Positions 1 to 64,000 of a DNA stretch of 64,000 bases are shown here, in pieces. Location of the stretch: NCBI GenBank assembly GCA_016926395.1, contig JAFGOT010000014.1, positions 24,556 through 88,555 of the forward strand, written 5' to 3'. Position numbers and translations under genes: made by a program. Numbering within the stretch: the stretch's first letter is position 1; every line of letters starts with the position of its first letter. Under the pieces are notes generated by a model. That model worked only from the letters and a program-made list of their open reading frames with translations. It did not search any database and was not told where the DNA came from. The stretch is from Candidatus Woesearchaeota archaeon (lineage in GTDB: Archaea; Nanobdellota; Nanobdellia; Woesearchaeales; SKGA01).

Positions 1-1751
1 TGAATTAACAGATTAAACGCGGGATACACATAACCATAGTCCCAACCAGCACCAAATTTTTTATCATAATAATCAATTAAAGCTTTGGTTTCTAGGTCTG
101 GACGTGATAATGGAAGACCAATCATGGCAACAACTTTTAATTCGTCGCCTGGGAGATCAATACCTTCGCTGAAATTTCCACCAATAACTCCTAAAAGAAC
201 TGCGCCTGTTTTTTTATACTTTTTAAAATTCGCAATTGTTTCTTCTTTCTCAGAACCATTCATTTCTTGACGTTCATGAAAAACGGTTTTTTCAATCTTT
301 GAAAGATATTTATCAATTTCATCTTTTAGATGATAGCTTGGAAAGAATATTGCACTATTACCTGGAGTTGTATTTGCAATATTAGTAACTATTTCTGCAA
401 TTTCTCTATATTGACTTTCTGAACGTTTAGTGAATTTGGTTGAAGTTTTGGCAATAACCATATTAAGACGATTTTCCTCAGGGAAAGGAGATGGAAACGT
501 CTCTTCACGAGCTTCTTTTGGAAATCCAAGAAGTTCTTTGTACATAGTAGTGGGGGTTAAAGTTCCGCTCATAACAATGGTTGAGTGAGCTTGATCAATA
601 ACTTCTTTAGAAATAAGGGATGGATCTAAACAACGATAGGATAGGGTGATGTTCTCTTGACCGTTTCTTTTTTCACGACTAATAATTCTTGTAAAACCTA
701 AATCGTCACCAAGCCAAGCATCAAGAAAAGAAGCAATACTGCCAATAGCGGATTGTTTTTGTTCTTCACGAATATTATCGGCAACATTATAGAACTCTTC
801 AATAATCTCTTGATAGTTAATTATTTCATTAATGCGTTTTATGAAAATTTCTTTATTAACATAAATTTCATCTTCTCCATCAGGCATCATGTTTGCAAGA
901 ACAGAAGCAATACGTTCGATAACAGTTCCAACATTTTCATAGTTATATTTCTTAGCTTCTCCCATTGCACGTTTTAAAATTCCCATCGATATTTTTTCGG
1001 AAGCTAAATCTTTAATACGGCTTGGGAGATTATGACCTTCATCAATAATTATTATTGAGTCATGAAGATTAATGTCATTTTTTTTAAGAAAATTTTCTCT
1101 AATCTTAGGATGGAACAAATAATAATAATCGGTAATAATAACATTTGACTTTGCAGCAAGAAGCATGGCAATCTCATAGGGACAAACTTTATGATTCCCT
1201 CCAATTTCAACAATCTCTTCAACAGTAACTGGACTTAGGTTGTCAAGTTCAGACATTGCAACCTGTGAATCAGCACTTAGAGCTTCGCCGTTTTTTAAAT
1301 TTTCAAAATATTCGCACTTTTTATCTTCACGCATAGCACGACAATATTCATTAAACTCATTAGTTGCAAGAATAGAAACGCCTGGTTGAATACACATCCA
1401 TTTCTTACCAACAATATCTGTGCCCTTAATTTTAATATTCTGTTTTGAAGAAATTTCTTTAAGAGTTTGAATGGCAATACGATGTTGAGTGTTTCTTGGA
1501 GTTAGAAAAAAAACTACTTTATTATTATCGAGAGCATACTTTAGAGTTGGAGCAATACTTGCAGCAGTTTTACCAAGGCCTGTTGGAGCGTGAATGATTG
1601 CATTTCCTTTTTTCTCAATTTCCTTAAGGATAGATTTAATCATTTCTTCCTGAATTGGACGCATAGAATCATAAGGAAAAAGAATGTTATGTTCAAGTTT
1701 TTTAGAAGGTTCTTTAATAAGTCCTGTATCTGGATCACGCTGTTCAAACAT
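1..1751 (-). CDS. xpd: XPD/Rad3-family (DinG-like) FeS DNA helicase, 3' end beyond window
   Basis: Manual minus-strand translation from ATG at 1749-1751 gives MFEQRD...HAPTGLGKT (Walker A), four Cys in the helicase insert typical of the XPD FeS domain, and IIIDEGHNL (DEAH-like box). The ORF stays open to position 1, so it is not in the supplied ORF track. Confidence 0.8.
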   Translation of the reverse strand, partial: MFEQRDPDTGLIKEPSKKLEHNILFPYDSMRPIQEEMIKSILKEIEKKGNAIIHAPTGLGKTAASIAPTLKYALDNNKVVFFLTPRNTQHRIAIQTLKEISSKQNIKIKGTDIVGKKWMCIQPGVSILATNEFNEYCRAMREDKKCEYFENLKNGEALSADSQVAMSELDNLSPVTVEEIVEIGGNHKVCPYEIAMLLAAKSNVIITDYYYLFHPKIRENFLKKNDINLHDSIIIIDEGHNLPSRIKDLASEKISMGILKRAMGEAKKYNYENVGTVIERIASVLANMMPDGEDEIYVNKEIFIKRINEIINYQEIIEEFYNVADNIREEQKQSAIGSIASFLDAWLGDDLGFTRIISREKRNGQENITLSYRCLDPSLISKEVIDQAHSTIVMSGTLTPTTMYKELLGFPKEAREETFPSPFPEENRLNMVIAKTSTKFTKRSESQYREIAEIVTNIANTTPGNSAIFFPSYHLKDEIDKYLSKIEKTVFHERQEMNGSEKEETIANFKKYKKTGAVLLGVIGGNFSEGIDLPGDELKVVAMIGLPLSRPDLETKALIDYYDKKFGAGWDYGYVYPAFNLLI

Positions 1752-1856
1752 AGAATAAAACAGAAAAGAGCTTAGTTTAAAAAGGTTATGAGGGTTCGAC
1801 CACTGTATTCTTAGGATGTTTTACATATTTGGGAAAAGAACGAGGGGCGAGATAAT

Positions 1857-2564
1857 TTACTTTTTCTCTTTTAATTTTTGATTGTATTTGTCTACGTGGG
1901 TTTTGATTTGTTTTTGAGCGTTCTCAAACCATTTACTTGCGTTACTTTTCGCTTTTTTTGTATCTTCTTCTATTTTAGAAAGATGTTGTTGAAGTTTGAT
2001 AGAATAATCGTTATTCGCAGCCACGGGGTCCTCAAGAGTTTGACCATATTTTTGAAAAAACATTGAGGCAGTAAGGGGTTGTTCGCTCTTAGGATCAGGT
2101 TTTTCAGCAGCATAACCAACAGTTATAATGGCTTCAACACGAGCTTTACCTTCCGCACCAAATAATTTATCAACGCCTTCTTGATTAAATCCTCCAACCC
2201 AACAAGTATCTAGATTCATATCTTTTGCAGCCAAGAGTATGTTTTGAGTTGCAGCTGCAGCATTTTGAGTTGAAAAAACATGACGACCACGTTCACCAAA
2301 CCATTTAGCTTGAACTTGTGGTTGTGAACAAACAACAATAACTGCAGGAGCTGTTGCAATCCAGTATTGGTCCATGCAAAGCTCTGGAAGTTTGTTAATT
2401 ATTCCTTGTTCAGTGCAAACAATAAATCTTAAGTCTTGCAGGTTACCTGCAGTAGGAGCTTTAATGCCCATTTCAACAAGAATCATCAAATCTTCTTTAT
2501 CAATAGTCTTTGATTTATACGAACGAATACTACGACGAGAAACAATTGCTTTAATTACATCCAT
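1857..2564 (-). CDS. nitroreductase-family oxidoreductase with Lys-rich C-terminal extension
   Basis: N-terminus MDVIKAIVSRRSIRSY is the typical nitroreductase start. The second Met is chosen because it gives a 1-nt overlap with the upstream gene stop. Confidence 0.65.
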   Translation of the reverse strand: MDVIKAIVSRRSIRSYKSKTIDKEDLMILVEMGIKAPTAGNLQDLRFIVCTEQGIINKLPELCMDQYWIATAPAVIVVCSQPQVQAKWFGERGRHVFSTQNAAAATQNILLAAKDMNLDTCWVGGFNQEGVDKLFGAEGKARVEAIITVGYAAEKPDPKSEQPLTASMFFQKYGQTLEDPVAANNDYSIKLQQHLSKIEEDTKKAKSNASKWFENAQKQIKTHVDKYNQKLKEKK

Positions 2565-2926
2565 TATCGCAACCTCGCACCACACATATGGCAAAAATTA
2601 GATGTTGAATAATTTCTAGAACGACATTTAGAGCAAAGGATTATTGTTTTTTCACCGACAGGGGGATTAGTAACAGAAATATTTGTGAATTGATTAGCAA
2701 CCTGTTCTTCTTCTTTTTTTAAACTTGGCTTATCTTTGCTCATTAAATGTTTAATAAGACCAACAACGAAGAATAAAAAACCAATGGCTGCAAAAACATA
2801 CATAAGGTCTTTGTTAGTATCTGGAACTGTCCAAGTAATGAATAAAGCGTAGAGAGCGATAGCTAAACCTAAAACGATGAAAACGATTGGATTGATTGGT
2901 CTTTTAGGTCTAGGAGGTTTATCCAT
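2564..2926 (-). CDS. small membrane protein with C-terminal zinc ribbon
   Basis: Hydrophobic helices followed by CSKCRSRN...CHMCGARL. Confidence 0.4.
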   Translation of the reverse strand: MDKPPRPKRPINPIVFIVLGLAIALYALFITWTVPDTNKDLMYVFAAIGFLFFVVGLIKHLMSKDKPSLKKEEEQVANQFTNISVTNPPVGEKTIILCSKCRSRNYSTSNFCHMCGARLR

Positions 2927-2936
2927 TTTATTTCTC

Positions 2937-3596
2937 TTATGCGGCTTTTTTTATTTTTTCAAGGCCTTCTTCTAGCTCTTGTTCTTCTTTTTTGATTTTA
3001 ACTTCAAGTTGAATGATTGCTTGTGTTATTAAATAAACTTGTTTAAGTTGAATCAATGCTCGTCCAACCATTGCTAAAGCGTCCATTATTTGAGATTTAT
3101 TGTTGAATTTACTATCTGAAAGAATAGTTAGATGGTATAATGCTTGTTTAATTGTGTGCTTGTTATTTTCAATAAGTTCAATAACTCTTTCTTCGTCCCT
3201 AGTGATTTCTTTTTCTTCAACAGTGAGGATTGTTATTTTTTTAGCTTCGTCACCAGAAGCGTCTTTAGTTATTTTTAGACGATGGTCTTTAAATCGAGAG
3301 ATTGTTTTTTCACCTAATTTTTTTATTTTAGCATCTTTATCTGTGATGTGTGCTAAATCCCTGATTATGTGTTTTGCTTCGTTTTGAACATGTTCCATTT
3401 GGCCAATTTGTTCAATGTTTTGAATATTTTTGCTTAGGTTCTCAAGAAGTCGAGAGTTGTGAAATAATTCAGCAGCTGGTTCTTTAAGTTCATTAGCAAC
3501 ATCAATTTGACTTTCAATTGAACTTAACGCTTTTTTATTTATTTCAATAATTCTTTTAAGCATTTTTTCCATAAACAATACTTTATACCTTTTCAT
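2937..3596 (-). CDS. hypothetical coiled-coil protein
   Basis: Long ORF with charged heptad-like sequence and no recognisable catalytic motif. Confidence 0.4.
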   Translation of the reverse strand: MKRYKVLFMEKMLKRIIEINKKALSSIESQIDVANELKEPAAELFHNSRLLENLSKNIQNIEQIGQMEHVQNEAKHIIRDLAHITDKDAKIKKLGEKTISRFKDHRLKITKDASGDEAKKITILTVEEKEITRDEERVIELIENNKHTIKQALYHLTILSDSKFNNKSQIMDALAMVGRALIQLKQVYLITQAIIQLEVKIKKEEQELEEGLEKIKKAA

Positions 3597-3704
3597 TTAA
3601 AAACGTTTCCAGTTTGAAACGAGGGCTAATTTATATTTAACAATAATTTTAAATACTTCAAATTACCAGAAACACTAAGAATTAAGGCTTATGAGGGATT
3701 TTAG

Positions 3705-4079
3705 ATGGGAATCGATTTAACTCCAAGGTGCGTGAAATGCGGACGAGAATTAGACGTTACACAAATGAGAGCTTTACCAGACAATAAAGGGTTTGTTTGT
3801 AAAAGCTGTTACGAACAAGGATCTGCCCCCCCCTCGCCATTTACTGTTAACAAAGACAGATTAAGACCTATTCCCAATGAACCAACTACTTCTAGAAAAA
3901 GAGATGATGACTATGTTGCTAGGGGAGATGACATATTTAACCAAAAAGAGTATGTTTGTAATTCTTGTGGTTATCAATTCAAAAAAAGCTCTGACTTTGT
4001 GGTAAAAGTTTGTCCCTACTGTGGAAAACGAGATGTAGGACAAAAAATAGAACAAAACGCAGACATATTATTGGATTGA
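3705..4079 (+). CDS. double zinc-ribbon protein
   Basis: Two CxxC...CxxC pairs: CVKCG...CKSCY and CNSCG...CPYCG. Confidence 0.45.
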   Translation: MGIDLTPRCVKCGRELDVTQMRALPDNKGFVCKSCYEQGSAPPSPFTVNKDRLRPIPNEPTTSRKRDDDYVARGDDIFNQKEYVCNSCGYQFKKSSDFVVKVCPYCGKRDVGQKIEQNADILLD

Positions 4080-4120
4080 GGAAAACTTAATCTGCAACGG
4101 TTATACCGCGTATATTCTTT

Positions 4121-4146
4121 TTTTTTATAAAAACATTTATATATAG
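4121..4146 (+). promoter_or_regulatory. A/T-rich TATA-box-like element upstream of pilin-like gene
   Basis: tttataaaaacatttatatata lies 20-45 nt upstream of the ATG at 4166, the archaeal promoter spacing expected for a leaderless or short-leader transcript. Confidence 0.25.
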
Positions 4147-4165
4147 AATTTATTAGATTTAAAGC

Positions 4166-4942
4166 ATGGTGTGCGGTAAAAAAGGTCAAATTACTTTGTT
4201 TGTAATAATTGGAATAATTATTCTATTAGTTGCTGGTGTATTTATTTATACTGGGAATCGTGTTAATGGTTCTGACTTTGTTGATAGTATTCTTGATGGT
4301 AGAAACGATCGAAGTTTAGAAGGGTATGTGCAAAGTTGCATGTCGACCGTTGGAAAAGATGCTGTGATGCAGATAACACTCCAAGGGGGGTATTATGAAT
4401 TAGAACTGCCATATTTCAATGCATACTTACTAAGTTCTCCTTATTATCTAAACGAAGGTTTAGTTGAAAACATACCTAGTATAGACACTGTAGAAAGTAA
4501 CCTTGCAAAATACGTTTTTGCAAACCTTCACTCTTGTGTTGGCGAATTTACAGGAGTAAAAAATTATGAACTGATAAACATGACTGCACCAACAATTGAT
4601 GTGCACATCGAAGCTGATGGAGTAACTTTTGTAGTTGATTATGATGCATATTTTAATGATGGAGATAATATTAAAGAAATACAAGCAGTAACTTATAAAT
4701 ATCCCGTTAGAATACCAACATATCTTAATATATCTAAATTATTGGTTGAAAGTTATCTTTATGATCGAGAAGTAAATTATGATGATTTACTTGAAATTTC
4801 TGGAGAATATAATATTGACATATTAACATTTGACTATGGAAATAGCATGTCGTTTGTTTTAGTAGACAAAAATAAAGAATACTATTTTGAGGATGATAAA
4901 CCAGTGATATATACCTTTGCAATAGAAGGAGGGATGATATAA
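4166..4942 (+). CDS. class III signal peptide (archaeal type IV pilin-like) protein
   Basis: N-terminus MVCGKKGQ followed by a long hydrophobic stretch, the KG-Q prepilin pattern. Confidence 0.5.
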   Translation: MVCGKKGQITLFVIIGIIILLVAGVFIYTGNRVNGSDFVDSILDGRNDRSLEGYVQSCMSTVGKDAVMQITLQGGYYELELPYFNAYLLSSPYYLNEGLVENIPSIDTVESNLAKYVFANLHSCVGEFTGVKNYELINMTAPTIDVHIEADGVTFVVDYDAYFNDGDNIKEIQAVTYKYPVRIPTYLNISKLLVESYLYDREVNYDDLLEISGEYNIDILTFDYGNSMSFVLVDKNKEYYFEDDKPVIYTFAIEGGMI

Positions 4943-4943
4943 A

Positions 4944-7900
4944 ATGAAAAAACTAATTGTGTTAATATTAATGTTCCTTCTTAGTTTGGCGATTGTCAAT
5001 GCAGCTGTTCAAACACCTGAGATTACAACCCCTCTTAATGTAATTCCTTTCACTGTTTTTAGTGCTCAACTGGTTGAATCTGGATTGGTAACGCCCATTA
5101 TAACTGAAGTTGAAAGTCCAAAATTAGGATATGGTCCAGTTGGTGCTGTAGTTGATGATTTTTATGTTAATAATATTGCATTTTCAATAACTGATTTATT
5201 ATCTTCAGGATTTGTGTCGATGGAAGTTTATGAAAACGAAATAATTCTAAAAACATCTGATTCAAAATCTCTAACTTTAATTAGTCACACTCAAAAACCA
5301 ATAAAAATATCTAACTTTCAAGGTTTTGGAGATTTTACGCTTGGTGAAAAAACATTTGGTTTAAAGTCCGGAGTAACTAACATATTAGTTGACGTGTTTG
5401 ATGAAAATAAGTTTGTAACTTTAGTTGTTGATAAAGATAAGAATATTTATGCGATGCCTTTAGAACTTTCTAAATCTATTTATTTAGGTGAAGCATTAAA
5501 ACAAGGTGAATATTATTTTATTAATATATTTGTGGATGAAAAGTATTCGTTTAAGACAAAATCAGAAGATATCTTAGCTGATCCAACAAATTCTTCTAGT
5601 CTTTTGAATTATTACTTTGCTTTCAAAAGTTCTTTTGAAAATGAGAATGCAGGCGAATATATGTCAACAGTTCCTTTTCTAAAATCAGATGGAACTGTTT
5701 TTGGTTTTGCAAATGGAAACAAAAAAATAAATAATGAACTAGTAATCTCATCTGATGGGGGGAATAAACCTGATTATGTTTTTAATCCAATAGATAAATC
5801 TGTTTATTTGATTGAAGATAATTATCCAACTTCAATATTTGCTGTGAAATTTCCTGATGGTGTAGATTCTAAAGCATCTCTAATTGATGTTAGTGATAAC
5901 AATTATTATTTAGCACAACTAGAAACAAACGTACAAAAAGAAGAGGGCTATACTTTTAGTCCAAGACTAACATTACAATTTTCTAATTTTCCAGGAGTGG
6001 AAATGTTAAGTGCGTCATTTGTAAGAGAAAAAGATGGAAAATTATACAATGATCCTTACTCTTCATGGAAAGGGGAATTCTGTGAGAATCAAGTAGAGTT
6101 AAAAAATAAAGCAGTATCTTCAATAGGTGTAACTTACTTAGCAAATGAGTGTGAAGGTTCAATATTTAGTTTGACTCCCTCCAACACAATAGAAAACGGC
6201 GATTTAACGAGTTCTCTAAGAGATAAAAAAACTGAAACTATTGCTTTTGGAAGCAGTGCATTTAGATTATTAAGATATGACTTATTGTCTTTTCAAAAAG
6301 GAGTAGTTAAACATGAACCGATGGGTTTTACAAAACCTCTTCTTGTCTGGGGAGCTCCTGATAAAATATTAACATATTATGATGGTGCTGGAAACTTAGC
6401 TTGTTTAGTGGTTCCTCCAATGAGAAGTTCTGTTATGAAACTAACGGGAAAGGGAGGACAACTTGATACTAGTTCAAAAGTTCCTGTTGTATTAGCATTT
6501 TCACAAGATGCAGTAAAAGTGTGTTCAAGTAAAAAAATTGTAGATGACTTAATTAGTGTTGGTTATAGTGTAGATATAAAAGATTCAAGATCTTTGCCTT
6601 ATGTTTCTTATAGTTTAACATCAGAAACACTAAACCCAAACAATATTCCTGCAATAGATACTTCTGTTAAACAAGCATCAACAAAATTAAATGAATTGAT
6701 GTTAAAACAACAACTACCAATAGTTCTTGTGAAAGAAAATTTTGAAATTACTCCTTTATCAGGTCCAATTTATATTGAAACCACTCTTAATGGCTTTGAT
6801 GGGGTAATAAATACTATTACTGATCCTAAGGTTGTTAAAGAGCTTAACAAAGAAAAAACAACTGGTGAAACAGGAAATATACTAAATGATTTTAAACAAA
6901 AAAATCCTGATGTAGTTAACTATTTTAATCAAAAGGAAGAACCTATTGTAAATCAAAATTCTAATAATAAAAAAGAAGATTTATCCGATAAAGAAGTTGT
7001 AAAAGAAAAAACTGAAGAATTCAAAAAACCAAAAAATGAAGAAGCATCAACAAAAGAAAAATACACTCAAGCATCTAATGTTATAACTTCTTCTCTTCCA
7101 GGAAATAGTGTTAATTTAAATGATGGTTTAAATAAACTCTTAAACGATCCTGCTTTGTTTTCTGATATTAATAAAATGGCGGATTTGCTTGGTTTGCTTG
7201 AATCAACAAATAACGAACAAAAAATAAAAACTGCTACGATAGATGAAAACACTAATGTAATAACTAATGGAAAAAATGTTGTAGTCTCAAAAAAAGTAAA
7301 ATCCAAACAAGAAATGATAAATGATCAACACAAAGAAATACTTACTAATGTTGCTAATAAACGAGGTGTTGATTACGAAGTTGTAAGAAAGGAATGGAAA
7401 GAAGGAAAAATTAATGCTTTTGATTTGAAAGGTGATGATGTTTATGATAATTACAAAAATGATGTTAAACAATTAAACGATATTGTGAATGAAAATTATG
7501 AAGAAGTAGAAGCAGAAGTGGATAATTATGTTCAAAGAACAGAACGTGAAAAAGTAATTCCAATCCAAGCGAGAGGAAATGCTCTTGTTGTAGCTTATGT
7601 TTCCGAAAATGAAGCGAAAAAACACGGGGCTAATTTTGCTTTTGAACTTGAAAACATGATTAATCTAATAAAAAAAGCAAATGATTTGAATATTCCTGTG
7701 TTTATTATTGAACAAGAATCTCAGAATGTAACTATCAAAAATGACGGCAAAAATAAAGTCGTGCAATGGCAAGAATTTGATGTTCTAAAAGAAATAAATG
7801 CTTTAATGGTTCCTGAAACATGGACTTTTGTAAGTTCTAAAAACGATGTTGGTTCCATATTTGATAATTCAAATCTTGGAGAATTATTAAAAGAAAACAA

Positions 7901-8972
7901 CATTGATACTATTACTTTAGCTGGTTGGGATCAACAATTTGCACTAAGAGAAACAATAATTGACGCTAAAGAAAAAGGCTATAGAATATTTACTAGTTTT
8001 GATATCATACAAGGTTCAATAATTGGTGAACAAGAAAAAGTACGAGATCGAAAAGAAAAACAAAGATGGGAAGATAGTCAGCTAACACCTTTTGAAAAAG
8101 GAACGAGTGAATATGTTTCTGTTAATAAAGGAAAAACATTATTTAAAACAATAGACAGTGATGCAAGAAACGGAAACACAGGAGAAATAGTGGAGAGATA
8201 CAGTCCTGAGTCATTACTTAAATTTTATGAACAAAATACTAACTTAGTTGATTCATACAAGCAAATTCCTTTCTACTCTTTAGAACCAACTTATGAAGAT
8301 GTTGTAATAAGAGAAGAGAAAATAAAACCAAAAACTTCAAGCACAACAACGGCTGCTGACAAACCAACTCCAAAAGTTGATGAAAAAGAAGTTTTAAAAC
8401 AAAAACAAGACTTAATACGTCAAGAACAAGAGAAAAATCTAAAGAAAATAAAAATTCAAAGAGACTTGATGACAGAAAGAATTGAAGCAGTATGTTATGG
8501 TTATGAATTAAAGGGAATTGGTAAAAACCAAATAGCTGTTCAAGCATATCCTGATTTTAGTTCGGACCCAAAAATAGAACGAGAATGTGATAATTGGAAA
8601 TCAATAAACGGTGGTCGAAGAAGTGTTAGTGATGTTCCTTCTAATTTGCAATATGCTGGTTATGATGCTGATTTAGCAGAATGGAACTCTTTACTAGCTG
8701 AACGAGATAATTTGATGAAACAAGCAAGGGATCCTTCTAAAGTTTTAGCTTATACTGATGGCGACTATGAAATTATTGAATGTACTTGCAGTCCAACTGG
8801 AAAATGTTCTTATCCAAGCAATCTTTTGGGAGTGACTTGCGAGACTTGTTGCGCTTCCGGAGACCAATTTGGTGATTATAAAATTATAGAATGTACTTGT
8901 GCTTCAGGAAGTAAATGTTCTTATCCAAGCAATTTACTTGGTGGCTCATGTGAAAAATGCTGCAAAGCATAA
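4944..8972 (+). CDS. large secreted surface protein (1342 aa) with C-terminal tandem Cys-rich repeat
   Basis: Sec-type signal MKKLIVLILMFLLSLAIVNA; Asn/Lys-rich; ends with two ~30-aa modules IIECTC..KCSYPSNLLG..CE.CC; starts 2 nt after the pilin-like gene. Confidence 0.6.
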   Translation: MKKLIVLILMFLLSLAIVNAAVQTPEITTPLNVIPFTVFSAQLVESGLVTPIITEVESPKLGYGPVGAVVDDFYVNNIAFSITDLLSSGFVSMEVYENEIILKTSDSKSLTLISHTQKPIKISNFQGFGDFTLGEKTFGLKSGVTNILVDVFDENKFVTLVVDKDKNIYAMPLELSKSIYLGEALKQGEYYFINIFVDEKYSFKTKSEDILADPTNSSSLLNYYFAFKSSFENENAGEYMSTVPFLKSDGTVFGFANGNKKINNELVISSDGGNKPDYVFNPIDKSVYLIEDNYPTSIFAVKFPDGVDSKASLIDVSDNNYYLAQLETNVQKEEGYTFSPRLTLQFSNFPGVEMLSASFVREKDGKLYNDPYSSWKGEFCENQVELKNKAVSSIGVTYLANECEGSIFSLTPSNTIENGDLTSSLRDKKTETIAFGSSAFRLLRYDLLSFQKGVVKHEPMGFTKPLLVWGAPDKILTYYDGAGNLACLVVPPMRSSVMKLTGKGGQLDTSSKVPVVLAFSQDAVKVCSSKKIVDDLISVGYSVDIKDSRSLPYVSYSLTSETLNPNNIPAIDTSVKQASTKLNELMLKQQLPIVLVKENFEITPLSGPIYIETTLNGFDGVINTITDPKVVKELNKEKTTGETGNILNDFKQKNPDVVNYFNQKEEPIVNQNSNNKKEDLSDKEVVKEKTEEFKKPKNEEASTKEKYTQASNVITSSLPGNSVNLNDGLNKLLNDPALFSDINKMADLLGLLESTNNEQKIKTATIDENTNVITNGKNVVVSKKVKSKQEMINDQHKEILTNVANKRGVDYEVVRKEWKEGKINAFDLKGDDVYDNYKNDVKQLNDIVNENYEEVEAEVDNYVQRTEREKVIPIQARGNALVVAYVSENEAKKHGANFAFELENMINLIKKANDLNIPVFIIEQESQNVTIKNDGKNKVVQWQEFDVLKEINALMVPETWTFVSSKNDVGSIFDNSNLGELLKENNIDTITLAGWDQQFALRETIIDAKEKGYRIFTSFDIIQGSIIGEQEKVRDRKEKQRWEDSQLTPFEKGTSEYVSVNKGKTLFKTIDSDARNGNTGEIVERYSPESLLKFYEQNTNLVDSYKQIPFYSLEPTYEDVVIREEKIKPKTSSTTTAADKPTPKVDEKEVLKQKQDLIRQEQEKNLKKIKIQRDLMTERIEAVCYGYELKGIGKNQIAVQAYPDFSSDPKIERECDNWKSINGGRRSVSDVPSNLQYAGYDADLAEWNSLLAERDNLMKQARDPSKVLAYTDGDYEIIECTCSPTGKCSYPSNLLGVTCETCCASGDQFGDYKIIECTCASGSKCSYPSNLLGGSCEKCCKA
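8763..8969 (+). repeat. tandem direct repeat (~100 nt period) encoding duplicated Cys-rich module
   Basis: attgaatgtacttg...aaatgttcttatccaagcaat occurs twice in the nucleotide sequence. Confidence 0.7.
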
Positions 8973-8998
8973 TTTTTATTTTTTTTAATTCTTTTTTA
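8973..8998. terminator. oligo-T/A tract between convergent genes
   Basis: taatttttattttttttaattctttttt between the + gene ending at 8972 and minus-strand serS ending at 9023; archaeal terminators are oligo-T tracts. Confidence 0.3.
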
Positions 8999-9022
8999 GA
9001 AATAAATAATAAAAATAAAAAC

Positions 9023-10297
9023 CTATTTACTAGGTCTTATTTCTGTTATTCCCATCATGTAAGGATGAAGGACTTTAGGAATAGAAACACTGCCATCTTC
9101 GTTTTGGAAAGTTTCAAGAATAGTAACTAAACCACGAGATGTTGCAATAGCGGTATTGTTAAGAGTGTGAGGAGTAAACTTCTCGCCCTTATCCTCAGCT
9201 CTAATTCCAAGACCTCTAGCTTGATGAGTGGTAAGATTAGAACAACTACCAACTTCAATCCATTCATCTCGACGAGGAGAATAAACTTCAACATCATATT
9301 GTATGTGTTTTAGAACTCCAAGGTCGCCAGTACAAATTTGAAGAGTACGAGTAGGAAGACCAAGAGAAGTAAAAATCTCAACAGTAATTCCCCACATTTC
9401 ATCAAAGAACTTCATAGATTCTTCAGGCTTACAAATAACAACCATCTCAACCTTATTGAACTGGTGAGTTCTGAATAATCCTTTTTCGTCAAGGCCATGA
9501 CTGCCTTTTTCTCGACGGAAACACATAGAGTAAGAAGTGTGCTTTATAGGAAGTTTCTGTGCCGGGATAAGTTGACCAACATAACGACCAATAAGAGCAT
9601 GTTCAGAAGTACCTATTAAGTATAAGTCTTCATCTTCAATCTTGTAAATCATAGCTTCCTGGTCATTAAGATCAGTAACAAAGTCAATGATATTTTTTCT
9701 AAGCATCAGAGGAGTTTCAACATAGTGAAAACCTTTTTTATGCATAGTTTCAATAGCATAACGAATAAGAGCCTGATTTAGCAAAGCAAGTTCACCTTCC
9801 AAATAATAAAAACCAGCACCAGAAGTCTTAGCAGAAGATTCAAAATCAGCAACGCCTAAATCTTCAGCAAGAATTTGATGAGGTTTAACTTCTTTTTTAA
9901 CAGGCTCAGGTCCAAAACGTTTAACTTCAACATTTTCACTATCGTCTTTTCCTTGAGGAACAGATTCATGCATAAGATTAGGGATTTTCTTTAACTGAAG
10001 CTTGATTTCTTCGTATAATTTGTCAGCCTTATCTTCAATATCCTTAATTTCTTGAGGGATGGACTTAGCTCTCTCTAAAGCTTCACTAGCATCTTTACCC
10101 GCTTTTTTAAGATCGTTAATCTCTTTAGAGACTTTATTACGTTCAGAACGAAGGTCGTCAGCTTGTTTTTTAAGAGTACGCCATTCTTGATCGGAAGAAG
10201 AGACTACATCGACTATGGAGGTATCTGCATAGCCCTTCCTAATCATGTTGTCTTTAACTACTTGAGGTTCTTCTCGAATCAAGTTTATATCCATCAT
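9023..10297 (-). CDS. serS: seryl-tRNA synthetase
   Basis: N-terminal coiled-coil arm plus class II core motifs (FRRE.., GLPTRTLQICTGDLG, SCSNLTTHQARGLGIR). Confidence 0.95.
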   Translation of the reverse strand: MMDINLIREEPQVVKDNMIRKGYADTSIVDVVSSSDQEWRTLKKQADDLRSERNKVSKEINDLKKAGKDASEALERAKSIPQEIKDIEDKADKLYEEIKLQLKKIPNLMHESVPQGKDDSENVEVKRFGPEPVKKEVKPHQILAEDLGVADFESSAKTSGAGFYYLEGELALLNQALIRYAIETMHKKGFHYVETPLMLRKNIIDFVTDLNDQEAMIYKIEDEDLYLIGTSEHALIGRYVGQLIPAQKLPIKHTSYSMCFRREKGSHGLDEKGLFRTHQFNKVEMVVICKPEESMKFFDEMWGITVEIFTSLGLPTRTLQICTGDLGVLKHIQYDVEVYSPRRDEWIEVGSCSNLTTHQARGLGIRAEDKGEKFTPHTLNNTAIATSRGLVTILETFQNEDGSVSIPKVLHPYMMGITEIRPSK

Positions 10298-10585
10298 TGT
10301 AATACTTGTAAAATCAGAGGAGATTTATAAATATGGGGGTTTGAATGCTTTTTATTGTTCGTATATGTTGAATTCTATTGAGCTTGTTATGAAGCTTATT
10401 CTTGTTATTATCAATGAATATTCTTTATTCTCTATTTTGAATGTTGTTGAATCTCCCACATAAACTTCGCTAAAATTTTTTTCTAGATTGAAGTTTATTT
10501 TCGCTTGTTGATTAACATTAACATCAATAAGTCCCAATATGAATTTTCCATTAAATAGTGTTTTGCTATTGCCTTTTGTTATGAT

Positions 10586-10840
10586 TCATGGTTCGTTGTT
10601 TGGGACTCTTAGTTCACTTATTTGTTTAATTTCTTTTTCTTCAGTTATATTTTCTTCTAATAGTGTTTGTGTTATGATGTTACCGGTGTTAATTGAGTTG
10701 TTAATTCCATTAATAATTATTTGATTGTTTTCGTTATTTGTTGTTTTTCCTATGTTGCTATTCATTAATCCTATTATTGCTGCTATAAAGAGGATGATTG
10801 CTGTAATAAGACTTATTGTTTTTGTTGTTTTTATTTTCAC
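10586..10840 (-). CDS. small Asn-rich membrane-anchored/secreted protein
   Basis: N-terminal hydrophobic helix, then N/I/T-rich region. Confidence 0.3.
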   Translation of the reverse strand: MKIKTTKTISLITAIILFIAAIIGLMNSNIGKTTNNENNQIIINGINNSINTGNIITQTLLEENITEEKEIKQISELRVPNNEP

Positions 10841-10859
10841 TTTTGTTTTTTCCTATTCT

Positions 10860-11162
10860 TTATTTTTTACTTAATGCCGAAAGTAACCAAATAAGTCCTA
10901 ATCCTATTAATGCTCCTTGACTAACTTTTAACTTTGCAGATTGTTCTGCTAATTCTCGTTGCATGTTGTTGTTCATCTGAACGTATTTTACTCGTTCGTT
11001 TCTTTCTTGTTCTAGTTGTTGGTTCGCTTTATGCGCTTCTTGGTCGCTAGTTAAAAGAATTTTTAGCAGTTCTGGTTGGTTTTTTAGTTCGTCAATAACT
11101 TTTTGAGGGTCTTTCTCAAAATGTTCCATTAATTGTTTTCTTAATTCATTTGTTAATGTCAT
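10860..11162 (-). CDS. coiled-coil protein with C-terminal TM anchor
   Basis: Charged helical sequence ending in GALIGLGLIWLLSALSKK. Confidence 0.35.
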   Translation of the reverse strand: MTLTNELRKQLMEHFEKDPQKVIDELKNQPELLKILLTSDQEAHKANQQLEQERNERVKYVQMNNNMQRELAEQSAKLKVSQGALIGLGLIWLLSALSKK

Positions 11163-11634
11163 ATTTGATATATTTGTTTATTATTTTATAAATTTTTCTG
11201 TTTATGTTTATAAATAAATTAAAATTTGAGAATGAATTGGGTAAATTGAGAAAATTTTCAGGACACCTTTTTTGGTGTTTAATGGGCGTGTCTGGTGTAA
11301 TGTTCGTGGTAGTTTAATTAAGCTGAGCTGTTGGCTAAAAGTCCATCTCTAATCTCATTCTATCGAAACGATATTAATGCTTAACTAATTTATTTTGTTT
11401 TATTTTTAGTTCCTGGAGTTTTTCGCTTTGGTTCGTATCTTTTTTCGTGTTCTTGTTTACTTTGTCTTTTTCGATCTCGAGGACCTTTTTTTGTTAAATC
11501 ATCTGGCATTTTTTATCACCAGTTTATTTTGGTCATTTTTTTGATTTAAACTTTATTCTTGTTTTAGGATATTTTTCATTGGTTATCCCAAACTCTAAAT
11601 AAAGTATTTAAATTGGATTTTCCCTATTTTATTT

Positions 11635-12984
11635 ATGGATGTTCCTTTAGTGCAAATAAGTCCTGACTTAATTTCTTTTGACCCTCAAAATCCCCGGTCA
11701 GAATCTTCTGAGAAAATAGAGACGGATTATAAATTCACTCAACTTAAAAAATCAATTGAGTTATTTGGTGTTTTTGTTCCTCTAATTGTAAGACAAGTAA
11801 AATCAAAAACAAAACCTTATCGTTTGGTTGATGGAGAAAGACGTTTGAGAGCTGCTTTAGCATGTAACAAGCCCTTTGTTCCTGTTCACATAATTGATGG
11901 TAATGGTGAGCGGGCTAAGGTTTTGGCTTATCAAATACATATGAACAGAAAAGATTGGACCAAATTAGCGGAACTAAAATCAATAAAGGATATTGTTCAT
12001 GAAATAAAACTTAAGAATGATGATGATGATTTTGTTCGTAAAGAGCTTTGTGATAAAACCAGCATGGACTTAGCTCATGCTACTGATATTTTAACAATTT
12101 TGAAGTATGATTCTGAAACTATAAAAAAAGTTGAAGAGGGTTTAATTTATAGAAGTTATTTTATAGAATTAGAACGTTATTTTATACCTGCTTTAAAAAC
12201 TGATTTTCTTTCTTTGTATAACCATTATGGAGAAAAGAGATTAAGGAAGATTTTATCAAAAAAAGCTGAAGAAATAAAATTGGGAAAAACAAGTTTTTTA
12301 AGAAATAATTTTATTAAACCTTATTTTGAAAATATTATTGACAAGCCTAAGTTGAGGCGTGTTATTAAAGATTTTCTTGATAATCCTGATCGTGATTTAC
12401 GAGATAGTGTTAAGAAATTGGAACGTCGATCAAGTAAAGTTAAGAAAGCTTCTAAGAAAAAGTCTTCTAAACAAAGACCGGTTGTTGATGTTATTGAGGT
12501 TCCAGATGAAATTGACCACTTAGTCAAGCTTTTCGATATTGAGAAGCTCTTAATTTCTTCTAATGTTTTTGATTCTATATTTAATAATTTAAAACAAGCC
12601 ATTGTCGAATTTGAAAGGAGAACAGGATATTTAGTGACTAATGAAATAAAACTTCAAAATGTTATTTACACTGTTTTAAGATCTTTGTTTAAGTCAACAG
12701 AGTTTGAGAATCCTACTGGTAAAGTTTGTTCTACAAGCAGTAAAGTAGATTTTATTTTAAAAAAGCATGGCATTGTAATAGAGATTAAGTATGTTAGAGA
12801 TCGTCGTCATGCTAAAAATATTCATGATGAATTAGCTATTGATTATGCCAGATATAGGCTTTCTCCTGATTGTAATAAAATAATTAATTATGTTTATGAC
12901 CCAAATAATTTTATTACCAATCCTGATTTGACTGTTTCGGAATTGAAAAAGTCTCTTCCGGAAGCTAATCATTATGTTCAGTAG
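11635..12984 (+). CDS. ParB/Srx-domain protein fused to C-terminal PD-(D/E)xK-like putative nuclease domain
   Basis: N-terminal FDPQNPR...FGVFVPLIV...YRLVDGERRLRAA is the canonical ParB N-domain. The C-terminal ~100 aa has ..KVDFILKK..IVIEIKYV.. (D...E.K spacing of the restriction-endonuclease fold). Confidence 0.6.
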   Translation: MDVPLVQISPDLISFDPQNPRSESSEKIETDYKFTQLKKSIELFGVFVPLIVRQVKSKTKPYRLVDGERRLRAALACNKPFVPVHIIDGNGERAKVLAYQIHMNRKDWTKLAELKSIKDIVHEIKLKNDDDDFVRKELCDKTSMDLAHATDILTILKYDSETIKKVEEGLIYRSYFIELERYFIPALKTDFLSLYNHYGEKRLRKILSKKAEEIKLGKTSFLRNNFIKPYFENIIDKPKLRRVIKDFLDNPDRDLRDSVKKLERRSSKVKKASKKKSSKQRPVVDVIEVPDEIDHLVKLFDIEKLLISSNVFDSIFNNLKQAIVEFERRTGYLVTNEIKLQNVIYTVLRSLFKSTEFENPTGKVCSTSSKVDFILKKHGIVIEIKYVRDRRHAKNIHDELAIDYARYRLSPDCNKIINYVYDPNNFITNPDLTVSELKKSLPEANHYVQ

Positions 12985-12992
12985 TTATTAAA

Positions 12993-14123
12993 ATGAAAAA
13001 CATTCTTTTAGTCGAACCTGATTTTCCTGTTTCTAAGAAAAGTAAGAATCATTCTAATTTTCTTCCTATTGGTCTACTTAAATTAGCATCTTATCATCGT
13101 AAGCAAGGCAATAAAGCAAAACTTATTCGAGGTTTGAAAAAAGCACATTTTACGCCTGATAGAATTTTGATAACTTCTTTGTTTACTTATTGGTCTGATT
13201 ATGTTAGAGATGCAGTGCAATTTTACAAACAAGCTTATCCTTCTGCTAAAGTCGAAGTTGGTGGAATTTATGCAAGTTTAATGCCGAAGCATTGCAAATA
13301 TTTTACTGGTTGCGATAAAGTTGTTGTTGGTCAATTAAAAATGGCAGATAAGTGTAAACCTGCTTATGATTTAGTTAATGTTGATTATCAAATTATTCAT
13401 GGGATGAGAGGTTGTATTAGACAGTGTTCTTTTTGTGGTATTTGGAGACTTGAAAAGAACTCTTTCAAAACTGCAGAAGAAATTAAAAAAGAGATTTGTT
13501 TTAATAAGTTAGTTTTTTATGATAATAATATGTTAGTTAATCCTCATATTGAAGAAATTCTTGAAATGTTAGCAACAACAACTTATAATGGTAAAGTTCT
13601 TAATTGTGAGTGTCAAAGTGGTTTTGATGGTAGAATTCTTGCCGAAAAACCTCATTTGGCAGAATTATTAAAAAAAGCTAGATTTAAAGATATTCGTTTG
13701 GCTTGGGATTGGGGTGTTAAAACTTATCCGGTTGTTGAAAAGTGGTTAACTATTCTTGATAATGCTGGTTTTAGTAGAAAATCGGTTTTCTTATTTATGA
13801 TTTATAATTGGGATTTTAAATTTGAAGAAATGGAAGAAAAAAGAAAAAAATGCTATGAATGGGGGGTGCAAATTGCTGATTGTAGGTTTAGACCCCTTAA
13901 TCAATTATTTGACAGATATAATGGTCGTATAAAACAAACAAATATTGATTATTTTATTCATAAATATTGGACCGATTATCAAGTAAAGAGATTTAGAAAG
14001 AATGTTCGTTTGCAAAATATTTGTATACGTTATAACATTCCTATTGAAAATTATCGAAAGGAGTTGGAGGGTACTCGCTCTTCTTCAAAAAAATTAGTTG
14101 AATTTGGTTCTATGGTTTCTTAG
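12993..14123 (+). CDS. B12-binding-domain radical SAM enzyme
   Basis: N-terminal LLVEPDF...PIGLLKLASY cobalamin-binding-like Rossmann segment; CIRQCSFC = CxxxCxxC radical SAM cluster motif; starts 8 nt after the ParB-fusion gene. Confidence 0.7.
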   Translation: MKNILLVEPDFPVSKKSKNHSNFLPIGLLKLASYHRKQGNKAKLIRGLKKAHFTPDRILITSLFTYWSDYVRDAVQFYKQAYPSAKVEVGGIYASLMPKHCKYFTGCDKVVVGQLKMADKCKPAYDLVNVDYQIIHGMRGCIRQCSFCGIWRLEKNSFKTAEEIKKEICFNKLVFYDNNMLVNPHIEEILEMLATTTYNGKVLNCECQSGFDGRILAEKPHLAELLKKARFKDIRLAWDWGVKTYPVVEKWLTILDNAGFSRKSVFLFMIYNWDFKFEEMEEKRKKCYEWGVQIADCRFRPLNQLFDRYNGRIKQTNIDYFIHKYWTDYQVKRFRKNVRLQNICIRYNIPIENYRKELEGTRSSSKKLVEFGSMVS

Positions 14124-14181
14124 AGTGTGCACTGGTCAGTTGATGATCCATTTTTTAAGTTTTAATCTTACTATCTTTGTT

Positions 14182-14388
14182 ATGAGTCGATATATTATTC
14201 TCGAAATTGGTAAGTCCGCATATACTGAGTTTAAGAAAAAATCAGGAGATTTTGAAGAAACTTGTGATGCTATTCTTGTTGATGATTTGGATGCTGATTC
14301 AAAAGAAGATGCTTATAATCAAATGTTTTCAAAAGAAGAGCATTCTGATAAAGATTTTGACCAATTAGTTGTTCTTGAGGTTGTTTGA
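14182..14388 (+). CDS. small acidic hypothetical protein
   Basis: Second in-frame Met of ORF 14098-14388; the upstream part overlaps the radical SAM 3' end and is probably not coding. Confidence 0.3.
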   Translation: MSRYIILEIGKSAYTEFKKKSGDFEETCDAILVDDLDADSKEDAYNQMFSKEEHSDKDFDQLVVLEVV

Positions 14389-14430
14389 TATTCTAAACAT
14401 TTATTAACTAACGAGTCAAATTTTTATTTT

Positions 14431-15200
14431 ATGGATTTGCATATGTTTCAGCAATCAGTCTTGGATTCATATACTAGTAATTCTCAAAAAGCTCGAGTAT
14501 TAACGGAAAATTGGTTTGCTTCTCAAATGTACTGTCCTTGTTGTTTGAAACCTAAGATTTCTGTTTACAATAATAATAAAAAAGTAAGTGACTTTTTTTG
14601 TGATTCTTGTAGAAATGATTTTCAATTAAAAAGTTCTAAAAACCGTTCGGGCGTAAAGTTTTAGATGGGGAGTATAATACTATGATTTCTGCTGTTGATT
14701 CGGGTTCATCTCCTAGCTTTTTTATTCTTCACTACTCTTCCGAGGATTGGGTGGTTAAATCACTTTCTTTGATTCCTAAATTTTTTGTAACACATTCGAT
14801 GATTGAAAAACGAAAACCTTTGTCTTCTACTGCTAGAAGAGCGGGTTGGACTGGTTGTAATTTTTTGTTAGACAAACTTCCTTTAGAGGGGAATATTCCT
14901 ATTGTTATTAACGAGAAAATTCAAGATAAAACAAAAGTTAATGCACTTTGGAATAAAATGTTTTTTATGAATTCTAAGAGACCTTCTTTTAGGGGTTGGA
15001 CTTCTGATGTGCTGAAAGTTGTTCAAGAACAAGATTCGTCCTTTTCTTTATCCGACATTTATTTGTATGACTCCTACTTTAAAGAATTACATCCTGAAAA
15101 TAATAATATTAGAGCGAAGATAAGGCAACAGTTACAAATTCTTAGAGATAATAAAATTATTAGATTTAAAGGAAATGGTATTTATGAGAAATTAAAATAA
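14431..15200 (+). pseudogene. DpnI-like (Dam-replacing family) methyl-directed Type IIM restriction endonuclease, split by 1-nt frameshift in A5 run
   Basis: The two ORFs (77 aa + 172 aa) collinearly match the recalled DpnI sequence: YTSNSQKARVLTENW, CPCC, SDFFCDSCRNDFQLKS, then KPLSSTARRAGWTGCN and KIRQQLQILRDNKIIRFKGNGIYEKL. Frame switches at aaaaa 14638-14642; an A6 there would restore SKKPFGRKVLDGEY in one frame. Confidence 0.8.
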
Positions 15201-15205
15201 TGTTT

Positions 15206-15820
15206 TTAATCAAATAATCCTTTTATTCCGCTAACAATATCTTTACCAACATCTGAAATTGTGTCTACAACATTGTTTACAACTTGTTTTACACTTTCGA
15301 CAGCTTCTTTTACTTCTTCAACAATAAAATTTCTGACTATTTCTGTTAGTTCAATTTGTTGAGAAAAATGTTTTTTGATAAGAATTGGTTTTTCCATTAT
15401 TATTATGTCGCCTTCCAGAGTTGCATAAGTTTTCTTCATAGTAATAAGGTTTTTGGCAACTTCACTGCTCATGTGCCAATCTAATCTTTGACTAACTTTT
15501 ATTATTGTCATATCCCGAGGTCTTAATGTTGTTTTACCTATTTCTCCTTCTGAACGATATTCATTAAAACTCACTGAATAGTCAACTCTTTTAGCAGATA
15601 TTCTAAAAATGCTTGGATTGTAAACATAAACATCAGCATGAATTGTGAAGCCATCTAGAGAAACGTCTGTTATGTCTGTTATTTCCGTATTCTTAACTTC
15701 TATATTTTTTATTGATTGAATGTAAAATATTCCAAAACTAATTAAGATAATAGTTATTGGTATTAAAATACTAAAAATTATTGTTGTTGTTTTACTCATC
15801 GGACATAAATCTCCAACCAC
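15206..15820 (-). CDS. membrane-anchored LEA_2/WHy (NDR1/HIN1-like) domain protein
   Basis: N-terminal TM then beta-rich domain with the NPS/NPN motif region (VYVYNPSIFRISAKRVDYSV). Confidence 0.4.
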   Translation of the reverse strand: MVGDLCPMSKTTTIIFSILIPITIILISFGIFYIQSIKNIEVKNTEITDITDVSLDGFTIHADVYVYNPSIFRISAKRVDYSVSFNEYRSEGEIGKTTLRPRDMTIIKVSQRLDWHMSSEVAKNLITMKKTYATLEGDIIIMEKPILIKKHFSQQIELTEIVRNFIVEEVKEAVESVKQVVNNVVDTISDVGKDIVSGIKGLFD

Positions 15821-16538
15821 TATTTTTTGGCTCTAGTTCTGCGTATAGTTCTTGTCCCCACTCTTGGATATCCGTAAATGCTAAACCCGCATTTTTGTAA
15901 ACCCAGTCAATTTCTTCAGAGATTTTTTTTACTGCTTGTTTATCATCTGTTTTTATTGCTGATTCATAACTATTGGAGAAACCATTATTTGTGAAATTTA
16001 TCGAACCTAGAAATGCGTGTTCATTATCTATGACATAAACTTTAGAATGAATTAAATATCCTCGCCCTCCATTTTCATCTTCTCTACTACTAAATATTTT
16101 TAGTTTGAATATTGGTTTGTATTTGTATTCGTTTGTTCTCATAGTAAAGAATATTATTGCTGATATTATTGCTCCTAAAACTAGAATTAATAATGCTGGT
16201 GCTGCGAAAGATAAAAATAACATAAACATACCTATTCCTGAGCTTATCCAGAATCCGTTTTTTCGAGTTTGAACTTTTTGGTCATGGATGATTTGTTCTT
16301 GTTCTATAATTTCTGTAGGATCAAAACTATTATCTCTGTTATTTGCAAGATTATCAGATGTTATTAATGTAATTTTAACCCCTTTTTTGTGGAGTTTAAT
16401 TAATTCTCTTATATAATTTGTCGACAAATATGGAGAAACTATTTTAACTTCTTTTTTGGCTCTTTGTATTACATTGAGGCAATGAGAACCCGCGTCTCGA
16501 CCTAAGAAGATTGAACAGTTGGCTTTGTTTATGAACAT
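15792..16538 (-). CDS. phospholipase D/HKD-family protein (Nuc-like) with internal TM hairpin
   Basis: HSKVYVIDNEHAFLGSINFTNNG = HxK(x)4D(x)6GSxN; single HKD motif; two hydrophobic helices mid-protein. Confidence 0.6.
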   Translation of the reverse strand: MFINKANCSIFLGRDAGSHCLNVIQRAKKEVKIVSPYLSTNYIRELIKLHKKGVKITLITSDNLANNRDNSFDPTEIIEQEQIIHDQKVQTRKNGFWISSGIGMFMLFLSFAAPALLILVLGAIISAIIFFTMRTNEYKYKPIFKLKIFSSREDENGGRGYLIHSKVYVIDNEHAFLGSINFTNNGFSNSYESAIKTDDKQAVKKISEEIDWVYKNAGLAFTDIQEWGQELYAELEPKNSGWRFMSDE

Positions 16539-16595
16539 ATGTGAACTTTTGACTTTTCCTTATTTAAGGTTTTTGTTCAGAATGGGATAACCCCT

Positions 16596-17090
16596 TTAAT
16601 AATCATCATCGGGGTAGAAGTCATCATCGTCTTGGAATTTGTTTAATCTGAAATTGTTAATCTTTGGGATTATTGGAGGGATTATTGGTGGTAGTGGTTT
16701 GTTAAACGAGCTGTTGAATTTGTTATTAAATCCATCATCATAATCATCATCGAACTGTTTATTTCCAAAATTAGTATTTATTGGTGGGATGTATGGTTTA
16801 TTGTATGAGCTGTTAAATGAATCATGTAGATCTCTTCGTCTGTCTTCTTCCATTCTGTCAAACATTTCTTGTTGTTGTATTCTTTGTTCTTCTTTTCTGT
16901 CTAGTTCTCTTTGTCTTGCTTTTTCTTGTTGACCTTTAACTAAATTATCGTATTCTCTGCAGGCTCCTTCCCATTGTTTAATAAAAAAATAACTACCTGC
17001 GCCTGTTCCTGGATGTCTTCCTGGTCCGCTTCTAAGAAGATTTCTTTGATATGGTGTCAAACCATCATCGTCATCATCAAAATAGCTCAT
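16596..17090 (-). CDS. hypothetical low-complexity protein with poly-Asp termini
   Basis: Long ORF, DDDDD at both ends, Q/E/R-rich core, PPIIPPIIP repeat. Confidence 0.3.
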   Translation of the reverse strand: MSYFDDDDDGLTPYQRNLLRSGPGRHPGTGAGSYFFIKQWEGACREYDNLVKGQQEKARQRELDRKEEQRIQQQEMFDRMEEDRRRDLHDSFNSSYNKPYIPPINTNFGNKQFDDDYDDGFNNKFNSSFNKPLPPIIPPIIPKINNFRLNKFQDDDDFYPDDDY

Positions 17091-17132
17091 AATAGACCTA
17101 TTTGGTTTAGAATTTATAATATTTGTGTCTTT

Positions 17133-19343
17133 TTAAGGCTGATACTTAAGCTCTTTCTTTGTGCCTGAGGCTTTGTTTGCTTTCTTCTTTTTCTCTATTT
17201 CTTTTGAGAAGTCGTGATTTTCATAATCTGGATACTTTGGCTCTTTTGTGCTTAGTCTTAATGCAATTTTTTTTATTGTGGATATTATTATTTTAAGAAT
17301 AATTATAATCATAATTACTAAACTCACAACAGATATTATGGTTGCAACTTCCATTGTTGAATCATTCTCGTCAAGTCCTAAAACTCTAGCAATAAACTTT
17401 GTGACTTTTGCGTTGACTACGTTTGTTGCAACCATTGCCTTTTGAACTGGTGTTAAGTTAACGAGCTTTGTGGTTTCTACTGCCTCAATTACTTGTCGCT
17501 CTCCATAACTATCAGTGTATTCTATTTCTATTACTATGTCATTTTCATTAAAACCAAGATTACTTCCTGCTAATGTAAATTCAAACTGTTTGTTTTCATC
17601 AAAAACAGGAAAATTCCATTCTTGAATAAATAGAGGATGTTTAACTCTAACAATCGCATCCTTAGCCGAAGCAAATGATTCTTTATTTACTTGAATTGTT
17701 AATGCTTTTTGATCTTTAAATCCTATTGTGTCATCAATGCTAACATTTCCTATACTCAGTTTTGCATTATCAATTGCTTTAAATGTTACATAAATATCTG
17801 CGCTAGTGCCTTTTTTGGTTTGGGTTAAAGTTAATGTTCTAACACCTATTTTCTCAGCACTATAAGTAAATGTAACTTCATCATTTAGGTTTTCGATCTT
17901 TTTACAATTAACATCAAGACAGACACGAAGTGGAAGCTGTGCATCAAGGAAAGGAGAGCAGGTTATTTCAATAGTATCATTAATCATAACTTGACCAGGA
18001 GAAGAACAATAAACTTCAACAGGAATTTTTTGGTCTTCACTGATTAAAAATTGACTCATATAATTCTTGCCATAAATTTCTCCTCTATCAAGAACGGTAA
18101 CTTTTGTCGTTGCTGGTCCTCCTTCAACATATGCTGTGAACGGATATGTATAAATCATGTATGGGTCAAGATTAGAGCTTGACTTGATTAAGAAAGGTAT
18201 TGTCTTAACCTCATATGGTTCTAAAAAAATAAATTGTGTAAGTGGTCCTTCTTGTTCTATTTCTAAAGTGTTGGCCATCTGAACAAATTCAACAATATAA
18301 TGGTTGGCAGTATTTTTAATCTCTAAATAAATAACATCATATGATCCAAAACCAATTGCTTCCTCTTCAGCATAAAGACGAGTCTTTGTAGCTTTATCTT
18401 TGAAAGGTCCTGTTTTTATAACGTCTGTTGCGAATTCTAAACTTCCTGTGTTAACATCGTATGTGTCTTGTTGACCTTTATGAGAATACTTTATGCTATT
18501 GCTTGAACCATCAACATCTTTACGAAGAGAAATGTGACTTGCATCAACATAACCTAACTGTCTATATGTGATATCAAATGGAACCCAACCAACATCGGGG
18601 AAATAAACTTCAGCCCAACCATGATTGCCCCAAGGATAATCAAACAAATCAGAATCAGTATATGCGACGCCTGAAACGAAACGAGCAGGAACGCCAAGTT
18701 CTCTGTTAAACGAGATGAACAAATTAGTTATTTCATCACAAACACCCCGTCTCTCTTTCATAACCCACGAAGAAGGTTCATTAGCATCGGCAGTTACTGA
18801 ACTAAGATTGTATTGAATGTTATCTTCAACCCAAGTTGCAAGAAAAAACTCAAGCTCAAACAAATCATCGATTCCATTTGCTAGATTACTTGCTTGTTGT
18901 CGGATATCATTATTAGAATCAATACTTTCTGTGAACTCAGTATATTTAGCAACATCATTAGGGATGTCGGTTATTGGAAAAGGTATTTTTTTAGTTATTG
19001 GAGTTCTTGTTCCTTGAGTTTGAATTACAGATTCAATATTAAAACCAATATAGTTCTTAGAATAACCCTCTTCTCTAAATGTTATTTTGTCATCTTCAAT
19101 TTTATATGGTGTTGGTTTGAATGCAGAAGAAATAACTTCCTGACGATACGTATTTTGAGGAACTAAATAAAGAGTAGAATCAAAATATTCCATAACAACA
19201 GGAATTTTAAGAGGAATGATGTTGATATCATTTTCAATAGTCTGCTTTAAGGTCATAGACTCATATTGAGTATATTCATTAGCACTTGCTAGAGAAATCA
19301 ATAGTAAGAATATAATAAAAATAAACAAACCTCTTTTCATCAA
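17133..19343 (-). CDS. large secreted transglutaminase-like cysteine protease-fold protein with C-terminal TM anchor
   Basis: Signal peptide MMKRGLFIFIIFLLLISLASA; transglutaminase core ERRGVCDE...GNHGWAEVYFPDVGWVPFD (Cys-His-Asp); C-terminal TM plus Lys-rich tail. Confidence 0.7.
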   Translation of the reverse strand: MMKRGLFIFIIFLLLISLASANEYTQYESMTLKQTIENDINIIPLKIPVVMEYFDSTLYLVPQNTYRQEVISSAFKPTPYKIEDDKITFREEGYSKNYIGFNIESVIQTQGTRTPITKKIPFPITDIPNDVAKYTEFTESIDSNNDIRQQASNLANGIDDLFELEFFLATWVEDNIQYNLSSVTADANEPSSWVMKERRGVCDEITNLFISFNRELGVPARFVSGVAYTDSDLFDYPWGNHGWAEVYFPDVGWVPFDITYRQLGYVDASHISLRKDVDGSSNSIKYSHKGQQDTYDVNTGSLEFATDVIKTGPFKDKATKTRLYAEEEAIGFGSYDVIYLEIKNTANHYIVEFVQMANTLEIEQEGPLTQFIFLEPYEVKTIPFLIKSSSNLDPYMIYTYPFTAYVEGGPATTKVTVLDRGEIYGKNYMSQFLISEDQKIPVEVYCSSPGQVMINDTIEITCSPFLDAQLPLRVCLDVNCKKIENLNDEVTFTYSAEKIGVRTLTLTQTKKGTSADIYVTFKAIDNAKLSIGNVSIDDTIGFKDQKALTIQVNKESFASAKDAIVRVKHPLFIQEWNFPVFDENKQFEFTLAGSNLGFNENDIVIEIEYTDSYGERQVIEAVETTKLVNLTPVQKAMVATNVVNAKVTKFIARVLGLDENDSTMEVATIISVVSLVIMIIIILKIIISTIKKIALRLSTKEPKYPDYENHDFSKEIEKKKKANKASGTKKELKYQP

Positions 19344-19389
19344 TCAAAAAAGAGGGATTTGACTTTAAAAACCTTATGTTAAACCAGTT

Positions 19390-20103
19390 TTAATCAAGAA
19401 GATTAATACCAACAAATTCACCGTCTGATGTGAATCTATCTATTTCTTTAAACTCTAAAGGTCCGTCACCTAGCATCTGAGCGGTGAAAAACTCAACATC
19501 TGGGTAAACTTTATCTTTAAGAGCTTCATCTCTGGTCATAAACAAATTCTCTCCTTCTCTGTCCTTAGATTTTAACTCTCCAGATAATCCTGTTGCTAAG
19601 AAGAAGAATCCTATAACATGATGGGTTAATTCATTTGTTTCTTTATCATAAGTTCTAAAATTAGTAATAAGACGAAGTTCAAATTTTTCTGCGCTCATTC
19701 CTGTTTCTTCAAGTAATTCTCTGGCTGCTTCTTCGGGCAGACGAGAACCAAATTCTACTTTTCCACCTGGAATTCCTACATAATTTAGAAATGGTTGTTT
19801 AGCACGACGATTCATAAGAAGTTTATCGCCATCTTTTCCAAGGACAAAAGTGCAAACAATCGGTTTTTTCTTCTGGACAATATCAACACCATCAATGCTA
19901 GCAATTAAGTGTATGCCTTCGCTTGTAAGTTCGTAAATATCTTCGTTTTTCTTAACAATGTCCTCTTCAACAAGTTTGTTTAGATAATATGCAAACTTAT
20001 TAGAAGGAACTTCATCTCGAAGCTTATTATAGCTCATGCCCTTATTGTACATTAATTTTTTTAGTATTTGTTGTGATATGTCCATCTTAAAGTTAGAAAA
20101 CAC
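19390..20103 (-). CDS. NUDIX hydrolase with N-terminal winged-helix domain
   Basis: Nudix box GGKVEFGSRLPEEAARELLEETG. Confidence 0.75.
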   Translation of the reverse strand: MFSNFKMDISQQILKKLMYNKGMSYNKLRDEVPSNKFAYYLNKLVEEDIVKKNEDIYELTSEGIHLIASIDGVDIVQKKKPIVCTFVLGKDGDKLLMNRRAKQPFLNYVGIPGGKVEFGSRLPEEAARELLEETGMSAEKFELRLITNFRTYDKETNELTHHVIGFFFLATGLSGELKSKDREGENLFMTRDEALKDKVYPDVEFFTAQMLGDGPLEFKEIDRFTSDGEFVGINLLD

Positions 20104-20205
20104 TAGCTAGTATAAAAAGATAAATGTCTAATAATTTTGACAAAGAATTACTAAACTTAAAAATCTATGGAAAGGTATAAAAACTACTAAAACAAGATTT
20201 TTTGT

Positions 20206-20883
20206 ATGGGGGCAATTGCAGGTATAGATGAGGCTGGTCGAGGACCGGTTTTAGGGCCTATGGTTATGGCGATAGTAGCTTGCGAACCAAAAGACAAAAT
20301 ACTTTTACAAAAAATGGGTGTAAAAGACTCCAAACTCTTAACTCCTAAGAAAAGAAATGATTTATTTCGTTTAATACGAAAACACTTTGCTCATGCAATA
20401 ATAAACGTTCCTGTGGATGAAATCGACAAACACGTTGATGGAAAAACATCCTCCCTAAACAGACTTGAAGCAATAACAAGCGGGAAACTAATACGTCGAA
20501 TATGTGAAAAAACTTCTGTTTCTAAAGTAATACTTGATCTTCCAAGTAAGAATAAAGAAAGCTACATAAAAGATGTGAGAGAAAAATTATCCTTTCCAGA
20601 AAATGCTATTCCTATAACTGCAGAATACAAGGCAGACCTTAATCACATAGAAGTATCTGCTGCGTCAATTCTTGCAAAAGTAACAAGAGATAAAGCGCTT
20701 AAAACAATGGAGAAAAAAATAGGTGTGCAAATTGGTTCAGGATACCCTGCAGATCCAAATACAATAAAATCATTGGATGAAAATTTTAAATTATTAGTTA
20801 AAGAAAAATTAGTTAGAATGAGTTGGAAGACTACAAAAGAACTAATTGAAAAACATGCTCAAAGGAGACTTGGAGATTTTTAG
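20206..20883 (+). CDS. rnhB: ribonuclease HII
   Basis: MGAIAGIDEAGRGPVLGPMV N-terminus (DEAGRG catalytic motif). Confidence 0.9.
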   Translation: MGAIAGIDEAGRGPVLGPMVMAIVACEPKDKILLQKMGVKDSKLLTPKKRNDLFRLIRKHFAHAIINVPVDEIDKHVDGKTSSLNRLEAITSGKLIRRICEKTSVSKVILDLPSKNKESYIKDVREKLSFPENAIPITAEYKADLNHIEVSAASILAKVTRDKALKTMEKKIGVQIGSGYPADPNTIKSLDENFKLLVKEKLVRMSWKTTKELIEKHAQRRLGDF

Positions 20884-21509
20884 TTTTGCTTTTTTCTAAA
20901 AATAAATATTATTGATAAAAATAAATATATTGCTACAGTGCTTACTATATAATTTATTATTTGAAAAGAATATTTTCCTTCTTTAACTTCGGGTATTTTA
21001 TTAGAACCAAGCATGACAAATGAAGATTTTGAATCAGCTTCTATTTTTAAAATAAGTTTTGTTGCTTTTTCTTCAGGTGTAACTTGAAATGTGCACCTTG
21101 CTTCATCTAGGACGTATTCATAATTAAATAATAATGACATTTCACAAGGTATTGGAAAAACATTTAATTTGAATAATTTTAACTCAACATAAGGATAATT
21201 AAGATCTGTTAGAAAAACCACTTTATTTGCGATTTTAGTGGCGTTTTGATTAAGTTTCGTCCATATTTCTGTTTTCTGTTTTTCAAGACTAGAAACAATA
21301 TCTGGATTAGGTTGAATTTCGATTTTGTCGTTGATTTGTTTTATTTCATTTATTTTTTCTGTAAATACTATTTGAGCATCAATATAATTTTTAATTATCG
21401 GAGGAAAAACCAAGAAAGATATTAAGAATAGAATAAAGAAAATCCCTGTAATTATTAATTTTAATTTAGTTGGCTTAAAAATTTCAATAATCTTTTTTTT
21501 AAAGCTCAT
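20880..21509 (-). CDS. hypothetical membrane protein
   Basis: TM helices at both ends; no recognisable motif. Confidence 0.35.
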   Translation of the reverse strand: MSFKKKIIEIFKPTKLKLIITGIFFILFLISFLVFPPIIKNYIDAQIVFTEKINEIKQINDKIEIQPNPDIVSSLEKQKTEIWTKLNQNATKIANKVVFLTDLNYPYVELKLFKLNVFPIPCEMSLLFNYEYVLDEARCTFQVTPEEKATKLILKIEADSKSSFVMLGSNKIPEVKEGKYSFQIINYIVSTVAIYLFLSIIFIFRKKQN

Positions 21510-21545
21510 AATAATTTTTTTGACATTGTAGATATTTAAATATAT

Positions 21546-22469
21546 TTAATTAAGAACAGAATTTATCGCATCAAATAACTCTTCTTGATTCTTTGCGTCA
21601 TTAAGCATCAAACGTGCTTTTGATCCTCCTTCTATTCCTTTAGTGACGTGCTGTGCCTGAAGCTTTTGATGAAGAAAAGGAATGTCGTATTCTTTTGCCA
21701 ACTCAAGATAGCGTTTGAAAAGAACAGATCTCTTTTGATTTGTAAGAGGTTCATAATTGCCATTAGATAAAAAATCTTTAACTTGAGAAAACAAATAAGG
21801 ATTACCTGAAGCGCCTCGACCAATTGCAACACCTGAAATATAATCTTTATCAAGTCTTTGTTTTGCAATCTCTGGAGAATTAATATCACCATTACCAATA
21901 ATAGGAATAGAAACTTCTTTAGCAACATTTTTTATGACTTCCCAATCTGCAAGACCACTGTAACCTTGCTTTTGAGTTCGACCATGAATTGTAATAAATG
22001 ACGCGCCTGCTTTTTCAAGTTCTTTTGAAACAACTAATGCTTTGTCTGGCTTGTCAATACCTAAACGAATTTTAGCACTCACAGGAATTGAAACAGAATC
22101 AACAATTTCTCTAACGATTTCTCCGGCCAGTTTTGGATTTCCTGTTAATTCACAACCGGCACCAACATCCATAACTTTAGTTACTGGGCAACCCATATTA
22201 ACATCAATAATATTACATTTACTTTCAACAAGACTTGCAGCTTTAGTCATTGAATCAGGTTTAGAACCAAAAAGTTGGATAGCAAAATTATTTTCATTAC
22301 TAGCTTTTATTATTTGTTTCCAAGAATTTTCTTGATGACGAATTAAACCTTCTGCACTAGTTAATTCACTAACAGTCATATCTGCTCCATTCTCAACACA
22401 AAGAGAACGAAAAGCAACATCTGTAATACGTGCCATTGGTGCGAGATTAACTTTATACTTAAAAGCCAT
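21546..22469 (-). CDS. dus: tRNA-dihydrouridine synthase
   Basis: LAPMARITD N-terminus, FMN TIM-barrel pattern, catalytic-Cys region NMGCP. Confidence 0.85.
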   Translation of the reverse strand: MAFKYKVNLAPMARITDVAFRSLCVENGADMTVSELTSAEGLIRHQENSWKQIIKASNENNFAIQLFGSKPDSMTKAASLVESKCNIIDVNMGCPVTKVMDVGAGCELTGNPKLAGEIVREIVDSVSIPVSAKIRLGIDKPDKALVVSKELEKAGASFITIHGRTQKQGYSGLADWEVIKNVAKEVSIPIIGNGDINSPEIAKQRLDKDYISGVAIGRGASGNPYLFSQVKDFLSNGNYEPLTNQKRSVLFKRYLELAKEYDIPFLHQKLQAQHVTKGIEGGSKARLMLNDAKNQEELFDAINSVLN

Positions 22470-22589
22470 AAAAAAAGAACTATTTTTTTTATTTATAAAT
22501 GCATCTTTTCACGCAAAAGCTGCACAAAATTGGTGGAGTAAATTTGGTAGCACAAAAAAGTTAGAATGAATATTAAAAAAGAAAAAGAA

Positions 22590-22680
22590 GCGAGGAAATG
22601 GCTCCTCGCTCTTTGGTGTGTTTTTAGATCAAAAGAGGGCGTGAGCTCTTTTGACCTGAGGGCAGGTGTGTGTGAGGTCG
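22590..22680. other. GC-rich cluster of three hairpins (possible terminator cluster or small structured RNA)
   Basis: gcgagga-aatggc-tcctcgc; aaaagag-ggcgtgag-ctctttt; gacct-gagggcaggtgtgtgtg-aggtc. These sit in an otherwise AT-rich intergenic region, immediately 3' of the small acidic ORF on the minus strand. Confidence 0.3.
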
Positions 22681-22705
22681 AAAAAAACAAAATTGTTTTT
22701 TATGA

Positions 22706-22894
22706 CTATAACTGAAAATCTCTATATCCTTTAAGAAATGCCACTTCGGCAGTTTCCAAAGCATCATCTTCAAGTAGTTGTTGGGCGTAATCTTCTTGAT
22801 ATATATCCAGAGCATCGCCCAGCTCTAAATACTCATCAAATTCTCTATCTAAATCTTGTTGCAACGTTTTTAGATTCATTAAAACCCCCTCCAC
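22706..22894 (-). CDS. small acidic protein, paralog of 28739-28891
   Basis: MNLKTLQQDLDREFDE...AFLKGYRD aligns with MKFQSELQELKREIDE...AFMRGYLD of the other copy. Confidence 0.4.
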   Translation of the reverse strand: MEGVLMNLKTLQQDLDREFDEYLELGDALDIYQEDYAQQLLEDDALETAEVAFLKGYRDFQL

Positions 22895-23027
22895 GAAGTA
22901 TGTTAATTTGTTGTATAGTAATTATAGGTTGCTTTCTTTTTAAATGGTGTTAAGAATAGTTACAGACTCTGTATCTGTATTTTTAATCCGTAAAGCTTAA
23001 AAGTCAATCATCATCTTACTTTTTCTT

Positions 23028-23705
23028 ATGAGGATATTAAATGTAGATGCTCCGCTATGGTTTATACAGTGTGAGATAGGAATTCAACTAATTTTTGCCA
23101 TCGTAACGCTTCTAGTGGCTTTTTATGCATACAGAGTGTATAGAATTGCTAGACAAAAAAATTCTTTTTATCTTGGCGCCGGATTCTTAAGCATAAGCAT
23201 CGCATACTTCATACAAGCTTTTTTTAACTTTTTATTACTAAGACGAGTGACGACTTGTGGTTTCTTAAGTTTCATGGCAGGACACCCTGTTCAGTCAACA
23301 ATGACTTTAAGTGTATTGGTGGTTTTTTTACACATGGTGTTTATGGTGGCAGGATTTTCAGTACTATCATATATAACACTAAAAGAAAGAAACATAAAAT
23401 CATTTTACTTAATACTTGCATTATCTATTGCATCGCTTGTTTTTGCAGCAAATATGTCGATAATGTTTTATGTCTTACTAACAATAATGTTAGCATTTAT
23501 TACAATACAGTATAGTTTAAGGTTTAACAAAAAACCAACTACAGATACATTCATCGTGTTCTTAGGTTTTGGCATGGTGTTTTTAGGAACAATACAACTA
23601 GCACTGGCATCAGCTCTTGGTGCACTTTACGTTTCAGGTCACATAGTAACTTTAGCAGGTTATTTTTTACTATTAATCAATTTAATGAGAGTGGTTAGAA
23701 AATAA
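23028..23705 (+). CDS. hypothetical polytopic membrane protein (~7 TM)
   Basis: Hydrophobicity pattern only. Confidence 0.4.
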   Translation: MRILNVDAPLWFIQCEIGIQLIFAIVTLLVAFYAYRVYRIARQKNSFYLGAGFLSISIAYFIQAFFNFLLLRRVTTCGFLSFMAGHPVQSTMTLSVLVVFLHMVFMVAGFSVLSYITLKERNIKSFYLILALSIASLVFAANMSIMFYVLLTIMLAFITIQYSLRFNKKPTTDTFIVFLGFGMVFLGTIQLALASALGALYVSGHIVTLAGYFLLLINLMRVVRK

Positions 23706-23801
23706 TTGTTGTTAATTTTTTTTAGGTGAGTTTATCTTTTTTATTTGAGGTCAAAGTGTGCAAAAATAAATCATTTTTGAACATTTTAACAGGAGTTAAA
23801 A

Positions 23802-24095
23802 GTGAGTAAAAAACGAGGTCGTTTACAAATAATTTATGACATATTACAGGCAGTTCGAGCTAAAGGCGGAACTATAAAACCAACTCACTTATTATACAAA
23901 TCAAACTTATCTCATCAAATGATGGGTGAATACTTAAAAGAATTAATGGGGAAAAACTTCATAAAAGAAGAAGTGGGACCTAAAGGAAAATCAAAAGTTT
24001 ATGTTCTAGCACCAAAAGGTTATGACTATCTAACTGAATACAAAACAGTAACTAGATTTGTAGAATCATTTGGATTAGAAGATGAAGAAGTTTAA
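23802..24095 (+). CDS. small winged-helix DNA-binding protein
   Basis: Basic N-terminus and helix pattern IIYDILQAVRAKGGTIKPTHLLYKSNLS typical of archaeal wHTH regulators. Confidence 0.45.
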   Translation: MSKKRGRLQIIYDILQAVRAKGGTIKPTHLLYKSNLSHQMMGEYLKELMGKNFIKEEVGPKGKSKVYVLAPKGYDYLTEYKTVTRFVESFGLEDEEV

Positions 24096-26092
24096 ACCAT
24101 AACAACATCGTGTTCTGATTTTATACCATAAATAAATACATAATTCCAAAATATTCCTTTCCATCGACCAATTTTTACAGCAAAACCTGCACGACGAAAT
24201 TCTGCTCTTAGTTGATCAAGGTTATTAGACCAAGAAGAGTTAGGAATAAAACCAAAGAAGTCACTGAATTCAACAAAACAAATTTCTCCATGTTCAGGAA
24301 GGGTTTGAGCCATATCTTTTAAGACTAGATGAATATTTTGAATATAATCAAGAGAACCGATTGAAATGATAGCATCAACTTCGTGAATACTTGGATGAAG
24401 ACGACTAATAAGATGTTCATCATGGATTGGTTCAATATTTACTATTCCTTTTTTCTTAGCACGCTTCTTGATAATTTCAACATTTCCTTCGGATAAATCA
24501 ACAGGAATAACTTTACCTTGAGGGCCAACAACATTTGCTAAGTCAAGACTTAAAGTTCCAACAGTAGCATGAAAATCAACAACTGTCTTGCCATGTAAAT
24601 CTTTAAACTCTCCAATAATTTTTTTACGAAGACTTCTTGGAAGATTATACTCCTCAAAGAAAACCGCGAATCGAGCAAAACGATTATTCATTTTTCTAGT
24701 CGCTTCAGGATTATAAAATAAAATAAGCAATACGTAAACAGGAATACCAACAGCAATTAAACTAACTGCTTTCCAAATAAGATGAACTTCTCCAGTCAAA
24801 CGCATATATGAGAAAATAAGTAACCCAAAGATACCAACAAGAATAAACGGTCCAATACTTCCAAAAGGGAGTTTGAAAGGACGTTCAAGTTCTACATACT
24901 TTTTTCTAAAAATAGGGATGGTTATCATTGTCAAACTAAGAACCACAAGAACCAAAAGTAAGAAAACTTCATGAATTAATTTGTATGGATCATGATGATG
25001 TCTCATGTATAAAAAAAACATGAAAGCAGTAAAAATGGAGATTGCTATGCTTTGAAATAAAATACTTCGGTGAGGGGTTTTGAATTTTTTGTGAAGCTCT
25101 GTAAAACTTTCAAGTAAAAGACGGTCTCTTGCTAAACTTCTAAGAAGGTTAGGACCGATGAAAATCCAGACTAGAGCGGGTGTGATAATCATAAATGCAG
25201 TGCCTAAAAATAGTGCTTGCTGAGCTATAGTTCCGTGCCAAAGAGTACTTAGAATATCTTTGTGAGGTATTAGGGCTGAAGAATATTTATTAATTGGAAA
25301 CATACCAATAGAACCAATAACGTAGATTAAAGTGGTTACTGCTGCAACTGATAGTGCTGCTATGATTGCTTTAGGAATGGTTCGTCTAGATTTTGCTTCT
25401 TCTGATAAGAATGTGATAATTTCCATTCCCATAAAGGCCTCAGAAATAATAAATGTTGTAGCAAATAAAATAAGAAGACTAAACCCTGAGGTCTGACCAA
25501 ACAAACTAAAAAAATTACTAACCGCACCAGTTGAACTAAGAGAGATTGCTTCGATATTAAAAAATAACGGAAGAATCTGAAGGACTACTACGGACACTGT
25601 AATTATTGATAGAATGACAAGAACTAACTTGTTTAAAGTTAATCCTCTAAAAACTAGGAAGTTAAGAAGAGCAATGATTGCAATACCAACTGCAAGTTTA
25701 AACAAATAATCCATCATGGTATTTGCAGGATAAAAATATTCTAAAGCCCAAACAACAGCTAAACTAGCACTGATGTTTCCTGCAATCCAAGAAGTCCAAC
25801 CAACAATGAATGCCGTGAAGTGACCGTATGCTTTTTTTGCATAAACATACAGGTCGCCTGCTTTTGGAAACATAGAAACCAGTTCTGCTAACGCCATAGC
25901 AATATAAAGACCAATACCAAAAGTTACAAGCCAAGCAATAAGCGATCTAGCGCCCATCATTTGAACACCAAGACCTGGAAGATATGTTAACGAGCTTGCA
26001 AAAATAGCGTTAAGAGTGATAAGAAAAATAACTCCAAAACCAACTTTTCTTCTAGTTGGCACTCCTTCAACTACGCCCTCGTTTTCAATCAT
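24092..26092 (-). CDS. amino acid/polyamine (APC) permease fused to C-terminal class I SAM-methyltransferase-like domain (motif I degenerate)
   Basis: ~12 TM APC-like N-domain. The C-terminal ~200 aa has a Methyltransf_11-like pattern (VVDFHATVGTLS..., IHDEHLISRLHPSIHEVDAIISIGSL) and is homologous to the C-terminus of 30880-32788. Confidence 0.7.
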   Translation of the reverse strand: MIENEGVVEGVPTRRKVGFGVIFLITLNAIFASSLTYLPGLGVQMMGARSLIAWLVTFGIGLYIAMALAELVSMFPKAGDLYVYAKKAYGHFTAFIVGWTSWIAGNISASLAVVWALEYFYPANTMMDYLFKLAVGIAIIALLNFLVFRGLTLNKLVLVILSIITVSVVVLQILPLFFNIEAISLSSTGAVSNFFSLFGQTSGFSLLILFATTFIISEAFMGMEIITFLSEEAKSRRTIPKAIIAALSVAAVTTLIYVIGSIGMFPINKYSSALIPHKDILSTLWHGTIAQQALFLGTAFMIITPALVWIFIGPNLLRSLARDRLLLESFTELHKKFKTPHRSILFQSIAISIFTAFMFFLYMRHHHDPYKLIHEVFLLLVLVVLSLTMITIPIFRKKYVELERPFKLPFGSIGPFILVGIFGLLIFSYMRLTGEVHLIWKAVSLIAVGIPVYVLLILFYNPEATRKMNNRFARFAVFFEEYNLPRSLRKKIIGEFKDLHGKTVVDFHATVGTLSLDLANVVGPQGKVIPVDLSEGNVEIIKKRAKKKGIVNIEPIHDEHLISRLHPSIHEVDAIISIGSLDYIQNIHLVLKDMAQTLPEHGEICFVEFSDFFGFIPNSSWSNNLDQLRAEFRRAGFAVKIGRWKGIFWNYVFIYGIKSEHDVVMV

Positions 26093-26111
26093 ATGCTAAT
26101 CAGAATTCAGT

Positions 26112-27071
26112 ATGAAATCTTTTATTTATAAATACTATGCTAAGAAATATAAGAGAAACCAAATTTTGAACCTTTGTTGGGGACTAAGGGTAACATTTGA
26201 TAGAGAACAAGCAAAAAAAGTCTTAATAAAACCTTTCAAAGAAAAAGGACGGACATTTATTGAAGAAAATGGTGATTTACAATATCCAAGATTGTTTTTT
26301 AACAAATTATCAAAGTCAGAAACTCAAGAAAGATTAACATTACTAACTTATTTCTATGTGTTATTTGATACGCAAAAACAATCAAGATATCACTATAGAG
26401 ATATGCTTAAATTATATGTTGCTGATAATAATTTTCTCACACTAGAAAATATATTGAAAAGAAACCATGAACAAGCTAAAAAATTTGTAACCAATAATTT
26501 AGGGACGATGGCAAAAAAAGGCGTTTATCTTATTGATGGTTACACCCGAATAAAAACCGAGTATGATTCGAACATCATGAATCTTGTTGATAAAGATGTA
26601 GCAATAACACAAAAAAGAATAGAAGCAATGCCAGGATTTGGAGATCAAGTAGCGGGATTGTTCTTACATACTTTACGTGATAATAAAATATTCAAATTTG
26701 AAAATGAGGAAGACTTATGTCCGAAAGTGGATTTTCATGATTATAATTTAGGAGTTTCAACAGGAATAATAAAAGATCTCCATGGAGAAACACCCCAAAC
26801 AAGAAAAACATTATACTCTCAATTTTTAAGAGACTTAGCAAAAGAAGAAAACATAAATATTTTTGATTTGGATTCTTACATGTGGGCAATAGGACAAATA
26901 TGTGTTCAAAAAAATATTTCTCTTTGTGAATATCAATGTCCTTTATCTAGTTTGTATGAAGGACCAAGAACATTCTATCTAAAAAATGATTACAGCGAAA
27001 AAGCAACAACAAAAAAGAATAAAAAAATTGCAGATGAACTACAAGTAAAATTAGGATTTAAGTTTGATTGA
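26112..27071 (+). CDS. hypothetical protein with helix-hairpin-helix motif (possible DNA glycosylase-like)
   Basis: MPGFGDQVAGLFL resembles an HhH L-P-G-[IVF]-G hairpin; otherwise unassigned. Confidence 0.3.
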   Translation: MKSFIYKYYAKKYKRNQILNLCWGLRVTFDREQAKKVLIKPFKEKGRTFIEENGDLQYPRLFFNKLSKSETQERLTLLTYFYVLFDTQKQSRYHYRDMLKLYVADNNFLTLENILKRNHEQAKKFVTNNLGTMAKKGVYLIDGYTRIKTEYDSNIMNLVDKDVAITQKRIEAMPGFGDQVAGLFLHTLRDNKIFKFENEEDLCPKVDFHDYNLGVSTGIIKDLHGETPQTRKTLYSQFLRDLAKEENINIFDLDSYMWAIGQICVQKNISLCEYQCPLSSLYEGPRTFYLKNDYSEKATTKKNKKIADELQVKLGFKFD

Positions 27072-27073
27072 TC

Positions 27074-27625
27074 TCATCTATTCTTATAGAGAATTTTTGC
27101 GAAATCATGCAAGTCAACTATTCTATTTGCAAACAATTCAAAACCTTCATACCCTTCTAAATTTTGATTAACCAAACCAACAGGTTGATACTTTGCAAGC
27201 TCAATTAATTTATTTCCATTTTTTGGAGAACAAAAACCCCAAACATAAGGATGGTGTTCAGGGAGTGTGCTATTAAGACCAACAGAACTAGAAACCGTAA
27301 CATACCCTGAGGCATTAAGAGCAGTAACAAGACTAACAATACCAATTTCGGCAGGGATAGAAAAATCAATCTCATCTGCGAACTCTTCTAGTATTGATTC
27401 AAAATCAACAGGATTGGAAGAGAATTTAGCTGCTTCTATAAGAAATTCCTTTTCTTTATCAACCATTAAATGATAATCAAACCAATCATAACCACGAGCA
27501 TCATTATAATCTTCATTAATAACAATACCTTTACTTTCCAAAAAACTCTCGGGAGGAATTTTTAATTTGCTTGTTTTAAGAGATTGTTCTAAATTAATAT
27601 CAAAATAAGGATACCACATAATCAA
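27074..27625 (-). CDS. hypothetical protein
   Basis: ORF with a 4-nt overlap with the upstream gene. Confidence 0.35.
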   Translation of the reverse strand: MIMWYPYFDINLEQSLKTSKLKIPPESFLESKGIVINEDYNDARGYDWFDYHLMVDKEKEFLIEAAKFSSNPVDFESILEEFADEIDFSIPAEIGIVSLVTALNASGYVTVSSSVGLNSTLPEHHPYVWGFCSPKNGNKLIELAKYQPVGLVNQNLEGYEGFELFANRIVDLHDFAKILYKNR

Positions 27626-28296
27626 TCACCAATCCTTCTAACTCTAGCACCAATGTTAAAAAGTTGAAGAATTTTAGTTTTAGCATCAACAGATTTAGGA
27701 ATAAAATATTCTCCCTTTCGTTCACTAAAAACAACTAATCCATCTTCGAGCAAAAATTTATCTTTTTCATCTTGAGCATAAGGAAGAATATTTCCTTTGT
27801 AAAATAAATTAAAATAATTATTCTCTTCTTCTTCCATAAAAATATTATATGAAAGACCAAAATTAACCATTTTATTAGTATCGGCAACTCTATTGCTAAT
27901 TAAATTTTCAAGAGTCTCAATTGGTGTAAGAACATCTTTGTTATATGTTGTTTTTTCTAAAGCAACTTTATCCAAACGAGACTCTCCTTTGATAACAACG
28001 TAGTTATCAAGATGCCAACAAGAATCCTTTTTTGAATAAAAAAACTTTTCAAGCAAATCATCATTTTCACTAGTTTCAATATATGTAGAATCATTAGGCA
28101 TAAAATATGTATAAGATATATCAACAAAACGATTAATATCAATCGATAATTTACGTTCTTCTTGATTATAAGAAATATCTCCAAGATGAGTGTTAAACAT
28201 CCCAAAACGAATATCATAATTAAAAGTTTGAGCAAAACCAGACTGGAGAGTAAAAACTGTAGCCGCTGTAATAAGAGACTTCTTTAACCAATTCAT
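27622..28296 (-). CDS. hypothetical secreted protein
   Basis: N-terminal signal peptide MNWLKKSLITAATVFTLQSGFA. Confidence 0.4.
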   Translation of the reverse strand: MNWLKKSLITAATVFTLQSGFAQTFNYDIRFGMFNTHLGDISYNQEERKLSIDINRFVDISYTYFMPNDSTYIETSENDDLLEKFFYSKKDSCWHLDNYVVIKGESRLDKVALEKTTYNKDVLTPIETLENLISNRVADTNKMVNFGLSYNIFMEEEENNYFNLFYKGNILPYAQDEKDKFLLEDGLVVFSERKGEYFIPKSVDAKTKILQLFNIGARVRRIGD

Positions 28297-28509
28297 TAAA
28301 GAGAGAAGAATAAATTAGGGTTTTTAAGGGTGTTGATTGAGTTAAAAAGAGGCTTTATTTTATTATATGTTGGAGAGAAGATTCATTTTACTACAAATAT
28401 CAAAAACTTGTTTTTGTTAGATTTGTTAAAATGTCCCAATAATCTTTGATTATTGAGGATGAACTGTTGAGGTTCACTCTATACGTTATTACGTTTCAAA
28501 GAAATGGGA

Positions 28510-28584
28510 TAGCGGAGAGAGGATTTGAACCTCCGACCTCGGGGTTATGAGCCCCGCGAGCACTCCTGACTGCTCCACCCCGCT
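28510..28584 (-). tRNA. initiator tRNA-Met (anticodon CAT)
   Basis: Manual fold gives 7-bp acceptor with A1:U72, D-stem GAGC/GCTC, anticodon stem CGGGG/CCCCG (three consecutive G:C pairs), loop CUCAUAA, T-loop GGTTCAAATCC, discriminator A; no encoded CCA. Confidence 0.8.
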
Positions 28585-28738
28585 ATAAAAAGGATAAATC
28601 TAGGAAGGAGAGGGCTATTTAAAAAGCTTTGCTTGAAAAGGGCTTTATTTGTCGCTTTTTTAACTTTTTTAGAATTAGATATTACTAAGAAAAAAGAAAA
28701 GAAAGGAAAAAGAGTTTGCGCGAAGTTTTGAGTTGTTC

Positions 28739-28891
28739 TTAGGCTAGTGCGTCTAGGTAACCTCTCATGAACGCTTCTTCTTCAGGATCTATCTCGTCGT
28801 TATAGATCTCCTCTTCTATGATTTGCAAGTCATAGAAGTCCTCTTCATCTATTTCTCGTTTTAACTCTTGAAGCTCTGATTGGAATTTCAT
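28739..28891 (-). CDS. small acidic protein (50 aa), paralog of 22706-22894
   Basis: Manually found ORF below the track size cutoff, MKFQSELQELKREIDEEDFYDLQIIEEEIYNDEIDPEEEAFMRGYLDALA; immediately upstream and on the same strand as tRNA-iMet. Confidence 0.35.
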   Translation of the reverse strand: MKFQSELQELKREIDEEDFYDLQIIEEEIYNDEIDPEEEAFMRGYLDALA

Positions 28892-28976
28892 CCCATACCA
28901 CCTCCTGAGCTTTTATAATATTTATACTACAAAAACTGATATAAATAGTTTGCGAAGGACTAATTTTCACGCTATT

Positions 28977-29300
28977 TTAGTGCAATTTTTTATTAAAATA
29001 AACCTTGCTTATTTTGACGTTAAAATAGTCTCCATCTTTTAATTGTAAAACGTTTTTTACAAATGGATTTACAGAAATCCTATTTGAAGAATCAATTTGT
29101 TGATAGTCATAAATTCCTTCGTATGTTGTTTTATTATTTTCTGGAAGGATGTATTCAAGATGGATGTAGTCATTGGTTTTTAGACTTAAAAGCTCTCTTG
29201 TTGTAATTGGTATTGTTGCACGTTTGGTATTGTCTGTAACTTTAAGAGTTATTTTTTCTGTTCGAGGAGAATGCATTAAACCTTCAAGATCTTCATTCAT
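28977..29300 (-). CDS. protein with two AbrB/SpoVT-like swapped-hairpin motifs
   Basis: ATIPITTRELLSLKTNDYIHLE and RISVNPFVKNVLQLKDGDYFNVK both match the looped-hinge-helix pattern. Confidence 0.35.
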   Translation of the reverse strand: MNEDLEGLMHSPRTEKITLKVTDNTKRATIPITTRELLSLKTNDYIHLEYILPENNKTTYEGIYDYQQIDSSNRISVNPFVKNVLQLKDGDYFNVKISKVYFNKKLH

Positions 29301-29409
29301 AGAACGATGAAAATTAAAATAGAAATAAAAAGGTGAGCATTATTGCTCTTTATCAAAAAAAGCTTTTTGCTCTTTTAGATAAAAATGGAAGAGGAAGTCA
29401 TCCCATTCA

Positions 29410-29760
29410 TCAGAAGACATATCCTTCCTCCTCCACTGTCCTAGTGTATCCAAGTCGTTCACCATCGAAATCAAAGTGGGTGAAATACTCTTTGATTGTG
29501 CTCCAGTCCGGTTTAGTGCTTAAGAGCCATTTTAGAACGTGTTCTGTATAACAATAAGCACAAACATTCATACGATTATTACTGACGATGCAAAAGTCGT
29601 CTCCACTAACCTTCAGTGGAATAATCTCAGCAGATGCTTCGTAAAAAGATTCTAACATCTGTGGTCTTGACTCTTGTAGCCAAGTCGCTATTTGTTCTTC
29701 TATCCTCTGGGGTGACAGAGGGTTTGTTATTTGTTCTTCACATAGAACACAGGCTCCCAT
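29410..29760 (-). CDS. Cys-rich hypothetical protein (CxxC...CxxC)
   Basis: CVLC...CAYC; locally higher GC than surroundings. Confidence 0.35.
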   Translation of the reverse strand: MGACVLCEEQITNPLSPQRIEEQIATWLQESRPQMLESFYEASAEIIPLKVSGDDFCIVSNNRMNVCAYCYTEHVLKWLLSTKPDWSTIKEYFTHFDFDGERLGYTRTVEEEGYVF

Positions 29761-30229
29761 TTTTTTTTACCTCATTTTGTTTAGCTTATTTATGGGTTCT
29801 TAGAAATTGTTTGTCGATATGCAAAAAACCAGAAGCGGACTGTCTTCTATAGAAATCGAATTTCAACTTTAGAATTAGTTTTTGCTTTCCTTGGTTGTCG
29901 TTCGATTTCCGGTTTTTCGGTTCGATTTACAACATCCAAGGATTCATAAACGCTTTATTATCAATGGATAGCTTACTAACTACATCAAAGACCACGCAGG
30001 TTAGCCGATAATGTAGATTCATATCCATTATAATTTATTTTTTGTGATGGTCATATTTAAACATTTCGTAAATATTGTTTTTTTCAATTAACTTTTCTTC
30101 GTTATTTTTTACTATCTTAGTATACAAAAAAGGCCAAAAAATAGAAATGTTTATAAACTATTTTTCCCAGTTTCCAATCAATCCTATTAATAAACGCTAG
30201 TTTAGCGCGAAATTGAGGTGTGAATTAAC

Positions 30230-30769
30230 ATGATGAAAAATATGAAAGGACAAGCAGCTATGGAGTTCTTAATGACCTATGGTTGGGCAATTCTTGTTGT
30301 ACTATTAGCAATTGGTGCTCTAGCAGCATTCGGTGTATTTAATTTAGACAAATACGCAGCATCAACTTCAGGTTTTGAAGGACAAAAAATGGCTGCAGTA
30401 AACGATGGTATGGTAATTAGTTTATCTGGCAATTACGTTGAAATCGCTTTAACAAACCAAGTTGGAACATCTGTAACATTACCTTTAACAGGTACTTTAG
30501 TTCCTGAACCAGGTACTGTTTGTACATTAAATCCTGCTGGTGCTGTTACTGCAACTTACAAAGATCCTGCAACAGGAAACTATACTGCTTTGGATTCAGC
30601 TACTATTCTTAGACAAGGAGATACTTTTGTAGTGCGATGGTCTTGTAATGGTGCAGCAAGTGCATCTCAAGGAGACGCATTCGAAGCAACTTTAACATTC
30701 GATTACATCAACGTTGAAACTGGTCAATCTAGAACAATGACTGGAACAACTAGAGGACGATACGAATAA
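30230..30769 (+). CDS. archaeal type IV pilin-like protein (class III signal peptide), candidate major pilin
   Basis: MMKNMKGQAAMEFLMTYGWAILVVLLAIGALAA is the classic KGQ cleavage site plus hydrophobic helix; small Thr/Gly/Ala-rich beta domain. Confidence 0.7.
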   Translation: MMKNMKGQAAMEFLMTYGWAILVVLLAIGALAAFGVFNLDKYAASTSGFEGQKMAAVNDGMVISLSGNYVEIALTNQVGTSVTLPLTGTLVPEPGTVCTLNPAGAVTATYKDPATGNYTALDSATILRQGDTFVVRWSCNGAASASQGDAFEATLTFDYINVETGQSRTMTGTTRGRYE

Positions 30770-30879
30770 ACCTTAACAGGTTAACTGTGATCAGAAATCT
30801 GTGATCAGTTACTTTTTTTCTTTTTCTTTTTTCTAATTCTTAATAACATTTAAAAATAGGTGATTTGATTTTTGACTTT

Positions 30880-32788
30880 ATGGAAGAAGGAGCACAATTA
30901 TCATTTCCAGTAATATTGCTAATCACAATAAATAGTATACTGGGGACTGGAATATTTTTTCTTACCTGCAGTAGGTGCTAGAGAGGCAGGTTTGTTTGCT
31001 ATTATTTCTTGGCTTATAATGGGTTTGATTGCTATAATGTATAGTATGGTTTTTGGTGAATTGGTTAGTCGTTATCCAAAAGAAGGTGGTGTTTTTGAAT
31101 ATGCAAAGGAGGCGTTTGGATTCTTCCCTAGTTTTTTGCTTGGTTGGATGACTTTAATTGCAGCTAATGTAACTATTGCAATGCTTATGGTTGGGGCAAT
31201 AAAATATGTCGGTCCAAACTTGAGTAATTTATTCATAGCAGGAATAAGTATTCTATTTATTTTGGCATTTAATTTTGTTGCTTTTAAGGGGTTGAAAACG
31301 GGCAAAGTAATGTTATTAACTTTTGCAGGCATAACATTAGTTGCTGTTTTGGGAATATTAATTCCTGGACTAATAAACTTTAATCCTGCTAATTTCACTA
31401 ATTGGTTATCTCATGAAAGTTTTGCTGGTTTTGGATTTAATGTTTCAGGGTTAGTAGGTGGCTCAGTGATTATTTTTGGAACTATTTTTTTTATTGCAGA
31501 AACTTTTTTCGGTTGGGAAACTGTTACTTTTTTAGCAGAGCAAGTTAAAAACCCAAAAAAAATAATGCCTAATGCATTAGTCAAAGGAACTGTTTTGATT
31601 TCGATTTTTTCATTATTATTCGTGATTGCAAGTAAAAGTATTTTACATTGGAGTGTTTTAGCAAATTCTTCAACTCCTTTAGCTGATCTTGCAAGTGCTG
31701 TTTATGGACCTGCAATGATTCCTGTGTACAGCATCTTAGTTTATCTAGCGATAATTGGTAGTGTGGCGGGGTGGATAGTTGCGGCTCCAAATCTACTTGT
31801 AGCTTTGGCAAAAGATAAATTATTTATTCCTTCTTTTGCAAAAAAGCACCCTAAAACAGGAACTCCTTACAAAGCAATATTATTTCAAACAATTGTAACT
31901 TCTGTATTGGTAATAATTGGAGCTGGAAGTTATGAAACTCTTCTTCACTTATTAGTTCCTTTAGTTTTGGTTTTATATGGCAGTGTTGTCTTAAGTTTAT
32001 TATATATTAGAAAGAAAAACAAAGAGTTTGATGGATATAAAGCTCCTGGTGGTTTAGTATTGCCCATTTTTCTTTTACTATTCACTTTAGCTTTGGTTTT
32101 GATGTGGGGTTTTCAAGAGCATAATGCTATAGAAACTGTTGAAGTATTAATCACTTTTCTAGTTTTAGGAATTCCTGTATTTTTGTTGATGAATTTCCAT
32201 CACAATCCTCATGCAAGTGTTACTTTTCAGAATAAAACAGTTGGACTTTCGAAATTTCTGGAAAGGTTATTTTTGCCTAAAAAAATACGAGTTAGACTTC
32301 TTGAAAAAATGGAGAATCACCACAAGGTGTTGTTTTTAGGGGCCGGATCTGGAATTTTAATAAAAGAATCTTCTATTCCCAAAGAGAACATAATTGTGAT
32401 TGAACATTCTGAAAGTTTAGCTAATCATTTAAAAAACCGTTTTCCGACAATAGCGGTTATTCATGATGAACACGCAGTATCAAGATTACACCCTGACATA
32501 AAAAAAGCTGATGTTGTTGTTAGTGTAGGGATGCTTGCTCATATACAAAGTTTATCGATGCATCTAAAACAGTTACATAATATCCTTCCAGAGAATGCTT
32601 TGATACGTTTTTTTGACTATTCAAAATTTTATAAAGTAATATCTAATAATATTCCCGAAATTGATGAGCTAAAGAAAGTTTTTAGAGAAAACGGATTTTC
32701 AGTTAGGGTTGAAGAAATAAAAGGTATTTTTTGGAATTATTTGATAATAGAAGGCGTTAAAACTGATTTAGATGTTGTTTATATGTGA
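30880..32788 (+). pseudogene. APC permease-SAM methyltransferase fusion (paralog of 24092-26092), frameshifted in T6 run
   Basis: N-terminus MEEGAQLSFPVILLITINSILGTGIFF is in frame 1 from the ATG at 30880; the rest, LPAVGAREAGLFAIISW..., is in frame 2 (ORF-track ORF from TTG 30992). The switch is at tttttt 30955-30960; T5 would restore GIFFLPAVG. C-terminal domain has intact motif I VLFLGAGSG. Confidence 0.7.
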
Positions 32789-32837
32789 TTTTTATTAATC
32801 GTTACTTTTAAATAATCTCTCGCTTCAAAACAATCTA

Positions 32838-33257
32838 ATGAGGAGGGTGAGATCTAGTTCTGGTCAGGTGGCAATGGAGTACTTGATAGTATTCTTGATG
32901 GCTTTTTTTATGACCATGCCTCTTATAATAATCTTTTACACGCAATCAAATAACTTTGAAGACGATATTTCTGTGGCTCAAGCAAATAAATTAACTTCAG
33001 AACTAATCGATGCTGCAGAAGAAGTTTATTTTCTTGGGAGTCCATCTCAAAAAACGGTTGATGTGACGTTTCCAAATGGATTGCAAGAAATAACCATTGA
33101 ATCAAATTCGCTCATATTAAACATGACATCAAAAGGAGATGACTATTTGGTTTATGGAGATACTTTGGTTAATTTAACGGGTATTTTACGAACAAGCCCG
33201 GGAAGAAGACCGGTAAAAGTTGTTGCGACAGGAACTGGAGTTCAAATAACTGATTAA
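32838..33257 (+). CDS. pilin-like protein with class III signal peptide
   Basis: SSGQVAMEYLIVFLMAFFMT. Confidence 0.6.
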   Translation: MRRVRSSSGQVAMEYLIVFLMAFFMTMPLIIIFYTQSNNFEDDISVAQANKLTSELIDAAEEVYFLGSPSQKTVDVTFPNGLQEITIESNSLILNMTSKGDDYLVYGDTLVNLTGILRTSPGRRPVKVVATGTGVQITD

Positions 33258-33287
33258 TGAAATGCTCTTCTTCCAAGTTTTAAGAAA

Positions 33288-33698
33288 ATGATACATACTA
33301 AAAAAGCACAAGTTTCGATAGAATTTATCATTCTTTTAACGATGAGTGTCTTTATGATAATAACTTTTATGATTGCAATAAAACATGTATCTGATCAAAA
33401 ATTATTAAAAAAAACATTAAACGAACTAGATGACTTGGGCAAGAGTGTTCAACAAGAATTGATGCTTGCATCACAATTAAATGATGGTTATGTTCGAGAA
33501 ATATACATTCCAGCAAGGCTTTATGGAGTGGATTATTCTCTAAATACAAGCGCAGTCTCTGGAACGGTGATGTATCTAAATATTTACTACGAAGGTGTTG
33601 AATTATTTTATTTAATTCCCTACATACAAGGAGATGTAAAAACAGGACTTAACACAATATCAAAAAATAACAATACGGTAATGGTATCTCAAACATGA
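33288..33698 (+). CDS. pilin-like protein with class III signal peptide (Ala at -1)
   Basis: TKKAQVSIEFIILLTMSVFMII. Confidence 0.5.
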   Translation: MIHTKKAQVSIEFIILLTMSVFMIITFMIAIKHVSDQKLLKKTLNELDDLGKSVQQELMLASQLNDGYVREIYIPARLYGVDYSLNTSAVSGTVMYLNIYYEGVELFYLIPYIQGDVKTGLNTISKNNNTVMVSQT

Positions 33699-34204
33699 TG
33701 AAACGAAAAGGACAAGTGTTTACACTGGATTTTTTTATTGGCTTATTTGCATTCATTGTATTATTAGTTATAGGTTTTACACAATTATTTTCTTTCTTAC
33801 CAAATTCTGATTTTAAACAATTATATGGTGATGCAACTTATTTATCAAATGTTTTAGTCGATTCAGGTTATCCTACTTATTGGAATTCAACAAACGTTCT
33901 TCTTCCAGGACTCGCTGACAATCATCGATTAAATGTTACTAAATTACACGAGTTCGAAAATATTTCTTATACTAACAGTAAATTATTATTTCATATCACT
34001 TCTGAATATGTTTTCTTTTTCAAGAATCAAACGGATTATTTGAATTTATCAAATTGTACTTATGGCTATCCAATATCTGTTAACATAACTAGTTGTGAGC
34101 CTAATTTATTATCTTTTAATTATAAAAACTTAGTAAAAACTCAAAGACTATTGGCTTATGATGGGAACATTGTGACAATGGTGATTTACACGTGGAAAAG
34201 ATGA
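33695..34204 (+). CDS. pilin-like protein with class III signal peptide
   Basis: MMKRKGQVFTLDFFIGLFAFIVLLVIGF; 4-nt overlap with the previous gene. Confidence 0.6.
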   Translation: MMKRKGQVFTLDFFIGLFAFIVLLVIGFTQLFSFLPNSDFKQLYGDATYLSNVLVDSGYPTYWNSTNVLLPGLADNHRLNVTKLHEFENISYTNSKLLFHITSEYVFFFKNQTDYLNLSNCTYGYPISVNITSCEPNLLSFNYKNLVKTQRLLAYDGNIVTMVIYTWKR

Positions 34205-36873
34205 ATAATAAAGGAATATACTACTCAATGGATGCTTTATTAGCAGGACTTCTATTTGTAGGTGTAATTTTATTATTATTTCAAAACAGTTTTTATGAAC
34301 CAAATACTGATCAACAAAATTTCTTGTCCCAGGATTTATTAGCATCACTTGGATCGATAACTTTAGGAGAATCAAATTATCCGATGATTACTGCAGAATT
34401 ATCTTCAGGGCAATATGTTGATGCTAACAACACCGTACTTGAGCTTATTGGAATTTATTGGGCATTAAATCAAACGCAAAATGCAACAAAGATTATAACT
34501 CGCTTTGTAAATGGAACCGTTCCAGATCAACTTTACTTACAACTAAATCTCGATGGTGATGACTTGTATCCATACCAAAACTCAACAACTCCAACAAACA
34601 TAATTGGTGGGCGGAGAATGATAACTGGAATCGCGCAAGGAAAACCTTTAACTGGTTTTAGTTCTTCAGCATATTTAAAAAAAGTACGAAACAAAAAAAC
34701 ATCTTCTTATGCTTATTTTGGAGGATATTATGCTCAAGGAAATATTTCAACAACACTAAATCTTCCAAGTGACTTTTCATCATCAAGAATAATTTCTGCT
34801 CGAATAAATATTGAAACTCCTGGAACATTTGATTTGCTGATAAATGGCAATGTTTGCTTAAATGACGTAACTGGTTTAACAACAACTGTTACGTCATGGG
34901 ATTTAATAAATTGTAATTCTAGCTTTAAACCAAACAAAAATAATATTTCATTTATTTATTCAAGTGAACTTAATGTATCTGCAATATCTGGTGGTTTAAT
35001 AAAAGTAACATACACAACAGACACCTTAAAAGAAATAATTCCAACAGGGTATAAAAGATATTACTTGCCAGAAATTCAAGGATTCATAAACGTTTATGAC
35101 GCTTTCTCTGCGCAAGGATTAATTGATTCTTGGAATTTGAATATGACTTTTTACAACGAATACGATACTTTTGTGACTATAGGAAATGAAACCATTTTTA
35201 TCGCACCTGGAAGTAATACAACACAAAACATATTTTTCTCAAGAAATAATGCATCCTTGCCACCAACAGAAATTCCACTAAGGGTTGGAACAACAAATCT
35301 TTCAAACATAACAATTGTTCAATCAGGTGATCCATCTGACTCGTTTTTAGTAACTGATGTATCTGGAAGTATGGATGATTGTGGATTATATTATACAGAA
35401 AATGTTACCTATTGTGGTTATGATTATAAATTTTGGTTCTGGTGGACTTACACTGAGTGTCCTTATACAGGATCATGTGTTTCAAATGAATGTGGAGGAT
35501 CTACAACGACTCAAAACCATGTTATTTATGATAAAACAGTTTCAACTTGTAACAAAACTTTGATGGAGTTAGCAAAAGAAGCTGATGATTTATTTGTTGA
35601 TGTGGTTCTTGGAAACTCAACGTTAAATGAAATTGGATTGATAGATTTTTCAACTAATGCTAATACTCCAACTGATCTTACAAACATTCCAGGTGTATTG
35701 CACAGCGAAATATCAACTTATTCTGCAGGAGGAAATACTTGTACTTGTTGTGGTATAAATAGAGCAAAAGATTTGCTTTTATCTTCAGATGATGATAAGT
35801 TTATGGTTGTACTAAGTGATGGAGAGCCAACCGCTTACTGTAATGGATTTAGTGATTATACTGGTTCAACTGGAGATAACACTCAGGCAAGAAATGATGC
35901 TATTGCGTCTGGACAAGAAGCTTGTGCAAATAACATAACTGTTTATACAATTGGATTTGGAGAGGGAATGTCTGCTCAAGGACATGATATAATGAGACAA
36001 ATAGCTTGTAATGATTCATTATATTATAATGCTTCTAATGCTGGAGACTTAGCAGAAATTTATGAAAATATTTCTCAAGATATTTTAGTTGCAGCAAATT
36101 ATTCATCACAAACAATAAACATAGTTGGAAATTTTACAATCGCAAATTTATCAAAAGATTCATACATTGATTTGTACTACACACCTATTGTCCAAGAAGA
36201 TAATCAAGGTAAATTATCGATGGTGTTTGAATCAGCTCCATTTGGTGGTTGCACATCGTCTGTAAGCATACCAGGAGGGGTGTTAATTGAGGATGCATAT
36301 GTAACCTCTTTCTCAAGTAATCATTGGACGAAAAAATTAGATGTAAATGGTATTAATGTATTTAATTTATCGGAGTATGGATCTGATTATACTTTACTTG
36401 GGGATCCTTTCATCATACAAGTTCCATCTGCAGTTTTAATTCCTGGAGCAACGAATAACTTTACACTTGAAGTTGGCGATAACCCTGTTAACATTTCAAG
36501 TTGTTCACCAAATAATACTTTTATCTACACTGCTTTAATTAATGCTTCAACACCGCGAGGAGAAACTTATGAAGAACATGAAGGTTGTACTTGGATTGTA
36601 GAATCTGAAACAGGAAAAAATTCCACTATAAAAATTCCTAAAGATTATTCAGGTCCAAATAATTGTTCGTATACTTCCGCAAGCATTAGTTATAATGTAT
36701 TAGATGCATACGACTCTGCGACTCACTTCTTATTATCGCAATTAGATCCTGACAATAATGGAAAAATAATTGTTGACTTAGCAGAATCAGATTTAGAAAT
36801 AACAATAACTTTGGTTAGTGGAATTCCATATCTTTGGGGTCCCACTCTTGTAGGAACTCAAGTAGGTAGTTAA
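34192..36873 (+). CDS. large pilin-like protein (893 aa) with von Willebrand factor A domain, candidate pilus adhesin
   Basis: N-terminal NNKGIYYSMDALLAGLLFVGVILLLF class III-like signal; MIDAS motif LVTDVSGSMDD (DxSxS) near aa 390; many N-x-S/T sites; Cys-rich segment. Confidence 0.6.
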   Translation: MEKMNNKGIYYSMDALLAGLLFVGVILLLFQNSFYEPNTDQQNFLSQDLLASLGSITLGESNYPMITAELSSGQYVDANNTVLELIGIYWALNQTQNATKIITRFVNGTVPDQLYLQLNLDGDDLYPYQNSTTPTNIIGGRRMITGIAQGKPLTGFSSSAYLKKVRNKKTSSYAYFGGYYAQGNISTTLNLPSDFSSSRIISARINIETPGTFDLLINGNVCLNDVTGLTTTVTSWDLINCNSSFKPNKNNISFIYSSELNVSAISGGLIKVTYTTDTLKEIIPTGYKRYYLPEIQGFINVYDAFSAQGLIDSWNLNMTFYNEYDTFVTIGNETIFIAPGSNTTQNIFFSRNNASLPPTEIPLRVGTTNLSNITIVQSGDPSDSFLVTDVSGSMDDCGLYYTENVTYCGYDYKFWFWWTYTECPYTGSCVSNECGGSTTTQNHVIYDKTVSTCNKTLMELAKEADDLFVDVVLGNSTLNEIGLIDFSTNANTPTDLTNIPGVLHSEISTYSAGGNTCTCCGINRAKDLLLSSDDDKFMVVLSDGEPTAYCNGFSDYTGSTGDNTQARNDAIASGQEACANNITVYTIGFGEGMSAQGHDIMRQIACNDSLYYNASNAGDLAEIYENISQDILVAANYSSQTINIVGNFTIANLSKDSYIDLYYTPIVQEDNQGKLSMVFESAPFGGCTSSVSIPGGVLIEDAYVTSFSSNHWTKKLDVNGINVFNLSEYGSDYTLLGDPFIIQVPSAVLIPGATNNFTLEVGDNPVNISSCSPNNTFIYTALINASTPRGETYEEHEGCTWIVESETGKNSTIKIPKDYSGPNNCSYTSASISYNVLDAYDSATHFLLSQLDPDNNGKIIVDLAESDLEITITLVSGIPYLWGPTLVGTQVGS

Positions 36874-36874
36874 G

Positions 36875-37858
36875 ATGAAATTAAAGATTAAAAAAATGAA
36901 CAACAAGGGATTCACATATTTAATCGCTGTATCTTTTCTAATTGCCACACTTATAGTTGTATATTTAAGCGCTACTGATTATGGATTTCAAGATCAACAA
37001 GAATTGTACAAGAACCGAATTGTTGCAATGGATAATTTTGTGAGTGACTTTAATCAAGACGTGCATCGAGCAAGTTATATTGCTTCATTTAGAACTTTAC
37101 TTTCTTTAGAAGATTATGTTGCTGTCAATGGAGAATTCTTTAACAATACTGAAGATCAATTCAAAGAAACATTTTATTATGGTCAAATAAACAGATCTGA
37201 AGCTGAACTTATGAATGGTTCTAGTTTTGAAGATTATTTATCCAGGGTTAATGTTGTGGCTGAAAAAATTGGAATACACTCAAATGTTACTGTTACAGAT
37301 ATAACTCTTTCACAATCTGATTTTTGGTCCATAGATGTGGTGATAACTGCTCTTGTTAATATTACTGATAACCATAACATTGCATCTTGGAGTTTTGAAA
37401 AAAATTATTCAACAAACGTTCCAATATATGATTTAAGAGATCCTCTTTATAGTACTTTTACATTCAATCGAGTTCCAAACACAATAAGAAAACTAGATGT
37501 TCCTTACTTGGTTAATGGAACAGACACTTTTAACTTAGAAACGCACATTAATGGTTCTTATTATCTAGAATCAACTGATGCGCCAAGTTTCCTACAAAGA
37601 TTTGAAAATAATTTGAGTCCAAGTCCTTATGGTATAGAAAGTATTGTTAATGTTGGTTTAATCTCAGCCCAAGAAGTTGGTGTTTGCGAAGATTGTATCA
37701 AAGTTGATTATATGTATTTTAATGGTTTAACCGATACCAAACTTTGTGATGTTCAAAACATTAATCCAAATACTTACTTTGTAATTCCTCTAAATCAAAA
37801 CGAAACTTATGAAGTTTCTAATTTGACTTTTTCTACTGGTGGAAGTTGTAATACTTAA
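36875..37858 (+). CDS. pilin-like protein with class III signal peptide
   Basis: NNKGFTYLIAVSFLIATLIVVYL; starts 2 nt after the previous stop. Confidence 0.55.
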   Translation: MKLKIKKMNNKGFTYLIAVSFLIATLIVVYLSATDYGFQDQQELYKNRIVAMDNFVSDFNQDVHRASYIASFRTLLSLEDYVAVNGEFFNNTEDQFKETFYYGQINRSEAELMNGSSFEDYLSRVNVVAEKIGIHSNVTVTDITLSQSDFWSIDVVITALVNITDNHNIASWSFEKNYSTNVPIYDLRDPLYSTFTFNRVPNTIRKLDVPYLVNGTDTFNLETHINGSYYLESTDAPSFLQRFENNLSPSPYGIESIVNVGLISAQEVGVCEDCIKVDYMYFNGLTDTKLCDVQNINPNTYFVIPLNQNETYEVSNLTFSTGGSCNT

Positions 37859-37978
37859 TTATTTTTGATAAAACCTGTTAATTTGATTTAAAGTTAGAAA
37901 TAAAGAAAAATTCATTTGAACTATTGTATAGTAGTTACGCAAGATATATAAGAGTAATTTATCCCTTTTTTTATTAGT

Positions 37979-39124
37979 ATGAAGAATATAACGACAGGTA
38001 TTGACAGATTGCTCCAGTTAGTAGAAGAGCGTAAAAAGATATCTGCTGAAACTGCCGCAAAAGAATTGAATCTTGGTAAAGATGTGATTGAAGAATGGGC
38101 AGAAATATTAGAACAAGAAAAAATAGTAAATTTATCATTCAAATTCTCAAAAATGCATATTGAAGCGAAAAAAATAACTGAGAGAACAGTATTTGATTCT
38201 GCAAAACAAATATCTTCACAAAAAGAAGCATTTCATAGAAAGATTGAGTCGACAATAAAATCAATCGACAACGAATCGGCAGGTTTTGAAGAAATAAGAT
38301 CTGAGTTTGAAAAAATCCAAGGTCACATTAAAGACGAACTAGAAACCGTAAGGAAAGAAATGAAAGAGCTAGAACATTTCGATGCCCTGAAAAAAAATAT
38401 TGAGAAAGACATTCAGACACAAAAAAAAGATTACGAATTATTTACTAAAGCTTATGATGAAGAGATGAAGACGTTTGAAAAAAATTATTCATCTTCAATT
38501 GAAAAACTAAAAAAAGAACAAGACACACTAAAAAAACTTCAGGATTCAATAGTAGGTCTTAGAAGCGATAAACAAGAAATTGAAAAAATAATAAAAGAAT
38601 CTTTACAACGATTAAAAGACGTTGAAAAGAAAGCAGATGAACAAATAGTTGATATGAAACAAACAGAAAAAACTATTGATAAATTGAAAAAAGAAATTGA
38701 TGGTCTGTCAACAAATATTAAAGTTTCACGTGCTAAGAACCTAAAAACACTTGCTAAAATTGTTGGTGAAGGAAGAGAGAGAATAACTAAAGATCATGAA
38801 AACCTTCTAAAGAATGCACAATCCAAAGTTACTGAATTAAAAGACTATGCTGATGCTGGAGAAAAAATATACAAAAAATTCTCTGATAAATTTATGAAAA
38901 AAATCGAAACAGGAGATTTAATCTCTGAAATCGAAAAAGAAAAAAACGACTTAAAAGATGAATTGATTGAACTTGATAAAAAAGTTCAAACTTTTAATGC
39001 ACTTAAGGGGAGTGTTGAAGTAAAAGATCAATTCAAAGAAATTGAAGCAAAAATATTTTCTTATGAAGAAAAAAGACACAAACTAAGCGATAAAATAAAC
39101 AAATTGCTTGGGATGATGAAGTAA
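37979..39124 (+). CDS. wHTH + long coiled-coil protein, homolog of 55478-55936 (N-domain)
   Basis: GIDRLLQLVEERKKISAETAAKELNLGKDVIEEWAEILEQEKIV aligns with GVDELIRYLRTKGKVSLKEASTHLNIPEQTLQLWLDFLVEERII in the second pilus locus. Confidence 0.5.
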   Translation: MKNITTGIDRLLQLVEERKKISAETAAKELNLGKDVIEEWAEILEQEKIVNLSFKFSKMHIEAKKITERTVFDSAKQISSQKEAFHRKIESTIKSIDNESAGFEEIRSEFEKIQGHIKDELETVRKEMKELEHFDALKKNIEKDIQTQKKDYELFTKAYDEEMKTFEKNYSSSIEKLKKEQDTLKKLQDSIVGLRSDKQEIEKIIKESLQRLKDVEKKADEQIVDMKQTEKTIDKLKKEIDGLSTNIKVSRAKNLKTLAKIVGEGRERITKDHENLLKNAQSKVTELKDYADAGEKIYKKFSDKFMKKIETGDLISEIEKEKNDLKDELIELDKKVQTFNALKGSVEVKDQFKEIEAKIFSYEEKRHKLSDKINKLLGMMK

Positions 39125-39167
39125 TAAGAAAAGACTTAATTTATTTTTTAAAAGGGGTGGATGGTAA

Positions 39168-40847
39168 TTGCCAACTAATAAAAAAACTAAAGCTGTTAAA
39201 AAATCTACAAAGAAAACCGCTAAAAAAAGTGTTAGCAAAAATTCTAAATCAAAATCATTAGCTTCAAAAAGTAAAGCTAAACAAAAGACATCTAAGTTAG
39301 AAACAGAACACGTTGGAACTCAAACGCATGAAATTGATGACTATAAATACTTATCTGGCGATATACCTATTCGAATAACAATAAAAAAACACCCTCACGA
39401 ATTTGTTCCGATATATGACTTAGAAATAGCATCTATTAGTGATACAACAAAAATAATGCTTGAAAAAATAAGACAAGAATTAATCAAAAAAGTAAGTCTT
39501 GGAATTGCAGATCTTAGTGATGTTAAAAAATCAGATGTGGTTGAAGAACGATTTGAAGAATTGATTCAAATCCTAGTTGAAAAATACTTACCTGATTCCG
39601 ATCTTGAAACAACACATTTCTTAACTTCTTATCTTCGTATTAAAAGTCTAGGGCTTGGAAATTTAGAATTAATAATGGATGATCACCAACTAGAAGAAAT
39701 TGTTATTAATCAAGCAAACGAACCTGTTTGGATATTTCATAAAAAATATGGTTGGCTAAAATCAACAACTTATCTAAAAGATGAAAATCAAATCAGACAT
39801 TTTGCAAGTATCATTGGAAGACGAGTAGGGCGTCAAATAACTGTTTTAACACCTCTTCTTGATGCTCACCTAAATGGTGGGGATAGGGTTAATGCAACAC
39901 TTAGTCCTGTTAGTACTGCAGGTAACACCATAACAATTAGGAAGTTTTCACGAGACCCTTGGACAATAACTAAGTTTCTAAAAGCAGGAACCATATCTGA
40001 AGAAGCGGCTGCTCTAGTGTGGTCTGCAATACAATACGAGATGAGTGCATTAATCGTAGGTGGAACCGCATCTGGGAAAACAAGTGCGCTAAACGTATTT
40101 GCAAGTTTCTTCCCACCAAACCAGAGAATAATTAGCATTGAAGATACAAGAGAAATTAGGCTTCCAAAATTTCTGCATTGGGTTCCTTTAAACACTGTGA
40201 TGTCAAACGCTGAAGGAAAAGGAGAAATAAGTATGGGTAACTTACTTGTTAACAGTTTAAGGATGCGTCCAGACCGAATACTTGTAGGTGAAGTACGTAG
40301 AAAGCAGGAAACAGAAACATTATTTGAAGCAATTCACACAGGTCACTCAGTATACGCAACATTTCACGCAAACAACGCACAAGAAGCAGTTGATCGTTTA
40401 ACAAACGCACCACTTGATGTTCCAAAGATTATGCTTCCAGCGATTTCAATTCTAGTCGTTCAATATAGGAACCGAAGAAATGGAAAACGAAGAACTTTCC
40501 AAATAGCAGAGATAACTTCAAAAGGAGATCCGAATGTGTTGATGCAATACGATGCTAAGAATGATGTATTAAACCCTGCTTCAAGAATGATTGAAACTTT
40601 ACTTAAAGGAAAATCGGCGTTCTATGATACTATAAAATCCTTTACTGGAATGGATAACAAAGAATTGATCCAAGACCATAATGAAAAAGTAAAAATTCTA
40701 AAATACTTAGTTGAGCACGATATAACTTCAGTTGATGGTGTTGGTCGAATAATGGCTGAATATTATACTGATAAAGAAAATTTAATGAGATATGTGAATA
40801 CTAATAAAGAATTCCCTATGAACGTTGCGAAAGATGAGGCCGTGTAA
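39168..40847 (+). CDS. type IV pilus/archaellum assembly ATPase (FlaI/TadA/PilB-like) with Lys-rich N-terminal tail
   Basis: Walker A GGTASGKTSALN, Asp box IISIEDTREI, His box LVGEVRRKQE...HTGHSVYATFHANN. Confidence 0.9.
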   Translation: MPTNKKTKAVKKSTKKTAKKSVSKNSKSKSLASKSKAKQKTSKLETEHVGTQTHEIDDYKYLSGDIPIRITIKKHPHEFVPIYDLEIASISDTTKIMLEKIRQELIKKVSLGIADLSDVKKSDVVEERFEELIQILVEKYLPDSDLETTHFLTSYLRIKSLGLGNLELIMDDHQLEEIVINQANEPVWIFHKKYGWLKSTTYLKDENQIRHFASIIGRRVGRQITVLTPLLDAHLNGGDRVNATLSPVSTAGNTITIRKFSRDPWTITKFLKAGTISEEAAALVWSAIQYEMSALIVGGTASGKTSALNVFASFFPPNQRIISIEDTREIRLPKFLHWVPLNTVMSNAEGKGEISMGNLLVNSLRMRPDRILVGEVRRKQETETLFEAIHTGHSVYATFHANNAQEAVDRLTNAPLDVPKIMLPAISILVVQYRNRRNGKRRTFQIAEITSKGDPNVLMQYDAKNDVLNPASRMIETLLKGKSAFYDTIKSFTGMDNKELIQDHNEKVKILKYLVEHDITSVDGVGRIMAEYYTDKENLMRYVNTNKEFPMNVAKDEAV

Positions 40848-41642
40848 ATGAGCTATAAGCAACTAGCAAAGAAATTTCCCGGACTAAAAGAAAAATTAAA
40901 ATCTGCTGGAATAGTTGATACTCCAGAAGAATACGTAAAAAAAACATTCATGACTGCTGCAATGTTTGCAGGAGGACTAACTGCTGTTGTATTAATAATA
41001 TTTCAAGCATTATGGACTTTAATAGTTCCATTTATTGTAGGTGTTCCAATATTTTTATACTTGATGAAATATGTAGATGTTAGAATAGTACAACTACAAA
41101 GACAGATAGATGAAGAAATTGTTTTTGCAGGAAGATTCTTAATTATAGAATTACATTCAGGAGTTCCAATTCACGAAGCTTTTGAAACACTTGCAGCTAA
41201 TTATGAAACAGTTGGTGTTTATTTTGGAGAAATAGTTGATAAGATGTATTTAGGAACGGCACTTGAAGAAGCAATAAATGATGTTCTCTTAAATTCGCCA
41301 TCTCCAACACTTAGAAGAATATTGTGGCAATTATTAAATTCTATGAAAACAGGAAGTGATGTTGCACCTGCACTCTCTTCTGTAATTGAACAAATTGTAA
41401 AAGAACAAGATATAGCAGTAAAAGAGTATGGTAAAAAACTCAATCCTTTGGCAATGTTTTATATGATGCTTGCTGTTATAGCGCCAAGTTTAGGAATTGT
41501 AATGCTTGTGGTTCTTGCAACATTTGTAGGTTTTAGTTTGAGCTTAACAGTTCTTTTAGCAATTGCTGGATTAATTGGATTTGTACAATTAATGTTTATG
41601 ACAATAATGAAATCATCACGACCACCCATTAGTATGGGTTAA
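40848..41642 (+). CDS. TadC/FlaJ-like pilus platform membrane protein
   Basis: Follows the ATPase by 0 nt; TM-soluble-TM layout of the T2SS-F family; homologous to 58222-59031. Confidence 0.7.
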   Translation: MSYKQLAKKFPGLKEKLKSAGIVDTPEEYVKKTFMTAAMFAGGLTAVVLIIFQALWTLIVPFIVGVPIFLYLMKYVDVRIVQLQRQIDEEIVFAGRFLIIELHSGVPIHEAFETLAANYETVGVYFGEIVDKMYLGTALEEAINDVLLNSPSPTLRRILWQLLNSMKTGSDVAPALSSVIEQIVKEQDIAVKEYGKKLNPLAMFYMMLAVIAPSLGIVMLVVLATFVGFSLSLTVLLAIAGLIGFVQLMFMTIMKSSRPPISMG

Positions 41643-41651
41643 AAATGTAAA

Positions 41652-42899
41652 ATGGGATTATTAAAAAACGCAGTGGAAAAATACAAAACGGCAAAAATTA
41701 AGTTAGATTTAGCGAGAGCTAAGAAAAAAGAATTGGAAGAAGAAAGAAGTCATCTTATCTACAACGCAAAAAAATCAATGGAGAAAAATTCTTCTAATGA
41801 AGCAAACTCGGAGAAAAAAACCGAAAAGAAAAAAACAACCACTCCGATTAAGAGCAGAGCAATAATTAGTAAATTTGATAAGAAAAAAACAGTTCAAAAA
41901 AGAAGATTCTCCAGATTTCTAGAAGATTTTCTTGAAAAAGCAGGGATAGAAAAAAAGCCAAAAGAAATAAGTAAATCAGTAATTTTTGTTTCAATAATCT
42001 TAACATTCATTTCCATAATTGCATTTATTATTTATGGATTAACTAATTTTTTGTCATCTAATGCTTATTTTGTCTTTATACCTTTAATCATAATTCTTGG
42101 TTCGGTATTTTTTTATATTGCAAGTTTGATAACTTTATTTATTTACTTTGACTTTAAAATTTATCAACGAACAGGACAGATAGAAGATGTTCTGCCTGAT
42201 TTTCTACAGCTTGCATCTGCGAACATAAGTGCGGGAATGCCAATTGATAGGGCATTGTGGTTTGCTGTAAGGCCTCGTTTTGGAGTGTTGGCAAAAGAGA
42301 TGGAAGAGATTGCAAAAGCCACATTTACCGGAAGCGAACTTGATGAAGCATTGATTAAGTTCACACAAAAATATAAATCACGATTACTAAAAGAATCAGT
42401 CAATCTAATAATCGCCGGATTAAAATCAGGAGGAGAATTAGGAGATTTACTGAATAAAATTAGTGAGAACATTCAACAAACAAAAATAATGAGAAAAGAA
42501 ATAAGTGCAAGCGTTATGACTTATGTTATTTTTATAGGGGTGGCTTCAGTTCTAGCAGCACCTTTGTTATTTGCTTTAAGCTCTCAATTATTGCATGTGG
42601 TAACTGGAATATCGGGTGACTTTGATACATCTGCAATGGAAGACATGCCTTCTGGCGTGATGCCAATATCATTTAATTTTGGATCGGGAGAAAGCGTAAA
42701 ACAATCAGATTTTAAGATATTTTCATTTACTTTAATAGTAATAACTTCTTTCTTTGCGGCTGCCATAATAGGTGTAATCCAAAAAGGTAATGCAAAATCC
42801 GCATTAACTAAGTTTCCAATGTTTCTGGTAATTTCTTTAATAATATTCTATGTTTCTAACAAATTTTTAGGAATACTGCTTGGCGGCCTCATGGGGTAG
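41652..42899 (+). CDS. second TadC/FlaJ-like membrane protein
   Basis: T2SS-F-like segment LPDFLQLASANISAGMPIDRALWFAVRPRFG; homologous to 59021-60070. Confidence 0.65.
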   Translation: MGLLKNAVEKYKTAKIKLDLARAKKKELEEERSHLIYNAKKSMEKNSSNEANSEKKTEKKKTTTPIKSRAIISKFDKKKTVQKRRFSRFLEDFLEKAGIEKKPKEISKSVIFVSIILTFISIIAFIIYGLTNFLSSNAYFVFIPLIIILGSVFFYIASLITLFIYFDFKIYQRTGQIEDVLPDFLQLASANISAGMPIDRALWFAVRPRFGVLAKEMEEIAKATFTGSELDEALIKFTQKYKSRLLKESVNLIIAGLKSGGELGDLLNKISENIQQTKIMRKEISASVMTYVIFIGVASVLAAPLLFALSSQLLHVVTGISGDFDTSAMEDMPSGVMPISFNFGSGESVKQSDFKIFSFTLIVITSFFAAAIIGVIQKGNAKSALTKFPMFLVISLIIFYVSNKFLGILLGGLMG

Positions 42900-42963
42900 A
42901 AAGCTTTAAAAAGGACTTTGAAGTCTCTGATTCTTACAAGCGTAACTATTGCGTTTGTTGTTT

Positions 42964-42994
42964 TTCATTGGCTTTTTTTTGCTGTAGTCGTATA
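42964..42994 (+). repeat. partial duplicate of tRNA-Ser 5' flank plus first ~15 nt (copy 1)
   Basis: ttcattggcttttttttgctgtagtcgtata versus ttcattggctttttttgctgcggtcgcata at 43048-43077. Confidence 0.6.
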
Positions 42995-43063
42995 CAATGA
43001 AAGTCTTAGATTTTCAAGCATGCGACCTGTCTGAAAAGATTTTTTGTTTCATTGGCTTTTTTT

Positions 43064-43145
43064 GCTGCGGTCGCATAGTCTGGTATTGCGCAGGATTGCT
43101 AATCCTGTCCTTTTAGGATCGAGTGTTCAAATCCCTCCCGCAGCG
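43064..43145 (+). tRNA. tRNA-Ser (anticodon GCT), class II with 13-nt variable arm
   Basis: Manual fold gives acceptor GCTGCGG/CCGCAGC, 3-bp D-stem GCA/TGC, anticodon stem CAGGA/TCCTG, loop TTGCTAA, variable arm TCCTTTTAGGATC, T-loop TTCAAAT, and T-stem GAGTG/CCCTC with one U-C mismatch; CC encoded after discriminator G. Confidence 0.7.
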
Positions 43146-43270
43146 CCTTTTTTCATTCTATATTGTTTTTATCATGTAGTCGGAATTTGAACACTACAAA
43201 AATCAGAGATTTTTGAGGCATTTTAACAACTCTGTTGCATTTCAAAGAAATGTAGAGTTGTAGTAAAATG

Positions 43271-43284
43271 AATCCCTCCCGCAG
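43271..43284 (+). repeat. direct repeat of tRNA-Ser 3' end (aatccctcccgcag)
   Basis: Identical 14-mer at 43130-43143 (inside the tRNA) and again 140 nt downstream; flanking bases are also similar. Confidence 0.6.
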
Positions 43285-43345
43285 TGCTCTTCTTTTCTCG
43301 ATTTTTCTATAAAGTTTTATAAATTAAATTTCATTTTCGTCATTT

Positions 43346-44380
43346 ATGGGGGACATAAAACTTTACAAGAATGGCTTACGCTATATTATTGATATACCAA
43401 AAGACGATGTTTCTCATGCTACTTTTTTCTCAAATCATTTTAGAATAAGAGATCATAAACGAGGCTTTCCTGTTACTTTTCAAAGAGAAGAAAGTTTAGA
43501 TGATATAGTTAGGTTTAATTTTAATACACGAGATTTTTTAGAAACTCTTTTTGACAAATACTCTAGTGATGATTTATTCCCTTACTTGCGATATGTCACC
43601 AAAACAACTGATGAAGCTAAAGTTTGCTTTGATGAACTTGAATCTTCGGAGCAGTTTTATGAATTTGGGTATGTTATTAGGGCTAATAGTGGTAATAATC
43701 GATGGGGTTATTATCAAGTATATGTTCCTGGACGAAGTAAGGATGATTTGAAAAAAATGTTCTTTTCAAAGTATCATAGTACTTCTAAACATAAAAACAA
43801 CCGAGCAAACGGTTTCTCACCTCTACTTAGACTTTCAACAATGAACTTTTTAGATTACATGGCAAACATGCCTCCAACTATGAAGATTTCAGAACAAAAA
43901 TATTTAATGAGCAAGATGGCAACAGGACGTCTTTCAACATCAGAAGGAAAAGATTTTGTTGATAAATTACTTAACTTAACTGTTGATAACGCAGATAAAT
44001 TATATTTACGAATGCTAAAACGATGGGCTGGGCCTATTATTTTATTTGATAATACTAACGATTTGGATAGAAATTATGATGTGGATTTTGATAACTATAA
44101 TTTAAGTGAAGACATGTTAAAATTTTTTTATCCTGTATTTAGGGATGAAAAATATCCTATTCCTGATTTAAAATTTGAAAACGGGGAATTTACGACCATG
44201 ACTCCACAAGAGGCAATGTTTAATCCTCGTGGTAAGCCTAATGAAATGGCTAGAATACTTCTAGAAAGCAAGAAACACAATGCTCCTGAGGCGAGAAAGA
44301 TGGATTTACACATTCTAAACCGTATAAAAGAGCTCCAGGCAGAGTTTGAAGATAATATGCGGGCTATGAATGAGTTTTAA
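43346..44380 (+). CDS. hypothetical protein (344 aa)
   Basis: Long ORF immediately downstream of the tRNA-Ser repeat region; no recognisable motif. Confidence 0.35.
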   Translation: MGDIKLYKNGLRYIIDIPKDDVSHATFFSNHFRIRDHKRGFPVTFQREESLDDIVRFNFNTRDFLETLFDKYSSDDLFPYLRYVTKTTDEAKVCFDELESSEQFYEFGYVIRANSGNNRWGYYQVYVPGRSKDDLKKMFFSKYHSTSKHKNNRANGFSPLLRLSTMNFLDYMANMPPTMKISEQKYLMSKMATGRLSTSEGKDFVDKLLNLTVDNADKLYLRMLKRWAGPIILFDNTNDLDRNYDVDFDNYNLSEDMLKFFYPVFRDEKYPIPDLKFENGEFTTMTPQEAMFNPRGKPNEMARILLESKKHNAPEARKMDLHILNRIKELQAEFEDNMRAMNEF

Positions 44381-44478
44381 AAGCTAACATTCGAAAGGTT
44401 TTTAAATAAAAAGCGACTTAGACTGTTTGAAATAAGTATTCTTAGATAAGAAATTTTTCTCTTAGAGGGTGAATAAAT

Positions 44479-45117
44479 TTGAACGATTCCCAGATGTTAA
44501 AAACAGGTACTACAACGGTAGGATTAGTATGTAAAGACTGCGTAGTTTTAGCAGCAGATACTCGGGCTACAGCAGGTAGCTTAATTGTAAATAATGATGT
44601 TGACAAAGTATTAGAAGTTACAAGTCATATGGCTTTAACAATGGCTGGAAATGTTTCTAGCATTCAAATGCTTGTAAAATATCTAAAAAGCGAGCTTGAA
44701 TTAAGACAAATTCAATTAGGTCGAAATTCAACAGTTAAAGAAGCAGCAACTCTTCTATCAACATGGGTTTATGGATTAATCCGACGACCAACAATGATGC
44801 CAGAAATTGCTCACTTAATTTTTGCAGGTGCAGATAAACACGGAGTACATCTATATGATATATTCCCTGATGGGTCACTTACAAAAGAAAAAGATTATGT
44901 TTCAAGTGGATCTGGAAGCGTATTTGCTTATGGCGTTCTAGAAACACATTACAAAAAAGATATGTCTCAAGATGAAGGAATTAAATTAGCAGAAAAAATA
45001 ATTGATGCAGCAATTCAAAGAGACACAGCAAGTGGTAATGGAATTAATATTTTTGTAATTAACGCTGATGGTGTTAAAAAAGTATTAACTAAAAGAGTTA
45101 ACACTCATTTTCAATAA
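44479..45117 (+). CDS. psmB: proteasome beta subunit
   Basis: Propeptide then TTTVGLVCKDCVVLAADTRAT (catalytic Thr1 context). Confidence 0.9.
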   Translation: MNDSQMLKTGTTTVGLVCKDCVVLAADTRATAGSLIVNNDVDKVLEVTSHMALTMAGNVSSIQMLVKYLKSELELRQIQLGRNSTVKEAATLLSTWVYGLIRRPTMMPEIAHLIFAGADKHGVHLYDIFPDGSLTKEKDYVSSGSGSVFAYGVLETHYKKDMSQDEGIKLAEKIIDAAIQRDTASGNGINIFVINADGVKKVLTKRVNTHFQ

Positions 45118-45299
45118 ATTAATTTATTGACTATTTTTTTTATTTTAATTTATTTTTTTACTTAATTTTTAAAGAGAATTTTTCTCAAATTATACATTAA
45201 ACGACAACAAAGTTGACTTGTAAAATAAACTATAACAAACATGGAAATTATAAACTATGACGTTGATGAAAGTGTTAGGACTTTTTAGATGTCATTTTT

Positions 45300-47210
45300 T
45301 TGATGGTTAAAAAAATGGTAGCAGAAATAATTAAAGAAATCTTAAAGATTGTACCAAAAGAAAAAATTAGTGATGCAGTATTTGAAGGCGCTAATATTGT
45401 TCTATATACTAAAGATCCTGAGTTCTTAAAAGATGATTCAGGAGTTATCCGAAATGCAGTTGGGAAAGTTAAAAAACGAATAGAATTAAGACCAGACCCT
45501 AGCATCTGTATGGAGCCAACAAGAGCAGAAAAAGAATTTGCTAAATTAATTCCTGAAGAAGCAAACTTAGGTTATGTGCACTTTGATCCACAACGTTCAG
45601 TTGTAGTAATAGAGGCAGAAAAACCAGGACTTGTGATAGGAAAACAAGGAGAAACTCTTAGAGAAATAAGAAATCAAACCCATTGGGTGGTACAGGTTCA
45701 ACGGAAACCACCTATTCGTTCACAAATAATTGAAAATATTCGAAGCGTACTATATGAAAATTCTGATTATAGAAGAAAATTCTTAAACAAAGTAGGTGAG
45801 CGAGTCTATAATGGCTGGCTAAGACAGAAAAAAGAAGAATGGGTGCGAGTAACATATTTAGGAGCTGCACGTCAGGTTGGGAGATCTGCAATCCTTCTTC
45901 AAACTCCAGAAAGTAGAGTGTTGCTTGATTGTGGAATGGATCCTTCATCAATAGATGGAGCCTATCCTATGCTTGAAGCACCTGAATTCAAAATAGATGA
46001 ACTTGATGCAATAATCATATCTCATGGACATTTAGATCATGTAGGATTCTTGCCTTATTTATTCAAATTTGGATACAAAGGTCCAGTTTATTGTACTGCA
46101 CCAACAAGAGATATAATGGCGTTAATCCAGCTTGATACTGTGAAAATTGCAGTGGGCGATGGACGAGATCCAATTTATACAAGCGAAGAAGTAAGAGAAG
46201 TTGTAAAACACACAATAGTTTTAGACTACGAAGAAGTAACTGACGTAACTCCTGATGTAAGACTAACATTTTACAACTCAGGGCACATGTTAGGTGGTGC
46301 TATGGTTCATCTTCACATCGGAAACGGACTTCACAACATGCTTTACACTGGCGATATTAAATACGTAAAAACAAGTTTATTATCTCCTGCAATAACAAAC
46401 TTTCCTCGTCTTGAAACTTTGATGGTTGAAGGAACATACGGTTCAAAAGATGCAGTGGTGCCTCCAATAAAAGAACAAGAGAAACACATAACTGATATGA
46501 TTACTAAGACTATTGAACGGAAGGGTAAAGTTTTAATCCCAACACTTGGTAGTGGTAGAGGTCAAGAAATGCTTGTTCTAACACAAAGACTGATTGCACA
46601 AAAGAAAATACCAAACATTCCAATTTACATTCATGGAATGGTGTGGGATATAACTGCTATTTATACAGCATATCCTGAATTCTTAAACCCTGCAATAAGA
46701 AATCAAATTTATCATGTAGAAAACAACCCATTCTTAGCGGAAAACGTTACTCGAGTGGGAAGTAATAAAGAGAAACAGCAAATAGTAGAAAGTGATGAAC
46801 CTTGCTTAATATTAGCAACTAGTGGAATGCTTGTTGGGGGAGCGAGTGTTGAATACTTAAAATCTCTTTGTGAACAAGAAAAAAACACTCTAATCTTCTC
46901 ATCTTACCAGGCTGAAGGAAGTTTAGGTAGAAGAATAATGATGGGTGAAAGAACTATTAGTTTTCCTAATGGAACAAACGCTCCAGACGTTTACCATATA
47001 AAAATGGAAGTCTCTAAATTTGACATTTCAGGACATGCAGATAGAAAAGAACTTATGAGTTTTATTTCTCATTGTAATCCAAAACCAAAAAAGGTCATAA
47101 TTAATCACGGAGAAAGATCTCGTCTAATAGATTTGGCAAGTAGTGTACATAAAAGTTTTAGGGTGGAAACTGTAGTTCCTCAAAACTTAGATGCAGTTAG
47201 AATTAGATAA
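45300..47210 (+). CDS. aCPSF1/FttA: KH-domain beta-CASP metallo-beta-lactamase ribonuclease
   Basis: N-terminal KH region; IISHGHLDHVG (HxHxDH) and beta-CASP motifs. Confidence 0.9.
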   Translation: MMVKKMVAEIIKEILKIVPKEKISDAVFEGANIVLYTKDPEFLKDDSGVIRNAVGKVKKRIELRPDPSICMEPTRAEKEFAKLIPEEANLGYVHFDPQRSVVVIEAEKPGLVIGKQGETLREIRNQTHWVVQVQRKPPIRSQIIENIRSVLYENSDYRRKFLNKVGERVYNGWLRQKKEEWVRVTYLGAARQVGRSAILLQTPESRVLLDCGMDPSSIDGAYPMLEAPEFKIDELDAIIISHGHLDHVGFLPYLFKFGYKGPVYCTAPTRDIMALIQLDTVKIAVGDGRDPIYTSEEVREVVKHTIVLDYEEVTDVTPDVRLTFYNSGHMLGGAMVHLHIGNGLHNMLYTGDIKYVKTSLLSPAITNFPRLETLMVEGTYGSKDAVVPPIKEQEKHITDMITKTIERKGKVLIPTLGSGRGQEMLVLTQRLIAQKKIPNIPIYIHGMVWDITAIYTAYPEFLNPAIRNQIYHVENNPFLAENVTRVGSNKEKQQIVESDEPCLILATSGMLVGGASVEYLKSLCEQEKNTLIFSSYQAEGSLGRRIMMGERTISFPNGTNAPDVYHIKMEVSKFDISGHADRKELMSFISHCNPKPKKVIINHGERSRLIDLASSVHKSFRVETVVPQNLDAVRIR

Positions 47211-47314
47211 TTAATTCTCACATCTACTTTTGGCCAAATAACTTCCTTTTATAGATGAAATGACATTTCTTTCTCGGAAAGGTTTATATATGCTAATTTA
47301 TAGGTTTAAAGATA

Positions 47315-47848
47315 ATGGCTGATGATTGGAAGAAATGGAAGGAAAGTTCCTATTCTAAGAAAGAGGTCTTTGAATGGCCTTTAACCTTTAAATATAGAGG
47401 AGAGTTTGATTACGACGGCTTGATGAATGTCATTCGTTCTTATTATGCTAAAAATAAATTTGATAAGTTAGATGAACCTAAATTTAAATATAAAGTAGGT
47501 GGTGGCGGAAAAGCCGAAGTTGAATTTACTTTATTTAGCGAGATGAAGGCAACTGGATTTACAAAAGTAAGTCTTACTATCGATGGTCACATGTGGAATG
47601 TTGAACGTGGGAAACCTACAAATGGAAAAGTTCAACTAAAAATTCAATCAGGATTCATCCATGACTATGGAAAAGGATTTGACGAAAACAGTAAACTTCA
47701 AAGATTTATGCTACAAAAAATATACACTCCTACTGGGAAAGGAGTAGCCTATGCTGATGTTAAATCTGAAGGTAAAAAGAATGCTGAAAAGGTAGCCAAT
47801 GGGCTTTTGAATGAAATAAAAAGCTTTATAGGTGTGGAGTGTGTATAA
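47315..47848 (+). CDS. hypothetical protein
   Basis: ORF, no recognisable motif. Confidence 0.35.
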   Translation: MADDWKKWKESSYSKKEVFEWPLTFKYRGEFDYDGLMNVIRSYYAKNKFDKLDEPKFKYKVGGGGKAEVEFTLFSEMKATGFTKVSLTIDGHMWNVERGKPTNGKVQLKIQSGFIHDYGKGFDENSKLQRFMLQKIYTPTGKGVAYADVKSEGKKNAEKVANGLLNEIKSFIGVECV

Positions 47849-47860
47849 TTAGGTGTAACG

Positions 47861-48361
47861 ATGGCAGAATATTTGGCAATAACATCAGGAAAATTTTCAT
47901 ACACTGGACTTATTTCAATAACTGGCGTGTACAAATTTATAAAACAATTCATGGCAGAGCATGGATATAGTTTTAATGAGATGAATCACACTGAACAAAT
48001 TTTTGAAGATGGAAAACACATCAATCTATTTATTTTAAGTGATAATAAAGTAAATGACTATGCTGAAATCGATTGGGAGATAAGTCTTAATTTTACTAAT
48101 TGCCAAGAAGTGAGTGTTGAAATTGAAGGAAGACCAGTAAAGATGCATAAAGGAAGTGTTTCTTTATCTGTAGAATTATTCCAGAAATCTAATTATGATA
48201 AAAGCTTTGAACAAAATGCTTTTCAATATTTTATAAGAACAATTCTAGATAAATATGTAGTAAAGAATTATCTTAACCAAACAAAGGCGAGAGCAAAAAA
48301 AGACTTTGCTGTCTTTATGGACCAAGCAAAAAGTTATATTAACTTAGAAAAGTTTGTTTGA
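47861..48361 (+). CDS. hypothetical protein
   Basis: ORF of similar size immediately after 47315-47848. Confidence 0.35.
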   Translation: MAEYLAITSGKFSYTGLISITGVYKFIKQFMAEHGYSFNEMNHTEQIFEDGKHINLFILSDNKVNDYAEIDWEISLNFTNCQEVSVEIEGRPVKMHKGSVSLSVELFQKSNYDKSFEQNAFQYFIRTILDKYVVKNYLNQTKARAKKDFAVFMDQAKSYINLEKFV

Positions 48362-49424
48362 TTTGAGAATGAATAAGTATAAAACTACAGGAGAACAAAT
48401 GTTTTTAGTTGCTTCTATATTCTTTTTTTTAATAAATTTATTTTTTCAAAACGCTTTACATTCCTATCTTGATTTCTCTTTCTGGTGGATTTTAATATTT
48501 TTAATGTATCCAATAGTTCATTTGCTACAATTTAGAATAAATACAAGAGCAACAAATTATATTTATACAGGAGTTATACTTCTAACAATATATCAGTTAT
48601 TATTTATTTTCGTAAGTTTGTTTGCTTATATAGTTGATATAATTTTCAAAATTCTTATTCCTATGAGCTATTTATTAATTTTTAATCTTGTGATTTTAAT
48701 AATTGGATTTATTTATTCAGAAATAATAGTTGTAAGAAAATTATCAATAAATTCCCCTAAAATAAAACAAAAAACACGAATTGTTCAAATTTCAGACTTA
48801 CACGCACACGGGATTTCTTCAGAAAGTTTAATATCTAAAGTAGCTAAAAAAGTTAAAAAACAAAAACCCGATATTCTTGTAATAACTGGGGATTTATTTG
48901 ATTATTATGGTTTGCCTTCTAAGAACTCTCTTAAAGAAATTAACGCATTAAAAATTCCAACATATTATGTTTATGGAAATCACGAAAATATGTTATTAAG
49001 AGATTACGCCTCAAAATTAATTGATGACTCTAGTGTGATTCCTTTGGTAAATGAAAACATCAAATTTAATGAACTACAATTAATAGGCCTTGATGATTGT
49101 AATAATGGATGTTTAAATGATGGACTTAAAAAACAGCAAATAGACAATGAAGCTTATTCGATATTATTACAACATAAACCAATAAATGTTGAAAACATCT
49201 CTAAAAAAGGAATTGATTTAATGCTCAGCGGCCATACGCATGGAGGGCAATTTTTCCCGTTTAATTTGCTTCTAAATATGACTTGGAAATATCTTGGCGG
49301 ATATTATAGAGTTAACGACATGAATCTATATGTATCTAGAGGGACGGGGACTAAATCATTTCCATTTAGACTGTTTATACCAAATGAATTAACTGTTGTG
49401 GATTTGTTACCTCAAACTAAATAA
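48354..49424 (+). CDS. membrane-anchored calcineurin-like metallophosphoesterase
   Basis: 4-5 N-terminal TM helices, then QISDLHAHG, ITGDLFD, VYGNHEN, GHTHGGQ phosphoesterase motifs. Confidence 0.7.
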   Translation: MFDLRMNKYKTTGEQMFLVASIFFFLINLFFQNALHSYLDFSFWWILIFLMYPIVHLLQFRINTRATNYIYTGVILLTIYQLLFIFVSLFAYIVDIIFKILIPMSYLLIFNLVILIIGFIYSEIIVVRKLSINSPKIKQKTRIVQISDLHAHGISSESLISKVAKKVKKQKPDILVITGDLFDYYGLPSKNSLKEINALKIPTYYVYGNHENMLLRDYASKLIDDSSVIPLVNENIKFNELQLIGLDDCNNGCLNDGLKKQQIDNEAYSILLQHKPINVENISKKGIDLMLSGHTHGGQFFPFNLLLNMTWKYLGGYYRVNDMNLYVSRGTGTKSFPFRLFIPNELTVVDLLPQTK

Positions 49425-49457
49425 ACTTTTTAAAGGGTCATTTACTTTTCTAATTTA

Positions 49458-50423
49458 ATGAAAAGACCTGTATACTTTGAGAGAGCTTTGTTCTTTAGTT
49501 GGTACTGTGGTCTTGGAGATTGTACTTTTTGTTATATGTCAACTCTAAAAGACAATAAAACAGACCCTAAATTAGCTCGACGAAGGTTCTCATCAATATT
49601 TGCTGAAGCATTAATATCAAAAGTTATGGGTTGGAAAATTGAGTTTATTTCTGGTGGTTATGATTCATACACTAAAGATGAACTAGTTTATTTAGTTAAA
49701 GGCGTGTATGAAATTACAGGTCAAAAACAGTGGCTTAACTTAGGAACTTTATCAAAAAAAGAGCTGGAACTTTTCAAACCCTATACTGAAGGTTTTGCAG
49801 GAACAATAGAGACTGTAAATTGGGAACTAAGAAAAAAAGTTTGTCCAAGTAAAGTTTTGCCACCTATTTTCACCTCTTTTGAATTTTGTGACGAACTAAA
49901 TATAAAAAAATCTATAACTATTATAATTGGTCTTGGTGAAACTGAAGATGATATTCCTGAATTAATTAAATTCATTAAAGAATACAATATTGATAAAATT
50001 ACTTTTTATGCATTAAATCCTCACGAAGATACTTGTTTTACAAAATCTCCTGAAAAAGAATATTATGCAACTTGGATAAGAAAAACAAGAGAATCATTCC
50101 CTACGTTACCTATAGTTGCCGGTGCTTGGCTTGACAAAACGGACTACTATAAAGCTGTTTTAGAAGCAGGAGCAACAAGCATAACAAAAATTCCTTCAAT
50201 AAGAAAATTTGGATCTGATGAAGTTCGTGAAATTGTTAAATCAGTGGAAGAAGCAGGTTGTGAGTTCCAAGGAACTTTAACTGAAATGCCAAATGTGAAT
50301 TGGGAAAAATTAGTTAAAGATCTTCCAAGTGAAACTTTTGATGATAAATTAAAAGAAGAAATAGTTGGGAAACTAAATAGCTATTTGAAAAAGATGAGAA
50401 AAGGCTCTTTTACCAATAATTAA
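49458..50423 (+). CDS. putative radical SAM-like TIM-barrel protein with unusual CX4CX2C
   Basis: YCGLGDCTFCYMS near the N-terminus; assignment is tentative. Confidence 0.4.
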   Translation: MKRPVYFERALFFSWYCGLGDCTFCYMSTLKDNKTDPKLARRRFSSIFAEALISKVMGWKIEFISGGYDSYTKDELVYLVKGVYEITGQKQWLNLGTLSKKELELFKPYTEGFAGTIETVNWELRKKVCPSKVLPPIFTSFEFCDELNIKKSITIIIGLGETEDDIPELIKFIKEYNIDKITFYALNPHEDTCFTKSPEKEYYATWIRKTRESFPTLPIVAGAWLDKTDYYKAVLEAGATSITKIPSIRKFGSDEVREIVKSVEEAGCEFQGTLTEMPNVNWEKLVKDLPSETFDDKLKEEIVGKLNSYLKKMRKGSFTNN

Positions 50424-51261
50424 TTTTCTTTAGATATTCTCTCATTTCAATTGCTGCTGTATCTTGTGAGTCTCGGCTTTCAGAAATGACTGTTGGAGAC
50501 ATTTTAAATTCTTTAATTAAATCACAAAATGGTTCGGGATGAGGTTTGTAATCTCTCTCGGTGTGAGCTCTGTGACGTATTTCTCCTTTATCATTGTATT
50601 CAAGAGGTGCAAAATGACAATGAAGATTTCTTAATCCTTCTTTTCCTAAACCTTTTTCAATTTGTTCAAAAATAATTCGAAAATCATTCTTTGATTGTAA
50701 AAAACCACCATCTCTTGCATGAAGATGGCCAAAATCAACACAAGGGGCTAAGCCTTCTATTTCACTACACATTTCTATGACTTCACTAACACTTCCTAGT
50801 TGAGATTTTTTCCCCATCACTTCTGGATTTATGGTGGTTTTGATTCCAACATCTTCTTTCCATTTACAAAGATTTTTTAGTTCTTTTTTTAATTGAGAGA
50901 ATGGATTTGTTCCATTATAATATCCTGGATGAAGAACTGCACTTGTAGCTCCCATGATGTGTGCTCGAGTTAAACTTTTCTTAACACGTTCACGACTACG
51001 AAGAACTACTTCTTCTTTATCGCTTGTTAAAACAACAAAGTATGGACAATGAACGCTGAGTTTTATATTTCCTTTTTTAGCGTTATCACCCATTATTTGA
51101 GCACGTTCGTCACTCATTTTAACACCGTGAGTGAATAGAACTTCGTATGCGTTAAGTCCTATGCTATCGATCCAAAGAGGAGCAAGAAGTCTGTCTTTTT
51201 TAAATTCGGATTCGAAGAAATTTGGTGGATTACCGCTAGTACCAAGATGTACTTTACTCAT
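50410..51261 (-). CDS. nfo: endonuclease IV (AP endonuclease family 2)
   Basis: LSVHCPYFVVLTS (HAPYLINL-like) and SAVLHPGYY; xylose-isomerase-like TIM barrel pattern. Confidence 0.8.
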   Translation of the reverse strand: MSKVHLGTSGNPPNFFESEFKKDRLLAPLWIDSIGLNAYEVLFTHGVKMSDERAQIMGDNAKKGNIKLSVHCPYFVVLTSDKEEVVLRSRERVKKSLTRAHIMGATSAVLHPGYYNGTNPFSQLKKELKNLCKWKEDVGIKTTINPEVMGKKSQLGSVSEVIEMCSEIEGLAPCVDFGHLHARDGGFLQSKNDFRIIFEQIEKGLGKEGLRNLHCHFAPLEYNDKGEIRHRAHTERDYKPHPEPFCDLIKEFKMSPTVISESRDSQDTAAIEMREYLKKINYW

Positions 51262-51299
51262 ATTGAAAATTTATTTTTTTAAGTTTATATTTGTTTCTT

Positions 51300-53693
51300 T
51301 TAGAAAAAACTATCTAGCCCTGATTGTTTAGAACCTTTCATGACATCCTCAAATGAACTATCAAGAAGACCAAGAACACTATCTGCAATTGGTTTGATTT
51401 GTTTTTCAATGTAATGATCATAATCTAGTGGTGCGAGTATTTTCTGGATTGGTTGTGGACCTTCAAGAGTTATAACATATTCAATAATGCTACCTTCTAT
51501 TTTATCAAGCATACGTGCCGCTTTAACGTGAGGGGGGGTTGTTTTGGTATAGCTTTCAACGTCTTTACGCAAAGATTTTCTATAAACTAATAGTTCATCC
51601 AATTTTCCTGATTTAATATCATCAACAAAATTAGAAACAAAATTTTCTATTGCTTCATCTTTGGCATCGCTAAAAATTAAATCAAGAAGTTTAAGTTGAA
51701 ATTCTTTAGCAAGTTCGGTCCAGTCACGACGGACAAATTCGAGACCTGTAAAATCCAACTGTTCTTTTTGACTTTCAGTTCCTAATCCTGTAACTTTCAA
51801 TCCTGCATAACGTTTTTTAGCACCAACTTCTGTTCCTCTAGCTTTTGGCATAAAAAATTTCTTGAAAAGTTTTTCATATTCTAACTCTAAAACAGAATTC
51901 GTATTATATTTTTCTTCGATGTGTTTTTGAATAAATTTGTTTAAATCTTTTTCAATAGATTTACCTATATTGTCTGCTTCGAGAAGATCTTTTGTCTTGA
52001 CATCAACAAAAACAGAATCTGTATCTCCATAAATAACATCATAACCTTGTTCTTCAAGACGAGATGCTGTTAATTTAATGAAATATTGTCCAAAAGAAGT
52101 TATTGAGTTGGATAAGTTTCTAATATGATATCTTGAATTTGGACTTGCAAGAACCCCGTACATAGAATTCATCAAAATCTTAATTGCATAACGTGCCAAT
52201 TCGTTTCCTTGTCTTCGAGCAACATCACGTTCATCCCACAAAGTTTTAAGCATAGACGGCATAATTCCCTCTTCATTCCTAAAAACTGCATCGTTTGGGG
52301 CAATAATATATTGATCTTTGTCATTAACGTCAATTTCTTGTTCTAAGTATTGTTTTTCACCAACATAAGAATAGGGATCAATATTAAACGTTCTCATAAG
52401 AGATGGATATAGTGATTTAAAATCAAGAACTAACACATTATCATAAATTCCTGGTTTGGAAGAACGAACATATCCTCCAATTCCTTCTTCACTATTTGTA
52501 GGTCTAGTGCTTGGAGCAACAACTCCTTTTTTTCTAAGTTCACGCAAATACAAAGAATCAAAACTAGCAATGCTTGCTTTAACAGAATCCATGTGAAGAC
52601 CTGTTAATAATGATCGCTGCATAGTTAAGTCATAAACGCCACTTTTAATTATAATATCGTATGTTAACCGAGAATCTTTGATGTTGTATGCGATGAATTG
52701 CTTTGGATTATTAGTATACATTTCATCAATTATTTCAAAACGTTTATCTTCTTCAATTAATTTACTGTCATTTAGAAAGTGCTTAGCAGCAGTGTTAAGT
52801 TTGTAATCGTCAAGTTTGATGAATGATGATTTTAATAATTGAATACCATCAAGAATTACTCGGCCATACGCATTTGCTGATGAGTCTCTAAAAAAAGAAG
52901 ATTCTATTCTTAATGAACTATTTCTATCGTCACGACCAATATTAAATGATAATTTGTAAAACTTTGCTCTTTCAAGAATAACTTTCAAGTCAAAATCAAT
53001 AACGTGCCATCCTGTTATTATATCAGGGTCATATTCTCTTATAATTTTGAAAAACCAAGATATTAAATCTTGTTCTTCTGAAAATAATGTTATGTTTTTA
53101 TCAAATTCTTTTTCGAATTTACTTACTGAATCGTTTTTTAGAATTCCTGCAAATTCTTCTTTGTCTGTTGCAAACGAGATTGAGTAAATTATATTTGCTT
53201 TGGCGTCAGTCTCAATGTCAAAAGCTATCATTTTAGGAGAACATTTTTTTACTATTTCTGGAGTTTTACTTACTGGATTTATTTCTGGATTAACGAATAA
53301 TATATCTGTATACTTGCCTTTTAGTTCTTCTCCCTTGATATCTAATAATGCAAGAATTCCTTTATCCATCAAAAAACGGCGAGTAAATTGAATGTCTGCT
53401 TCAAAACAAGGAACATCGCTTTTTTCAAAAAGAGACCGAAGCTCAGGAACTTCTTTTGGACTTAAGGTATTAATCTTAAGAACAGGTTCTTTTTGCATTG
53501 TTGTAAGTGTTGTTTCTTCCGCTGTGATTTCTGCTTTTATTAATTTTTTATCTTCTTTTCTAATGAAAAAATAAGGGGTGTATGGAACTTGAATTTCAAA
53601 TGATTTTTGATTCTCAAGTCTTCCAAACAAATGAACTATTGTAATATTATTTTCTGTGGTATAATGACTGTTTGTGATAAATCCTAAAACCAT
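51300..53693 (-). CDS. polB: family B DNA polymerase
   Basis: Exo motif FDIETD; motif A DFKSLYPSLM; motif C YGDTDSVFV; KKRYAG. Confidence 0.95.
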   Translation of the reverse strand: MVLGFITNSHYTTENNITIVHLFGRLENQKSFEIQVPYTPYFFIRKEDKKLIKAEITAEETTLTTMQKEPVLKINTLSPKEVPELRSLFEKSDVPCFEADIQFTRRFLMDKGILALLDIKGEELKGKYTDILFVNPEINPVSKTPEIVKKCSPKMIAFDIETDAKANIIYSISFATDKEEFAGILKNDSVSKFEKEFDKNITLFSEEQDLISWFFKIIREYDPDIITGWHVIDFDLKVILERAKFYKLSFNIGRDDRNSSLRIESSFFRDSSANAYGRVILDGIQLLKSSFIKLDDYKLNTAAKHFLNDSKLIEEDKRFEIIDEMYTNNPKQFIAYNIKDSRLTYDIIIKSGVYDLTMQRSLLTGLHMDSVKASIASFDSLYLRELRKKGVVAPSTRPTNSEEGIGGYVRSSKPGIYDNVLVLDFKSLYPSLMRTFNIDPYSYVGEKQYLEQEIDVNDKDQYIIAPNDAVFRNEEGIMPSMLKTLWDERDVARRQGNELARYAIKILMNSMYGVLASPNSRYHIRNLSNSITSFGQYFIKLTASRLEEQGYDVIYGDTDSVFVDVKTKDLLEADNIGKSIEKDLNKFIQKHIEEKYNTNSVLELEYEKLFKKFFMPKARGTEVGAKKRYAGLKVTGLGTESQKEQLDFTGLEFVRRDWTELAKEFQLKLLDLIFSDAKDEAIENFVSNFVDDIKSGKLDELLVYRKSLRKDVESYTKTTPPHVKAARMLDKIEGSIIEYVITLEGPQPIQKILAPLDYDHYIEKQIKPIADSVLGLLDSSFEDVMKGSKQSGLDSFF

Positions 53694-53779
53694 ATTATTA
53701 GAACATTATTCTTTATTTATAAACCCTATCATCAACACAAACCTTTTTAAAAAGAGTTTATTTAAAAAAGACTATTAAG

Positions 53780-54316
53780 ATGGTGAGAAATCTTAGAAAC
53801 TCTAGAAAAGGAGCCTATTTTTTTGTACTTGATGCTATAATTGGCATTCTAATATTTGCAACAACTGTTTTTATAATTGCTGGCTTTAATACGTTTAAAC
53901 CCGCGACAGGAGCTCTTTCTCAACAACTAGATTTATTATCGGCTGACCTTTATGAAACTGAACTTCGAAATGTTGATATCACTGCTGATTTTTTCTTAGA
54001 TTTAAAGCAAAACCATCCTTTATATGATCCTTATTTGACGGTTGATGAATTTGTTTATTTTTTAGTTTTATCAAGTGAAACTGATAAAGCATCTTTATTG
54101 GTTGGAAATTTAACTAATTGGCTTGTTCCTTCTTATGGTATTAACTATTCAATAACTTATGGATCGAACATAGTAACTGTATTTTATAGGGACTCGACGA
54201 TAACAACATATGAAGATAGTAGATCAAGTTTAGCTAGAGAAAAAGTTACTGTTTTAGGTTCAAATATGACTAATTTTATTGAACCCGGATTTTCTTCGGT
54301 GGTGATTTGGAGATGA
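53780..54316 (+). CDS. pilin-like protein with class III signal peptide
   Basis: NSRKGAYFFVLDAIIGILIFATTVFIIAGF. Confidence 0.6.
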   Translation: MVRNLRNSRKGAYFFVLDAIIGILIFATTVFIIAGFNTFKPATGALSQQLDLLSADLYETELRNVDITADFFLDLKQNHPLYDPYLTVDEFVYFLVLSSETDKASLLVGNLTNWLVPSYGINYSITYGSNIVTVFYRDSTITTYEDSRSSLAREKVTVLGSNMTNFIEPGFSSVVIWR

Positions 54317-55419
54317 ATAAATCACACTTAAATAAAGCTCAATTGTTTTCTATGATGGCCATATTTATGTCTGCTCTTTTTATCATAATGTTTTCAGGTT
54401 TAACTCATGTAGCATTAAATAAAGATGTGGAAATAATTGAAACAGAAATTGCTAGATTTGGGACTTTGGCTGAAAGCTTAGATTACTTTGTTCACAAATC
54501 ACTTGATACATCTGGATTTATAATTTTACACAACTCAGCCCAAAAATTATATGAAGACTGTGGAGGTTCACCAACTCCTGCTTGTTATTTTAGCAACTTT
54601 ACACAAACATTTTATGATTGTTTAGATGTGGGTGAGTCATCTGATGGTTGGGATTGTATGGGTGATATTGACCCTCCTAATCATAACGCATCATATAAAG
54701 CACAACTTGAATTCTTAGCTGATGAACTTGAAAATCGCTATGCTGATTTGCAAATAAATATTTCTGATACAAAGGTGGGGGTAAGACAATCCGGGCCTTA
54801 TACGTTTGAACTAACTGCCGAAGTTGAACTTGCAATGATTAGACCTGGTTATTCTTGGGATCGTTTTTTTAATGTAACTCGAGAAGTTAATGTTATGGGA
54901 ATGAATGACCCTGCACTATCTGCTTTTAGAATAAATAAATCTATTTTAGTTCATCCAACGGAAGGGGAACTTATGACTGTTGCTTCACTTAGTGGGAATT
55001 ATTATAGGATTGCACAAGTAGTTAATGATTCATATTATATTCGAGATAATCGTTCAGGTATTTCAATAACTGAAATGTTTGAAGGAGTGCGATTGGTAAC
55101 TCCTAATAATGATACTCATCCTTTTGGAATTACGTGTGTGTTACCATTAGATTTGGTAGAAGATGGATCAGGAGTTCTTCAAAACAGAGATAATCGTTCT
55201 CTTCTAGAGCATCAATTCTTGGGCGATTTTTTATTTACTGGAGGGAATACTCTTTTTAGGTTTGATGATGAAAATTTTTATGGTGTTGATGATGATATTA
55301 TTGTTGATTCTGGTTTCTTTGCAAGGTTAAGTATTCTAAATTTTAAGTATGTTGGAAATTGTTGCAGGGATAGTCAATATTATGGTGTTGATGGTGCTTG
55401 TGATAATAGTTGCGGTTAG
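54307..55419 (+). CDS. pilin-like protein with class III signal peptide (Ala at -1), Cys-rich C-terminus
   Basis: LNKAQLFSMMAIFMSALFIIMFSGL; 10-nt overlap with the previous gene. Confidence 0.5.
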   Translation: MEMNKSHLNKAQLFSMMAIFMSALFIIMFSGLTHVALNKDVEIIETEIARFGTLAESLDYFVHKSLDTSGFIILHNSAQKLYEDCGGSPTPACYFSNFTQTFYDCLDVGESSDGWDCMGDIDPPNHNASYKAQLEFLADELENRYADLQINISDTKVGVRQSGPYTFELTAEVELAMIRPGYSWDRFFNVTREVNVMGMNDPALSAFRINKSILVHPTEGELMTVASLSGNYYRIAQVVNDSYYIRDNRSGISITEMFEGVRLVTPNNDTHPFGITCVLPLDLVEDGSGVLQNRDNRSLLEHQFLGDFLFTGGNTLFRFDDENFYGVDDDIIVDSGFFARLSILNFKYVGNCCRDSQYYGVDGACDNSCG

Positions 55420-55477
55420 TTCTTCACTGCAAAATGGTTAATAAACTTTATAACTCTTTTTTAAAATAAATATAGCC

Positions 55478-55936
55478 ATGGACGAGGTGAGAGTCGAGAC
55501 AGGAGTAGATGAACTAATACGGTATCTACGAACTAAGGGGAAGGTTAGTCTAAAAGAGGCTTCTACTCATCTAAACATTCCAGAACAAACACTTCAATTA
55601 TGGCTTGATTTCTTGGTTGAAGAAAGAATAATTGGGATGGAATACAAATTCACAAAACCTTACATATTTCTAAATGAGGATGATAAATCCCAAATACTCG
55701 ATTCAAAAGAAGAACAAAAAAGAGACGTTACTATTGATACTTTTAAAGAAGAATTCTTTTCAAATGCGAAGAGAAAACAAATGCCCGAATCAAAAATACC
55801 TATGCTTTGGCAAGCTCATCTATCAACAGATATAGAAAGACAAAAAGAATTTTTTATGGCAGAGGCGGATAAGCGATCAATAAAAAATCCGGAAAAAGTG
55901 TTTGCTGTTTACAAACGAAGATTACTTGAGATGTAG
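55478..55936 (+). CDS. wHTH protein, homolog of N-domain of 37979-39124
   Basis: See the alignment under 37979-39124. Confidence 0.5.
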   Translation: MDEVRVETGVDELIRYLRTKGKVSLKEASTHLNIPEQTLQLWLDFLVEERIIGMEYKFTKPYIFLNEDDKSQILDSKEEQKRDVTIDTFKEEFFSNAKRKQMPESKIPMLWQAHLSTDIERQKEFFMAEADKRSIKNPEKVFAVYKRRLLEM

Positions 55937-55941
55937 AAAAT

Positions 55942-56697
55942 ATGGATATAGTTGCATTTTTAAAAAAAGACATTGTCACTTTCTTGGAAAACGCGTCTAA
56001 ATATGGTACTGCGGAGAACAAAGCTGTTGAGGAGGAGCTATCGTCTCTACTCTCACCAAGTTCGTCTTCAACAGATGTCTCCTCTTCTAAAAAATCTGAA
56101 CAACCAATTCAACAAACAGTGAATGTAACAATCGCAAAAGATATGGTAGAAAACGCTATCAAAGAAATTAAAGAAGAGAAAACAACACTCCCTCCTATTA
56201 AAGTTCCTGAAGAAAAACCAATAGAAAAGAAAGTAAGTCCAGAAAAGTTAGATGAAATTCAAAAGCAGATAATTGAATTAGACAATTATGTAAAAAATTC
56301 AAATATTCAAGAGACATTAAAATTATACAACCGATTAAAATTATTAGTACTAACTGTGACTTTAGATAAAGAACTTCAATCAAAATTATATACTTCTCTA
56401 AAAGATGCTGCAATCTTTCTAAACAAGAATAAAACACATTTAGAAGATAGTTTACAAGATAAATCAAAAAAACAAAAAAAGAAAGTGGAATCTTTAGAGA
56501 GCCACGAAAAAGAACACGAAACAGCAACCGTTTCAGATACTGGAAATACTTTTGAAATGCCAAGTTACATTAGGGCATTAAAAGCAATAAAAGAACACGA
56601 TAAGGTTACTGCGCTTGAATTATTAGTAAGTCTTTCAAAACAACATCCAAAGAATAGAGCAATAAAAATGAGGCTAAGAGAGGCATTATATCTCTGA
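55942..56697 (+). CDS. Lys/Glu-rich hypothetical protein
   Basis: Low-complexity charged ORF between the wHTH gene and the ATPase. Confidence 0.3.
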   Translation: MDIVAFLKKDIVTFLENASKYGTAENKAVEEELSSLLSPSSSSTDVSSSKKSEQPIQQTVNVTIAKDMVENAIKEIKEEKTTLPPIKVPEEKPIEKKVSPEKLDEIQKQIIELDNYVKNSNIQETLKLYNRLKLLVLTVTLDKELQSKLYTSLKDAAIFLNKNKTHLEDSLQDKSKKQKKKVESLESHEKEHETATVSDTGNTFEMPSYIRALKAIKEHDKVTALELLVSLSKQHPKNRAIKMRLREALYL

Positions 56698-56703
56698 TTT
56701 AAA

Positions 56704-58212
56704 ATGGACGGACAACAAGAACAACTAGACAGATACTCATTAACCGTAAACGATGTTTTGGTAGAAATAAATATAATCCGGTATAGAAATCATCCTGTTG
56801 CAAAATACTTAATCTCTATTACGAATATAAGCGATACCACAAAATTGATTCTTGAAAAAATAAGGCAAGACTTTATTCAACGAATTGATTTTTCTGCAAT
56901 TGAGAATTTCGAATCAAATGATCTTGAAAAAATTCAAAACAGATTCCGACGAGAAATAAGTGCACTATTAAAAAAATATTTTCCAGATTTAGATGAAAAA
57001 TCTGAATCAATGCTTTCAAATTATATTATTGAAGAAAACTTAGGATTTGGAAAAGTAGATATTTTGTTAGCAGATGAAAGAATAGAAGAAATAGTTATCA
57101 ATTCACACACTGAACCTGTTAGAGTCTATCATAAACAATACGGTTGGCTTGAAACAAATGTTAAAATAGTGACTGAAGCTAGAATAAGACATTACTCTTC
57201 TATGATTGGACGAAACGTTGGAAAAGAAATAACTGCTCTTAGTCCATTAATGGATGCACACTTAAAATCAGGAGACAGGGTTAATGCAACACTAACGCCA
57301 ATCAGTACTGCAGGTAACACAATAACGATTAGGAAATTCGCAAAAGATCCTTGGACTATTCCAAAATTCATTCAAGCTGGAACCGTATCTCTTGATGGAG
57401 CTGCATTTATGTGGCTTTGTATACAACAAGAGCTTTCTATTCTTGTAGCTGGGGGAACTGGTTCTGGGAAAACATCTATGCTTAATGTATTATCAAATTT
57501 TTTCCCACCAAGTCAACGTATAATTACAATTGAAGATACACGAGAACTTGTATTACCAAAAATAATGCATTGGGTTCCACTTGCAACTAGGCTTCCAAAC
57601 CCTGAAGGAAAGGGAGGCGTTACGATGCTTGATCTTCTAGTAAACAGTTTAAGGATGCGTCCAGACCGAATACTAGTAGGGGAAGTACGTAGAAAAGAAG
57701 AAGCACAGATCATGCTTGAAGCAATGCATACAGGTCACTCAGTATATGCTACAATTCACGCTAACAATGCAGATGAAGTAGTTGTACGTCTTTCAAACCC
57801 ACCTATTAGCATTCCAAAACCAATGCTTTCATCAATTGGATTAATATGTGTTCAAAACAGAAACAGAAGAACTGGAAAACGAAGAACATTACAATTAGCA
57901 GAAGTTCTTCCATCGGGCGATCCAAACGTAATACTGCAATTAAATGTACGAGATGATATATTACAAAAAATGAATGAAAGCCAAGTAATCTATGATAAAC
58001 TAGAATTATATTCAGGAATGTCAAGAGAAGATATCCAAAAAGATATTGAAAGCAAAAAGAAAGTTTTGCAATGGTTAATAGACAACCAATTTTTTGACAT
58101 AGAAACAGTAGGTAAAGTAATGTCTCAGTACTACATGGGAATACTTGATATGGATAATTGGAAAGATCAACAAGAAGAATATGCTCAAGACTTAAAAGAG
58201 CTAAAATCATAG
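56704..58212 (+). CDS. type IV pilus assembly ATPase (FlaI/TadA-like), paralog of 39168-40847
   Basis: Walker A GGTGSGKTSMLN; LVGEVRRKEE...HTGHSVYATIHANN. Confidence 0.9.
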   Translation: MDGQQEQLDRYSLTVNDVLVEINIIRYRNHPVAKYLISITNISDTTKLILEKIRQDFIQRIDFSAIENFESNDLEKIQNRFRREISALLKKYFPDLDEKSESMLSNYIIEENLGFGKVDILLADERIEEIVINSHTEPVRVYHKQYGWLETNVKIVTEARIRHYSSMIGRNVGKEITALSPLMDAHLKSGDRVNATLTPISTAGNTITIRKFAKDPWTIPKFIQAGTVSLDGAAFMWLCIQQELSILVAGGTGSGKTSMLNVLSNFFPPSQRIITIEDTRELVLPKIMHWVPLATRLPNPEGKGGVTMLDLLVNSLRMRPDRILVGEVRRKEEAQIMLEAMHTGHSVYATIHANNADEVVVRLSNPPISIPKPMLSSIGLICVQNRNRRTGKRRTLQLAEVLPSGDPNVILQLNVRDDILQKMNESQVIYDKLELYSGMSREDIQKDIESKKKVLQWLIDNQFFDIETVGKVMSQYYMGILDMDNWKDQQEEYAQDLKELKS

Positions 58213-58221
58213 GTAAATAAT

Positions 58222-59031
58222 ATGTCGTTTGTAAAGTATATACTTTTAAAACATCCTCTTCTAAAAAAAGAAATGCGAATGGCCGGAGTTCCTATAGATC
58301 CGGAAGGATTCGTAAAAAAATCTCTTAAAAGTGCTATTTTTATGGGCTTTATAGTTTTTGCAGGTTTATTTTTTTTAATGGGGAAAGAAAATCCCTCTCT
58401 TTTCAAACCTTTAGTTGGTGGTTTGTTAGTTGGTTACTTTTCATTTGCTTTTTCATTTAGAAAACTACAAGTAAAAATACAAAAAAAAGGAAAACAAATA
58501 GATAGAGATGTACTTTTTGCAGGACGATTCTTACTTGTAAAACTAAATAGTGGTAAGCCTTTAATTAATGCATTAGAAGAAGCATCAAACGGATTTGGTT
58601 ATGCTACAAAATATTTTCAAAATATTATGAGGGATTTGCATTTAGGTACTTCTTTAGAAACAGCTCTTGAAAGAGCTACGGAATACTGTCCATCTGAAAG
58701 TTTAAAAAAAATATTGTTTCAAATAACTAACGCATTAAAAATTGGTGTTGATGTAACTGATTTCTTGCAAGCAGTGCTTGATGAAATATCGGAAGAACAA
58801 TTAAGTCAAATAATTAGGTATGGAAAGAAACTATCTAGTTTAACGATGTTTTATATGCTTGGAGCAATAATTGTGCCAAGTTTGGGAATGACTTTGTTTG
58901 TTGTTGTTGCAGGGATGATAAATATTAATTTAGATTGGGTTGCTTTTGCAATAATAATATTTGGACTTGGAATAATTCAATTCGTGTTTATTACATTATT
59001 TAGGTCAGCAAGACCAAACCTTGATTTGTGA
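58222..59031 (+). CDS. TadC/FlaJ-like membrane protein
   Basis: DVLFAGRFLLVKLNSGKPLINALE aligns with EIVFAGRFLIIELHSGVPIHEAFE of 40848-41642. Confidence 0.7.
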   Translation: MSFVKYILLKHPLLKKEMRMAGVPIDPEGFVKKSLKSAIFMGFIVFAGLFFLMGKENPSLFKPLVGGLLVGYFSFAFSFRKLQVKIQKKGKQIDRDVLFAGRFLLVKLNSGKPLINALEEASNGFGYATKYFQNIMRDLHLGTSLETALERATEYCPSESLKKILFQITNALKIGVDVTDFLQAVLDEISEEQLSQIIRYGKKLSSLTMFYMLGAIIVPSLGMTLFVVVAGMININLDWVAFAIIIFGLGIIQFVFITLFRSARPNLDL

Positions 59032-60070
59032 GAAGAAGAAAATGGGAGCTATGAGAGAATTTGGAAAGGCATTTGTGCCTGAAAAAATGTTTGGATTTAA
59101 AATCCGAGCTAATCTTAAATCCTATCTTCTAACTGCAGGTTGCCCTGATGTGCCTTATGATTTTTTTGGAATATTATTCTTAGCAACAGCTGCAGTAACT
59201 TATTTTATATTTATGGGTCTAGTTTATCCAGTAGTTCATGGAATGAATTTTTTGGTTGGTTTAGTTTTACTGTTTGTTGCTTGGGCTGGGATACAGCTAC
59301 TTTTGGTGTTTATAGTATGTTTTATGATATTCTTTTTTCTAAATATTAAAGTCTATAAAAGAACGAAAGAAATTGAAAGTAAGCTAGCAGATTTCTTAGT
59401 TTTGGTTTCTACTAATTTGAAAGGAGGCCTTTCCTTGGAACAAGGTCTTTGGGCTGCAATTAGACCTGAGTTTGGTTTATTGGCTGAGGAGATGACTTTA
59501 GTTTCAAAAAGAGTTATGACGGGAAATGATTTAACAGAAGCATTAAATGAATTTGTGCAAAAATATGATTCTCCTTTATTACAGAGAAACTTCTCATTAA
59601 TCATAGGGGAAGTAGAAACTGGAGGAAAGATTGTTGTTGTTATTGATAAGGTAATTGAATCATTAAAGAAAACAAAAGCACTAAAAGATGAGATGAGTGC
59701 TTCAGCTGTTAGTTATATGATATTTATTGGTGTAATTGTAATTGCTGTAGCTCCAGCATTATTTGCTCTTGCATATAGATTATTATTTATCATAACAAAC
59801 TTTACATCCTCAATTGGTTCCTCAATGTCCGGAACAGGAATTGCAAACGCAATAAACTTTAATACTGAAGTCGATACGGGGCTTTTTAAGAATTTCTCAA
59901 TATGGGCCCTTGCAACTATTTCTATATTTAGTTCGATGATTATTTCAATAATAGAGAAAGGAGATATTAAAGGGGGATTAAAATATATTCCTGCATTTAC
60001 TATCGTTTCAATAGTTCTTTACTTGATATTTATGGCAGGATTAGAAGCAGTGTTTGGAGCTGTATTTTAG
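59021..60070 (+). CDS. second TadC/FlaJ-like membrane protein
   Basis: LADFLVLVSTNLKGGLSLEQGLWAAIRPEFGLLAEEM aligns with LPDFLQLASANISAGMPIDRALWFAVRPRFGVLAKEM of 41652-42899. Confidence 0.65.
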   Translation: MICEKKKMGAMREFGKAFVPEKMFGFKIRANLKSYLLTAGCPDVPYDFFGILFLATAAVTYFIFMGLVYPVVHGMNFLVGLVLLFVAWAGIQLLLVFIVCFMIFFFLNIKVYKRTKEIESKLADFLVLVSTNLKGGLSLEQGLWAAIRPEFGLLAEEMTLVSKRVMTGNDLTEALNEFVQKYDSPLLQRNFSLIIGEVETGGKIVVVIDKVIESLKKTKALKDEMSASAVSYMIFIGVIVIAVAPALFALAYRLLFIITNFTSSIGSSMSGTGIANAINFNTEVDTGLFKNFSIWALATISIFSSMIISIIEKGDIKGGLKYIPAFTIVSIVLYLIFMAGLEAVFGAVF

Positions 60071-60112
60071 TTATAAAGATAACTAGAATTAAGAATTCTA
60101 AATTTTATTACT

Positions 60113-60628
60113 CTAACAAGAATCATCACAAGAACTTTCAGATTCTTCATCATTTGGATTAAAAACTTTTTTCAATTTTCTGGACTTAGAAAGATGATTG
60201 CTAAATATTCCTTCTTTAACCCGTCCGACACCAACAAAATCATTATTATGTTTTACAATAACGTACTGTTTCTGAAAATCTTCATTTTCACAAACTAAGT
60301 TTTCACCTTTGATATACTCTTCAAACTGTAAATCGTTTATTTCAAAAATATTTTTTGTAGCAAGAGGTCCAATCATTTGAGTGCCCTCTAAAGATAATCT
60401 AAAACCATCAATCATAAAAGTTCCAAAATAAAGCCCAAAAGCGTTAGTCCTAAGAGCTTCTTGATCTAAATCAAAAATTTCTTTATTACAAACATAAACA
60501 CGTTCTCTTTTATTCAGACAAAAGTAAACAAGATTATCAGGAATTTCATTAATACCAAATTGTTCATTTAAGGTTTGACGAATGTGTTTTCTATCCTTGG
60601 AATTTAGTATTATTATTTCTGCTTTCAA
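60113..60628 (-). CDS. NIP7-like PUA-domain protein (ribosome biogenesis)
   Basis: Size and pattern (..VIVKHNNDFVGVGRVKEG..) resemble archaeal NIP7/UPF0113; tentative. Confidence 0.4.
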   Translation of the reverse strand: MKAEIIILNSKDRKHIRQTLNEQFGINEIPDNLVYFCLNKRERVYVCNKEIFDLDQEALRTNAFGLYFGTFMIDGFRLSLEGTQMIGPLATKNIFEINDLQFEEYIKGENLVCENEDFQKQYVIVKHNNDFVGVGRVKEGIFSNHLSKSRKLKKVFNPNDEESESSCDDSC

Positions 60629-60647
60629 TTTTTTTACCTTTATTTTT

Positions 60648-62408
60648 TTATTTTCCCCAGAATGGATCTTCTTTTCTTTTAATCTCGGCGATTTCTCTTA
60701 AGATTTCAATCTCTTCTGCAGATAATAATTTACTGTGTTTTTTTAATTCTCTAAAAATAGGAGGGGGGATGTCAGTGTATAAAATGTCGCCTTCGTTGAC
60801 TTGTCGACCTGCTGTGATGTTAGGAAGACTAATTGCGGCTTGTTTTCCTTTGTCTAAAGTTTGATGATTTTTTTTATCGGCTTGAATTTCTTTAACAGAA
60901 GTTAATTTGTCTCCTCCTTTTTTCATTAAAGGCATATTAGTTGTAAGTTGGCCTTCAAGGACTTCAACACCGACAACACAGGGATTTGATTGACGGAAAA
61001 TGCAGTTTGCTAAGATCTCAATTTTTGCAGGTCGCATCAAACCATCAAGTTTTTGGGCAGCAATTTCTTTTTCTTTTTCTTTTGACCATTCTTCGTAAGT
61101 TTCAATTATTCGATAAATGACATCATTAGTGATTATTTTTATGTGATCTGTTGAAGGAACACTAGGAATATTGAAACCAAGAATAACTGAATGTAGTGGT
61201 TCTTTATCGTAACTAGTTTGTGCGTCAGTTAAATCTTTTTTAGAAATTGGACCAACACGAGCAGCACGAATTTTAAATCCTTTTTCTCGAAGAAGAACAT
61301 TAAGTGCTTCTAAACTTCCAATGTTATCTGCTTTGATAATTATTCCTTCATCATCAAGAGGTATGTCTGCTTCGCTAATTTCTCTTTCAACCATTTCTTT
61401 TGTTTTTTCTAAAGTATCTTTATTACAACTGTAAAGCGGCATACCAGAAATAACTCCTTCCATTTCAGGGCAGGAAACTTTAACGCCTGTTGCTGCGATG
61501 ACTTCTTTTACTGATTTAAAACCTGATTTTTTATCTCTCATCTCTCGATTTGCTTCAGGTTCAAACATCGCCTTAACTTTAGTAACCAAAGCACCGTTTA
61601 AAGTACCAATAACAACCACGTCATTAGTTTTAAGAGTGCCATTGTAAAGAATAACATCCATTGTTTTTCCAAGACCTTGTTCTTCTTTAACTTCAAGAAC
61701 GGTACCTTTTGCAGGACCGGAAACTTCTAATAATAAGTTTTTTTCAAGATATTTTTGAGCTAAAGCGGAGATGACCATTAACGTTTCAGGAAGACCAACT
61801 CCTTTTAGGGCTGATACTGGGATGATTGCAACTTGTGTTGTAAAATCCGTTACCCTATCAAAACGATCGGCAGTAATTTGAAATTTATCATAAAGTTGTC
61901 CAACTAGTTCATACATTTTAGTTTCGAAAGTCTGCCCGACTTCAGGAGATTGACCTGCAATAGAACCAAGAACTGGTTTGTTATCAACACGGAATCTTGG
62001 AAGAAGATCTAATTTGTTAGCGGCAATAATAAAAGGAGTTCTAGCTGCTCGTAAGATTTCAATAGCTTCAATAGTTTGAGGTTTAAAACCTTCATTAATG
62101 TCAACAACGACAATAGCAATATCTGCTAGAGATCCACCTCTTTTTCTAAGAGAGGTAAATGCGGCGTGTCCAGGAGTATCAATAAATAAGAGTCCAGGAA
62201 TAGTAAGTTTAATGCCCATTTTCCCCAAGAGTTCACCACATTTGTTTTGAATGGTTTCTAAAGGTACGATTGATGCACCGATTGCTTGAGTTATAGCTCC
62301 TGCTTCAGTAGCCAGAATATTTGATCCTCTAATAGCATCAAGAACGGAAGATTTACCATGATCTACATGGCCAAGGACAGAAACAATAGGACTTCGAATT
62401 GAACTCAT
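60648..62408 (-). CDS. infB: translation initiation factor aIF5B (IF2 homolog)
   Basis: G1 GHVDHGKSS, DTPGHAAF, NKLD; beta-barrel domains follow. Confidence 0.9.
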   Translation of the reverse strand: MSSIRSPIVSVLGHVDHGKSSVLDAIRGSNILATEAGAITQAIGASIVPLETIQNKCGELLGKMGIKLTIPGLLFIDTPGHAAFTSLRKRGGSLADIAIVVVDINEGFKPQTIEAIEILRAARTPFIIAANKLDLLPRFRVDNKPVLGSIAGQSPEVGQTFETKMYELVGQLYDKFQITADRFDRVTDFTTQVAIIPVSALKGVGLPETLMVISALAQKYLEKNLLLEVSGPAKGTVLEVKEEQGLGKTMDVILYNGTLKTNDVVVIGTLNGALVTKVKAMFEPEANREMRDKKSGFKSVKEVIAATGVKVSCPEMEGVISGMPLYSCNKDTLEKTKEMVEREISEADIPLDDEGIIIKADNIGSLEALNVLLREKGFKIRAARVGPISKKDLTDAQTSYDKEPLHSVILGFNIPSVPSTDHIKIITNDVIYRIIETYEEWSKEKEKEIAAQKLDGLMRPAKIEILANCIFRQSNPCVVGVEVLEGQLTTNMPLMKKGGDKLTSVKEIQADKKNHQTLDKGKQAAISLPNITAGRQVNEGDILYTDIPPPIFRELKKHSKLLSAEEIEILREIAEIKRKEDPFWGK

Positions 62409-62520
62409 CTTTAATCACTAATAAGAAGAACATCTATGTCATTTATAAAGTTTGTTTGATTGATTTAGTCTATATTTTTAATGAATAAAGTTTAAAAAGG
62501 ATGGAGGACCACGATTATAT

Positions 62521-63252
62521 ATGCAAACTAGGATAAATAGAGTAAAAAGCAGAAAATTAAGTATAACAACAATTCTTTTGTTACTTAACACATTCGTATT
62601 TATACTGCAACTTGCAGTTCCAAAACTGTTTACTAATTTATCTTTAACTTCTGGTCAAACGTTAACACATCCATGGACTATATTTACATCGATGTTTATG
62701 CATGCAGGATTTTCACACTTACTTTTTAACATGTATGCTCTTCTTATTTTCGGTTCTCTAATAGAACAAAAAATTGGAAGAAATAGATTCTTGTGGTCTT
62801 ATTTGCTCTCTGGAGTTGTCGCTGCGTTATCTTTTGATTTTTACAATCAAATTATGGGAACAGCGGGTAGTGCTGTTGGAGCAAGTGGAGCAATAATGGG
62901 CATATTAGGACTTACAATAATGCTACTTCCGCAACTAAGAGTTGCATTCTTTTTTGTAATACCAATGAGTATGAGAACTGCGGGAATAATATTTGCACTA
63001 ATAGATTTATTTGGATTATTTAATCCAGCTTCGGGAATCGCACATATTGCTCACTTAGGAGGATTGGCAGTGGGATTATTACTTGGTTATTATTTTATAC
63101 GTAAAAAAGTTGGATTTCAAAAACAATTCATTAGAGTTAATATTTCTTCTAAACCTAAACCTAAAAATAATCCTGCGGATTCTAACTATGAAAAAACTAT
63201 TGAACTAACGCAAGAAGATATTGATGGTTACTTTAAATACGGAAAAATATAA
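62521..63252 (+). CDS. rhomboid-family intramembrane serine protease
   Basis: GASGAIMGILG (GxSG) and AHLGGLAVG (catalytic His) in a 6-TM layout. Confidence 0.8.
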   Translation: MQTRINRVKSRKLSITTILLLLNTFVFILQLAVPKLFTNLSLTSGQTLTHPWTIFTSMFMHAGFSHLLFNMYALLIFGSLIEQKIGRNRFLWSYLLSGVVAALSFDFYNQIMGTAGSAVGASGAIMGILGLTIMLLPQLRVAFFFVIPMSMRTAGIIFALIDLFGLFNPASGIAHIAHLGGLAVGLLLGYYFIRKKVGFQKQFIRVNISSKPKPKNNPADSNYEKTIELTQEDIDGYFKYGKI

Positions 63253-63279
63253 AAAGGTTGATTTTAGTTAGATTGTTTA

Positions 63280-64000
63280 ATGGCTATTAATCTAAAACTA
63301 ACTCCTGCTGAAGTTGAATTCTTAAAATCAAAAAAAATAGGCTTAGTTCTTAGTGGGGGAGCTAGTCGAGGATTTGCAGAAGCAGGAGTGATGAACGTAT
63401 TTGAAAAACATTCCATTGAACCTGTTGCTATTGTTGGAGCTTCAGTTGGTTCTTTAGTTGGTGTTTGCGTTGCTGCAGGTAAATCTGCTAGTGTGTTAGA
63501 GTCAGAATTTTTAGAACATAAACCTTTTACTTGGCGAGATATTTCTATGTTTAGTCATTCAGGATTGCTCAATGCAGAACATATTGTTAGTAGGATACTG
63601 AAAGTCTTAGATGTAGAAAAATTTTCTGATCTTAGAATTCCTCTTAAAGTAACTGCAACCAACCTTAACACTGGAAAAGAAAGAATATTTTCATCAGGAA
63701 AATTAATTGATGCATTAGCTTCAAGTATTGCATTTCCGGGAGTTATTGCGCCAAGAAAAATTGGTCGGCACTGGTATGCTGATGGGGGAGTTAATAATCC
63801 TATTCCTGTTCATTTACTTCCAAAAAATGTGGATTTAGTTATTATAGTTGATGTGACTGGAAAACTAAGACCTCTCGAAGATAATTCTTCTACTTTAACT
63901 CTTCTTAAAAACGTATATGAGATTATGCTTCATCACATAAGTAATAGGGAAATAGAGCGAGCGATGTTAGAGTATGATTCAATCCTTATTCAACCACCCG
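63280..64000 (+). CDS. patatin-like phospholipase, 3' end beyond window
   Basis: LSGGASRG oxyanion motif, GASVGS (GxSxG), DGGV catalytic Asp; ORF open to the window end, so absent from the ORF track. Confidence 0.8.
   Translation, partial: MAINLKLTPAEVEFLKSKKIGLVLSGGASRGFAEAGVMNVFEKHSIEPVAIVGASVGSLVGVCVAAGKSASVLESEFLEHKPFTWRDISMFSHSGLLNAEHIVSRILKVLDVEKFSDLRIPLKVTATNLNTGKERIFSSGKLIDALASSIAFPGVIAPRKIGRHWYADGGVNNPIPVHLLPKNVDLVIIVDVTGKLRPLEDNSSTLTLLKNVYEIMLHHISNREIERAMLEYDSILIQPP

Follow-up and report, generated by a model that had tools for sequence, protein, structure and literature searches.

The stretch of DNA analyzed here (64 kb in total, hereafter called the window; 32% GC) carries two open reading frames of 77 and 172 aa that lie on the same strand in frames one base apart. 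By descent, this locus belongs to the DpnI family, and as assembled it is not a functional gene: an uninterrupted reading frame is absent, with a 1-nt deletion at 14638-14642 and a stop codon at 14662-14664. A small gene for an acidic protein, here termed the partner, precedes it. The features at the locus are as follows.

14182..14388, plus strand: partner gene, intact, 68 aa, pI 4.2, NCBI JXA48_02070 (hypothetical)
14400..14407, plus strand: TATA-box-like element TTTATTAA, about 27 nt upstream of the ATG of the DpnI-like gene
14431..14664, plus strand: N-terminal fragment ORF, 77 aa; residues 1-70 are native and are followed by 7 out-of-frame residues and TAG; includes E26, the Cys4 zinc site, D54, and Q65-x-K67
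14638..14642, plus strand: A5 tract and site of the 1-nt deletion; ancestral A6 (AAA AAA, Lys70-Lys71)
14640..15200, plus strand: remainder of the coding sequence (C-terminal), shifted to the -1 frame and encoding residues 71-256 of the repaired protein; holds the remaining PD-(D/E)XK core, the recognition loop (R127, L130, R136, W139, and G141), and the winged-helix domain
14682..15200, plus strand: the listed 172-aa ORF, which begins at an internal ATG (Met85)

Both ORFs are present as described in the original prediction, and the frame indeed switches at the A tract, where positions 14638 to 14642 read exactly AAAAA. Adding one A fuses the two ORFs and restores the conserved SKKPFG sequence, with a junction that reads ...FQLKSSKKPFGRKVLDGEYNTMISAV... 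(longer excerpt, ...NDFQLKSSKKPFGRKVLDGEYNTM...). The resulting single ORF encodes 256 aa rather than the 249 to 250 aa that had been anticipated, because 7 out-of-frame residues end the 77-aa ORF, the 172-aa ORF starts at Met85, and residues 71-84 intervene. In the A5 allele, the frame shifts after codon 70 and the stop codon is reached 7 codons later. A tblastn search of the window found no second DpnI-like copy. The proposed archaeal host agrees with NCBI, where the identical 172-aa product (JXA48_02080) is listed under a Candidatus Woesearchaeota archaeon MAG. The element at 14400..14407 is probably the archaeal promoter of the DpnI-like gene, and an identical or very similar motif lies at the same distance upstream of intact relatives (loci L002, L003, L004, L006, and L009 of our collection).

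Assignment of the two ORFs to the DpnI, or Dam-replacing, family had been based on a collinear match, and Pfam, PDB 4ESJ, PADLOC, and the predicted fold all agree with this view. The repaired protein matches PF06044 (DpnI) with an E value of 1.5e-66 and 223.9 bits (cut-off of 26.7) and PF17726 (DpnI_C, winged helix) with an E value of 4.6e-26 and 91.2 bits (cut-off of 23). Each fragment also passes the PF06044 gathering score by itself (92.0 and 99.9 bits), with the 77-aa fragment covering profile positions 4-70 (4.6e-26) and the C-terminal fragment covering positions 85-182 plus PF17726. When aligned with R.DpnI (PDB 4ESJ/4KYW), the repaired protein matches over residues 1-255 (E = 1.2e-65) and shows no gap at the junction, which places the lesion at the A tract. 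The CxxC...CxxC pairs and the KIRQQLQILRD motif that had been pointed out earlier are both found in the 4ESJ alignment and the family alignment. Likewise, the PADLOC model mREase_II (methyl-directed type II restriction endonuclease) gives a full-length match (4.3e-80). Furthermore, an AF2 model of the repaired protein (pLDDT of 91.2) was placed on 4ESJ by Foldseek with E values of 1e-26 to 4e-28, TM scores of 0.84-0.89, and an rmsd of 2.5-2.6 Å. A resemblance to DpnI of this strength is far greater than chance would produce.

Biochemical and structural work on DpnI provides a list of residues that can be compared with the window protein. D53, E64, and K66 are needed for activity (E64A is inactive), E25 is a catalytic glutamate, and four cysteines hold a zinc ion (Siwek 2012, PMC3424567). 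The GATC sequence is read by Q18, N48, D78, R126, and R135, the methyl pocket is formed by L129, R135, W138, and G140, and K229 and R231 of the winged helix also matter (Mierzejewska 2014, PMC4117772). To assess these positions, DpnI and the window protein were aligned with 117 close homologues and 130 representatives of 50%-identity clusters. The window protein retains E26, D54, and K67 as the equivalents of DpnI E25, D53, and K66, and its C35, C38, C57, and C60 align with the zinc-site cysteines C34, C37, C56, and C59. All GATC-reading and methyl-pocket residues (Q18, N48, D78, R126, L129, R135, W138, and G140) are identical, and the equivalents of K229 and R231 are kept.

The sole departure from the listed functional residues of DpnI is at E64, which is Q65 in the window protein (codon 14623-14625). 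In place of the catalytic ExK motif, the protein thus carries QxK, which is a common family variant. A glutamine occupies this position in 108 of the 117 close homologues and in 60 of the 130 cluster representatives, versus 66 representatives with E. This distribution suggests that the DpnI family motif is best written as D...(E/Q)XK, with Q as a standard family variant. We considered Q65 as a sign of a dead enzyme and rejected this possibility because the family as a whole has E and Q at similar frequencies. HinP1I has QXK as well. Furthermore, a survey of m6A-dependent endonucleases gives PD-QXK as the motif of Mrr-type nucleases, such that Q at the (D/E)XK position appears compatible with families treated as active (PMC11037411). 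These nucleases are unrelated in sequence and serve as a precedent for Q65 only. Even for the repaired protein with its Q65, activity is a prediction from sequence.

To locate the origin of the break, the locus can be compared with its intact relatives. The best homologues are intact proteins of 256 aa that are 68-72% identical to the repaired protein and come from metagenomes and from Woesearchaeota/Nanoarchaeota MAGs. No relative closer than 72% identity was found, and the best one (72%) is intact. A scan of GTDB species representatives returned four relatives only, and the genome that contains the window was not among the matches. At the site homologous to the break, L002 and L003 read TCT AAA AAA CC (TCTAAAAAACC) and L010 reads TCC AAA AAA CC (TCCAAAAAACC), which are A6 tracts, and L005 (TCAAAAAAACC) and L011 (TCTAAAAAAAT) have A7. 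The Lys-Lys pair is encoded by AAG AAA in L006-L008, and L004 has AAA TCT (Lys-Ser). Of 10 close intact relatives, 5 therefore have an A6 or A7 tract at this position. The window reads TCT AAA AAC CG, and comparison with the A6 relatives indicates that it has lost one A from the Lys-Lys tract.

The remainder of the gene is in excellent condition. The window protein matches the clade consensus in 60 of the 60 columns that are conserved at 95% or more, whereas intact relatives miss 0.62 of these columns on average, and both halves of the protein are equally similar to the relatives (0.70 and 0.71). Because the gene shows no other decay, the mutation is either very recent or represents an “off” allele in the population. 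The same lack of decay would fit equally well with an intact gene that carries a consensus error, or with a reversible switch. We favor, as the probable explanation, a DpnI-family type IIM restriction endonuclease gene of Woesearchaeota that lacks one A of an A6 tract and is thus a recent null allele or is in an “off” state.

If the break were instead a sequencing or assembly indel, the true genome would have A6 and the gene would be intact and active. A single-base break within a homopolymer of an otherwise flawless gene is what such an error would produce, and the intact partner gene and the retained promoter-like box also fit. However, a Logan assembly of SRR13394436 includes an 8,734-bp contig that is identical to window positions 9909-18642, with A5 included and with the same split (73 aa plus 172 aa). 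The two assemblies thus agree base for base over 8.7 kb and were made by different pipelines, but they may derive from the same reads. Furthermore, the 52 long ORFs that span 88% of the window hold 578 uninterrupted homopolymer runs of at least 5 nt (275 of at least 6 nt and 104 of at least 7 nt), and therefore the consensus is not prone to indels. A run of 5-6 nt is also short for Illumina-type consensus errors. Two agreeing assemblies and the 578 uninterrupted runs together make an assembly error unlikely. The original prediction had offered a pseudogene, phase variation, or a sequencing error as explanations for the break. These options have been narrowed rather than fully separated, and the last of them has lost most of its appeal.

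Slip-strand phase variation would mean that the population is mixed for a nuclease that could be toxic to its own host, with A6 as the on allele and A5 as the off allele, and that the off allele happened to be the one assembled. Restriction genes are well-known examples of contingency loci, the A6 or A7 tract falls precisely at the break site in half of the ten close relatives, and the undamaged condition of the remaining gene fits an allele that is reversible or very young. Typical contingency tracts have 7-8 nt or more, however, and the tract at this locus is short by this standard. The AAG AAA codons of L006-L008 and the Lys-Ser of L004 indicate that the tract is not maintained by selection. 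Likewise, no further frameshifted allele was observed among the 120 homologues listed or the 80 metagenome loci, and no A5, A6, or A7 version of the sequence was matched when the metagenome collection was scanned for exact patterns. We consider this explanation to be about as improbable as a sequencing indel.

Production of a full-length enzyme directly from the A5 allele, through a programmed -1 ribosomal frameshift or transcriptional slippage, is an even more remote proposition. A -1 shift on U AAA AAC would yield exactly the conserved SKKPFG, but the heptamer U_AAA_AAC does not conform to the canonical X_XXY_YYZ pattern. The fold of the 98 nt downstream is no better than that of shuffled sequences (z = +1.18; 179 of 200 shuffles are at least as stable), and all relatives examined are in frame, so the shift is not conserved. 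Efficient transcriptional slippage needs roughly 9 or more As, and A5 is far below this length. Programmed -1 frameshifting was rejected on the basis of the noncanonical heptamer, the absence of a stable downstream fold, and the in-frame relatives.

It is only slightly less far-fetched that the fragments are used as such, for example with the 172-aa product serving as a reader of Gm6ATC that does not cut. The isolated winged-helix domain of DpnI is by itself specific for Gm6ATC (PMC4117772), and the second ORF begins with the ATG of the invariant Met85, 17 nt past the first stop codon. However, full-length proteins conserve Met85 too, and there it is an ordinary structural residue. In the AF2 model, the break coincides with the end of the QxK strand (E63-69) and lies inside the core sheet, which makes a working split enzyme improbable. 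The cut would cross the core beta-sheet in this model and leave the N-terminal part of the 172-aa product without its fold partners. Furthermore, the shorter proteins among the homologues listed are two N-terminal fragments of 185-212 aa that come from short contigs and lack the winged helix, and the remaining ones are all about 250-290 aa.

Returning to the loss of one A from an intact DpnI-type gene, the A5 allele would give no active enzyme, since the shift lies directly behind the Q-x-K beta-strand and translation would stop 7 codons on. The 77-aa piece and any 172-aa product made by re-initiation would probably be nonfunctional. The conservation of residues suggests that the intact enzyme would work like R.DpnI, as a monomer with a Cys4 zinc site in which fully methylated Gm6ATC would be recognized twice, once by the catalytic domain and once by the C-terminal winged helix, with cleavage occurring within the site. 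In a host without m6A in its GATC sites, such an enzyme would destroy incoming Dam-methylated DNA and spare the unmethylated resident genome. None of the plausible ORFs of the 64-kb window encodes the N6A/N4C methyltransferase motif [DNS]PP[YFWH], and no methyltransferase or DpnII remnant was found in this window. Orphan methyltransferases of the Dam-like type that act on GATC are a persistent feature of Methanobacterium, Methanococcus maripaludis, Halorubraceae, Methanomicrobiales, and Nitrososphaerota (PMC10609329), which makes Dam-methylated archaeal or viral DNA a plausible target.

GATC is moderately depleted in the window, with 118 sites versus 196 expected (ratio of 0.60), and is its second most depleted 4-nt palindrome after CGCG. 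The depletion is stronger in L002-L004, L006, and L007, where the observed/expected ratio is 0.17-0.29. This depletion suggests that these lineages may have had long exposure to GATC-targeting restriction.

Several relatives carry remains of another GATC-specific system around the DpnI-like gene. Loci L002 and L003 have this gene and its partner flanked by a truncated DPPY methyltransferase gene on one side and a DpnII gene on the other. The methyltransferase ends right after motif I (PF01555 profile positions 1-199 of 221), and the N-terminus of DpnII is in frame after the stop codon of the partner and has no start codon. The DpnII gene of L008 retains residues 60-293 (59 residues are missing), and that of L006 retains residues 203-293 only, as a 91-residue relic. 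The remnants are located as follows.

L002: methyltransferase 1904-2596 and DpnII 3608-4489
L003: methyltransferase 5271-5963 and DpnII 6975-7856
L006: DpnII 7017-7289
L008: DpnII 6986-7690

From its sequence, this arrangement looks like the displacement of a DpnII-type GATC system by a DpnI-type cassette in these four loci. The truncated methyltransferases and the DpnII relics support the view that these enzymes are genuinely incompatible with m6A methylation of GATC. In bacteria, inactivated m6A/m4C methyltransferases are found adjacent to DpnI-like genes according to a recent survey (Helbrecht et al. 2024, PMC11037411).

The partner gene accompanies many of the intact relatives. It lies upstream of the DpnI-like gene in the window, whereas in relatives it lies immediately downstream, so that the order is swapped. 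A partner gene is found directly downstream of an intact DpnI-like gene in L002-L008, L010, L011, L093, and L094 (for example, at 3401-3607 in L002; 6768-6974 in L003, L006, and L008; 6768-6977 in L010; 1792-2004 in L011; 4827-5069 in L093; and 3148-3357 in L094), and for most of them there is a 4-nt overlap between the partner start and the DpnI-like stop codon. The window partner shares 51-57% identity with the 68-69-aa ORF overlapping this stop codon in L002-L008 and L010. Some DPANN DpnI-like genes have no partner beside them (L009 and L102-L104). A total of 72 partner homologues were found, and those with a named source are from Woesearchaeota/Nanoarchaeota.

None of the 72 partner homologues has a Pfam domain. 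The AF2 model of the partner is of high confidence (pLDDT of 92.6) and has a beta-beta-beta-beta-alpha-beta order, and a Foldseek search of the PDB with this model gave nothing below E = 0.69. Likewise, no match with an E value below 0.1 came from a profile search of the PDB. We examined DpnD/PcfM (PF14207) as a candidate identity and found it to be unsupported, given that only 1 of 49 family members matches (E = 0.019) and that the PDB sequence and fold searches were empty. The Pfam scan also matched DUF1381 to 9 of the 49 members (best E = 0.023). Our guess would be that the partner is an inhibitor or regulator. In L012, a different small acidic protein (56 aa; 663-833, plus strand) is encoded downstream of a 65%-identical DpnI-like gene and is followed by a ParB_N gene. 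This 56-aa protein has no detectable similarity to the 68-aa partner family.

The wider neighborhood of the DpnI-like gene in the window includes the following genes.

11635..12984, plus strand: ParB_N plus DpnII/MboI-type restriction-fold gene (PF18742, 1.5e-26; PF02195, 1e-10)
12993..14123, plus strand: B12-binding/radical-SAM gene (matches below the Pfam cut-off; CxxxCxxC motif)
15206..15820, minus strand: LEA_2-like protein, 204 aa, overlapping the PLD-family gene
15792..16538, minus strand: PLD-family nuclease-like protein, 248 aa (PLDc_2, 1.4e-20; weak DrmC, NucT, and NgoFVII-N matches; hydrophobic insert)

The gene for the PLD-family protein is convergent with the DpnI-like gene, and the region around 15206..16538 looks, together with the other genes, like a small defense island. 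The ParB_N-nuclease family is rare, with 67 matches in 5.8 billion proteins. PADLOC gave no match for the radical-SAM protein. The ParB_N and radical-SAM genes are a two-gene module that is conserved in archaea and in one Planctomycetes contig (L092). The pair is also kept in L091, where an intact N6_N4 methyltransferase gene lies upstream. A member of the radical-SAM family (46% identical, E = 5e-108) directly precedes the DpnI-like gene and partner in L093, and in L040 a member lies beside a GHKL ATPase gene and is divergent from the DpnI-like gene. A ParB_N homologue follows the DpnI-like gene in L012. The 333-aa protein encoded in L093 showed no similarity to the ParB_N-nuclease by BLASTP. 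These ParB_N and radical-SAM genes are located at 5001-7482 in L091, 5001-7519 in L092, 5001-8636 in L095, 2442-3905 in L093, 3-422 (minus strand) in L040, and 1130-1885 in L012.

Thus, the ParB_N or radical-SAM family adjoins a DpnI-like gene in four independent loci (the window, L093, L040, and L012). This recurrence may reflect a defense-island effect or a functional link. Tentatively, and with considerable doubt, the DpnI-like gene and its partner can be read as a mobile cassette that is tied to the ParB_N/radical-SAM pair, which together form a four-gene, same-strand cluster at 11635..15200. Under this joint reading, the cluster could be an undescribed system that combines a methyl-dependent nuclease with a radical-SAM DNA-modifying module, the partner might be an inhibitor or regulator of the nuclease, and the frameshift in the A tract might be its off switch. 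A search for flanking repeats or cassette ends across 11000-16800 found only short, low-identity repeats that are typical of AT-rich DNA, and no tRNA gene was found near the locus. We also considered a viral cassette and set this idea aside, because the viral contigs contain no relative of the radical-SAM protein and provide one full-length but distant match only to the DpnI-like protein.

Two other neighbors of intact DpnI-like genes were noted. In L009, a 763-aa HARE-HTH plus DndB protein is encoded directly upstream (3646-5937, plus strand), and in L005 a convergent MutL gene lies downstream (6992-8941, minus strand).

Among characterized enzymes, the closest counterpart of the window protein is R.DpnI of Streptococcus pneumoniae (type IIM, PDB 4ESJ/4KYW). 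The two proteins are about 41-43% identical and share a two-domain architecture, a nearly equal length (256 versus 254 aa), and the fold, as well as the Cys4 zinc site, the E25/D53/K66 equivalents, the GATC-reading residues, the W138 methyl pocket, and the winged-helix K229/R231. The window gene differs from that of R.DpnI in being broken by a 1-nt deletion, in its DPANN archaeal host, in having QxK for ExK, and in its partner, which is a 68-aa acidic protein without detectable similarity to DpnD.

The exchange of DpnI and DpnII cassettes is an established part of pneumococcal biology, and we take the neisserial dam-replacing gene (drg/NmeBII) to be a comparable system. DpnI and DpnII are alternative systems in pneumococci (PMC3573125). 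Similar to those cassettes, the DpnI-like gene and partner of L002, L003, L006, and L008 occupy a former GATC methyltransferase/DpnII site, and the remnants at these sites indicate that a methyl-dependent cassette displaced a methyl-protecting one. In contrast to the pneumococcal case, the window lacks a methyltransferase or DpnII remnant, its DpnI-like gene is itself broken, and the hosts are archaeal. The locus also resembles the PD-(D/E)XK-wH m6A-dependent endonucleases in its family and, as far as its relatives are concerned, in the inactivated adjacent methyltransferases (PMC11037411). In the text consulted, archaea are mentioned only for HNH fusions, and nothing is said of this DPANN clade, of the partner, or of the radical-SAM neighborhood.

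The locus is an ordinary, recently broken member of the well-known DpnI family. Its direct value is small, since it adds a broken copy to a well-characterized enzyme family, and the leads toward novelty are the obligate-looking 68-aa partner and the recurrent ParB_N/radical-SAM neighbors only. The DpnI-like search returned 7,730 homologues, and the closest of those with a named source are mostly from Woesearchaeota, Pacearchaeota, Nanoarchaeota, and Aenigmarchaeota. DpnI-type restriction that depends on Gm6ATC, as predicted from these proteins, thus appears to be widespread and well conserved in DPANN archaea. Archaeal lineages with Dam-like GATC methylation could be the hosts, the neighbors, or the sources of the viruses that such enzymes would encounter (PMC10609329). 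DpnI-like genes also turn over quickly in these organisms, both through cassette displacement of DpnII systems and through homopolymer knock-outs.

Follow-up and report, generated by a model that had tools for sequence, protein, structure and literature searches.

Permeases fused to a class I SAM-methyltransferase-fold module form a family in DPANN archaea: a tentative case for SAM/SAH-dependent transport control

The window analysed here, i.e. the whole stretch of 64,000 nucleotides from a Candidatus Woesearchaeota archaeon, harbours two diverged genes, each of which encodes a 12-helix permease of the APC/LeuT fold followed by a C-terminal domain of the class I SAM-methyltransferase fold. Copy 1, which belongs to clade A of the family described below, is an intact fusion gene for a protein of 666 aa (24092..26092, minus strand; ORF, Pfam and AlphaFold), and its product is identical to the NCBI entry P0002, "amino acid permease [Candidatus Woesearchaeota archaeon]", which is recorded on two contigs. 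The permease domain, as delineated by AA_permease_2 and Foldseek, occupies aa 1-460 (24713..26092, minus), and the linker helices plus the methyltransferase-fold domain account for aa 461-666 and the stop codon (24092..24712, minus). The former contains the TM1 substrate-site segment LNAIFASSLTYLPG (25973..26014, minus), in which A-S-S replaces the usual G-[ST]-G, and the latter contains motif I, D-F-H-A-T-V-G (24557..24577, minus), in which the first glycine is changed to His and the second to Thr.

Copy 2, a clade B member on the plus strand (30880-32788), is broken by one surplus base. Its translation starts with the ATG at 30880 and proceeds through 27 codons (MEEGAQLSFPVILLITINSILGTGIFF; 30880..30960) that are out of frame with the remainder; the frame changes within a T6 homopolymer (30955..30960) that has one base too many and resumes at 30962 in the main frame, which covers the remaining permease and the C-terminal methyltransferase-fold domain (30962..32788; the mechanical ORF is 30992-32788). 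The linker and methyltransferase-fold domain (32201..32788) is detected by Methyltransf_23 as well as by the family C-domain profile (231 bits), and its motif I, F-L-G-A-G-S-G (32333..32353), has kept the glycine triad and lost the acidic residue. Upon removal of one base, copy 2 yields a protein of 635 aa (orthologues: 634-641 aa) with an intact TM1 (...INSILGTGIFFLPAVGA...), whose N-terminus runs on into the clade consensus ...GTGIFFLPAvG. The NCBI record at this position is a truncated protein of 618 aa (P0188).

The two copies align colinearly over 619 residues spanning both domains (30% identity, E 1e-83), which shows them to be old paralogues, and the alignment reaches the common C-terminus ...KGIFWNY..I.G.K. 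That the copies are paralogues with this C-terminus in common had been proposed by the sequence-only reading, and the motifs that it quoted, DFHATVG and FLGAGSG, are indeed present at the positions given above. No third copy of the fusion was found within the window; tandem or neighbouring fusion copies do occur in other genomes.

A TATA-box-like element, TTTAAAAATA (30849..30858, plus), lies 22-31 nt before the start codon of copy 2, behind a stretch rich in T that follows the pilin-like gene upstream; it suggests a putative promoter of its own for copy 2. An operon of copy 2 with the flanking archaeal pilin-like genes (30230-36873) was considered and rejected, as the orthologues P0192, P0193 and P0201 reside in unrelated contexts, and the TATA-like element also counters such a link; at locus L001, neighbours resembling the pilin-like ones of copy 2 proved not to be homologous. 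For the copy 1 orthologues no conserved neighbourhood was found. In two of their loci a Dus gene lies near the fusion, which we treat as coincidence or residual synteny. Rfam detects only two tRNAs in the window and thus no known RNA element, riboswitches included, in the vicinity of the two copies.

In both copies the permease half matches AA_permease_2 (PF13520) above the gathering cut-off of 27 bits, namely over residues 23-430 of copy 1 (97 bits, E 1.5e-27) and with 118.5 bits (E 4.5e-34) in copy 2. For the copy 1 permease, Foldseek places BasC, LAT1, AdiC and GkApcT on top (target TM-scores 0.78-0.82), and the best PDB sequence match is likewise BasC (6f2g, E 2.9e-11). Among the named APC subfamilies of NCBIfam, the best match is TIGR00909 (2A0306) with 119.7 bits against a cut-off of 556.8; membership in APA (TIGR00905), LAT (TIGR00911), BcaP, AdiC, PotE and others was rejected, with scores far under their cut-offs. 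At the substrate-site motifs, for which G-[ST/A]-G in the unwound TM1 and [FY]-x-G-x-E in TM6 are the usual patterns, copy 1 has A-S-S in TM1 and FMGME in TM6, and copy 2 has GTG in TM1 (upstream of the frameshift) and FFGWE in TM6. Every member of clade A has the A-S-S segment. In clades B and C its place is taken by INSIMGTGIFFLPA, and the canonical amino-acid-binding motifs GTG (TM1) and FFGWE (TM6) are retained. As judged from sequence, the permease half is probably an amino-acid-type carrier, and solute transport is predicted.

One could speculate that the cargo is SAM or a related sulfonium amino acid, i.e. that the protein is a SAM importer or a SAM/SAH exchanger and that the methyl donor, once imported, is handed to the fused domain or sensed by it. 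Yeast Sam3 and Mmp1 as well as E. coli MmuP are APC-family carriers for SAM or S-methylmethionine, SAM contains an alpha-amino-acid moiety, the closest permease structures are obligate exchangers, and DPANN cells rely on partners for many metabolites. The NCBIfam model for the S-methylmethionine permease also shows a weak resemblance (E 4.5e-5, 22.6 bits). This score is, however, far under the cut-off of 716, so that a specific similarity to the known carriers is lacking, and it is unlikely that several paralogues with very different permease halves should all carry SAM. We therefore regard this explanation as quite improbable.

The Pfam scan of the C-terminal half gave methyltransferase models over their cut-offs in both copies. 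In copy 1 they cover residues 487-612, with Ubie_methyltran (33.3 vs 20.1), Methyltransf_31 (32.7 vs 27) and Methyltransf_25 (31.7 vs 27); in copy 2, Methyltransf_23 is marginal (29.1 vs 27). The Methyltransf_11 pattern, to which the domain had originally been ascribed, lies exactly at the cut-off in copy 1 (21.2) and under it in copy 2 (15.4); the fold was named correctly, and the best-matching Pfam models are others. Membership in UbiE/MenG (MenG, 28.9 vs 235), UbiG (25 vs 103), ArsM (28.2 vs 263), BioC (21.4 vs 185) and PmtA (19.8 vs 250) was rejected, all NCBIfam scores being far under the curated cut-offs.

AlphaFold models the whole of copy 1 (666 aa) with a pLDDT of 92.5 and a pTM of 0.90, and the isolated C-domain with a pLDDT of 93.4. 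In the model, the soluble part comprises about 205 aa, as compared with the about 170 aa estimated earlier: three linker helices (462-494) start straight after TM12 and are followed by a seven-strand core of about 165 aa (b1 503-507, b2 527-532, b4 574-578, b5 603-610, b6 637-645, b7 650-658), in which DSSP assigns b1 to b7 with helices in between and a terminal strand 6-7 hairpin. Against the PDB, Foldseek returns more than 1200 matches at E<1e-3, the best being 3dh0 (3.3e-14), and all of the top 50 with a stated function are SAM methyltransferases or methyltransferase-fold proteins (query TM-scores 0.55-0.73). Structural neighbours include UbiG, NovO/CouO, ArsM, RebM and Coq5, and the nearest solved sequence relatives are the plant phosphoethanolamine N-methyltransferases 5wp5/5wp4, 3mgg and 3dh0. 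The domain thus models confidently as a seven-strand Rossmann-like fold, and the ribose-binding acidic residue that ends strand 2 is present in both copies (D532 in the VDLS of copy 1, E in the IEHS of copy 2). A non-Rossmann fold, or the loss of every SAM-binding residue from both copies, would have refuted the sequence-only reading, and neither is observed. Pfam matches above threshold, the AlphaFold model and Foldseek agree, and the fusion of an APC permease to a C-terminal class I SAM-methyltransferase fold is confirmed as real in both copies. Since the N- and C-termini of a 12-TM APC permease are both cytoplasmic, the C-domain should lie on the cytoplasmic face, and the whole-model pTM implies that the module would be docked in a fixed position on the permease.

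A word-index search with the C-domain alone retrieved one fragment, and it was an exhaustive profile search that recovered the family. Members were defined as proteins of about 600-700 aa in which the C-domain profile is matched end to end after an APC-fold domain of about 430-500 aa, and at least 193 full-length permease-methyltransferase fusions were gathered in this way. Over positions 1-207, the A2 profile gives 318 bits for copy 1 and 231 bits for copy 2. At E<=1e-30, the C-domain profile finds 96 representatives at 50% identity, mostly of 600-700 aa and with the domain at about 430-640, and the short matches that resemble stand-alone C-domains are mostly fragments starting inside the permease. 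With copy 2 as query, 563 clusters are found at E<=1e-20; the best 120 of these are mostly 580-694 aa long with permease and methyltransferase Pfam matches, the exceptions being two partial entries and about 30 close relatives of copy 2 without a precomputed methyltransferase match. A full-length alignment search for clade A found 7 fusion loci among species representatives. The named hosts are exclusively Woesearchaeota, Nanoarchaeota/Nanobdellota, the "DPANN group" and Aenigmatarchaeota. The fusion represents a family of hundreds, so far only in DPANN archaea among named sources. The architecture, which had been called unusual on first sight, is consequently not rare and is already abundant in public databases under the name "amino acid permease" only; some members bear the automatic JGI name "amino acid transporter/phospholipid N-methyltransferase". 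It is, however, uncharacterised: literature searches gave no characterised example or description of a permease-methyltransferase fusion, as had been surmised, and a survey of archaeal fusion proteins (PMC11237513) does not describe one.

The size of the family also bears on the question whether the fusion could stem from faulty assembly or gene calling, or its C-domain be a functionless relic. The frameshift of copy 2 in the assembly, the lost motif-I glycine of copy 1 and the faster evolution of the C-domains in clade B (57-59% identity, compared with 75-85% for the permeases) could be taken to point in this direction. Against it, the single-ORF architecture recurs across hundreds of independent assemblies (NCBI, JGI, ENA, Logan), the C-domain is conserved and modelled with a pLDDT above 92, and the copy 1 ORF is uninterrupted and identical to P0002 on two contigs. 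For the family, an explanation by artefact or decay is largely refuted, and we give it next to no weight.

Across the 193 fusions the SAM pocket is well conserved: the first and third motif-I glycines are present in 185 and 188 sequences, respectively, the acidic residue two positions before the first glycine in 174, the D/E after strand 2 in 173 and the D/E of motif III in 165, with E-x-G-x-[GS]-x-G as family consensus of motif I. Neither copy in the window matches the canonical [DE]-x-G-x-G-x-G. The VLFLGAGSG of copy 2 resembles what we take to be a fibrillarin- or FtsJ-type variant, and its glycine triad appears workable, although the gene is split by a one-base frameshift as assembled. Copy 1, whose motif I had been described as degenerate, shares the His at the first glycine with only its closest relative P0003 (2/193), and because of this exchange its canonical SAM binding is probably impaired. 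Nevertheless, the identity to P0003 is 73% in the methyltransferase core and 77% in the permease, which indicates that the copy 1 domain is still under constraint and not decaying; this constraint despite the lost glycine implies a structural or regulatory role.

Each paralogue bears its own copy of the C-terminal module, and modules have moved. At locus L009, where two fusion genes stand in tandem, the permease halves share 30% identity and no DNA similarity, whereas the linker and methyltransferase halves agree by 86% at the protein level and by 83% over 636 bp of DNA; the similarity begins at the TM12/linker junction, i.e. the cut point of the halves, with nothing significant upstream. In P0013, a permease of clade A (65% to P0012) is likewise joined to a C-domain of clade B (81% to P0203). 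These comparisons show that paralogues whose permease halves are unrelated have exchanged the module, which looks generic rather than cargo-specific. The exchange accordingly favours a generic role over chemistry on a particular cargo.

From our point of view, three functional readings have to be weighed in this light. The first is that an amino-acid-like or amine solute is imported or exchanged and is methylated or used at the cytoplasmic exit, as metabolic trapping or as precursor/product coupling, with a logic comparable to the AdiC-AdiA and GadC-GadB pairs, to vectorial acylation or to those ABC exporters of bacteriocins to which a processing peptidase is fused. This would fit the family-wide SAM pocket, the small-molecule methyltransferases among the solved relatives and structural neighbours of the C-domain, the amino-acid-binding motifs retained in clades B and C, and the exchange mechanism of BasC and LAT1, the permeases of closest structure. 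It would further fit a set of polar and aromatic residues outside the pocket. E480, R564, H566, S577, [ED]608-[YF]609, P617-N618, W649, Y651 and K658 match the pocket in their degree of conservation. Without S577 and P617, and with R489, F612/F613 and W621 added, they make up the strongly conserved set that we count as support; it lies in the N-terminal helices, the loops after strands 4/5 and the strand 6-7 hairpin, where the acceptor sites of this fold are located. However, an 86%-identical module on 30%-identical permeases, swapped between clades, is hard to reconcile with cargo methylation, methylated proteinogenic amino acids would presumably be useless as nutrients, the copy 1 domain is conserved despite the loss of a key pocket glycine, and no conserved neighbour genes indicate a pathway. 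We consider it possible but doubtful, and yet a close rival of the control of transport preferred below.

The second reading sees a membrane-anchored methyltransferase that acts on a component of the membrane, be it a protein or the head group of a lipid, or on a quinone-like compound, with the APC-fold half mainly serving as anchor, delivery or flipping device, as in MprF, whose polytopic translocator is joined to a cytoplasmic enzyme that modifies lipids. In the deep lineages P0104, P0105, P0111, P0113, P0119 and P0125, the TM1 and TM6 substrate-site motifs are remodelled and the Pfam permease match is lost, while the methyltransferase motifs are kept in full, and a generic module on differing permeases would suit a substrate other than the cargo. 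The resemblances to UbiE/MenG, cyclopropane-fatty-acyl-phospholipid synthase and phospholipid N-methyltransferase, and the JGI name mentioned above, point the same way; these resemblances are well under the family cut-offs, with NCBIfam scores of about a tenth of the equivalog values. Moreover, the substrate-site motifs are at least 85% conserved in the two largest clades (117/193 sequences), and conservation in the main cluster is higher for the permease half (55%) than for the methyltransferase half (41%), which shows transport to be clearly under selection. There is also no clear reason why every permease paralogue should need its own anchor-borne enzyme. An anchored enzyme of this kind is therefore unlikely.

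The third reading, which we prefer at a probability of roughly 0.4, is SAM/SAH-dependent control of transport by the C-terminal module. The module would bind SAM and/or SAH on the cytoplasmic side and act as a generic, interchangeable control unit, by which permease activity would be set according to methyl-donor or methionine status; the copy 1 domain could retain a structural or regulatory role despite its probable loss of canonical SAM binding, and catalysis by the module may persist in most of the family, clade C in particular. The conserved SAM pocket, the module exchange, the constrained copy 1 domain and the whole-model pTM support control. In addition, full-length structural matches include the APC-fold proteins KimA and, from the cation-chloride cotransporters, NKCC1 and KCC3, whose C-terminal cytosolic domains are regulatory. 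Such domains, like RCK/KTN, gate other secondary transporters and would thus offer a parallel to the module. On the other hand, we know of no SAM-gated secondary transporter of such a kind, and methyltransferase domains whose motifs are all intact are enzymes as a rule. The strongly conserved residues outside the pocket could form a methyl-acceptor site rather than a docking surface, and the deep lineages that keep the methyltransferase motifs look as if the methyltransferase were the constant, primary part.

It is conceivable, if less probable than control, that the protein is a true transport-enzyme machine, in which the docked methyltransferase methylates the exiting solute or receives SAM imported by the permease. 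It would then, to our knowledge, be without precedent among APC-family carriers in having an enzyme built in that acts on, or is fed by, its cargo, and would serve the host-dependent DPANN archaea as a nutrient-capture device of their own. These archaea are tiny-celled, their genomes are very small and they live at the expense of partner cells, which makes the acquisition and management of amino acids and methyl donors central to their biology, and here a methyltransferase fold of the SAM-binding type is directly linked to amino-acid-type permeases in a conserved DPANN family. Sensing of SAM or SAH by the module would represent a novel mode of gating for a secondary transporter, and catalysis on the cargo would represent transport-coupled chemistry of a new kind. 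The current annotation as "amino acid permease" conceals half of the protein, and the family itself provides natural variants for experiments, namely the Gly-to-His exchange of copy 1, modules that have changed partners and permeases whose substrate sites are remodelled.

Compared with known systems, the permease half has the same 12-helix LeuT fold as BasC (6f2g), GkApcT (5oqt), AdiC (3ncy) and LAT1, with TM-scores of about 0.8, and copy 2, whose TM1 segment lies upstream of the frameshift, has the G-T-G of TM1 and the F-F-G-W-E of TM6. The sequence similarity to transporters of the LAT/ApcT/AdiC type is, however, only about 20% (E ~1e-11), the copy 1 clade has A-S-S in TM1 in place of the G-x-G of known APC transporters, and BasC, GkApcT, AdiC and LAT1 have no methyltransferase-fold domain. 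The C-domain shares the seven-strand Rossmann-like fold and the N-terminal helices with 3dh0, 3mgg, UbiG, Coq5/UbiE, the phosphoethanolamine N-methyltransferases and ArsM, as well as, at family level, motif I and the acidic residues after strand 2 and in motif III. It differs from these small-molecule methyltransferases by an identity of merely 13-20%, its constant tether to a polytopic membrane domain, its own motifs IHDEH..R.HP, DFF..IPN..W and WNY..I.G.K and, in copy 1, the His at the first motif-I glycine.

An APC carrier coupled to a cytoplasmic enzyme that works on the carried compound is found in AdiC-AdiA, GadC-GadB, PotE-SpeF and MmuP-MmuM. There, the enzyme is a separate, neighbour-encoded decarboxylase or Zn-dependent homocysteine methyltransferase, whereas here the two are covalently fused and conserved partner genes are absent nearby. 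Polytopic transporter-like domains fused to a cytoplasmic enzyme are known from bacteria, namely the "fused MFS/spermidine synthase" proteins, whose enzyme is also of the class I methyltransferase-type fold, and MprF; both differ from the present fusion in membrane fold (MFS or MprF flippase) and in enzyme chemistry. KimA, NKCC1 and KCC3 combine, as the fusion does, an APC/LeuT membrane domain with a C-terminal cytoplasmic alpha/beta domain, but the structural agreement is confined to the membrane domain (whole-alignment rmsd 13-17 Å), and their C-terminal domains have unrelated folds that bind c-di-AMP or ATP and not SAM. Lastly, SAMTOR, a soluble protein of eukaryotes, employs a methyltransferase fold solely for sensing SAM, and the Rossmann-type RCK/KTN domains, of which RCK bind NAD(H), ATP or Ca2+, sit on K+ transporters. 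The likeness of these to the module is one of concept only, i.e. that of a methyltransferase or Rossmann fold signalling nutrient or energy status via its cofactor instead of catalysing a reaction.

An APC permease that bears a cytoplasmic, confidently docked class I methyltransferase fold with a SAM pocket is conserved across DPANN archaea, and two paralogs of this fusion lie in the window. The sequence-only reading had proposed such a fusion for both genes, which is borne out by Pfam matches and by a colinear alignment of the two products that spans both domains (619 residues, 30% identity, E 1e-83). Copy 1 (24092-26092, -) is an intact ORF in the ORF scan, and its product of 666 aa is a 100% match to an NCBI protein of a Candidatus Woesearchaeota archaeon, from which it follows that the window is of DPANN origin. 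Its residues 23-430 match AA_permease_2 (E 1.5e-27) and residues 487-612 match Ubie_methyltran, Methyltransf_31 and Methyltransf_25, all over the curated cut-offs, and copy 2 (30880-32788, +) matches AA_permease_2 (E 4.5e-34) and, barely over the cut-off, Methyltransf_23. The motifs quoted in the earlier reading were found and their coordinates verified; its Methyltransf_11-like domain indeed has a class I methyltransferase fold, but other Pfam models match better than Methyltransf_11, and the C-terminal soluble domain, put at ~170 aa, comprises about 205 aa with three linker helices. The two halves fall into known superfamilies (APC/AA_permease_2 and class I methyltransferase fold), and both score below the cut-offs of all named subfamilies and equivalogs.

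The GC content of the region is low (about 0.30-0.34 in 2-kb windows), and copy 2 carries a surplus base. The mechanical scan returned an ORF of 598 aa with a TTG start (30992-32788, +), but the true start is the ATG at 30880. The first 27 codons, MEEGAQLSFPVILLITINSILGTGIFF, are followed by a T6 run at 30955-30960, and the remainder (LPAVGAREAG..., from 30962) continues in a different frame. Removal of one base yields a protein of 635 aa (orthologues 634-641 aa) with the clade consensus ...GTGIFFLPAvG at the junction. Judged from the sequence, the additional T may be either a homopolymer assembly error or a genuine pseudogene. The NCBI annotation at this locus, P0188, is a truncated protein of 618 aa, described as a seemingly intact 'amino acid permease'; this annotation overlooks the frameshift and lacks TM1.

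The neighbouring genes of both copies and of their orthologues did not indicate a pathway, and the orthologue neighbourhoods are each unlike the others. Copy 1 is surrounded by a wHTH gene, unannotated ORFs and a dihydrouridine synthase (Dus) gene. The wHTH gene (23802-24095, +; 97 aa, HTH_45 E 1.9e-16) is convergent with copy 1, with a 4-nt overlap between the 3' ends of their coding sequences. At the other end, copy 1 starts just 19 nt from a divergent ORF of 319 aa without a Pfam match (26112-27071), so that promoters there must overlap or fall inside coding sequence. The Dus gene (21546-22469, -) has a counterpart at the locus of another fusion, P0014 (L003:2193-3137), in both cases ~1.6-3 kb from the fusion gene, which is probably residual synteny. 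Copy 2 stands within a row of pilin-like genes (30230-36873, +) whose products start with an archaeal signal peptide of class III, the kind that resembles type IV pilins; the row comprises 30230-30769, 32838-33257, 33288-33698, 33695-34204 and the gene of an 893-aa protein at 34192-36873 (all +). An operon shared with these genes was rejected, as the adjacency is absent for the orthologues and the look-alike neighbours elsewhere are non-homologous. An Rfam search over the whole window returned two tRNAs only, at 28510-28584 (-) and 43064-43145 (+).

Beyond the window the fusion forms a sizeable family. Full-length copy 1 as query retrieved 13 more fusions (28-75% identity, 618-748 aa), and the two of them with organism names are Nanobdellota. 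When 1.84 billion representatives were searched exhaustively with a C-domain profile, 96 of them scored at E<=1e-30, and most of these are 600-700 aa long and have the domain near residues 430-640. Copy 2 as query retrieved 563 clusters at E<=1e-20, of which the best 120 are mostly 580-694 aa long with permease and methyltransferase Pfam matches, the exceptions being two partial entries and ~30 near relatives of copy 2 without a precomputed methyltransferase match. One high-scoring protein, P0100 (1535 aa), was discarded as a repeat protein with a spuriously high score, since short repeats in it match positions 34-60 of the C-domain profile 27 times. Four members (P0062 with 853 aa, P0070, P0075 and P0102) have an additional ~200-aa extension downstream of the methyltransferase domain, which in P0062 matches DUF3108 (E 3.5e-7). 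All organism names on members are DPANN (Woesearchaeota, Nanoarchaeota/Nanobdellota, 'DPANN group' and Aenigmatarchaeota), with the most distant members coming from Aenigmatarchaeota. Three loci with clade A fusions that are 47-51% identical to copy 1 (L005, L006 and L008; 34-36% GC) belong to MAGs titled 'uncultured Methanosarcinales archaeon'; these are probably DPANN bins whose title is a placeholder or a wrong assignment. At source the members are annotated as 'amino acid permease' or 'APA family antiporter', and a few carry the automatic JGI name 'amino acid transporter/phospholipid N-methyltransferase'. Our literature searches and a survey of archaeal fusion proteins (PMC11237513) yielded no description of the permease-methyltransferase architecture. 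The combination is uncharacterised and already present in the databases, where it is under-annotated.

In an alignment of 193 full-length fusions, three groups are relevant to the window. Clade C (n=81) is canonical in both halves, with TM1 INSIMGTGIFFLPA, TM6 FFGWET, motif I LEyGxGVGT and ATD after strand 2. In clade B (n=36), which includes copy 2, the permease motifs are canonical and the C-domain evolves faster; copy 2 shares 75-85% identity with its orthologues in the permease and 57-59% in the methyltransferase domain. Most members of this clade have LELGASSG as motif I, and the subclade of copy 2 has VLFLGAGSG. These variants resemble motifs of the GAASG type, as in fibrillarin and FtsJ, and are therefore not necessarily inactive. 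Clade A (n=10), to which copy 1 belongs, shows the opposite pattern: the permease has diverged (TM1 LNAIFASSLTYLPG, TM6 FMGME), whereas the methyltransferase domain stays near clade C (copy 1 and the database protein P0226 share 52% in this domain and 34% in the permease). Clades A and B occur on one contig in the window; the longest contig listed for both P0009 (A) and P0201 (B) is 783,848 bp, and L011 (A) and P0199 (B) each list a 77,236-bp contig.

With regard to function, the C-terminal module may bind SAM or SAH and thereby control the permease. Over the 193 aligned fusions, the pocket retains the acid two positions ahead of the first Gly of motif I in 174, this Gly in 185, Gly (95) or Ser (65) at the second position, the third Gly in 188, the acidic residue past strand 2 in 173 and that of motif III in 165. 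Copy 1, with D-F-H-A-T-V-G, has His for the first Gly, a substitution confined to it and its nearest relative P0003, and is therefore a lineage-specific exception in which, to judge from this motif, SAM binding is probably impaired or altered. Even so, identity to P0003 is similar in its C-domain (73%) and its permease (77%), and the domain is hence still under selection; that the fusion is a relic or an artefact appears very improbable. Equally conserved beyond the SAM pocket are E480, R564, H566, S577, [ED]608-[YF]609, P617-N618, W649, Y651 and K658, residues that could form a methyl-acceptor site or a permease-docking surface. Their resemblance to an acceptor site speaks against a control module, as does the fact that methyltransferase domains, if intact, are mostly enzymes. 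The main rival, namely that the cargo is methylated in step with its transport, is possible but somewhat doubtful.

Two cases point to exchange of the module. In the Nanobdellota MAG locus L009, two tandem fusion genes (4977-6986, + and ~6991-8964, +), cut for comparison at the TM12/linker junction, share 30% identity and no DNA similarity in their permease halves, but 86% protein and 83% DNA identity over 636 bp in their linker and methyltransferase halves. The similarity begins at this junction, with nothing significant upstream, which suggests either gene conversion or an exchanged module. In the second case, P0013 (701 aa, 172,744-bp contig), a permease of clade A type (65% to P0012) is joined to a C-domain of clade B type (81% to P0203); this protein is probably a natural chimera and, less probably, an assembly chimera between paralogues. 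Taken together, these cases argue for a generic, portable module that is not tied to one permease specificity; a carrier of SAM or SAM/SAH is quite improbable. In several deep lineages (P0104, P0105, P0111, P0113, P0119 and P0125), the membrane half is homologous to the APC domain (phmmer E 1e-8 to 1e-19), but the Pfam permease match is lost, and the TM1 G-x-G and TM6 G-W-E are gone (e.g. ISS...PF and FxPFTF instead); the methyltransferase motifs are canonical. That the methyltransferase is the constant part here again counts against a control module, and it would suit a membrane-anchored methyltransferase with a lipid or protein as target, which we consider unlikely.

From our point of view, a SAM/SAH-binding control module is still the favoured reading, held tentatively at a probability of roughly 0.4, because the module swaps between very dissimilar permeases, each paralogue has its own copy of it, the SAM pocket is conserved, the copy 1 domain is constrained despite its damaged pocket, and C-terminal cytosolic domains of secondary transporters are usually regulatory. 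Precedents for ligand-binding control domains are the RCK/KTN domains and SAMTOR. KimA and the cation-chloride cotransporters, which are among the structural matches of the fusion, provide the analogy for a regulatory C-terminal cytosolic domain.

Follow-up and report, generated by a model that had tools for sequence, protein, structure and literature searches.

A conserved, probable type IV pilus locus with six class III signal proteins, one bearing a vWA domain, in a DPANN archaeon

What is made by a run of genes in a small woesearchaeote in which six products begin like prepilins and the rest include an assembly ATPase and two platform-like proteins? The genes lie in the window, by which we mean the whole 64-kb stretch of DNA that was analyzed, and are listed in Table 1 together with the elements flanking them. 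A sequence-only reading had proposed a type IV adhesion-pilus locus, and this proposal is supported by domain searches, synteny in DPANN genomes, conserved signal motifs and structure models. The cluster, in a tiny symbiotic archaeon of the Woesearchaeota (DPANN), is a complete-looking locus for an adhesive type IV pilus that is both real and conserved, and this kind of locus has been on record in these archaea since 2024 (Hamm et al.). Its neighbors (proteasome, FttA, PolB) form an archaeal context, and a second pilus-like locus is present in the same window at 53780–60070.

Table 1. Features of the pilus locus and its flanks, in window positions. Arrows mark the predicted processing site. 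The three elements flanking A were read from the sequence and are putative.
Feature	Position	Strand	Description
TATA-like tttataaa	30150-30157	+	upstream of A
Shine-Dalgarno-like gaggtg	30215-30220	+	9 nt 5' of the ATG of A
A	30230-30769	+	candidate major pilin, 179 aa; N-terminus MMKNMKG↓QAAMEFLMTYGWA...
Oligo-T tracts	30813-30833	+	just 3' of A
Permease	30881-32788	+	amino-acid permease-methyltransferase fusion, frameshifted; AA_permease_2 + Methyltransf_23
B	32838-33257	+	minor pilin-like, 139 aa; ...SSSG↓QVAMEY
C	33288-33698	+	minor pilin-like, 136 aa; KKA↓QVSIEF
D	33695-34204	+	minor pilin-like, 169 aa; KG↓QVFTLDF
E	34192-36873	+	modular pilin-like vWA protein, 893 aa, candidate tip adhesin; KG↓IYYSMDA
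F	36875-37858	+	minor pilin-like, 327 aa; KG↓FTYLIA
G	37979-39124	+	cytoplasmic wHTH + long coiled-coil protein ('CCP' of Hamm et al. 2024)
H	39168-40847	+	PilB/FlaI/TadA-family assembly ATPase, 559 aa
I	40848-41642	+	platform half 1, single T2SSF domain
J	41652-42899	+	platform half 2, single T2SSF domain
Hairpin + T-run	42936-42958	+	3' of J; possible operon end (consensus match alone)
tRNA-Ser	43064-43147		next after the hairpin/T-run downstream of J

The ten ORFs A–J all exist on the + strand at the coordinates of Table 1. Within the proposed operon (32838–37858), spacings from B through F are tight, at 30, -4, -13 and +1 nt. The order B-C-D-E-F-G-H-I-J is fixed in DPANN contigs L001, L002/L006, L003, L005, L007 and L012 and partly kept in L009–L011, the synteny of the cassette covering at least six further DPANN contigs. 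The position of pilin A is mobile: depending on the genome, it is found upstream of the cassette (+ or -) or downstream of J. In the window, A and B are separated by a permease gene whose match to Pfam AA_permease_2 (4.5e-34) begins at profile position 32 and whose reading frame is broken by a 1-nt shift within the T6 tract at 30955–30960; an intact paralogue lies at 24092–26092. Because A sits ~120 nt upstream of B, with no permease between them, in the closer relatives L002, L003 and L005, the gene is a lineage-specific insertion that lies outside the pilus system. The earlier description of an inserted permease pseudogene is upheld for the insertion; a sequencing error would explain the frameshift equally well.

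The case for a pilus begins with the class III (prepilin) signals. In each of A–F, a short basic N-terminal stretch ends with Gly or Ala at -1, and ~20–25 hydrophobic residues come right after the motif; Gly/Ala at -1 is kept in all recovered orthologues of all six families. Glu at +5 is conserved in families A, B and C and Asp at +6 in D and E, while every orthologue in family F is without an acidic residue at +5/+6. The sequence-only reading had assigned a K/R-G/A-Q start to all six proteins. The basic stretch, the Gly/Ala and the helix were indeed found in each of them, but Gln at +1 is a property of families A–D only, being replaced by Ile in E and Phe in F, and the -2 residue of B is Ser in this genome (K/R in most B orthologues, Gln in one). 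Q+1 and E+5 of B are invariant in 8 orthologues. Motif-bearing genes number nine among the 63 in the window, and six of these fall inside one 7-gene run. With P ~8e-6, or ~5e-4 once all possible runs are allowed for, this clustering is not attributable to chance. None of A–F reached the threshold of a curated pilin model in Pfam and NCBIfam searches, the match of C to Pfam Class_IIIsignal being under the cut-off (E 0.0017) and that of B to UpsB weak (E 0.016). The N-terminus of B resembles those of A and C (hhalign 95%), and the second locus has a homologue of F in b2 (hhalign 90%, ~250 residues). N-glycosylation sequons are enriched ~2-fold in D (7 versus ~2.5 expected), E (32 versus ~16) and F (11 versus ~5) and are not enriched in G–J, which also contain no Cys.

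The machinery genes point in the same direction. In H, the Walker A (298–305), Asp (322–326) and His (391–400) boxes that had been read from the sequence were all located, together with a Walker B motif (370–375), and the protein matches Pfam T2SSE (2.9e-32). Its best NCBIfam match is FlaI at 251 bits (1.9e-74; cut-off 550), that to TadA is 191 bits (cut-off 373), and scores against PDB sequences are 221 bits for afGspE (2OAP), 184 for FlaI and 157 for CpaF. The gene starts with TTG preceded by a Shine-Dalgarno-like ggggtgg, the N-terminal tail is Lys-rich, and the product matches a Woesearchaeota protein at NCBI with 100% identity. FlaI is the JGI name for many orthologues. The next two genes had been called TadC-like. 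Each does encode one T2SSF domain (Pfam, 1.5e-15 for I and 2.3e-14 for J), but the two appear to complement each other as parts of a single PilC/FlaJ platform that has undergone fission, I being its N-terminal and J its C-terminal half: J aligns with ArlJ positions 272–554 of 555 (E 5.7e-10), and I aligns weakly with UpsF positions 23–225 of 484 (E 2.7e-4), so that the N-terminal assignment is the more tentative one. I and J are mutual paralogues (23% identity, E 3e-7). Protein G has profile matches of the coiled-coil type to SMC/Rad50, and searches for a transmembrane segment or signal peptide in it found none. Its N-terminus is 29% identical to the HTH protein of the second locus, and its relatives comprise 529 representatives, most of ~382 aa. 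G is always encoded directly upstream of the ATPase, a position kept in L001–L013; a cytoplasmic scaffold or ATPase regulator would be the most economical guess at its role. Neither the window nor the flanks of related loci yielded a prepilin peptidase (Peptidase_A24).

Which subunit would form the fiber? No short Flp/EpdE-like pilin ORF is present in the window, leaving A as the only major-pilin candidate, a role assigned to it from gene arrangement and by analogy with bacterial T4P/T2SS. A has 3888 homologues, some of them named UPF0333 family by JGI, and Q8–A20 and C98/C139 are invariant in 76 sequences. Its predicted structure (AF2, pLDDT 87) has a long N-terminal helix (residues 6–33) followed by a beta-sandwich. 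No Pfam family was matched, no solved pilin resembling A by sequence was found, and a Foldseek search with the model returned only generic Ig-like sandwiches (TM < 0.4). The oligo-T tracts 3' of A may be an archaeal terminator, in which case A would be monocistronic; a sigma-70 promoter scan is a bacterial model and is not applicable to archaea.

The largest subunit, E, is 890 aa long if the ATG at 34201 used by NCBI is the start. The vWA domain proposed for this class III protein was confirmed (Pfam VWA, 1.1e-8), and its MIDAS residues (D389-x-S391-x-S393, T516, D543) are invariant or nearly so in 64 sequences. E contains 18 Cys, and its model (AF2, pLDDT 85.7) shows a pilin helix, beta domains and the vWA domain. 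Its nearest folds in the PDB, Mfa5 (2.7e-10) and SpaC (8.8e-10), are both pilus-tip adhesins, and the top matches further include vWA domains of adhesins/receptors and of intracellular proteins. By analogy, E is a candidate tip adhesin.

Other readings of the cluster were weighed against a pilus. The notion that A–F are ordinary membrane-anchored or Sec-secreted proteins lying beside a secretion ATPase by coincidence would fit their scores under every curated pilin threshold. It is scarcely credible, however, given the invariance of Gly/Ala at -1, Q+1 and E+5/D+6 in divergent orthologues, the hydrophobic ~25 residues modelled as one long helix directly after the motif, the strictly co-linear arrangement with ATPase and platform genes across many genomes, and the clustering probability above. 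A reduced archaellum, that is, a swimming motor, is very improbable. Domain searches of the window found no archaellin domain, ArlH/FlaH, ArlF/G, ArlCDE or ArlX, in keeping with the original remark that FlaH, FlaF and FlaG are not seen, and neither the split platform nor the vWA adhesin-like subunit suits such a motor; the FlaI model and name that favor it are offset by the distance of H from the FlaI cut-off.

Two further alternatives concern what the machine does. A short pseudopilus, similar to a T2SS or bindosome, could display or release the vWA protein and other class III substrates without building a long adhesive fiber. T2SS and the Sulfolobus bindosome use the same core parts, H matches the BasE bindosome model (1.2e-42, though far under its cut-off), among the six class III proteins, five belong to the 'minor' type, and a 2026 preprint holds that functionalising TFF machineries is the role of many archaeal SPIII proteins. 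On the other hand, A is a dedicated pilin whose gene stands alone, is highly conserved and has expression signals and a terminator-like tract to itself, as befits a fiber-forming subunit, and domain searches detected no substrate-binding-protein domains in A–F, so we think this reading unlikely. Quite unlikely, too, is a pilus serving mainly in competence-like uptake of DNA or nutrients, rather than attachment, by an organism unable to make its own nucleotides. Pilus-mediated DNA import has been proposed for DPANN (PMC9563170), and a double role of type IV pili as DNA-uptake devices is common (PMC6668835), but ComEA/ComEC-like and nuclease genes are absent from the locus and its conserved flanks, and the vWA domain with its MIDAS is part of the largest conserved subunit, whose fold matches include pilus-tip adhesins and other adhesins or receptors beside the intracellular ones.

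Among known systems, the closest are the two conserved CCP/T4P loci reported for cluster 2 DPANN (Hamm et al. 2024, Nat Commun, PMC11291902). As given there, the taxon range is the same, with Woesearchaeota listed, the CCP gene adjoins CpaF-like ATPase and TadC genes, and two loci occur per genome, just one of them accompanied by filament genes; here both lie in one window (30230–42899 and 53780–60070). Several locus proteins, CCPs included, were detected in proteomics of Ca. Nanohaloarchaeum antarcticus (PMC11291902). That account presents the loci in outline and centered on the CCP: the terms vWA and prepilin do not occur in its main text, and neither a set of six class III proteins with their signal motifs nor a fissioned-platform mapping was found described in the text.

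Fissioned platforms define the Epd/Tad lineage (PMC6668835) and, in DPANN, 'System 1' as well as some 4A loci (bioRxiv 10.64898/2026.04.22.720090), and Q+1/E+5 is the EppA-substrate signature (PMC4371748). The locus shares with the Epd pilus of Methanococcus maripaludis (TFF 'System 1', Makarova clade 1) two single-T2SSF platform genes, pilins whose +1 and +5 residues are Gln and Glu (KGQ/RAQ processing sites) and several minor pilins encoded alongside the machinery, the Epd role being adhesive. It differs in the major pilin (~70 aa and no globular domain in Epd, 179 aa and a beta-sandwich in A), in the absence of EppA and a FlaH/KaiC-like ATPase from the locus, in the gene order (ATPase, N-half, C-half) and in the missing Q+1 of E and F. 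With bacterial Tad/Flp pili it has in common a TadB/TadC-like split platform, a single CpaF-related ATPase, the pilin motif G↓xxxxE(Y/F), pseudopilins and a vWA-containing TadG-like protein, but a Flp-size pilin, TadZ/CpaE and a secretin are absent. The label 'Tad-like' suits only the split platform and the Q+1/E+5 signals. It does not suit the ATPase, whose scores for archaeal GspE and FlaI exceed that for CpaF and which stays under the TadA and FlaI cut-offs. TFF subsystem 4A of some Nanoarchaeota/DPANN (Sivabalasarma & Albers 2026 preprint) likewise combines an ATPase and two platform genes with a pilin and with an adhesin described as 'remotely homologous to PilY', but its accessory genes are reported downstream of the platform gene while the pilin genes here are upstream of the ATPase. 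The cluster does not appear to be an archaellum or to belong to the Tad or Epd pili proper: next to a split platform of the Epd/Tad type and Q+1/E+5 signals, it has a pilin that is large and globular.

Bacterial minor pilins form tip complexes, such as PilVWX-PilY1 (T4aP), the modular pilin PilB of Streptococcus sanguinis and GspHIJK (T2SS). The likeness to these (roughly four minor pilins of small size, a single large vWA/MIDAS adhesin and one subunit without the conserved acidic residue) is architectural, because no sequence homology to them is detectable. Here the vWA protein itself bears the pilin N-terminus, an arrangement shared with S. sanguinis PilB but not with PilY1.

We consider it likely that these genes specify the subunits of an archaeal type IV pilus together with the machinery that assembles them. 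The parts (H, I/J, A, B–F and G) are evident from sequence, synteny and models, and from them we infer the following steps. [quoted passage not shown] D, E and F would probably be N-glycosylated, and A and E would probably acquire extracellular disulfide bonds. B, C, D, F and E would come together first as a priming/tip complex, a step suggested by bacterial T4P/T2SS and by gene arrangement. F may sit at the very tip because it has no acidic +5/+6 residue, like GspK and PilX, which lack E5. A hexamer of H on the I+J platform would then extract subunits from the membrane and add them to a helical fiber made mainly of A. The tip complex would hold E distally, where its vWA domain, with the MIDAS metal site intact, could bind a ligand on a surface or host cell, and, by the same analogy and arrangement, the pilus may serve these archaea in host attachment.

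The sequence-only reading had placed a type IV pilus locus in this region, and domain matches, synteny and conserved signals indicate that the locus is real, well conserved and was correctly read. ORF reading gives eleven plus-strand genes, namely an amino-acid permease and ten pilus genes: A–F, which are prepilin-like; G, a coiled-coil protein; H, an ATPase; and I and J, the membrane platform. Antisense ORFs within the region are short and nested in the plus-strand genes, and J is followed by a hairpin with a T-run and then by tRNA-Ser. Scans of 29700-43200 for repeats and tandem repeats returned AT-rich chance matches and nothing of note, and a sigma-70 promoter scan, a model not applicable to archaea, found fewer sites than in shuffled sequence.

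Features of the pilus locus, of its paralogue and of their surroundings (window positions)
Feature	Position	Strand	Basis or remark
258-aa protein, then directly 1342-aa protein	4166-8972	+	
736-aa secreted protein	17133-19343	-	transglutaminase-core domain
225-aa protein	23028-23705	+	about 7 TM segments
Intact permease paralogue	24092-26092	-	
116-aa CxxC...CxxC protein	29410-29760	-	divergent from A
A, pilin-like	30230-30769	+	ORF, class III motif
Amino-acid permease fused to methyltransferase domain	30881-32788	+	between A and B
B, pilin-like	32838-33257	+	first gene of tight five-gene block
C, pilin-like	33288-33698	+	tight block B-F
D, pilin-like	33695-34204	+	tight block B-F
E, 893-aa vWA pilin-like	34192-36873	+	tight block B-F
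F, pilin-like	36875-37858	+	last gene of tight block B-F
G	37979-39124	+	coiled-coil-type matches only (Pfam/NCBIfam)
H, T2SSE-family ATPase	39168-40847	+	Pfam/NCBIfam
Lys/Ser-rich low-complexity N-terminal tail of H	39168-39320	+	about 50 residues
I, one T2SSF domain	40848-41642	+	Pfam
J, one T2SSF domain	41652-42899	+	Pfam
Second locus, class III protein	53780-54316	+	RKG/AYFFVLDA
Second locus, class III protein	54307-55419	+	F-family, 370 aa
Second locus, HTH protein	55478-55936	+	
Second locus, 251-aa protein	55942-56697	+	
Second locus, ATPase (H2)	56704-58212	+	48% identical to H
Second locus, split platform genes (I2, J2)	58222-59031 and 59021-60070	+	

Each of the proteins A–F begins with a short basic segment, carries G or A at -1 (the last residue before the predicted cleavage site) and continues with a hydrophobic stretch of about 20–25 residues, that is, the class III signal and helix that the TFF criteria expect of filament subunits, and these features are kept in the orthologues. 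A K/R-G/A-Q pattern had been ascribed to all six. Its basic N-terminus, -1 residue and helix hold throughout, but Q at +1 is confined to A–D, the sites of E and F reading KG/I and KG/F; likewise, the K/R claimed at -2 is replaced by S in the window's own B. When conservation was scored in orthologues on seven to eight further contigs, position -1 was G or A with one exception, -2 was nearly always K or R, and Q at +1 was invariant in A–D, E at +5 in A–C and D at +6 in D and E, while F orthologues never had an acidic residue at +5 or +6. The six prepilins fall into three N-terminal motif classes. Of the window's nine motif-bearing genes, six lie within one seven-gene run (P ~8e-6, or ~5e-4 after position correction). 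This clustering, together with conservation of the motif among orthologues, led us to reject the idea that they are ordinary Sec proteins. No Pfam or NCBIfam model reached its threshold with A, B, C, D or F, and Pfam Class_IIIsignal gave a single sub-threshold match, to C. Similarity among A, B and C is confined to their N-terminal segments, and a long N-terminal helix is present in both AF2 models (A and E). Elsewhere in the window, the 258-aa protein of the 4166-8972 pair has a class III-like N-terminus (MVCGKKG/QITLFVIIG), and its 1342-aa neighbor combines a Sec-type signal with an isochorismatase-like domain; the pair may represent a further substrate for the peptidase and surface machinery of the pilus.

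Pilin A (179 aa, labeled "hypothetical" by NCBI) has 3888 detectable homologues, most without a name, although JGI calls some of them "UPF0333 family". No Pfam model covers the family; a scan of 76 members gave only scattered chance matches. All 76 of these sequences agree from Q8 to A20 (QAAMEFLMTYGWA) and at two cysteines. The AlphaFold model of A (pLDDT 87) combines a helix at residues 6–33 with a downstream beta-sandwich of about eight strands, a layout typical of archaeal pilins. A profile search of PDB sequences with A found nothing meaningful, and the only PDB matches that Foldseek gave for the model were generic Ig-like sandwiches (TM 0.25-0.39). The gene has expression signals of its own: a TATA-like box and a good Shine-Dalgarno sequence precede it, and oligo-T tracts follow its stop codon. 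Because of these signals and its stand-alone, mobile position, A is likely to be the major subunit, and its designation as candidate major pilin is retained.

The description of E as a vWA protein within the prepilin-like set was confirmed, as it has both the class III motif and the domain. Its AlphaFold model (pLDDT 85.7) runs from a pilin-like helix (7–31) through a helical bundle and beta domains to the vWA domain (~380–640), which has a Cys-rich beta-hairpin insertion, and ends in further beta domains. The MIDAS residues D389, S391, S393, T516 and D543 show no or almost no variation among 64 sequences. Among solved structures, E is matched best by vWA domains from the pilus-tip adhesins Mfa5 and SpaC, then by that of the LapA adhesin and by the anthrax toxin receptors. 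Sequons of the N-x-S/T type are about twice as frequent as expected in D, E and F, and E has 18 cysteines whereas G–J, which are cytoplasmic or membrane proteins, have none; this is consistent with D, E and F being extracellular and glycosylated.

The PilB/FlaI/TadA-family ATPase of the TFF criteria is H (T2SSE, 2.9e-32), whose Walker A (298–305), Asp box (322–326), Walker B (370–375) and His box (391–400) motifs were identified; all but Walker B had been noted originally. Its closest PDB relative is Archaeoglobus GspE (afGspE, 221 bits), ahead of FlaI (184) and CpaF (157), and against NCBIfam it reaches 251 bits with the FlaI model (cut-off 550) and 191 bits with TadA TIGR03819 (cut-off 373). 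A Shine-Dalgarno-like ggggtgg supports a TTG start for H; the low-complexity tail at its N-terminus varies widely in length among orthologues (437–746 aa for the whole proteins). A T2SSF platform sits beside the ATPase, as also expected of a TFF locus, with I and J, which are distant paralogues, each having one domain above the Pfam cut-off. Because I aligns weakly with the N-terminal half of UpsF and J with the C-terminal half of ArlJ/FlaJ, so that the pair forms one two-domain platform in natural order directly after H, we regard them as a fissioned PilC; there are indeed two platform genes, but what had been called two TadC-like genes are better read as complementary halves of one. G has no membrane segment, and its N-terminal domain resembles the HTH protein of the second locus. 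Its relatives (~500 representatives) are very constant in length (~382 aa), and in every related locus it lies directly 5' of the ATPase. A PDB sequence search with G found nothing meaningful. No class III (A24) peptidase was found in the 64-kb window, in which every multi-TM ORF was scanned, or in the flanks of related loci; in archaea this gene is often unlinked (PMC4858521). The 225-aa protein was ruled out as the peptidase for lack of a GxGD motif; it has almost no acidic residues and no Pfam match.

The split platform and the signals invite comparison with known systems. A platform divided between two single-T2SSF genes is common to Epd-like pili and bacterial Tad (Denise et al. 2019, PMC6668835), and this feature defines "System 1", whose hosts include DPANN (Sivabalasarma and Albers 2026, bioRxiv 10.64898/2026.04.22.720090). 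The window locus shares it too, but so do clade 2 and 4A/4B loci: two tadC genes occur in many clade 2 loci (Makarova et al. 2016, PMC4858521), and some DPANN 4A loci have two platform genes with a PilY-like adhesin (bioRxiv 10.64898/2026.04.22.720090). EppA substrates have Gln at +1 and Glu at +5 (PMC4371748); A, B and C match, whereas D combines Q at +1 with D at +6, and E and F have I and F at +1. The Epd major pilin is about 70 aa without a globular domain, unlike the much larger, beta-sandwich-bearing A. The 9-TM EppA and the FlaH/KaiC-like second ATPase are absent from the locus, the window and related loci, and the Epd gene order is different. For these reasons (the large globular A, no linked EppA or FlaH-like ATPase, E and F without Q at +1, and gene order), we do not file the locus as Epd. 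As for bacterial Tad, H falls below the TIGR03819 cut-off and CpaF ranks third among its PDB relatives; Flp pilin, TadZ/CpaE and RcpA secretin domains were not found in the locus, and no short Flp/EpdE-like class III pilin ORF occurs anywhere in the window. The term "Tad-like" is therefore apt for the split platform and signal chemistry but not for the TadA-model score, Flp pilin, TadZ/CpaE or secretin. The locus is filed as neither Epd nor Tad, with a platform and signal chemistry that, judging from sequence, work like theirs. An archaellum was rejected, in line with the earlier preference for an adhesion pilus: H is far below the FlaI cut-off, and the locus has no match to archaellin, ArlH, ArlF/G, ArlCDE or ArlX.

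Related loci were collected from look-ups and one genome-collection scan (10 loci), and their ORFs were compared with A–J by BLAST. L001, L002/L006, L003, L005, L007 and L012, with ATPase identities from 78% down to 48%, all keep the order B-C-D-E-F-G-H-I-J unchanged, and L009–L011, which include an Iainarchaeum MAG, keep it in part. The position of A is more variable: it precedes the other genes on their own strand in L002, L003 and L005 and on the opposite one in L001, it follows J in L007, L010 and L012, and in L011 it has the opposite strand. The gap of ~120 nt between A and B in L002, L003 and L005 bears out the proposal that the permease was inserted between the first pilin and the rest, and marks it as a lineage-specific insertion. 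No mobile-element ends were seen around it in the repeat scans. The first ~25 permease codons are in another frame, and without one T of the T6 run at 30955-30960 the sequence reads GIFFLPAV, as in the intact paralogue. The 1-nt frameshift behind the label "pseudogene" is thus present, and both a true pseudogene and a homopolymer sequencing error are possible. Both permeases have a C-terminal SAM-methyltransferase domain, an unusual fusion. Downstream lie genes for a proteasome subunit, the archaeal termination factor FttA, a radical-SAM protein and family B DNA polymerase; since these neighbors recur in related contigs, the locus is chromosomal, within a conserved core-genome neighborhood. 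H, A and E match NCBI proteins from a 96-kb contig of a "Candidatus Woesearchaeota archaeon" at 100% identity. The 116-aa CxxC protein, which has no Pfam match, keeps its position in L002, L003 and L005 (47-55% identity), and the secreted transglutaminase-core protein is encoded about 11 kb from the locus. Both Cys-rich metal-binding proteins and transglutaminase-family surface peptidases have been linked to clade 1 pilus systems (Makarova et al. 2016, PMC4858521).

The paralogous second locus (53780-60070) lacks an A-like major pilin gene and so may share A or use an unlinked pilin; its 370-aa class III protein is homologous to F. The most pertinent precedent is Hamm et al. 2024 (PMC11291902), who describe two conserved type IV pilus loci found across cluster 2 DPANN, Woesearchaeota among them, each with a coiled-coil protein (CCP) beside a CpaF-like ATPase and TadC; they also report proteomic detection of several locus proteins, including CCPs, in Ca. 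Nanohaloarchaeum antarcticus. Compared by gene arrangement, G-H-I-J and the wHTH/CC-H2-I2-J2 run (55478-60070) correspond to these loci, and the window holds both of this type.

An adhesive type IV pilus is the best-supported reading. The prepilins would be cut by an unlinked class III peptidase, and a hexamer of H on the I+J platform would polymerize A into a fiber; B, C, D, F and E would prime assembly and end at the tip, where E would present a metal-dependent binding site. The parts are present in the locus; the order of events and the ligand are modeled on bacterial minor-pilin complexes. We consider it improbable that the same parts build a short pseudopilus for display or secretion, and slightly less probable still that the pilus serves DNA uptake. 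A bolder extension of the adhesive-pilus reading, which we find possible but rather doubtful, is that E is an archaeal "modular pilin", a class III prepilin N-terminus joined to a MIDAS vWA adhesin, which is taken to the tip by a complex of the four minor pilins B, C, D and F and is the Woesearchaeota host-recognition determinant, the whole system being a large-pilin sister lineage of the Epd/Tad branch. If so, the split platform and the Q+1/E+5 signal would be older than loss of the pilin globular domain.

DPANN archaea spend their lives attached to hosts, by means that are largely obscure. Pilins in their genomes usually go without annotation, and none annotated were found in Nanohaloarchaeota in one study (PMC9563170). 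The locus type and its distribution in DPANN are already published, and the general picture of type IV filament biology is unchanged. What is added is detail, useful if unsurprising to a specialist: six prepilins in distinct motif classes, the fissioned platform halves and a MIDAS-bearing candidate modular pilin. Together they provide a parts list for a conserved Woesearchaeota pilus, with a likely fiber subunit and five accessory subunits, one of which has a predicted metal-dependent adhesion site, and offer the vWA domain of E and pilin A as targets.

Follow-up and report, generated by a model that had tools for sequence, protein, structure and literature searches.

A pilin-like vWA protein in a conserved DPANN gene cassette, a candidate pilus-tip adhesin of Woesearchaeota

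Within the 64-kb stretch of Candidatus Woesearchaeota DNA that was analyzed here (the window), one gene among several that encode short pilin-like proteins specifies a much longer protein with a vWA domain, and the question is what such a protein does in that company. The initial annotation had put it forward as a probable pilus-tip or minor-pilin adhesin. Our best reading, to which we assign a probability of roughly 0.6, is that it is a modular minor pilin of a DPANN (Woesearchaeota) archaeal type IV pilus, displaying an adhesin at or near the tip. A search of the literature found no paper describing this protein, and databases name it only "VWA domain-containing protein."

Results

The open reading frame is real and runs on the plus strand from nucleotide 34192 to 36873 of the window, encoding 893 amino acids when read from its first GTG, as initially annotated. 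The more likely start is the ATG at 34201, which gives a protein of 890 amino acids (34201 to 36873, plus strand) and shares an ATGA overlap with the stop codon of the preceding gene, p169; residue numbers are counted from this ATG throughout. An NCBI entry identical (100%) to the 890-amino-acid protein is titled [quoted passage not shown] Modeled at full length with AlphaFold2, the protein reaches a mean pLDDT of 85.3 and a pTM of 0.62. The protein had been described as five to six times longer than its neighbors, which holds against the pilin-like genes of 136 to 179 amino acids (5 to 6.5 times) but not against the downstream neighbor p327, a protein of 327 amino acids, where the ratio is only 2.7.

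The N-terminus, quoted in the initial annotation as a class III-like signal, reads MNNKG/IYYSMDALLAGLLFVG, the slash marking where class III cleavage is predicted, after G5. The short basic leader is followed directly by a hydrophobic stretch, MNNKG/IYYSMDALLAGLLFVGVILLLF, as in class III leaders, and the element as a whole (residues 1 to 28; 34201 to 34284, plus strand) consists of the leader and a hydrophobic helix with D11 at +6. In the AlphaFold2 model the helix covers residues 4 to 28, and the predicted topology is a positively charged leader and then a single N-terminal transmembrane helix. Among 77 homologs with a median identity of 33% to the window protein, the −1 residue is G, A, or S in 77/77, the −2 residue is K or R in 71/77, and an acidic residue, D or E, stands at +6 in every one of the 77. 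At the level of sequence, the N-terminus looks like a class III (prepilin) signal, and the features concerned are conserved.

Some details point away from a pilin. The acidic residue lies at +6 whereas the canonical position is +5, and the +1 residue is hydrophobic instead of Q. E+5 is found in bacteria and in many archaeal pilins, and the combination of Q+1 and E+5 is present in the neighboring pil179, p139, and p136 proteins, while p169 shares the +6 position. The Pfam model PF04021 (Class_IIIsignal), which is short (27 positions) and insensitive, gave no match to the vWA protein at E ≤ 0.1. A globular pilin fold or head was not detected, the pilin-like part being the N-terminal helix only, and no prepilin peptidase was recognized within the 64-kb window. 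An uncleaved, membrane-anchored accessory protein would account for the missing Pfam match and pilin head. Such a type II membrane protein, with a role like that proposed for TadG, would sit at the base of the pilus and anchor or prime the filament or stabilize the complex, and would not be a displayed adhesin. [quoted passage not shown] We nevertheless regard this placement as unlikely; the strict K/R-G/A/S pair and the fixed acidic residue are typical of sites that a peptidase recognizes and of helices that pack into a filament, and a plain anchor would not need them.

The genes on either side of the vWA gene form with it a five-gene cassette of minor-pilin-like genes, all on the plus strand. 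The first, p139 (32838 to 33257; N-terminus SG/QVAMEY), has a conserved position, retains Q+1 and E+5 in 53/56 family members, and weakly matches the NCBIfam model UpsB (E = 0.016). The second, p136 (33288 to 33698; KKA/QVSIEF), is the only neighbor that matches Pfam Class_IIIsignal, at E = 0.0017, which is below the cut-off; its family has E+5 in 57/61. The third, p169 (33695 to 34204; RKG/QVFTLDFF), overlaps both of its neighbors by 4 nucleotides (ATGA), has Q+1 together with D or E at +6 in 69/72 relatives, and contains 7 sequons against 2.4 ± 1.3 expected. The vWA gene is the fourth. The fifth, p327 (36875 to 37858; NNKG/FTYLIAVSF), starts one base past the vWA stop codon and matched nothing in Pfam or the PDB; it has 11 sequons against 5.3 ± 2.1 expected, and 47/48 members of its family have no acidic residue anywhere from +1 to +10. 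Farther upstream lies pil179 (30230 to 30769, plus strand), a candidate major pilin of 179 amino acids beginning MMKNMKG/QAAMEFLMTYGWAILVV. This family is present in 72 of the loci fetched, with a class III-like N-terminus in 45/48 and both Q+1 and E+5 in 44/45, and its first ~20 mature residues are nearly invariant; pil179 had no Pfam match and no significant match to solved structures.

Each of the five cassette families, and pil179 as well, bears its own family-specific class III-like N-terminus. The overlaps of start and stop codons indicate a translationally coupled operon. In the loci of relatives, p169 is directly upstream of the vWA gene in 63/74 and p327 directly downstream in 61/71, and all five genes occur together in 49/61; the cassette is conserved across DPANN, in no fewer than 286 species-level genomes. 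Genes for a coiled-coil protein, a secretion ATPase, two platform proteins, and a candidate major pilin are usually found next to it. The pilin operon that had been proposed around this gene is thus borne out and conserved: the vWA gene has a set place in a five-gene cassette of pilin-like genes, beside genes for an assembly ATPase and platform proteins.

In the window, those genes begin with cc381 (37979 to 39124, plus strand), which encodes a coiled-coil protein of the cytoplasm whose N-terminal segment is HTH-like. Its only matches are to coiled coils of the SMC/Rad50 type, and it was found just upstream of the ATPase gene in 55 loci. The ATPase gene (39168 to 40847, plus strand) encodes a member of the type IV filament superfamily of secretion (assembly) ATPases (Pfam T2SSE, E = 2.9e-32), and two platform-protein genes follow (40848 to 42899, plus strand), one of 264 amino acids at 40848 to 41642 and one of 415 amino acids at 41652 to 42899, with T2SSF matches of E = 1.5e-15 and 2.3e-14. 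These three genes are 1.1 to 6 kb downstream of the vWA gene, and the ATPase gene lies within 10 kb of it in 28/33 loci with full flanks. With one ATPase, two separate platform genes, and multiple class III signal proteins, the locus corresponds to the definition of "system 1" (Epd-type). Paired platform genes are a mark of system 1 in archaea and are also present in some DPANN subsystem 4A loci (bioRxiv 10.64898/2026.04.22.720090). A second type IV filament locus lies inside the same window, and the N-terminus of cc381 matches an HTH protein of that second locus (E = 8e-10).

This gene set could also build something other than an adhesive pilus. In Sulfolobus, the sugar-binding proteins of the bindosome carry class III signals too, and the cassette might specify a short pseudopilus or a bindosome-like surface scaffold. 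The signals would then dock the vWA protein and its partners into that scaffold, where the vWA protein would capture substrates or metal ions or touch a host directly where the two cells meet. Five of the six pilin-like genes are of the minor type, there is a second filament locus in the window, and the ATPase matches the bindosome model BasE (E = 1.2e-42, far below its cut-off). It scores better, however, against the models for FlaI (251 bits, below the cut-off of 550) and the TadA family (191 bits) in NCBIfam, and most loci contain a candidate major pilin whose N-terminus is extremely conserved. Ultrasmall cells from groundwater, moreover, show pili-like filaments (PMC7906910). We consider a scaffold of this kind quite improbable.

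The central part of the protein (residues 376 to 635; 35326 to 36105, plus strand) is predicted to be a vWA domain. Pfam PF00092 matches residues 463 to 622 at 35.9 bits against a cut-off of 23.8 (E = 1.1e-8), and among 52 relatives PF00092 is found in 46 and PF13519 (VWA_2) in 49. The modeled domain has a Rossmann-like α/β fold and matches more than 40 solved vWA domains in Foldseek at a probability of 1.00, with target-normalized TM scores of 0.7 to 0.82 (TEM8 3n2n and CMG2 1sht, for example). Matches include ITIH1, Mfa5 of the type V pilus tip, the pilus adhesin SpaC, the vWFA domain of LapA, and TEM8, with E values of 4e-10 to 2e-7, and both SpaC (6m48) and Mfa5 (6tnj) are among the best. 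The motif LVTDVSGSMDD, which the initial annotation had located at about 35350 to 35380, occupies residues 383 to 393 (35347 to 35379). Its first metal-site loop, D386-V-S388-G-S390 (35356 to 35370, plus strand), is conserved at D, S, and S in 76/77 homologs each and is followed by M391 in 77/77. The second element is Thr513 (75/77), followed directly by C514-x-C516-C517 (35737 to 35751, plus strand; C514 in 73/77, C516 in 69/77, and C517 in 73/77), and the third is Asp540 in the motif LSDGEP (35818 to 35820, plus strand), where D and G541 are each present in 77/77 and the nearby C547 in 75/77. All five residues of the complete MIDAS (metal-ion-dependent adhesion site), DxSxS...T...D, are therefore kept in 75 to 77 of 77 homologs, and binding of a metal is predicted. 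The lack of a vWA fold and a DxSxS that varies among orthologs had been named in advance as grounds for dropping the proposal. The fold is supported by Pfam above its cut-off, by a model with a pLDDT of 85, and by structural matches down to 4e-10, and the motif is essentially invariant. The observed features are not due to chance, since the 77 homologs, at a median identity of 33%, retain both the features of the signal and all MIDAS residues.

Archaeal vWA proteins have been listed as regulators of type IV pili (Makarova et al., PMC4858521), and surveys of archaeal pili have treated them only as cytoplasmic regulators (PMC4858521; bioRxiv 10.64898/2026.04.22.720090). One such protein, ArnB (8s05), matches the window protein by sequence (E = 0.035) and by fold (Foldseek rank 21), which raises the idea of an ArnB-type protein that works in the cytoplasm and regulates how the filament is expressed or assembled. 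The ArnB match is limited to the generic vWA core, though, and the window protein starts with a positive-inside leader and a transmembrane helix and shows a twofold excess of sequons and many conserved cysteines. It lacks an FHA or ZnF partner, and its neighborhood contains no MoxR ATPase. Topology and composition together effectively refute a regulator of this type.

Immediately after the DxSxS loop, the domain carries a Cys-rich β-hairpin arm of about 60 residues (residues 394 to 453; 35380 to 35559, plus strand), inserted between β1 with MIDAS loop 1 and helix α1 and modeled as strands at 394 to 411, 414 to 421, and 437 to 453. The insertion is visible in the Foldseek alignments, which extend over ~260 columns against targets of ~185 residues, and in arm-less relatives Pfam places the MIDAS loop 1 motif at profile position 1. 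No other part of the protein varies as much as the arm (entropy of 2.60 bits, 44% gaps). Six of the 18 cysteines, several of which are conserved, fall within residues 394 to 450, which agrees with the Cys-rich region noted originally. The richness in sequons was likewise upheld: there are 32 N-x-S/T sites against 15.1 ± 3.3 expected from composition-preserving shuffles (z of ~5), and cytoplasmic proteins of the same window are at the shuffled expectation. Judged from these sequence features, the protein is extracellular and is probably N-glycosylated and disulfide bonded.

The regions flanking the vWA domain are conserved modules. The N-terminal carrier module (residues 29 to 369; 34285 to 35307, plus strand) is helical at 37 to 103 and β rich at 112 to 365. 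When the N-terminal region was modeled separately, at lower confidence, Foldseek aligned it with jelly-roll and Ig-like sandwiches at E of ~5e-5 and low TM scores, the matches being LacZ N-terminal domains, BcsB, Vip3, and PorU; past its first helix, the region resembles a helical bundle plus jelly-roll and Ig-like sandwiches. The C-terminal module (residues 636 to 890; 36106 to 36870, plus strand) is β rich, has a pLDDT mostly of 80 to 94, and ends in ...IPYLWGP..., a motif present in 57/72 standard-length representatives.

A profile built from residues 1 to 372 recovered 1,148 clusters at 50% identity, and the match was always N-terminal. The C-terminal module is conserved in extended paralogs, which carry Laminin_G_3, ConA-like, F5/8 type C, CARDB, and GH115_C-like modules. 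A vWA-less relative, P0241, retains the end motif and occupies the same slot beside a p327-like neighbor. P0241 speaks for a conserved core function that does without the vWA domain, as would be expected of an anchor at the pilus base; the lectin, discoidin, and CARDB inserts and the hypervariable arm suggest, against such an anchor, that the protein binds ligands facing outward.

The vWA domain might serve assembly of the complex and not external binding, which would count against our best reading. In its specific form, the proposal is that the acidic residue bound by the MIDAS belongs to a partner subunit, such as p327 or p169, and that the tip complex is locked in this way. vWA domains act in this way in some other multisubunit assemblies, p327 and p169 are constant immediate neighbors, and the vWA-containing part of Mfa5, one of the top structural matches, belongs to a tip complex. 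The MIDAS and the protein core also seem overly conserved for a site that tracks diverse hosts (the MIDAS strand has an entropy of 1.51 bits). A conserved MIDAS surrounded by variable loops is normal for ligand-binding vWA adhesins as well, however, and P0241 has kept a p327-like neighbor, so that complex formation seems not to need the vWA domain. We think such an internal role very unlikely.

Discussion

Returning to the reading of the protein as a minor pilin that displays an adhesin, we infer that its signal is cleaved, that it enters the filament, and that it lies at the tip and engages a ligand there as an adhesin. A prepilin peptidase would cut after Gly5, and the freed hydrophobic helix, with Asp at +6, would enter the filament core together with p139, p136, p169, and p327. 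These five proteins may make up a priming or tip complex comparable to bacterial GspH-K or FimU-PilVWXE. Like the bacterial tip subunits GspK and PilX, p327 is without the acidic residue, and it would therefore probably cap the tip. With the helix of the vWA protein placed in a tip complex with its cassette partners, the vWA domain would be displayed at or near the tip. There, the MIDAS would hold a divalent cation, with a ligand on a host cell or surface supplying the acidic group that completes its coordination, and the variable Cys-rich arm beside the MIDAS, together with the lectin-type modules inserted in paralogs, would tune specificity. The pilus could thereby attach an episymbiotic archaeal cell to its host; in groundwater, pili-like appendages connect ultrasmall cells and hosts (PMC7906910). 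It counts against this reading that a subunit of 890 amino acids is very bulky for a filament, so that only a position at the tip or the base is possible.

The vWA protein is a good candidate for the pilus molecule that grips a host or surface in DPANN. A bolder version is tentative: that p139-p136-p169-vWA-p327 is a DPANN-wide pilus-tip complex, with p327 as its acid-less cap, the vWA subunit as the primary host-recognition adhesin of these obligate episymbionts, and the arm and the swapped lectin, discoidin, or CARDB inserts setting host range. If it were true, a single gene family would serve both to read and to test the host specificity of DPANN archaea that have not been cultivated.

The closest analog is PilB of Streptococcus sanguinis, a pilin with a grafted vWA module that is a proven metal-dependent adhesin and is probably located at the tip (PMC8179133). 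In both proteins, a class III-type signal and an N-terminal hydrophobic helix precede a bulky module, the vWA domain with its full MIDAS, and both genes lie among those for minor pilins at a type IV pilus locus. Both also follow a logic of carrier and effector module, and the same alternative modules, of the lectin type, are found in paralogs. Where the bacterial PilB has the IPR012902 N-methylation motif, E+5, and a pilin module that is small and canonical, the archaeal protein has D+6, shows no detectable pilin head, and adds N-terminal and C-terminal modules of 340 and 255 residues. Pfam, which identified the functional vWA module, returned no match corresponding to IPR012902 (the bacterial prepilin motif) in the archaeal protein. 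Sequence similarity between the two is confined to the vWA core, and PilB was absent from the top 50 Foldseek matches.

The initial annotation had drawn its comparison with PilY1 and TadG instead, which stands as a likeness in how the proteins may work but fails as family membership. Like the archaeal protein, PilY1/PilC of the type IVa pili of Pseudomonas and Neisseria is a large, noncore, pilus-associated protein; PilY1 has an N-terminal vWA domain (P. aeruginosa), is encoded in a minor-pilin operon, is thought to sit atop four or five minor pilins that form a tip complex, and has roles in adhesion and surface sensing. It is not a pilin, however, since it has a Sec signal, and it is defined by a C-terminal β-propeller (IPR008707/PF05567). 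Pfam found no PF05567 in the query or its 52 relatives, and no PilY1 structure is among the top 50 Foldseek matches. TadG of bacterial Tad/Flp pili also has an N-terminal hydrophobic segment and then a vWA domain, and it is encoded with the pseudopilins TadE and TadF, an ATPase, and two platform proteins, TadB and TadC, much as in the locus described here. Unlike the vWA protein, TadG is much smaller and has no flanking β-modules, and an anchor role has been proposed for it. Neither of the TadE/TadG-like N-terminal domains, PF07811 and PF13400, was found by Pfam in the query and 52 relatives, only the vWA part being common.

The sortase and type V tip adhesins RrgA, SpaC, GBS104, and Mfa5 resemble the archaeal protein in combining a vWA domain, an arm beside the MIDAS, and flanking β-sandwiches. 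The vWA domains of RrgA and SpaC have an inserted arm. These adhesins are exclusively bacterial, have no prepilin signal, and are assembled by covalent sortase polymerization or type V strand exchange. In make-up, the locus resembles the Epd system 1 loci of Methanococcus maripaludis; loci of the Epd type contain an ATPase, two platform genes, class III minor pilins, and large adhesin-like proteins (PMC4858521; bioRxiv 10.64898/2026.04.22.720090). Tad is considered to have evolved from archaeal systems of the Epd type. The large proteins of Epd loci bear DUF2341 or galactose-binding domains in place of vWA.

The vWA gene and its product

The open reading frame at 34192..36873 (+) was borne out by ORF calling, and the N terminus quoted in the initial annotation lies where it had been placed. 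The mechanical start of the frame is a GTG at 34192, and an ATG at 34201 shares an ATGA with the stop codon of the gene before it. The product from this ATG has 890 amino acids and is identical to the NCBI entry [quoted passage not shown]; the 893-amino-acid product from the GTG start was judged less likely, and residues are numbered here from the ATG. The motif LVTDVSGSMDD occupies residues 383 to 393 (nt 35347 to 35379), in agreement with its first placement. Descriptions of the protein as Cys rich and sequon rich also hold, with 18 Cys in total, 6 of these in residues 394 to 450, and 32 N-x-S/T sequons versus 15.1 ± 3.3 in shuffles. Sequons were at the shuffled expectation in the cytoplasmic ATPase, PolB, and FttA of the window. 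The archaeal housekeeping genes in the window (FttA/aCPSF1, family B DNA polymerase, and a proteasome subunit) and its G+C content of ∼32% identify the source as a DPANN archaeon.

A vWA domain with a conserved MIDAS and a variable arm

The proposed vWA fold is supported by a Pfam VWA match to residues 463 to 622 (E = 1.1e-8, above the curated cutoff), by an AlphaFold2 model based on 52 family members (mean pLDDT, 85.3; pTM, 0.62), and by Foldseek searches against the PDB, whose matches were almost exclusively solved vWA domains, with E values down to 4e-10 and target-normalized TM scores up to 0.82. The top matches were ITIH1, the type V pilus-tip protein Mfa5, the sortase-pilus adhesin SpaC, the LapA vWFA domain, and the anthrax-toxin receptors TEM8 and CMG2. 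The Pfam alignment starts past DxSxS, at profile position 26, because a Cys-rich arm is inserted between DxSxS and helix alpha1. The AlphaFold2 model, the fold matches, and arm-less relatives agree on this insertion. In the model, strand beta1 (residues 379 to 386) ends where D386-x-S-x-S begins, and the arm forms three long beta-strands (394 to 411, 414 to 421, and 437 to 453) ahead of helix alpha1 (454 to 472). The Foldseek alignments are ∼260 columns long for targets of ∼185 residues, and in relatives without the arm DxSxS aligns to position 1 of the Pfam profile.

The extracellular vWA domain has a complete MIDAS, and its conservation was confirmed in 77 non-identical homologs from species-representative genomes with a median of 33% identity to the window's protein. 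D386, S388, and S390 were each found in 76/77, T513 in 75/77, and D540 in 77/77. A C-x-C-C directly after the MIDAS Thr is conserved in the same homologs, as are two further cysteines, C426 of the arm and C547 following beta4, which suggests that disulfides may staple the three MIDAS loops together. The arm varies more than any other part of the protein (entropy, 2.60 bits; 44% gaps), and variation is lowest in the MIDAS strand (1.51 bits). That the MIDAS serves contacts inside the complex is, in our estimate, highly improbable.

The N terminus and the carrier module

The leader of the vWA family ends with K or R and then G, A, or S, and next come an aromatic-rich start and ∼20 hydrophobic residues, with an invariant acidic residue at +6 throughout the family. 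As judged from sequence, this prepilin-like N terminus follows the class III (prepilin) signal pattern, from which it departs in having the acidic residue at +6 versus +5. The Pfam Class_IIIsignal model, which is short, gave no match on the vWA protein. We expect that a class III peptidase would cleave the protein. No prepilin peptidase was found when most other window ORFs of at least 110 aa were scanned with Pfam and NCBIfam; a 225-aa protein with seven predicted TM helices and no Pfam or NCBIfam match, encoded at 23028-23705 (+), was considered as a possible divergent one and left unassigned. The alternative that the vWA protein stays uncleaved and acts as a TadG-like membrane anchor or assembly factor appears to us unlikely.

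Past the N-terminal helix, the AlphaFold2 model contains a helical segment (residues 37 to 103) and a beta-rich region (112 to 365). Residues 1 to 372, which take in the N-terminal carrier module (residues 29 to 369), were also modeled alone, giving a pLDDT of 65 with segments 127 to 178 and 276 to 299 collapsed; because of this drop in confidence, the N-terminal region is probably packed onto the remainder of the protein. Foldseek matched this model to LacZ N-terminal domains, BcsB, Vip3, and PorU (E of ∼5e-5, TM of <0.3). These matches support no function, and the fold class is predicted to be a jelly roll plus an Ig-like sandwich. No pilin fold was found in the residue 1 to 372 model by Foldseek. 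Since the remainder resembles sandwich pairs with no pilin head, the pilin-like portion of the modeled protein is the N-terminal helix only.

A pilin cassette conserved across DPANN lineages

Five tightly packed genes on the forward strand form the cassette, and the vWA gene (34201-36873) comes fourth, preceded by p139 (32838-33257), p136 (33288-33698), and p169 (33695-34204) and followed by p327 (36875-37858). The candidate major pilin gene, pil179 (30230..30769, +), is upstream of the cassette, and to the 3' side are genes for a coiled-coil protein (cc381), a T2SSE-family ATPase, and two T2SSF platform proteins. A terminator-like hairpin at 42936-42958, 3' of the last platform gene, may mark the end of the operon. 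A sigma-70 promoter scan returned fewer sites than in shuffles, the sigma-70 model not being meaningful for an archaeon. Profiles of the pil179 and p327 families gave nothing significant against PDB sequences.

A scan using one genome per GTDB species found relatives of the vWA protein in at least 286 genomes, and the family spans six or more DPANN lineages; the 80 kept loci are from Woesearchaeota, Nanoarchaeota/Nanobdellota, Pacearchaeota, Aenigmatarchaeota, Nanohalarchaeota, and Altiarchaeota. Some cassette-bearing loci are labeled Alphaproteobacteria (L019), "uncultured Methanosarcinales" (L008, L017, L024, L032, and others), or Euryarchaeota SM23-78 (L030); these doubtful labels are probably binning or labeling artifacts and not true occurrences outside DPANN.

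The vWA gene has a fixed place in this conserved cassette beside the assembly genes. Across 84 loci gathered by genome scan and contig look-ups, with ORFs searched by iterated HMM, the gene order is kept almost everywhere. The p169 gene is directly upstream of the vWA gene in 63/74 loci and p327 directly downstream in 61/71, the complete five-gene cassette is present in 49/61, and an ATPase gene lies within 10 kb in 28/33. It is improbable, in our view, that the cassette products form a bindosome-like or pseudopilus surface assembly.

The p169 family has two size classes at its one cassette position, ∼150 to 200 aa and ∼360 to 400 aa (L001, L003, L011-L016, L021-L023, L035, L038, L039, L056, L063, and others). 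The cc381 gene (37979-39124, +) and its counterparts in 55 loci are always directly upstream of the assembly ATPase gene, and they encode a conserved cytoplasmic protein with an HTH-like N terminus and a long coiled coil.

Modular variation among relatives

A profile of residues 1 to 372 matched 1,148 clusters at 50% identity among 1.84 billion representatives, 456 of them at E ≤ 1e-30, and always at the N terminus of the target. Searched with the N-terminal profile, the named database gave only 4 hits, a number limited by its word prefilter. Among the best 150 of the 1,148, 72 proteins are 700 to 1050 aa long, 53 exceed 1050 aa, and 25 are shorter; in the short ones, which are probably fragments, the C-terminal motif is absent. 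The longer relatives retain the N- and C-terminal modules, with extra modules (Laminin_G_3, a ConA-like 3-keto-disaccharide-hydrolase fold, F5/8 type C, CARDB, and GH115_C-like) that split or precede the vWA domain, a modular variation of the adhesin type. A 646-aa relative, P0241 (L085, 865-2805), retains the carrier module together with the C-terminal end motif, lacks a vWA domain, and fills the vWA-protein slot in an otherwise equivalent locus. Since extended and vWA-less relatives both keep the carrier and the C-terminal end, the carrier is the conserved element of the family and vWA its usual effector module. Bacterial modular pilins share this carrier and effector-module design (PMC8179133). 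Three loci (L042, L058, and L063) have tandem vWA-gene paralogs, an extended form of 1194 to 1402 aa beside the standard one of ∼905 aa, which suggests an enlarged adhesin repertoire in some genomes.

N-terminal signatures and a possible tip order

All six pilin-like families have class-III-like N termini, each with its own signature. The pil179 (44/45), p139 (53/56), and p136 (57/61) families have Q at +1 and an acidic E at +5, and the p169 family has Q at +1 and an acidic D or E at +6 (69/72). The vWA protein family has a hydrophobic residue at +1 and an acidic D at +6 (72/73), and the p327 family has a hydrophobic residue at +1 and no acidic residue in +1 to +10 (47/48). In bacteria, the subunit without E5 (GspK, PilX) forms the very tip of the filament, where E5 is dispensable because no subunit above it has an N terminus needing neutralization. 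By analogy, p327 would cap the filament, with the vWA protein adjoining it. Because the cassette signatures differ by family (E at +5, D at +6, or no acid), they suggest that archaeal type IV pili, too, have an ordered complex at the tip, comparable to the minor-pilin complex of bacteria.

Relation to known systems and proposed function

The closest analogue is S. sanguinis PilB, a proven adhesin with a class III signal and a vWA domain with a MIDAS. The initial annotation had likened the protein to PilY1 and TadG; it may well work like the vWA-bearing PilY1, and possibly TadG, but it belongs to neither family, since Pfam finds in it none of the non-vWA domains that define them. Structurally, its vWA domain is nearest to tip adhesins of unrelated pilus types, SpaC and Mfa5. 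The two platform genes of the pilus locus match the layout of archaeal system 1 (Epd-type), of which such a pair is a trait, and two platform genes also occur in some DPANN subsystem 4A loci (bioRxiv 10.64898/2026.04.22.720090). Archaeal surveys describe vWA proteins only as cytoplasmic regulators, and pilus loci with other large adhesin-like proteins (PMC4858521; bioRxiv 10.64898/2026.04.22.720090). An ArnB-type cytoplasmic regulator was ruled out for the vWA protein by topology, sequon, and cysteine evidence. A literature search, with incomplete coverage of subscription journals, found no description of a DPANN or archaeal vWA pilin.

We read the protein as a pilus-displayed modular minor pilin with a vWA adhesin domain, at a probability of about 0.6. 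The pilin cassette context, the MIDAS, and the modular variation support the pilin-like vWA adhesin first proposed, the adhesin role itself being one that we infer. The protein and its four cassette partners would co-assemble into a priming or tip complex, so that the vWA domain would be presented at the pilus tip or close to it. There it may bind, in a metal-dependent manner, an acidic ligand of a host cell or surface, with specificity set by the arm and inserts.

DPANN archaea make up a large share of archaeal diversity, and most appear attached to other cells; to our knowledge, their host-contact molecules are essentially undescribed. The family offers a concrete, widely conserved candidate for a host-contact adhesin, proposed to be pilus borne and metal dependent with a diversifying ligand face, and a testable handle on DPANN host attachment and on the tip-complex organization of archaeal pili. 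The evidence supports a DPANN-wide archaeal family of modular pilin-like vWA adhesins encoded in a five-gene cassette, which is unsurprising in principle and would extend from bacteria to archaea the "modular pilin" principle of a functional domain grafted on a pilin carrier. An ordered tip complex would bear on assembly priming and on the ancestry that archaeal Epd-type and bacterial Tad systems have in common. The annotations "VWA domain-containing protein" and "hypothetical" conceal the link to the pilus. Pili-like links from ultrasmall cells to hosts have been imaged in groundwater (PMC7906910), and the loci compared here include Woesearchaeota MAGs named "NC_groundwater," a naming shared with that study.

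A second filament locus and other genes of the window

The window holds another type IV filament locus, paralogous to the first, at 53780-60070 (+), and no vWA gene is present in it. Its ATPase is 48% identical to that of the first locus and is accompanied by two platform genes. It also encodes a 178-aa pilin-like protein whose N terminus (SRKG followed by AYFFVLDAIIG) has a motif in common with the vWA protein, a 370-aa pilin-like protein with weak similarity to p327 (E = 0.011), a small HTH protein that matches the N terminus of cc381 (E = 8e-10), and a 251-aa protein of unknown function.

Paralogous amino-acid permease fusions with a C-terminal methyltransferase domain are encoded at 24092-26092 (-) and 30992-32788 (+), the latter between pil179 and the minor-pilin cassette. 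A 258-aa protein encoded at 4166-4942 (+) has a class-III-like N terminus (MVCGKKG followed by QITLFVIIGIIILLVAG). Its gene is followed at 4944-8972 (+) by one for a 1342-aa secreted protein with 18 Cys, which is strongly depleted in sequons (2 N-x-S/T versus 14.1 ± 3.3 in shuffles), the reverse of the trend in the vWA protein. A phospholipase-D-like nuclease encoded at 15792-16538 (-) is NucT/DrmC-like (NCBIfam E = 7.5e-11, below the cutoff), has two predicted TM segments, and could be defense related.
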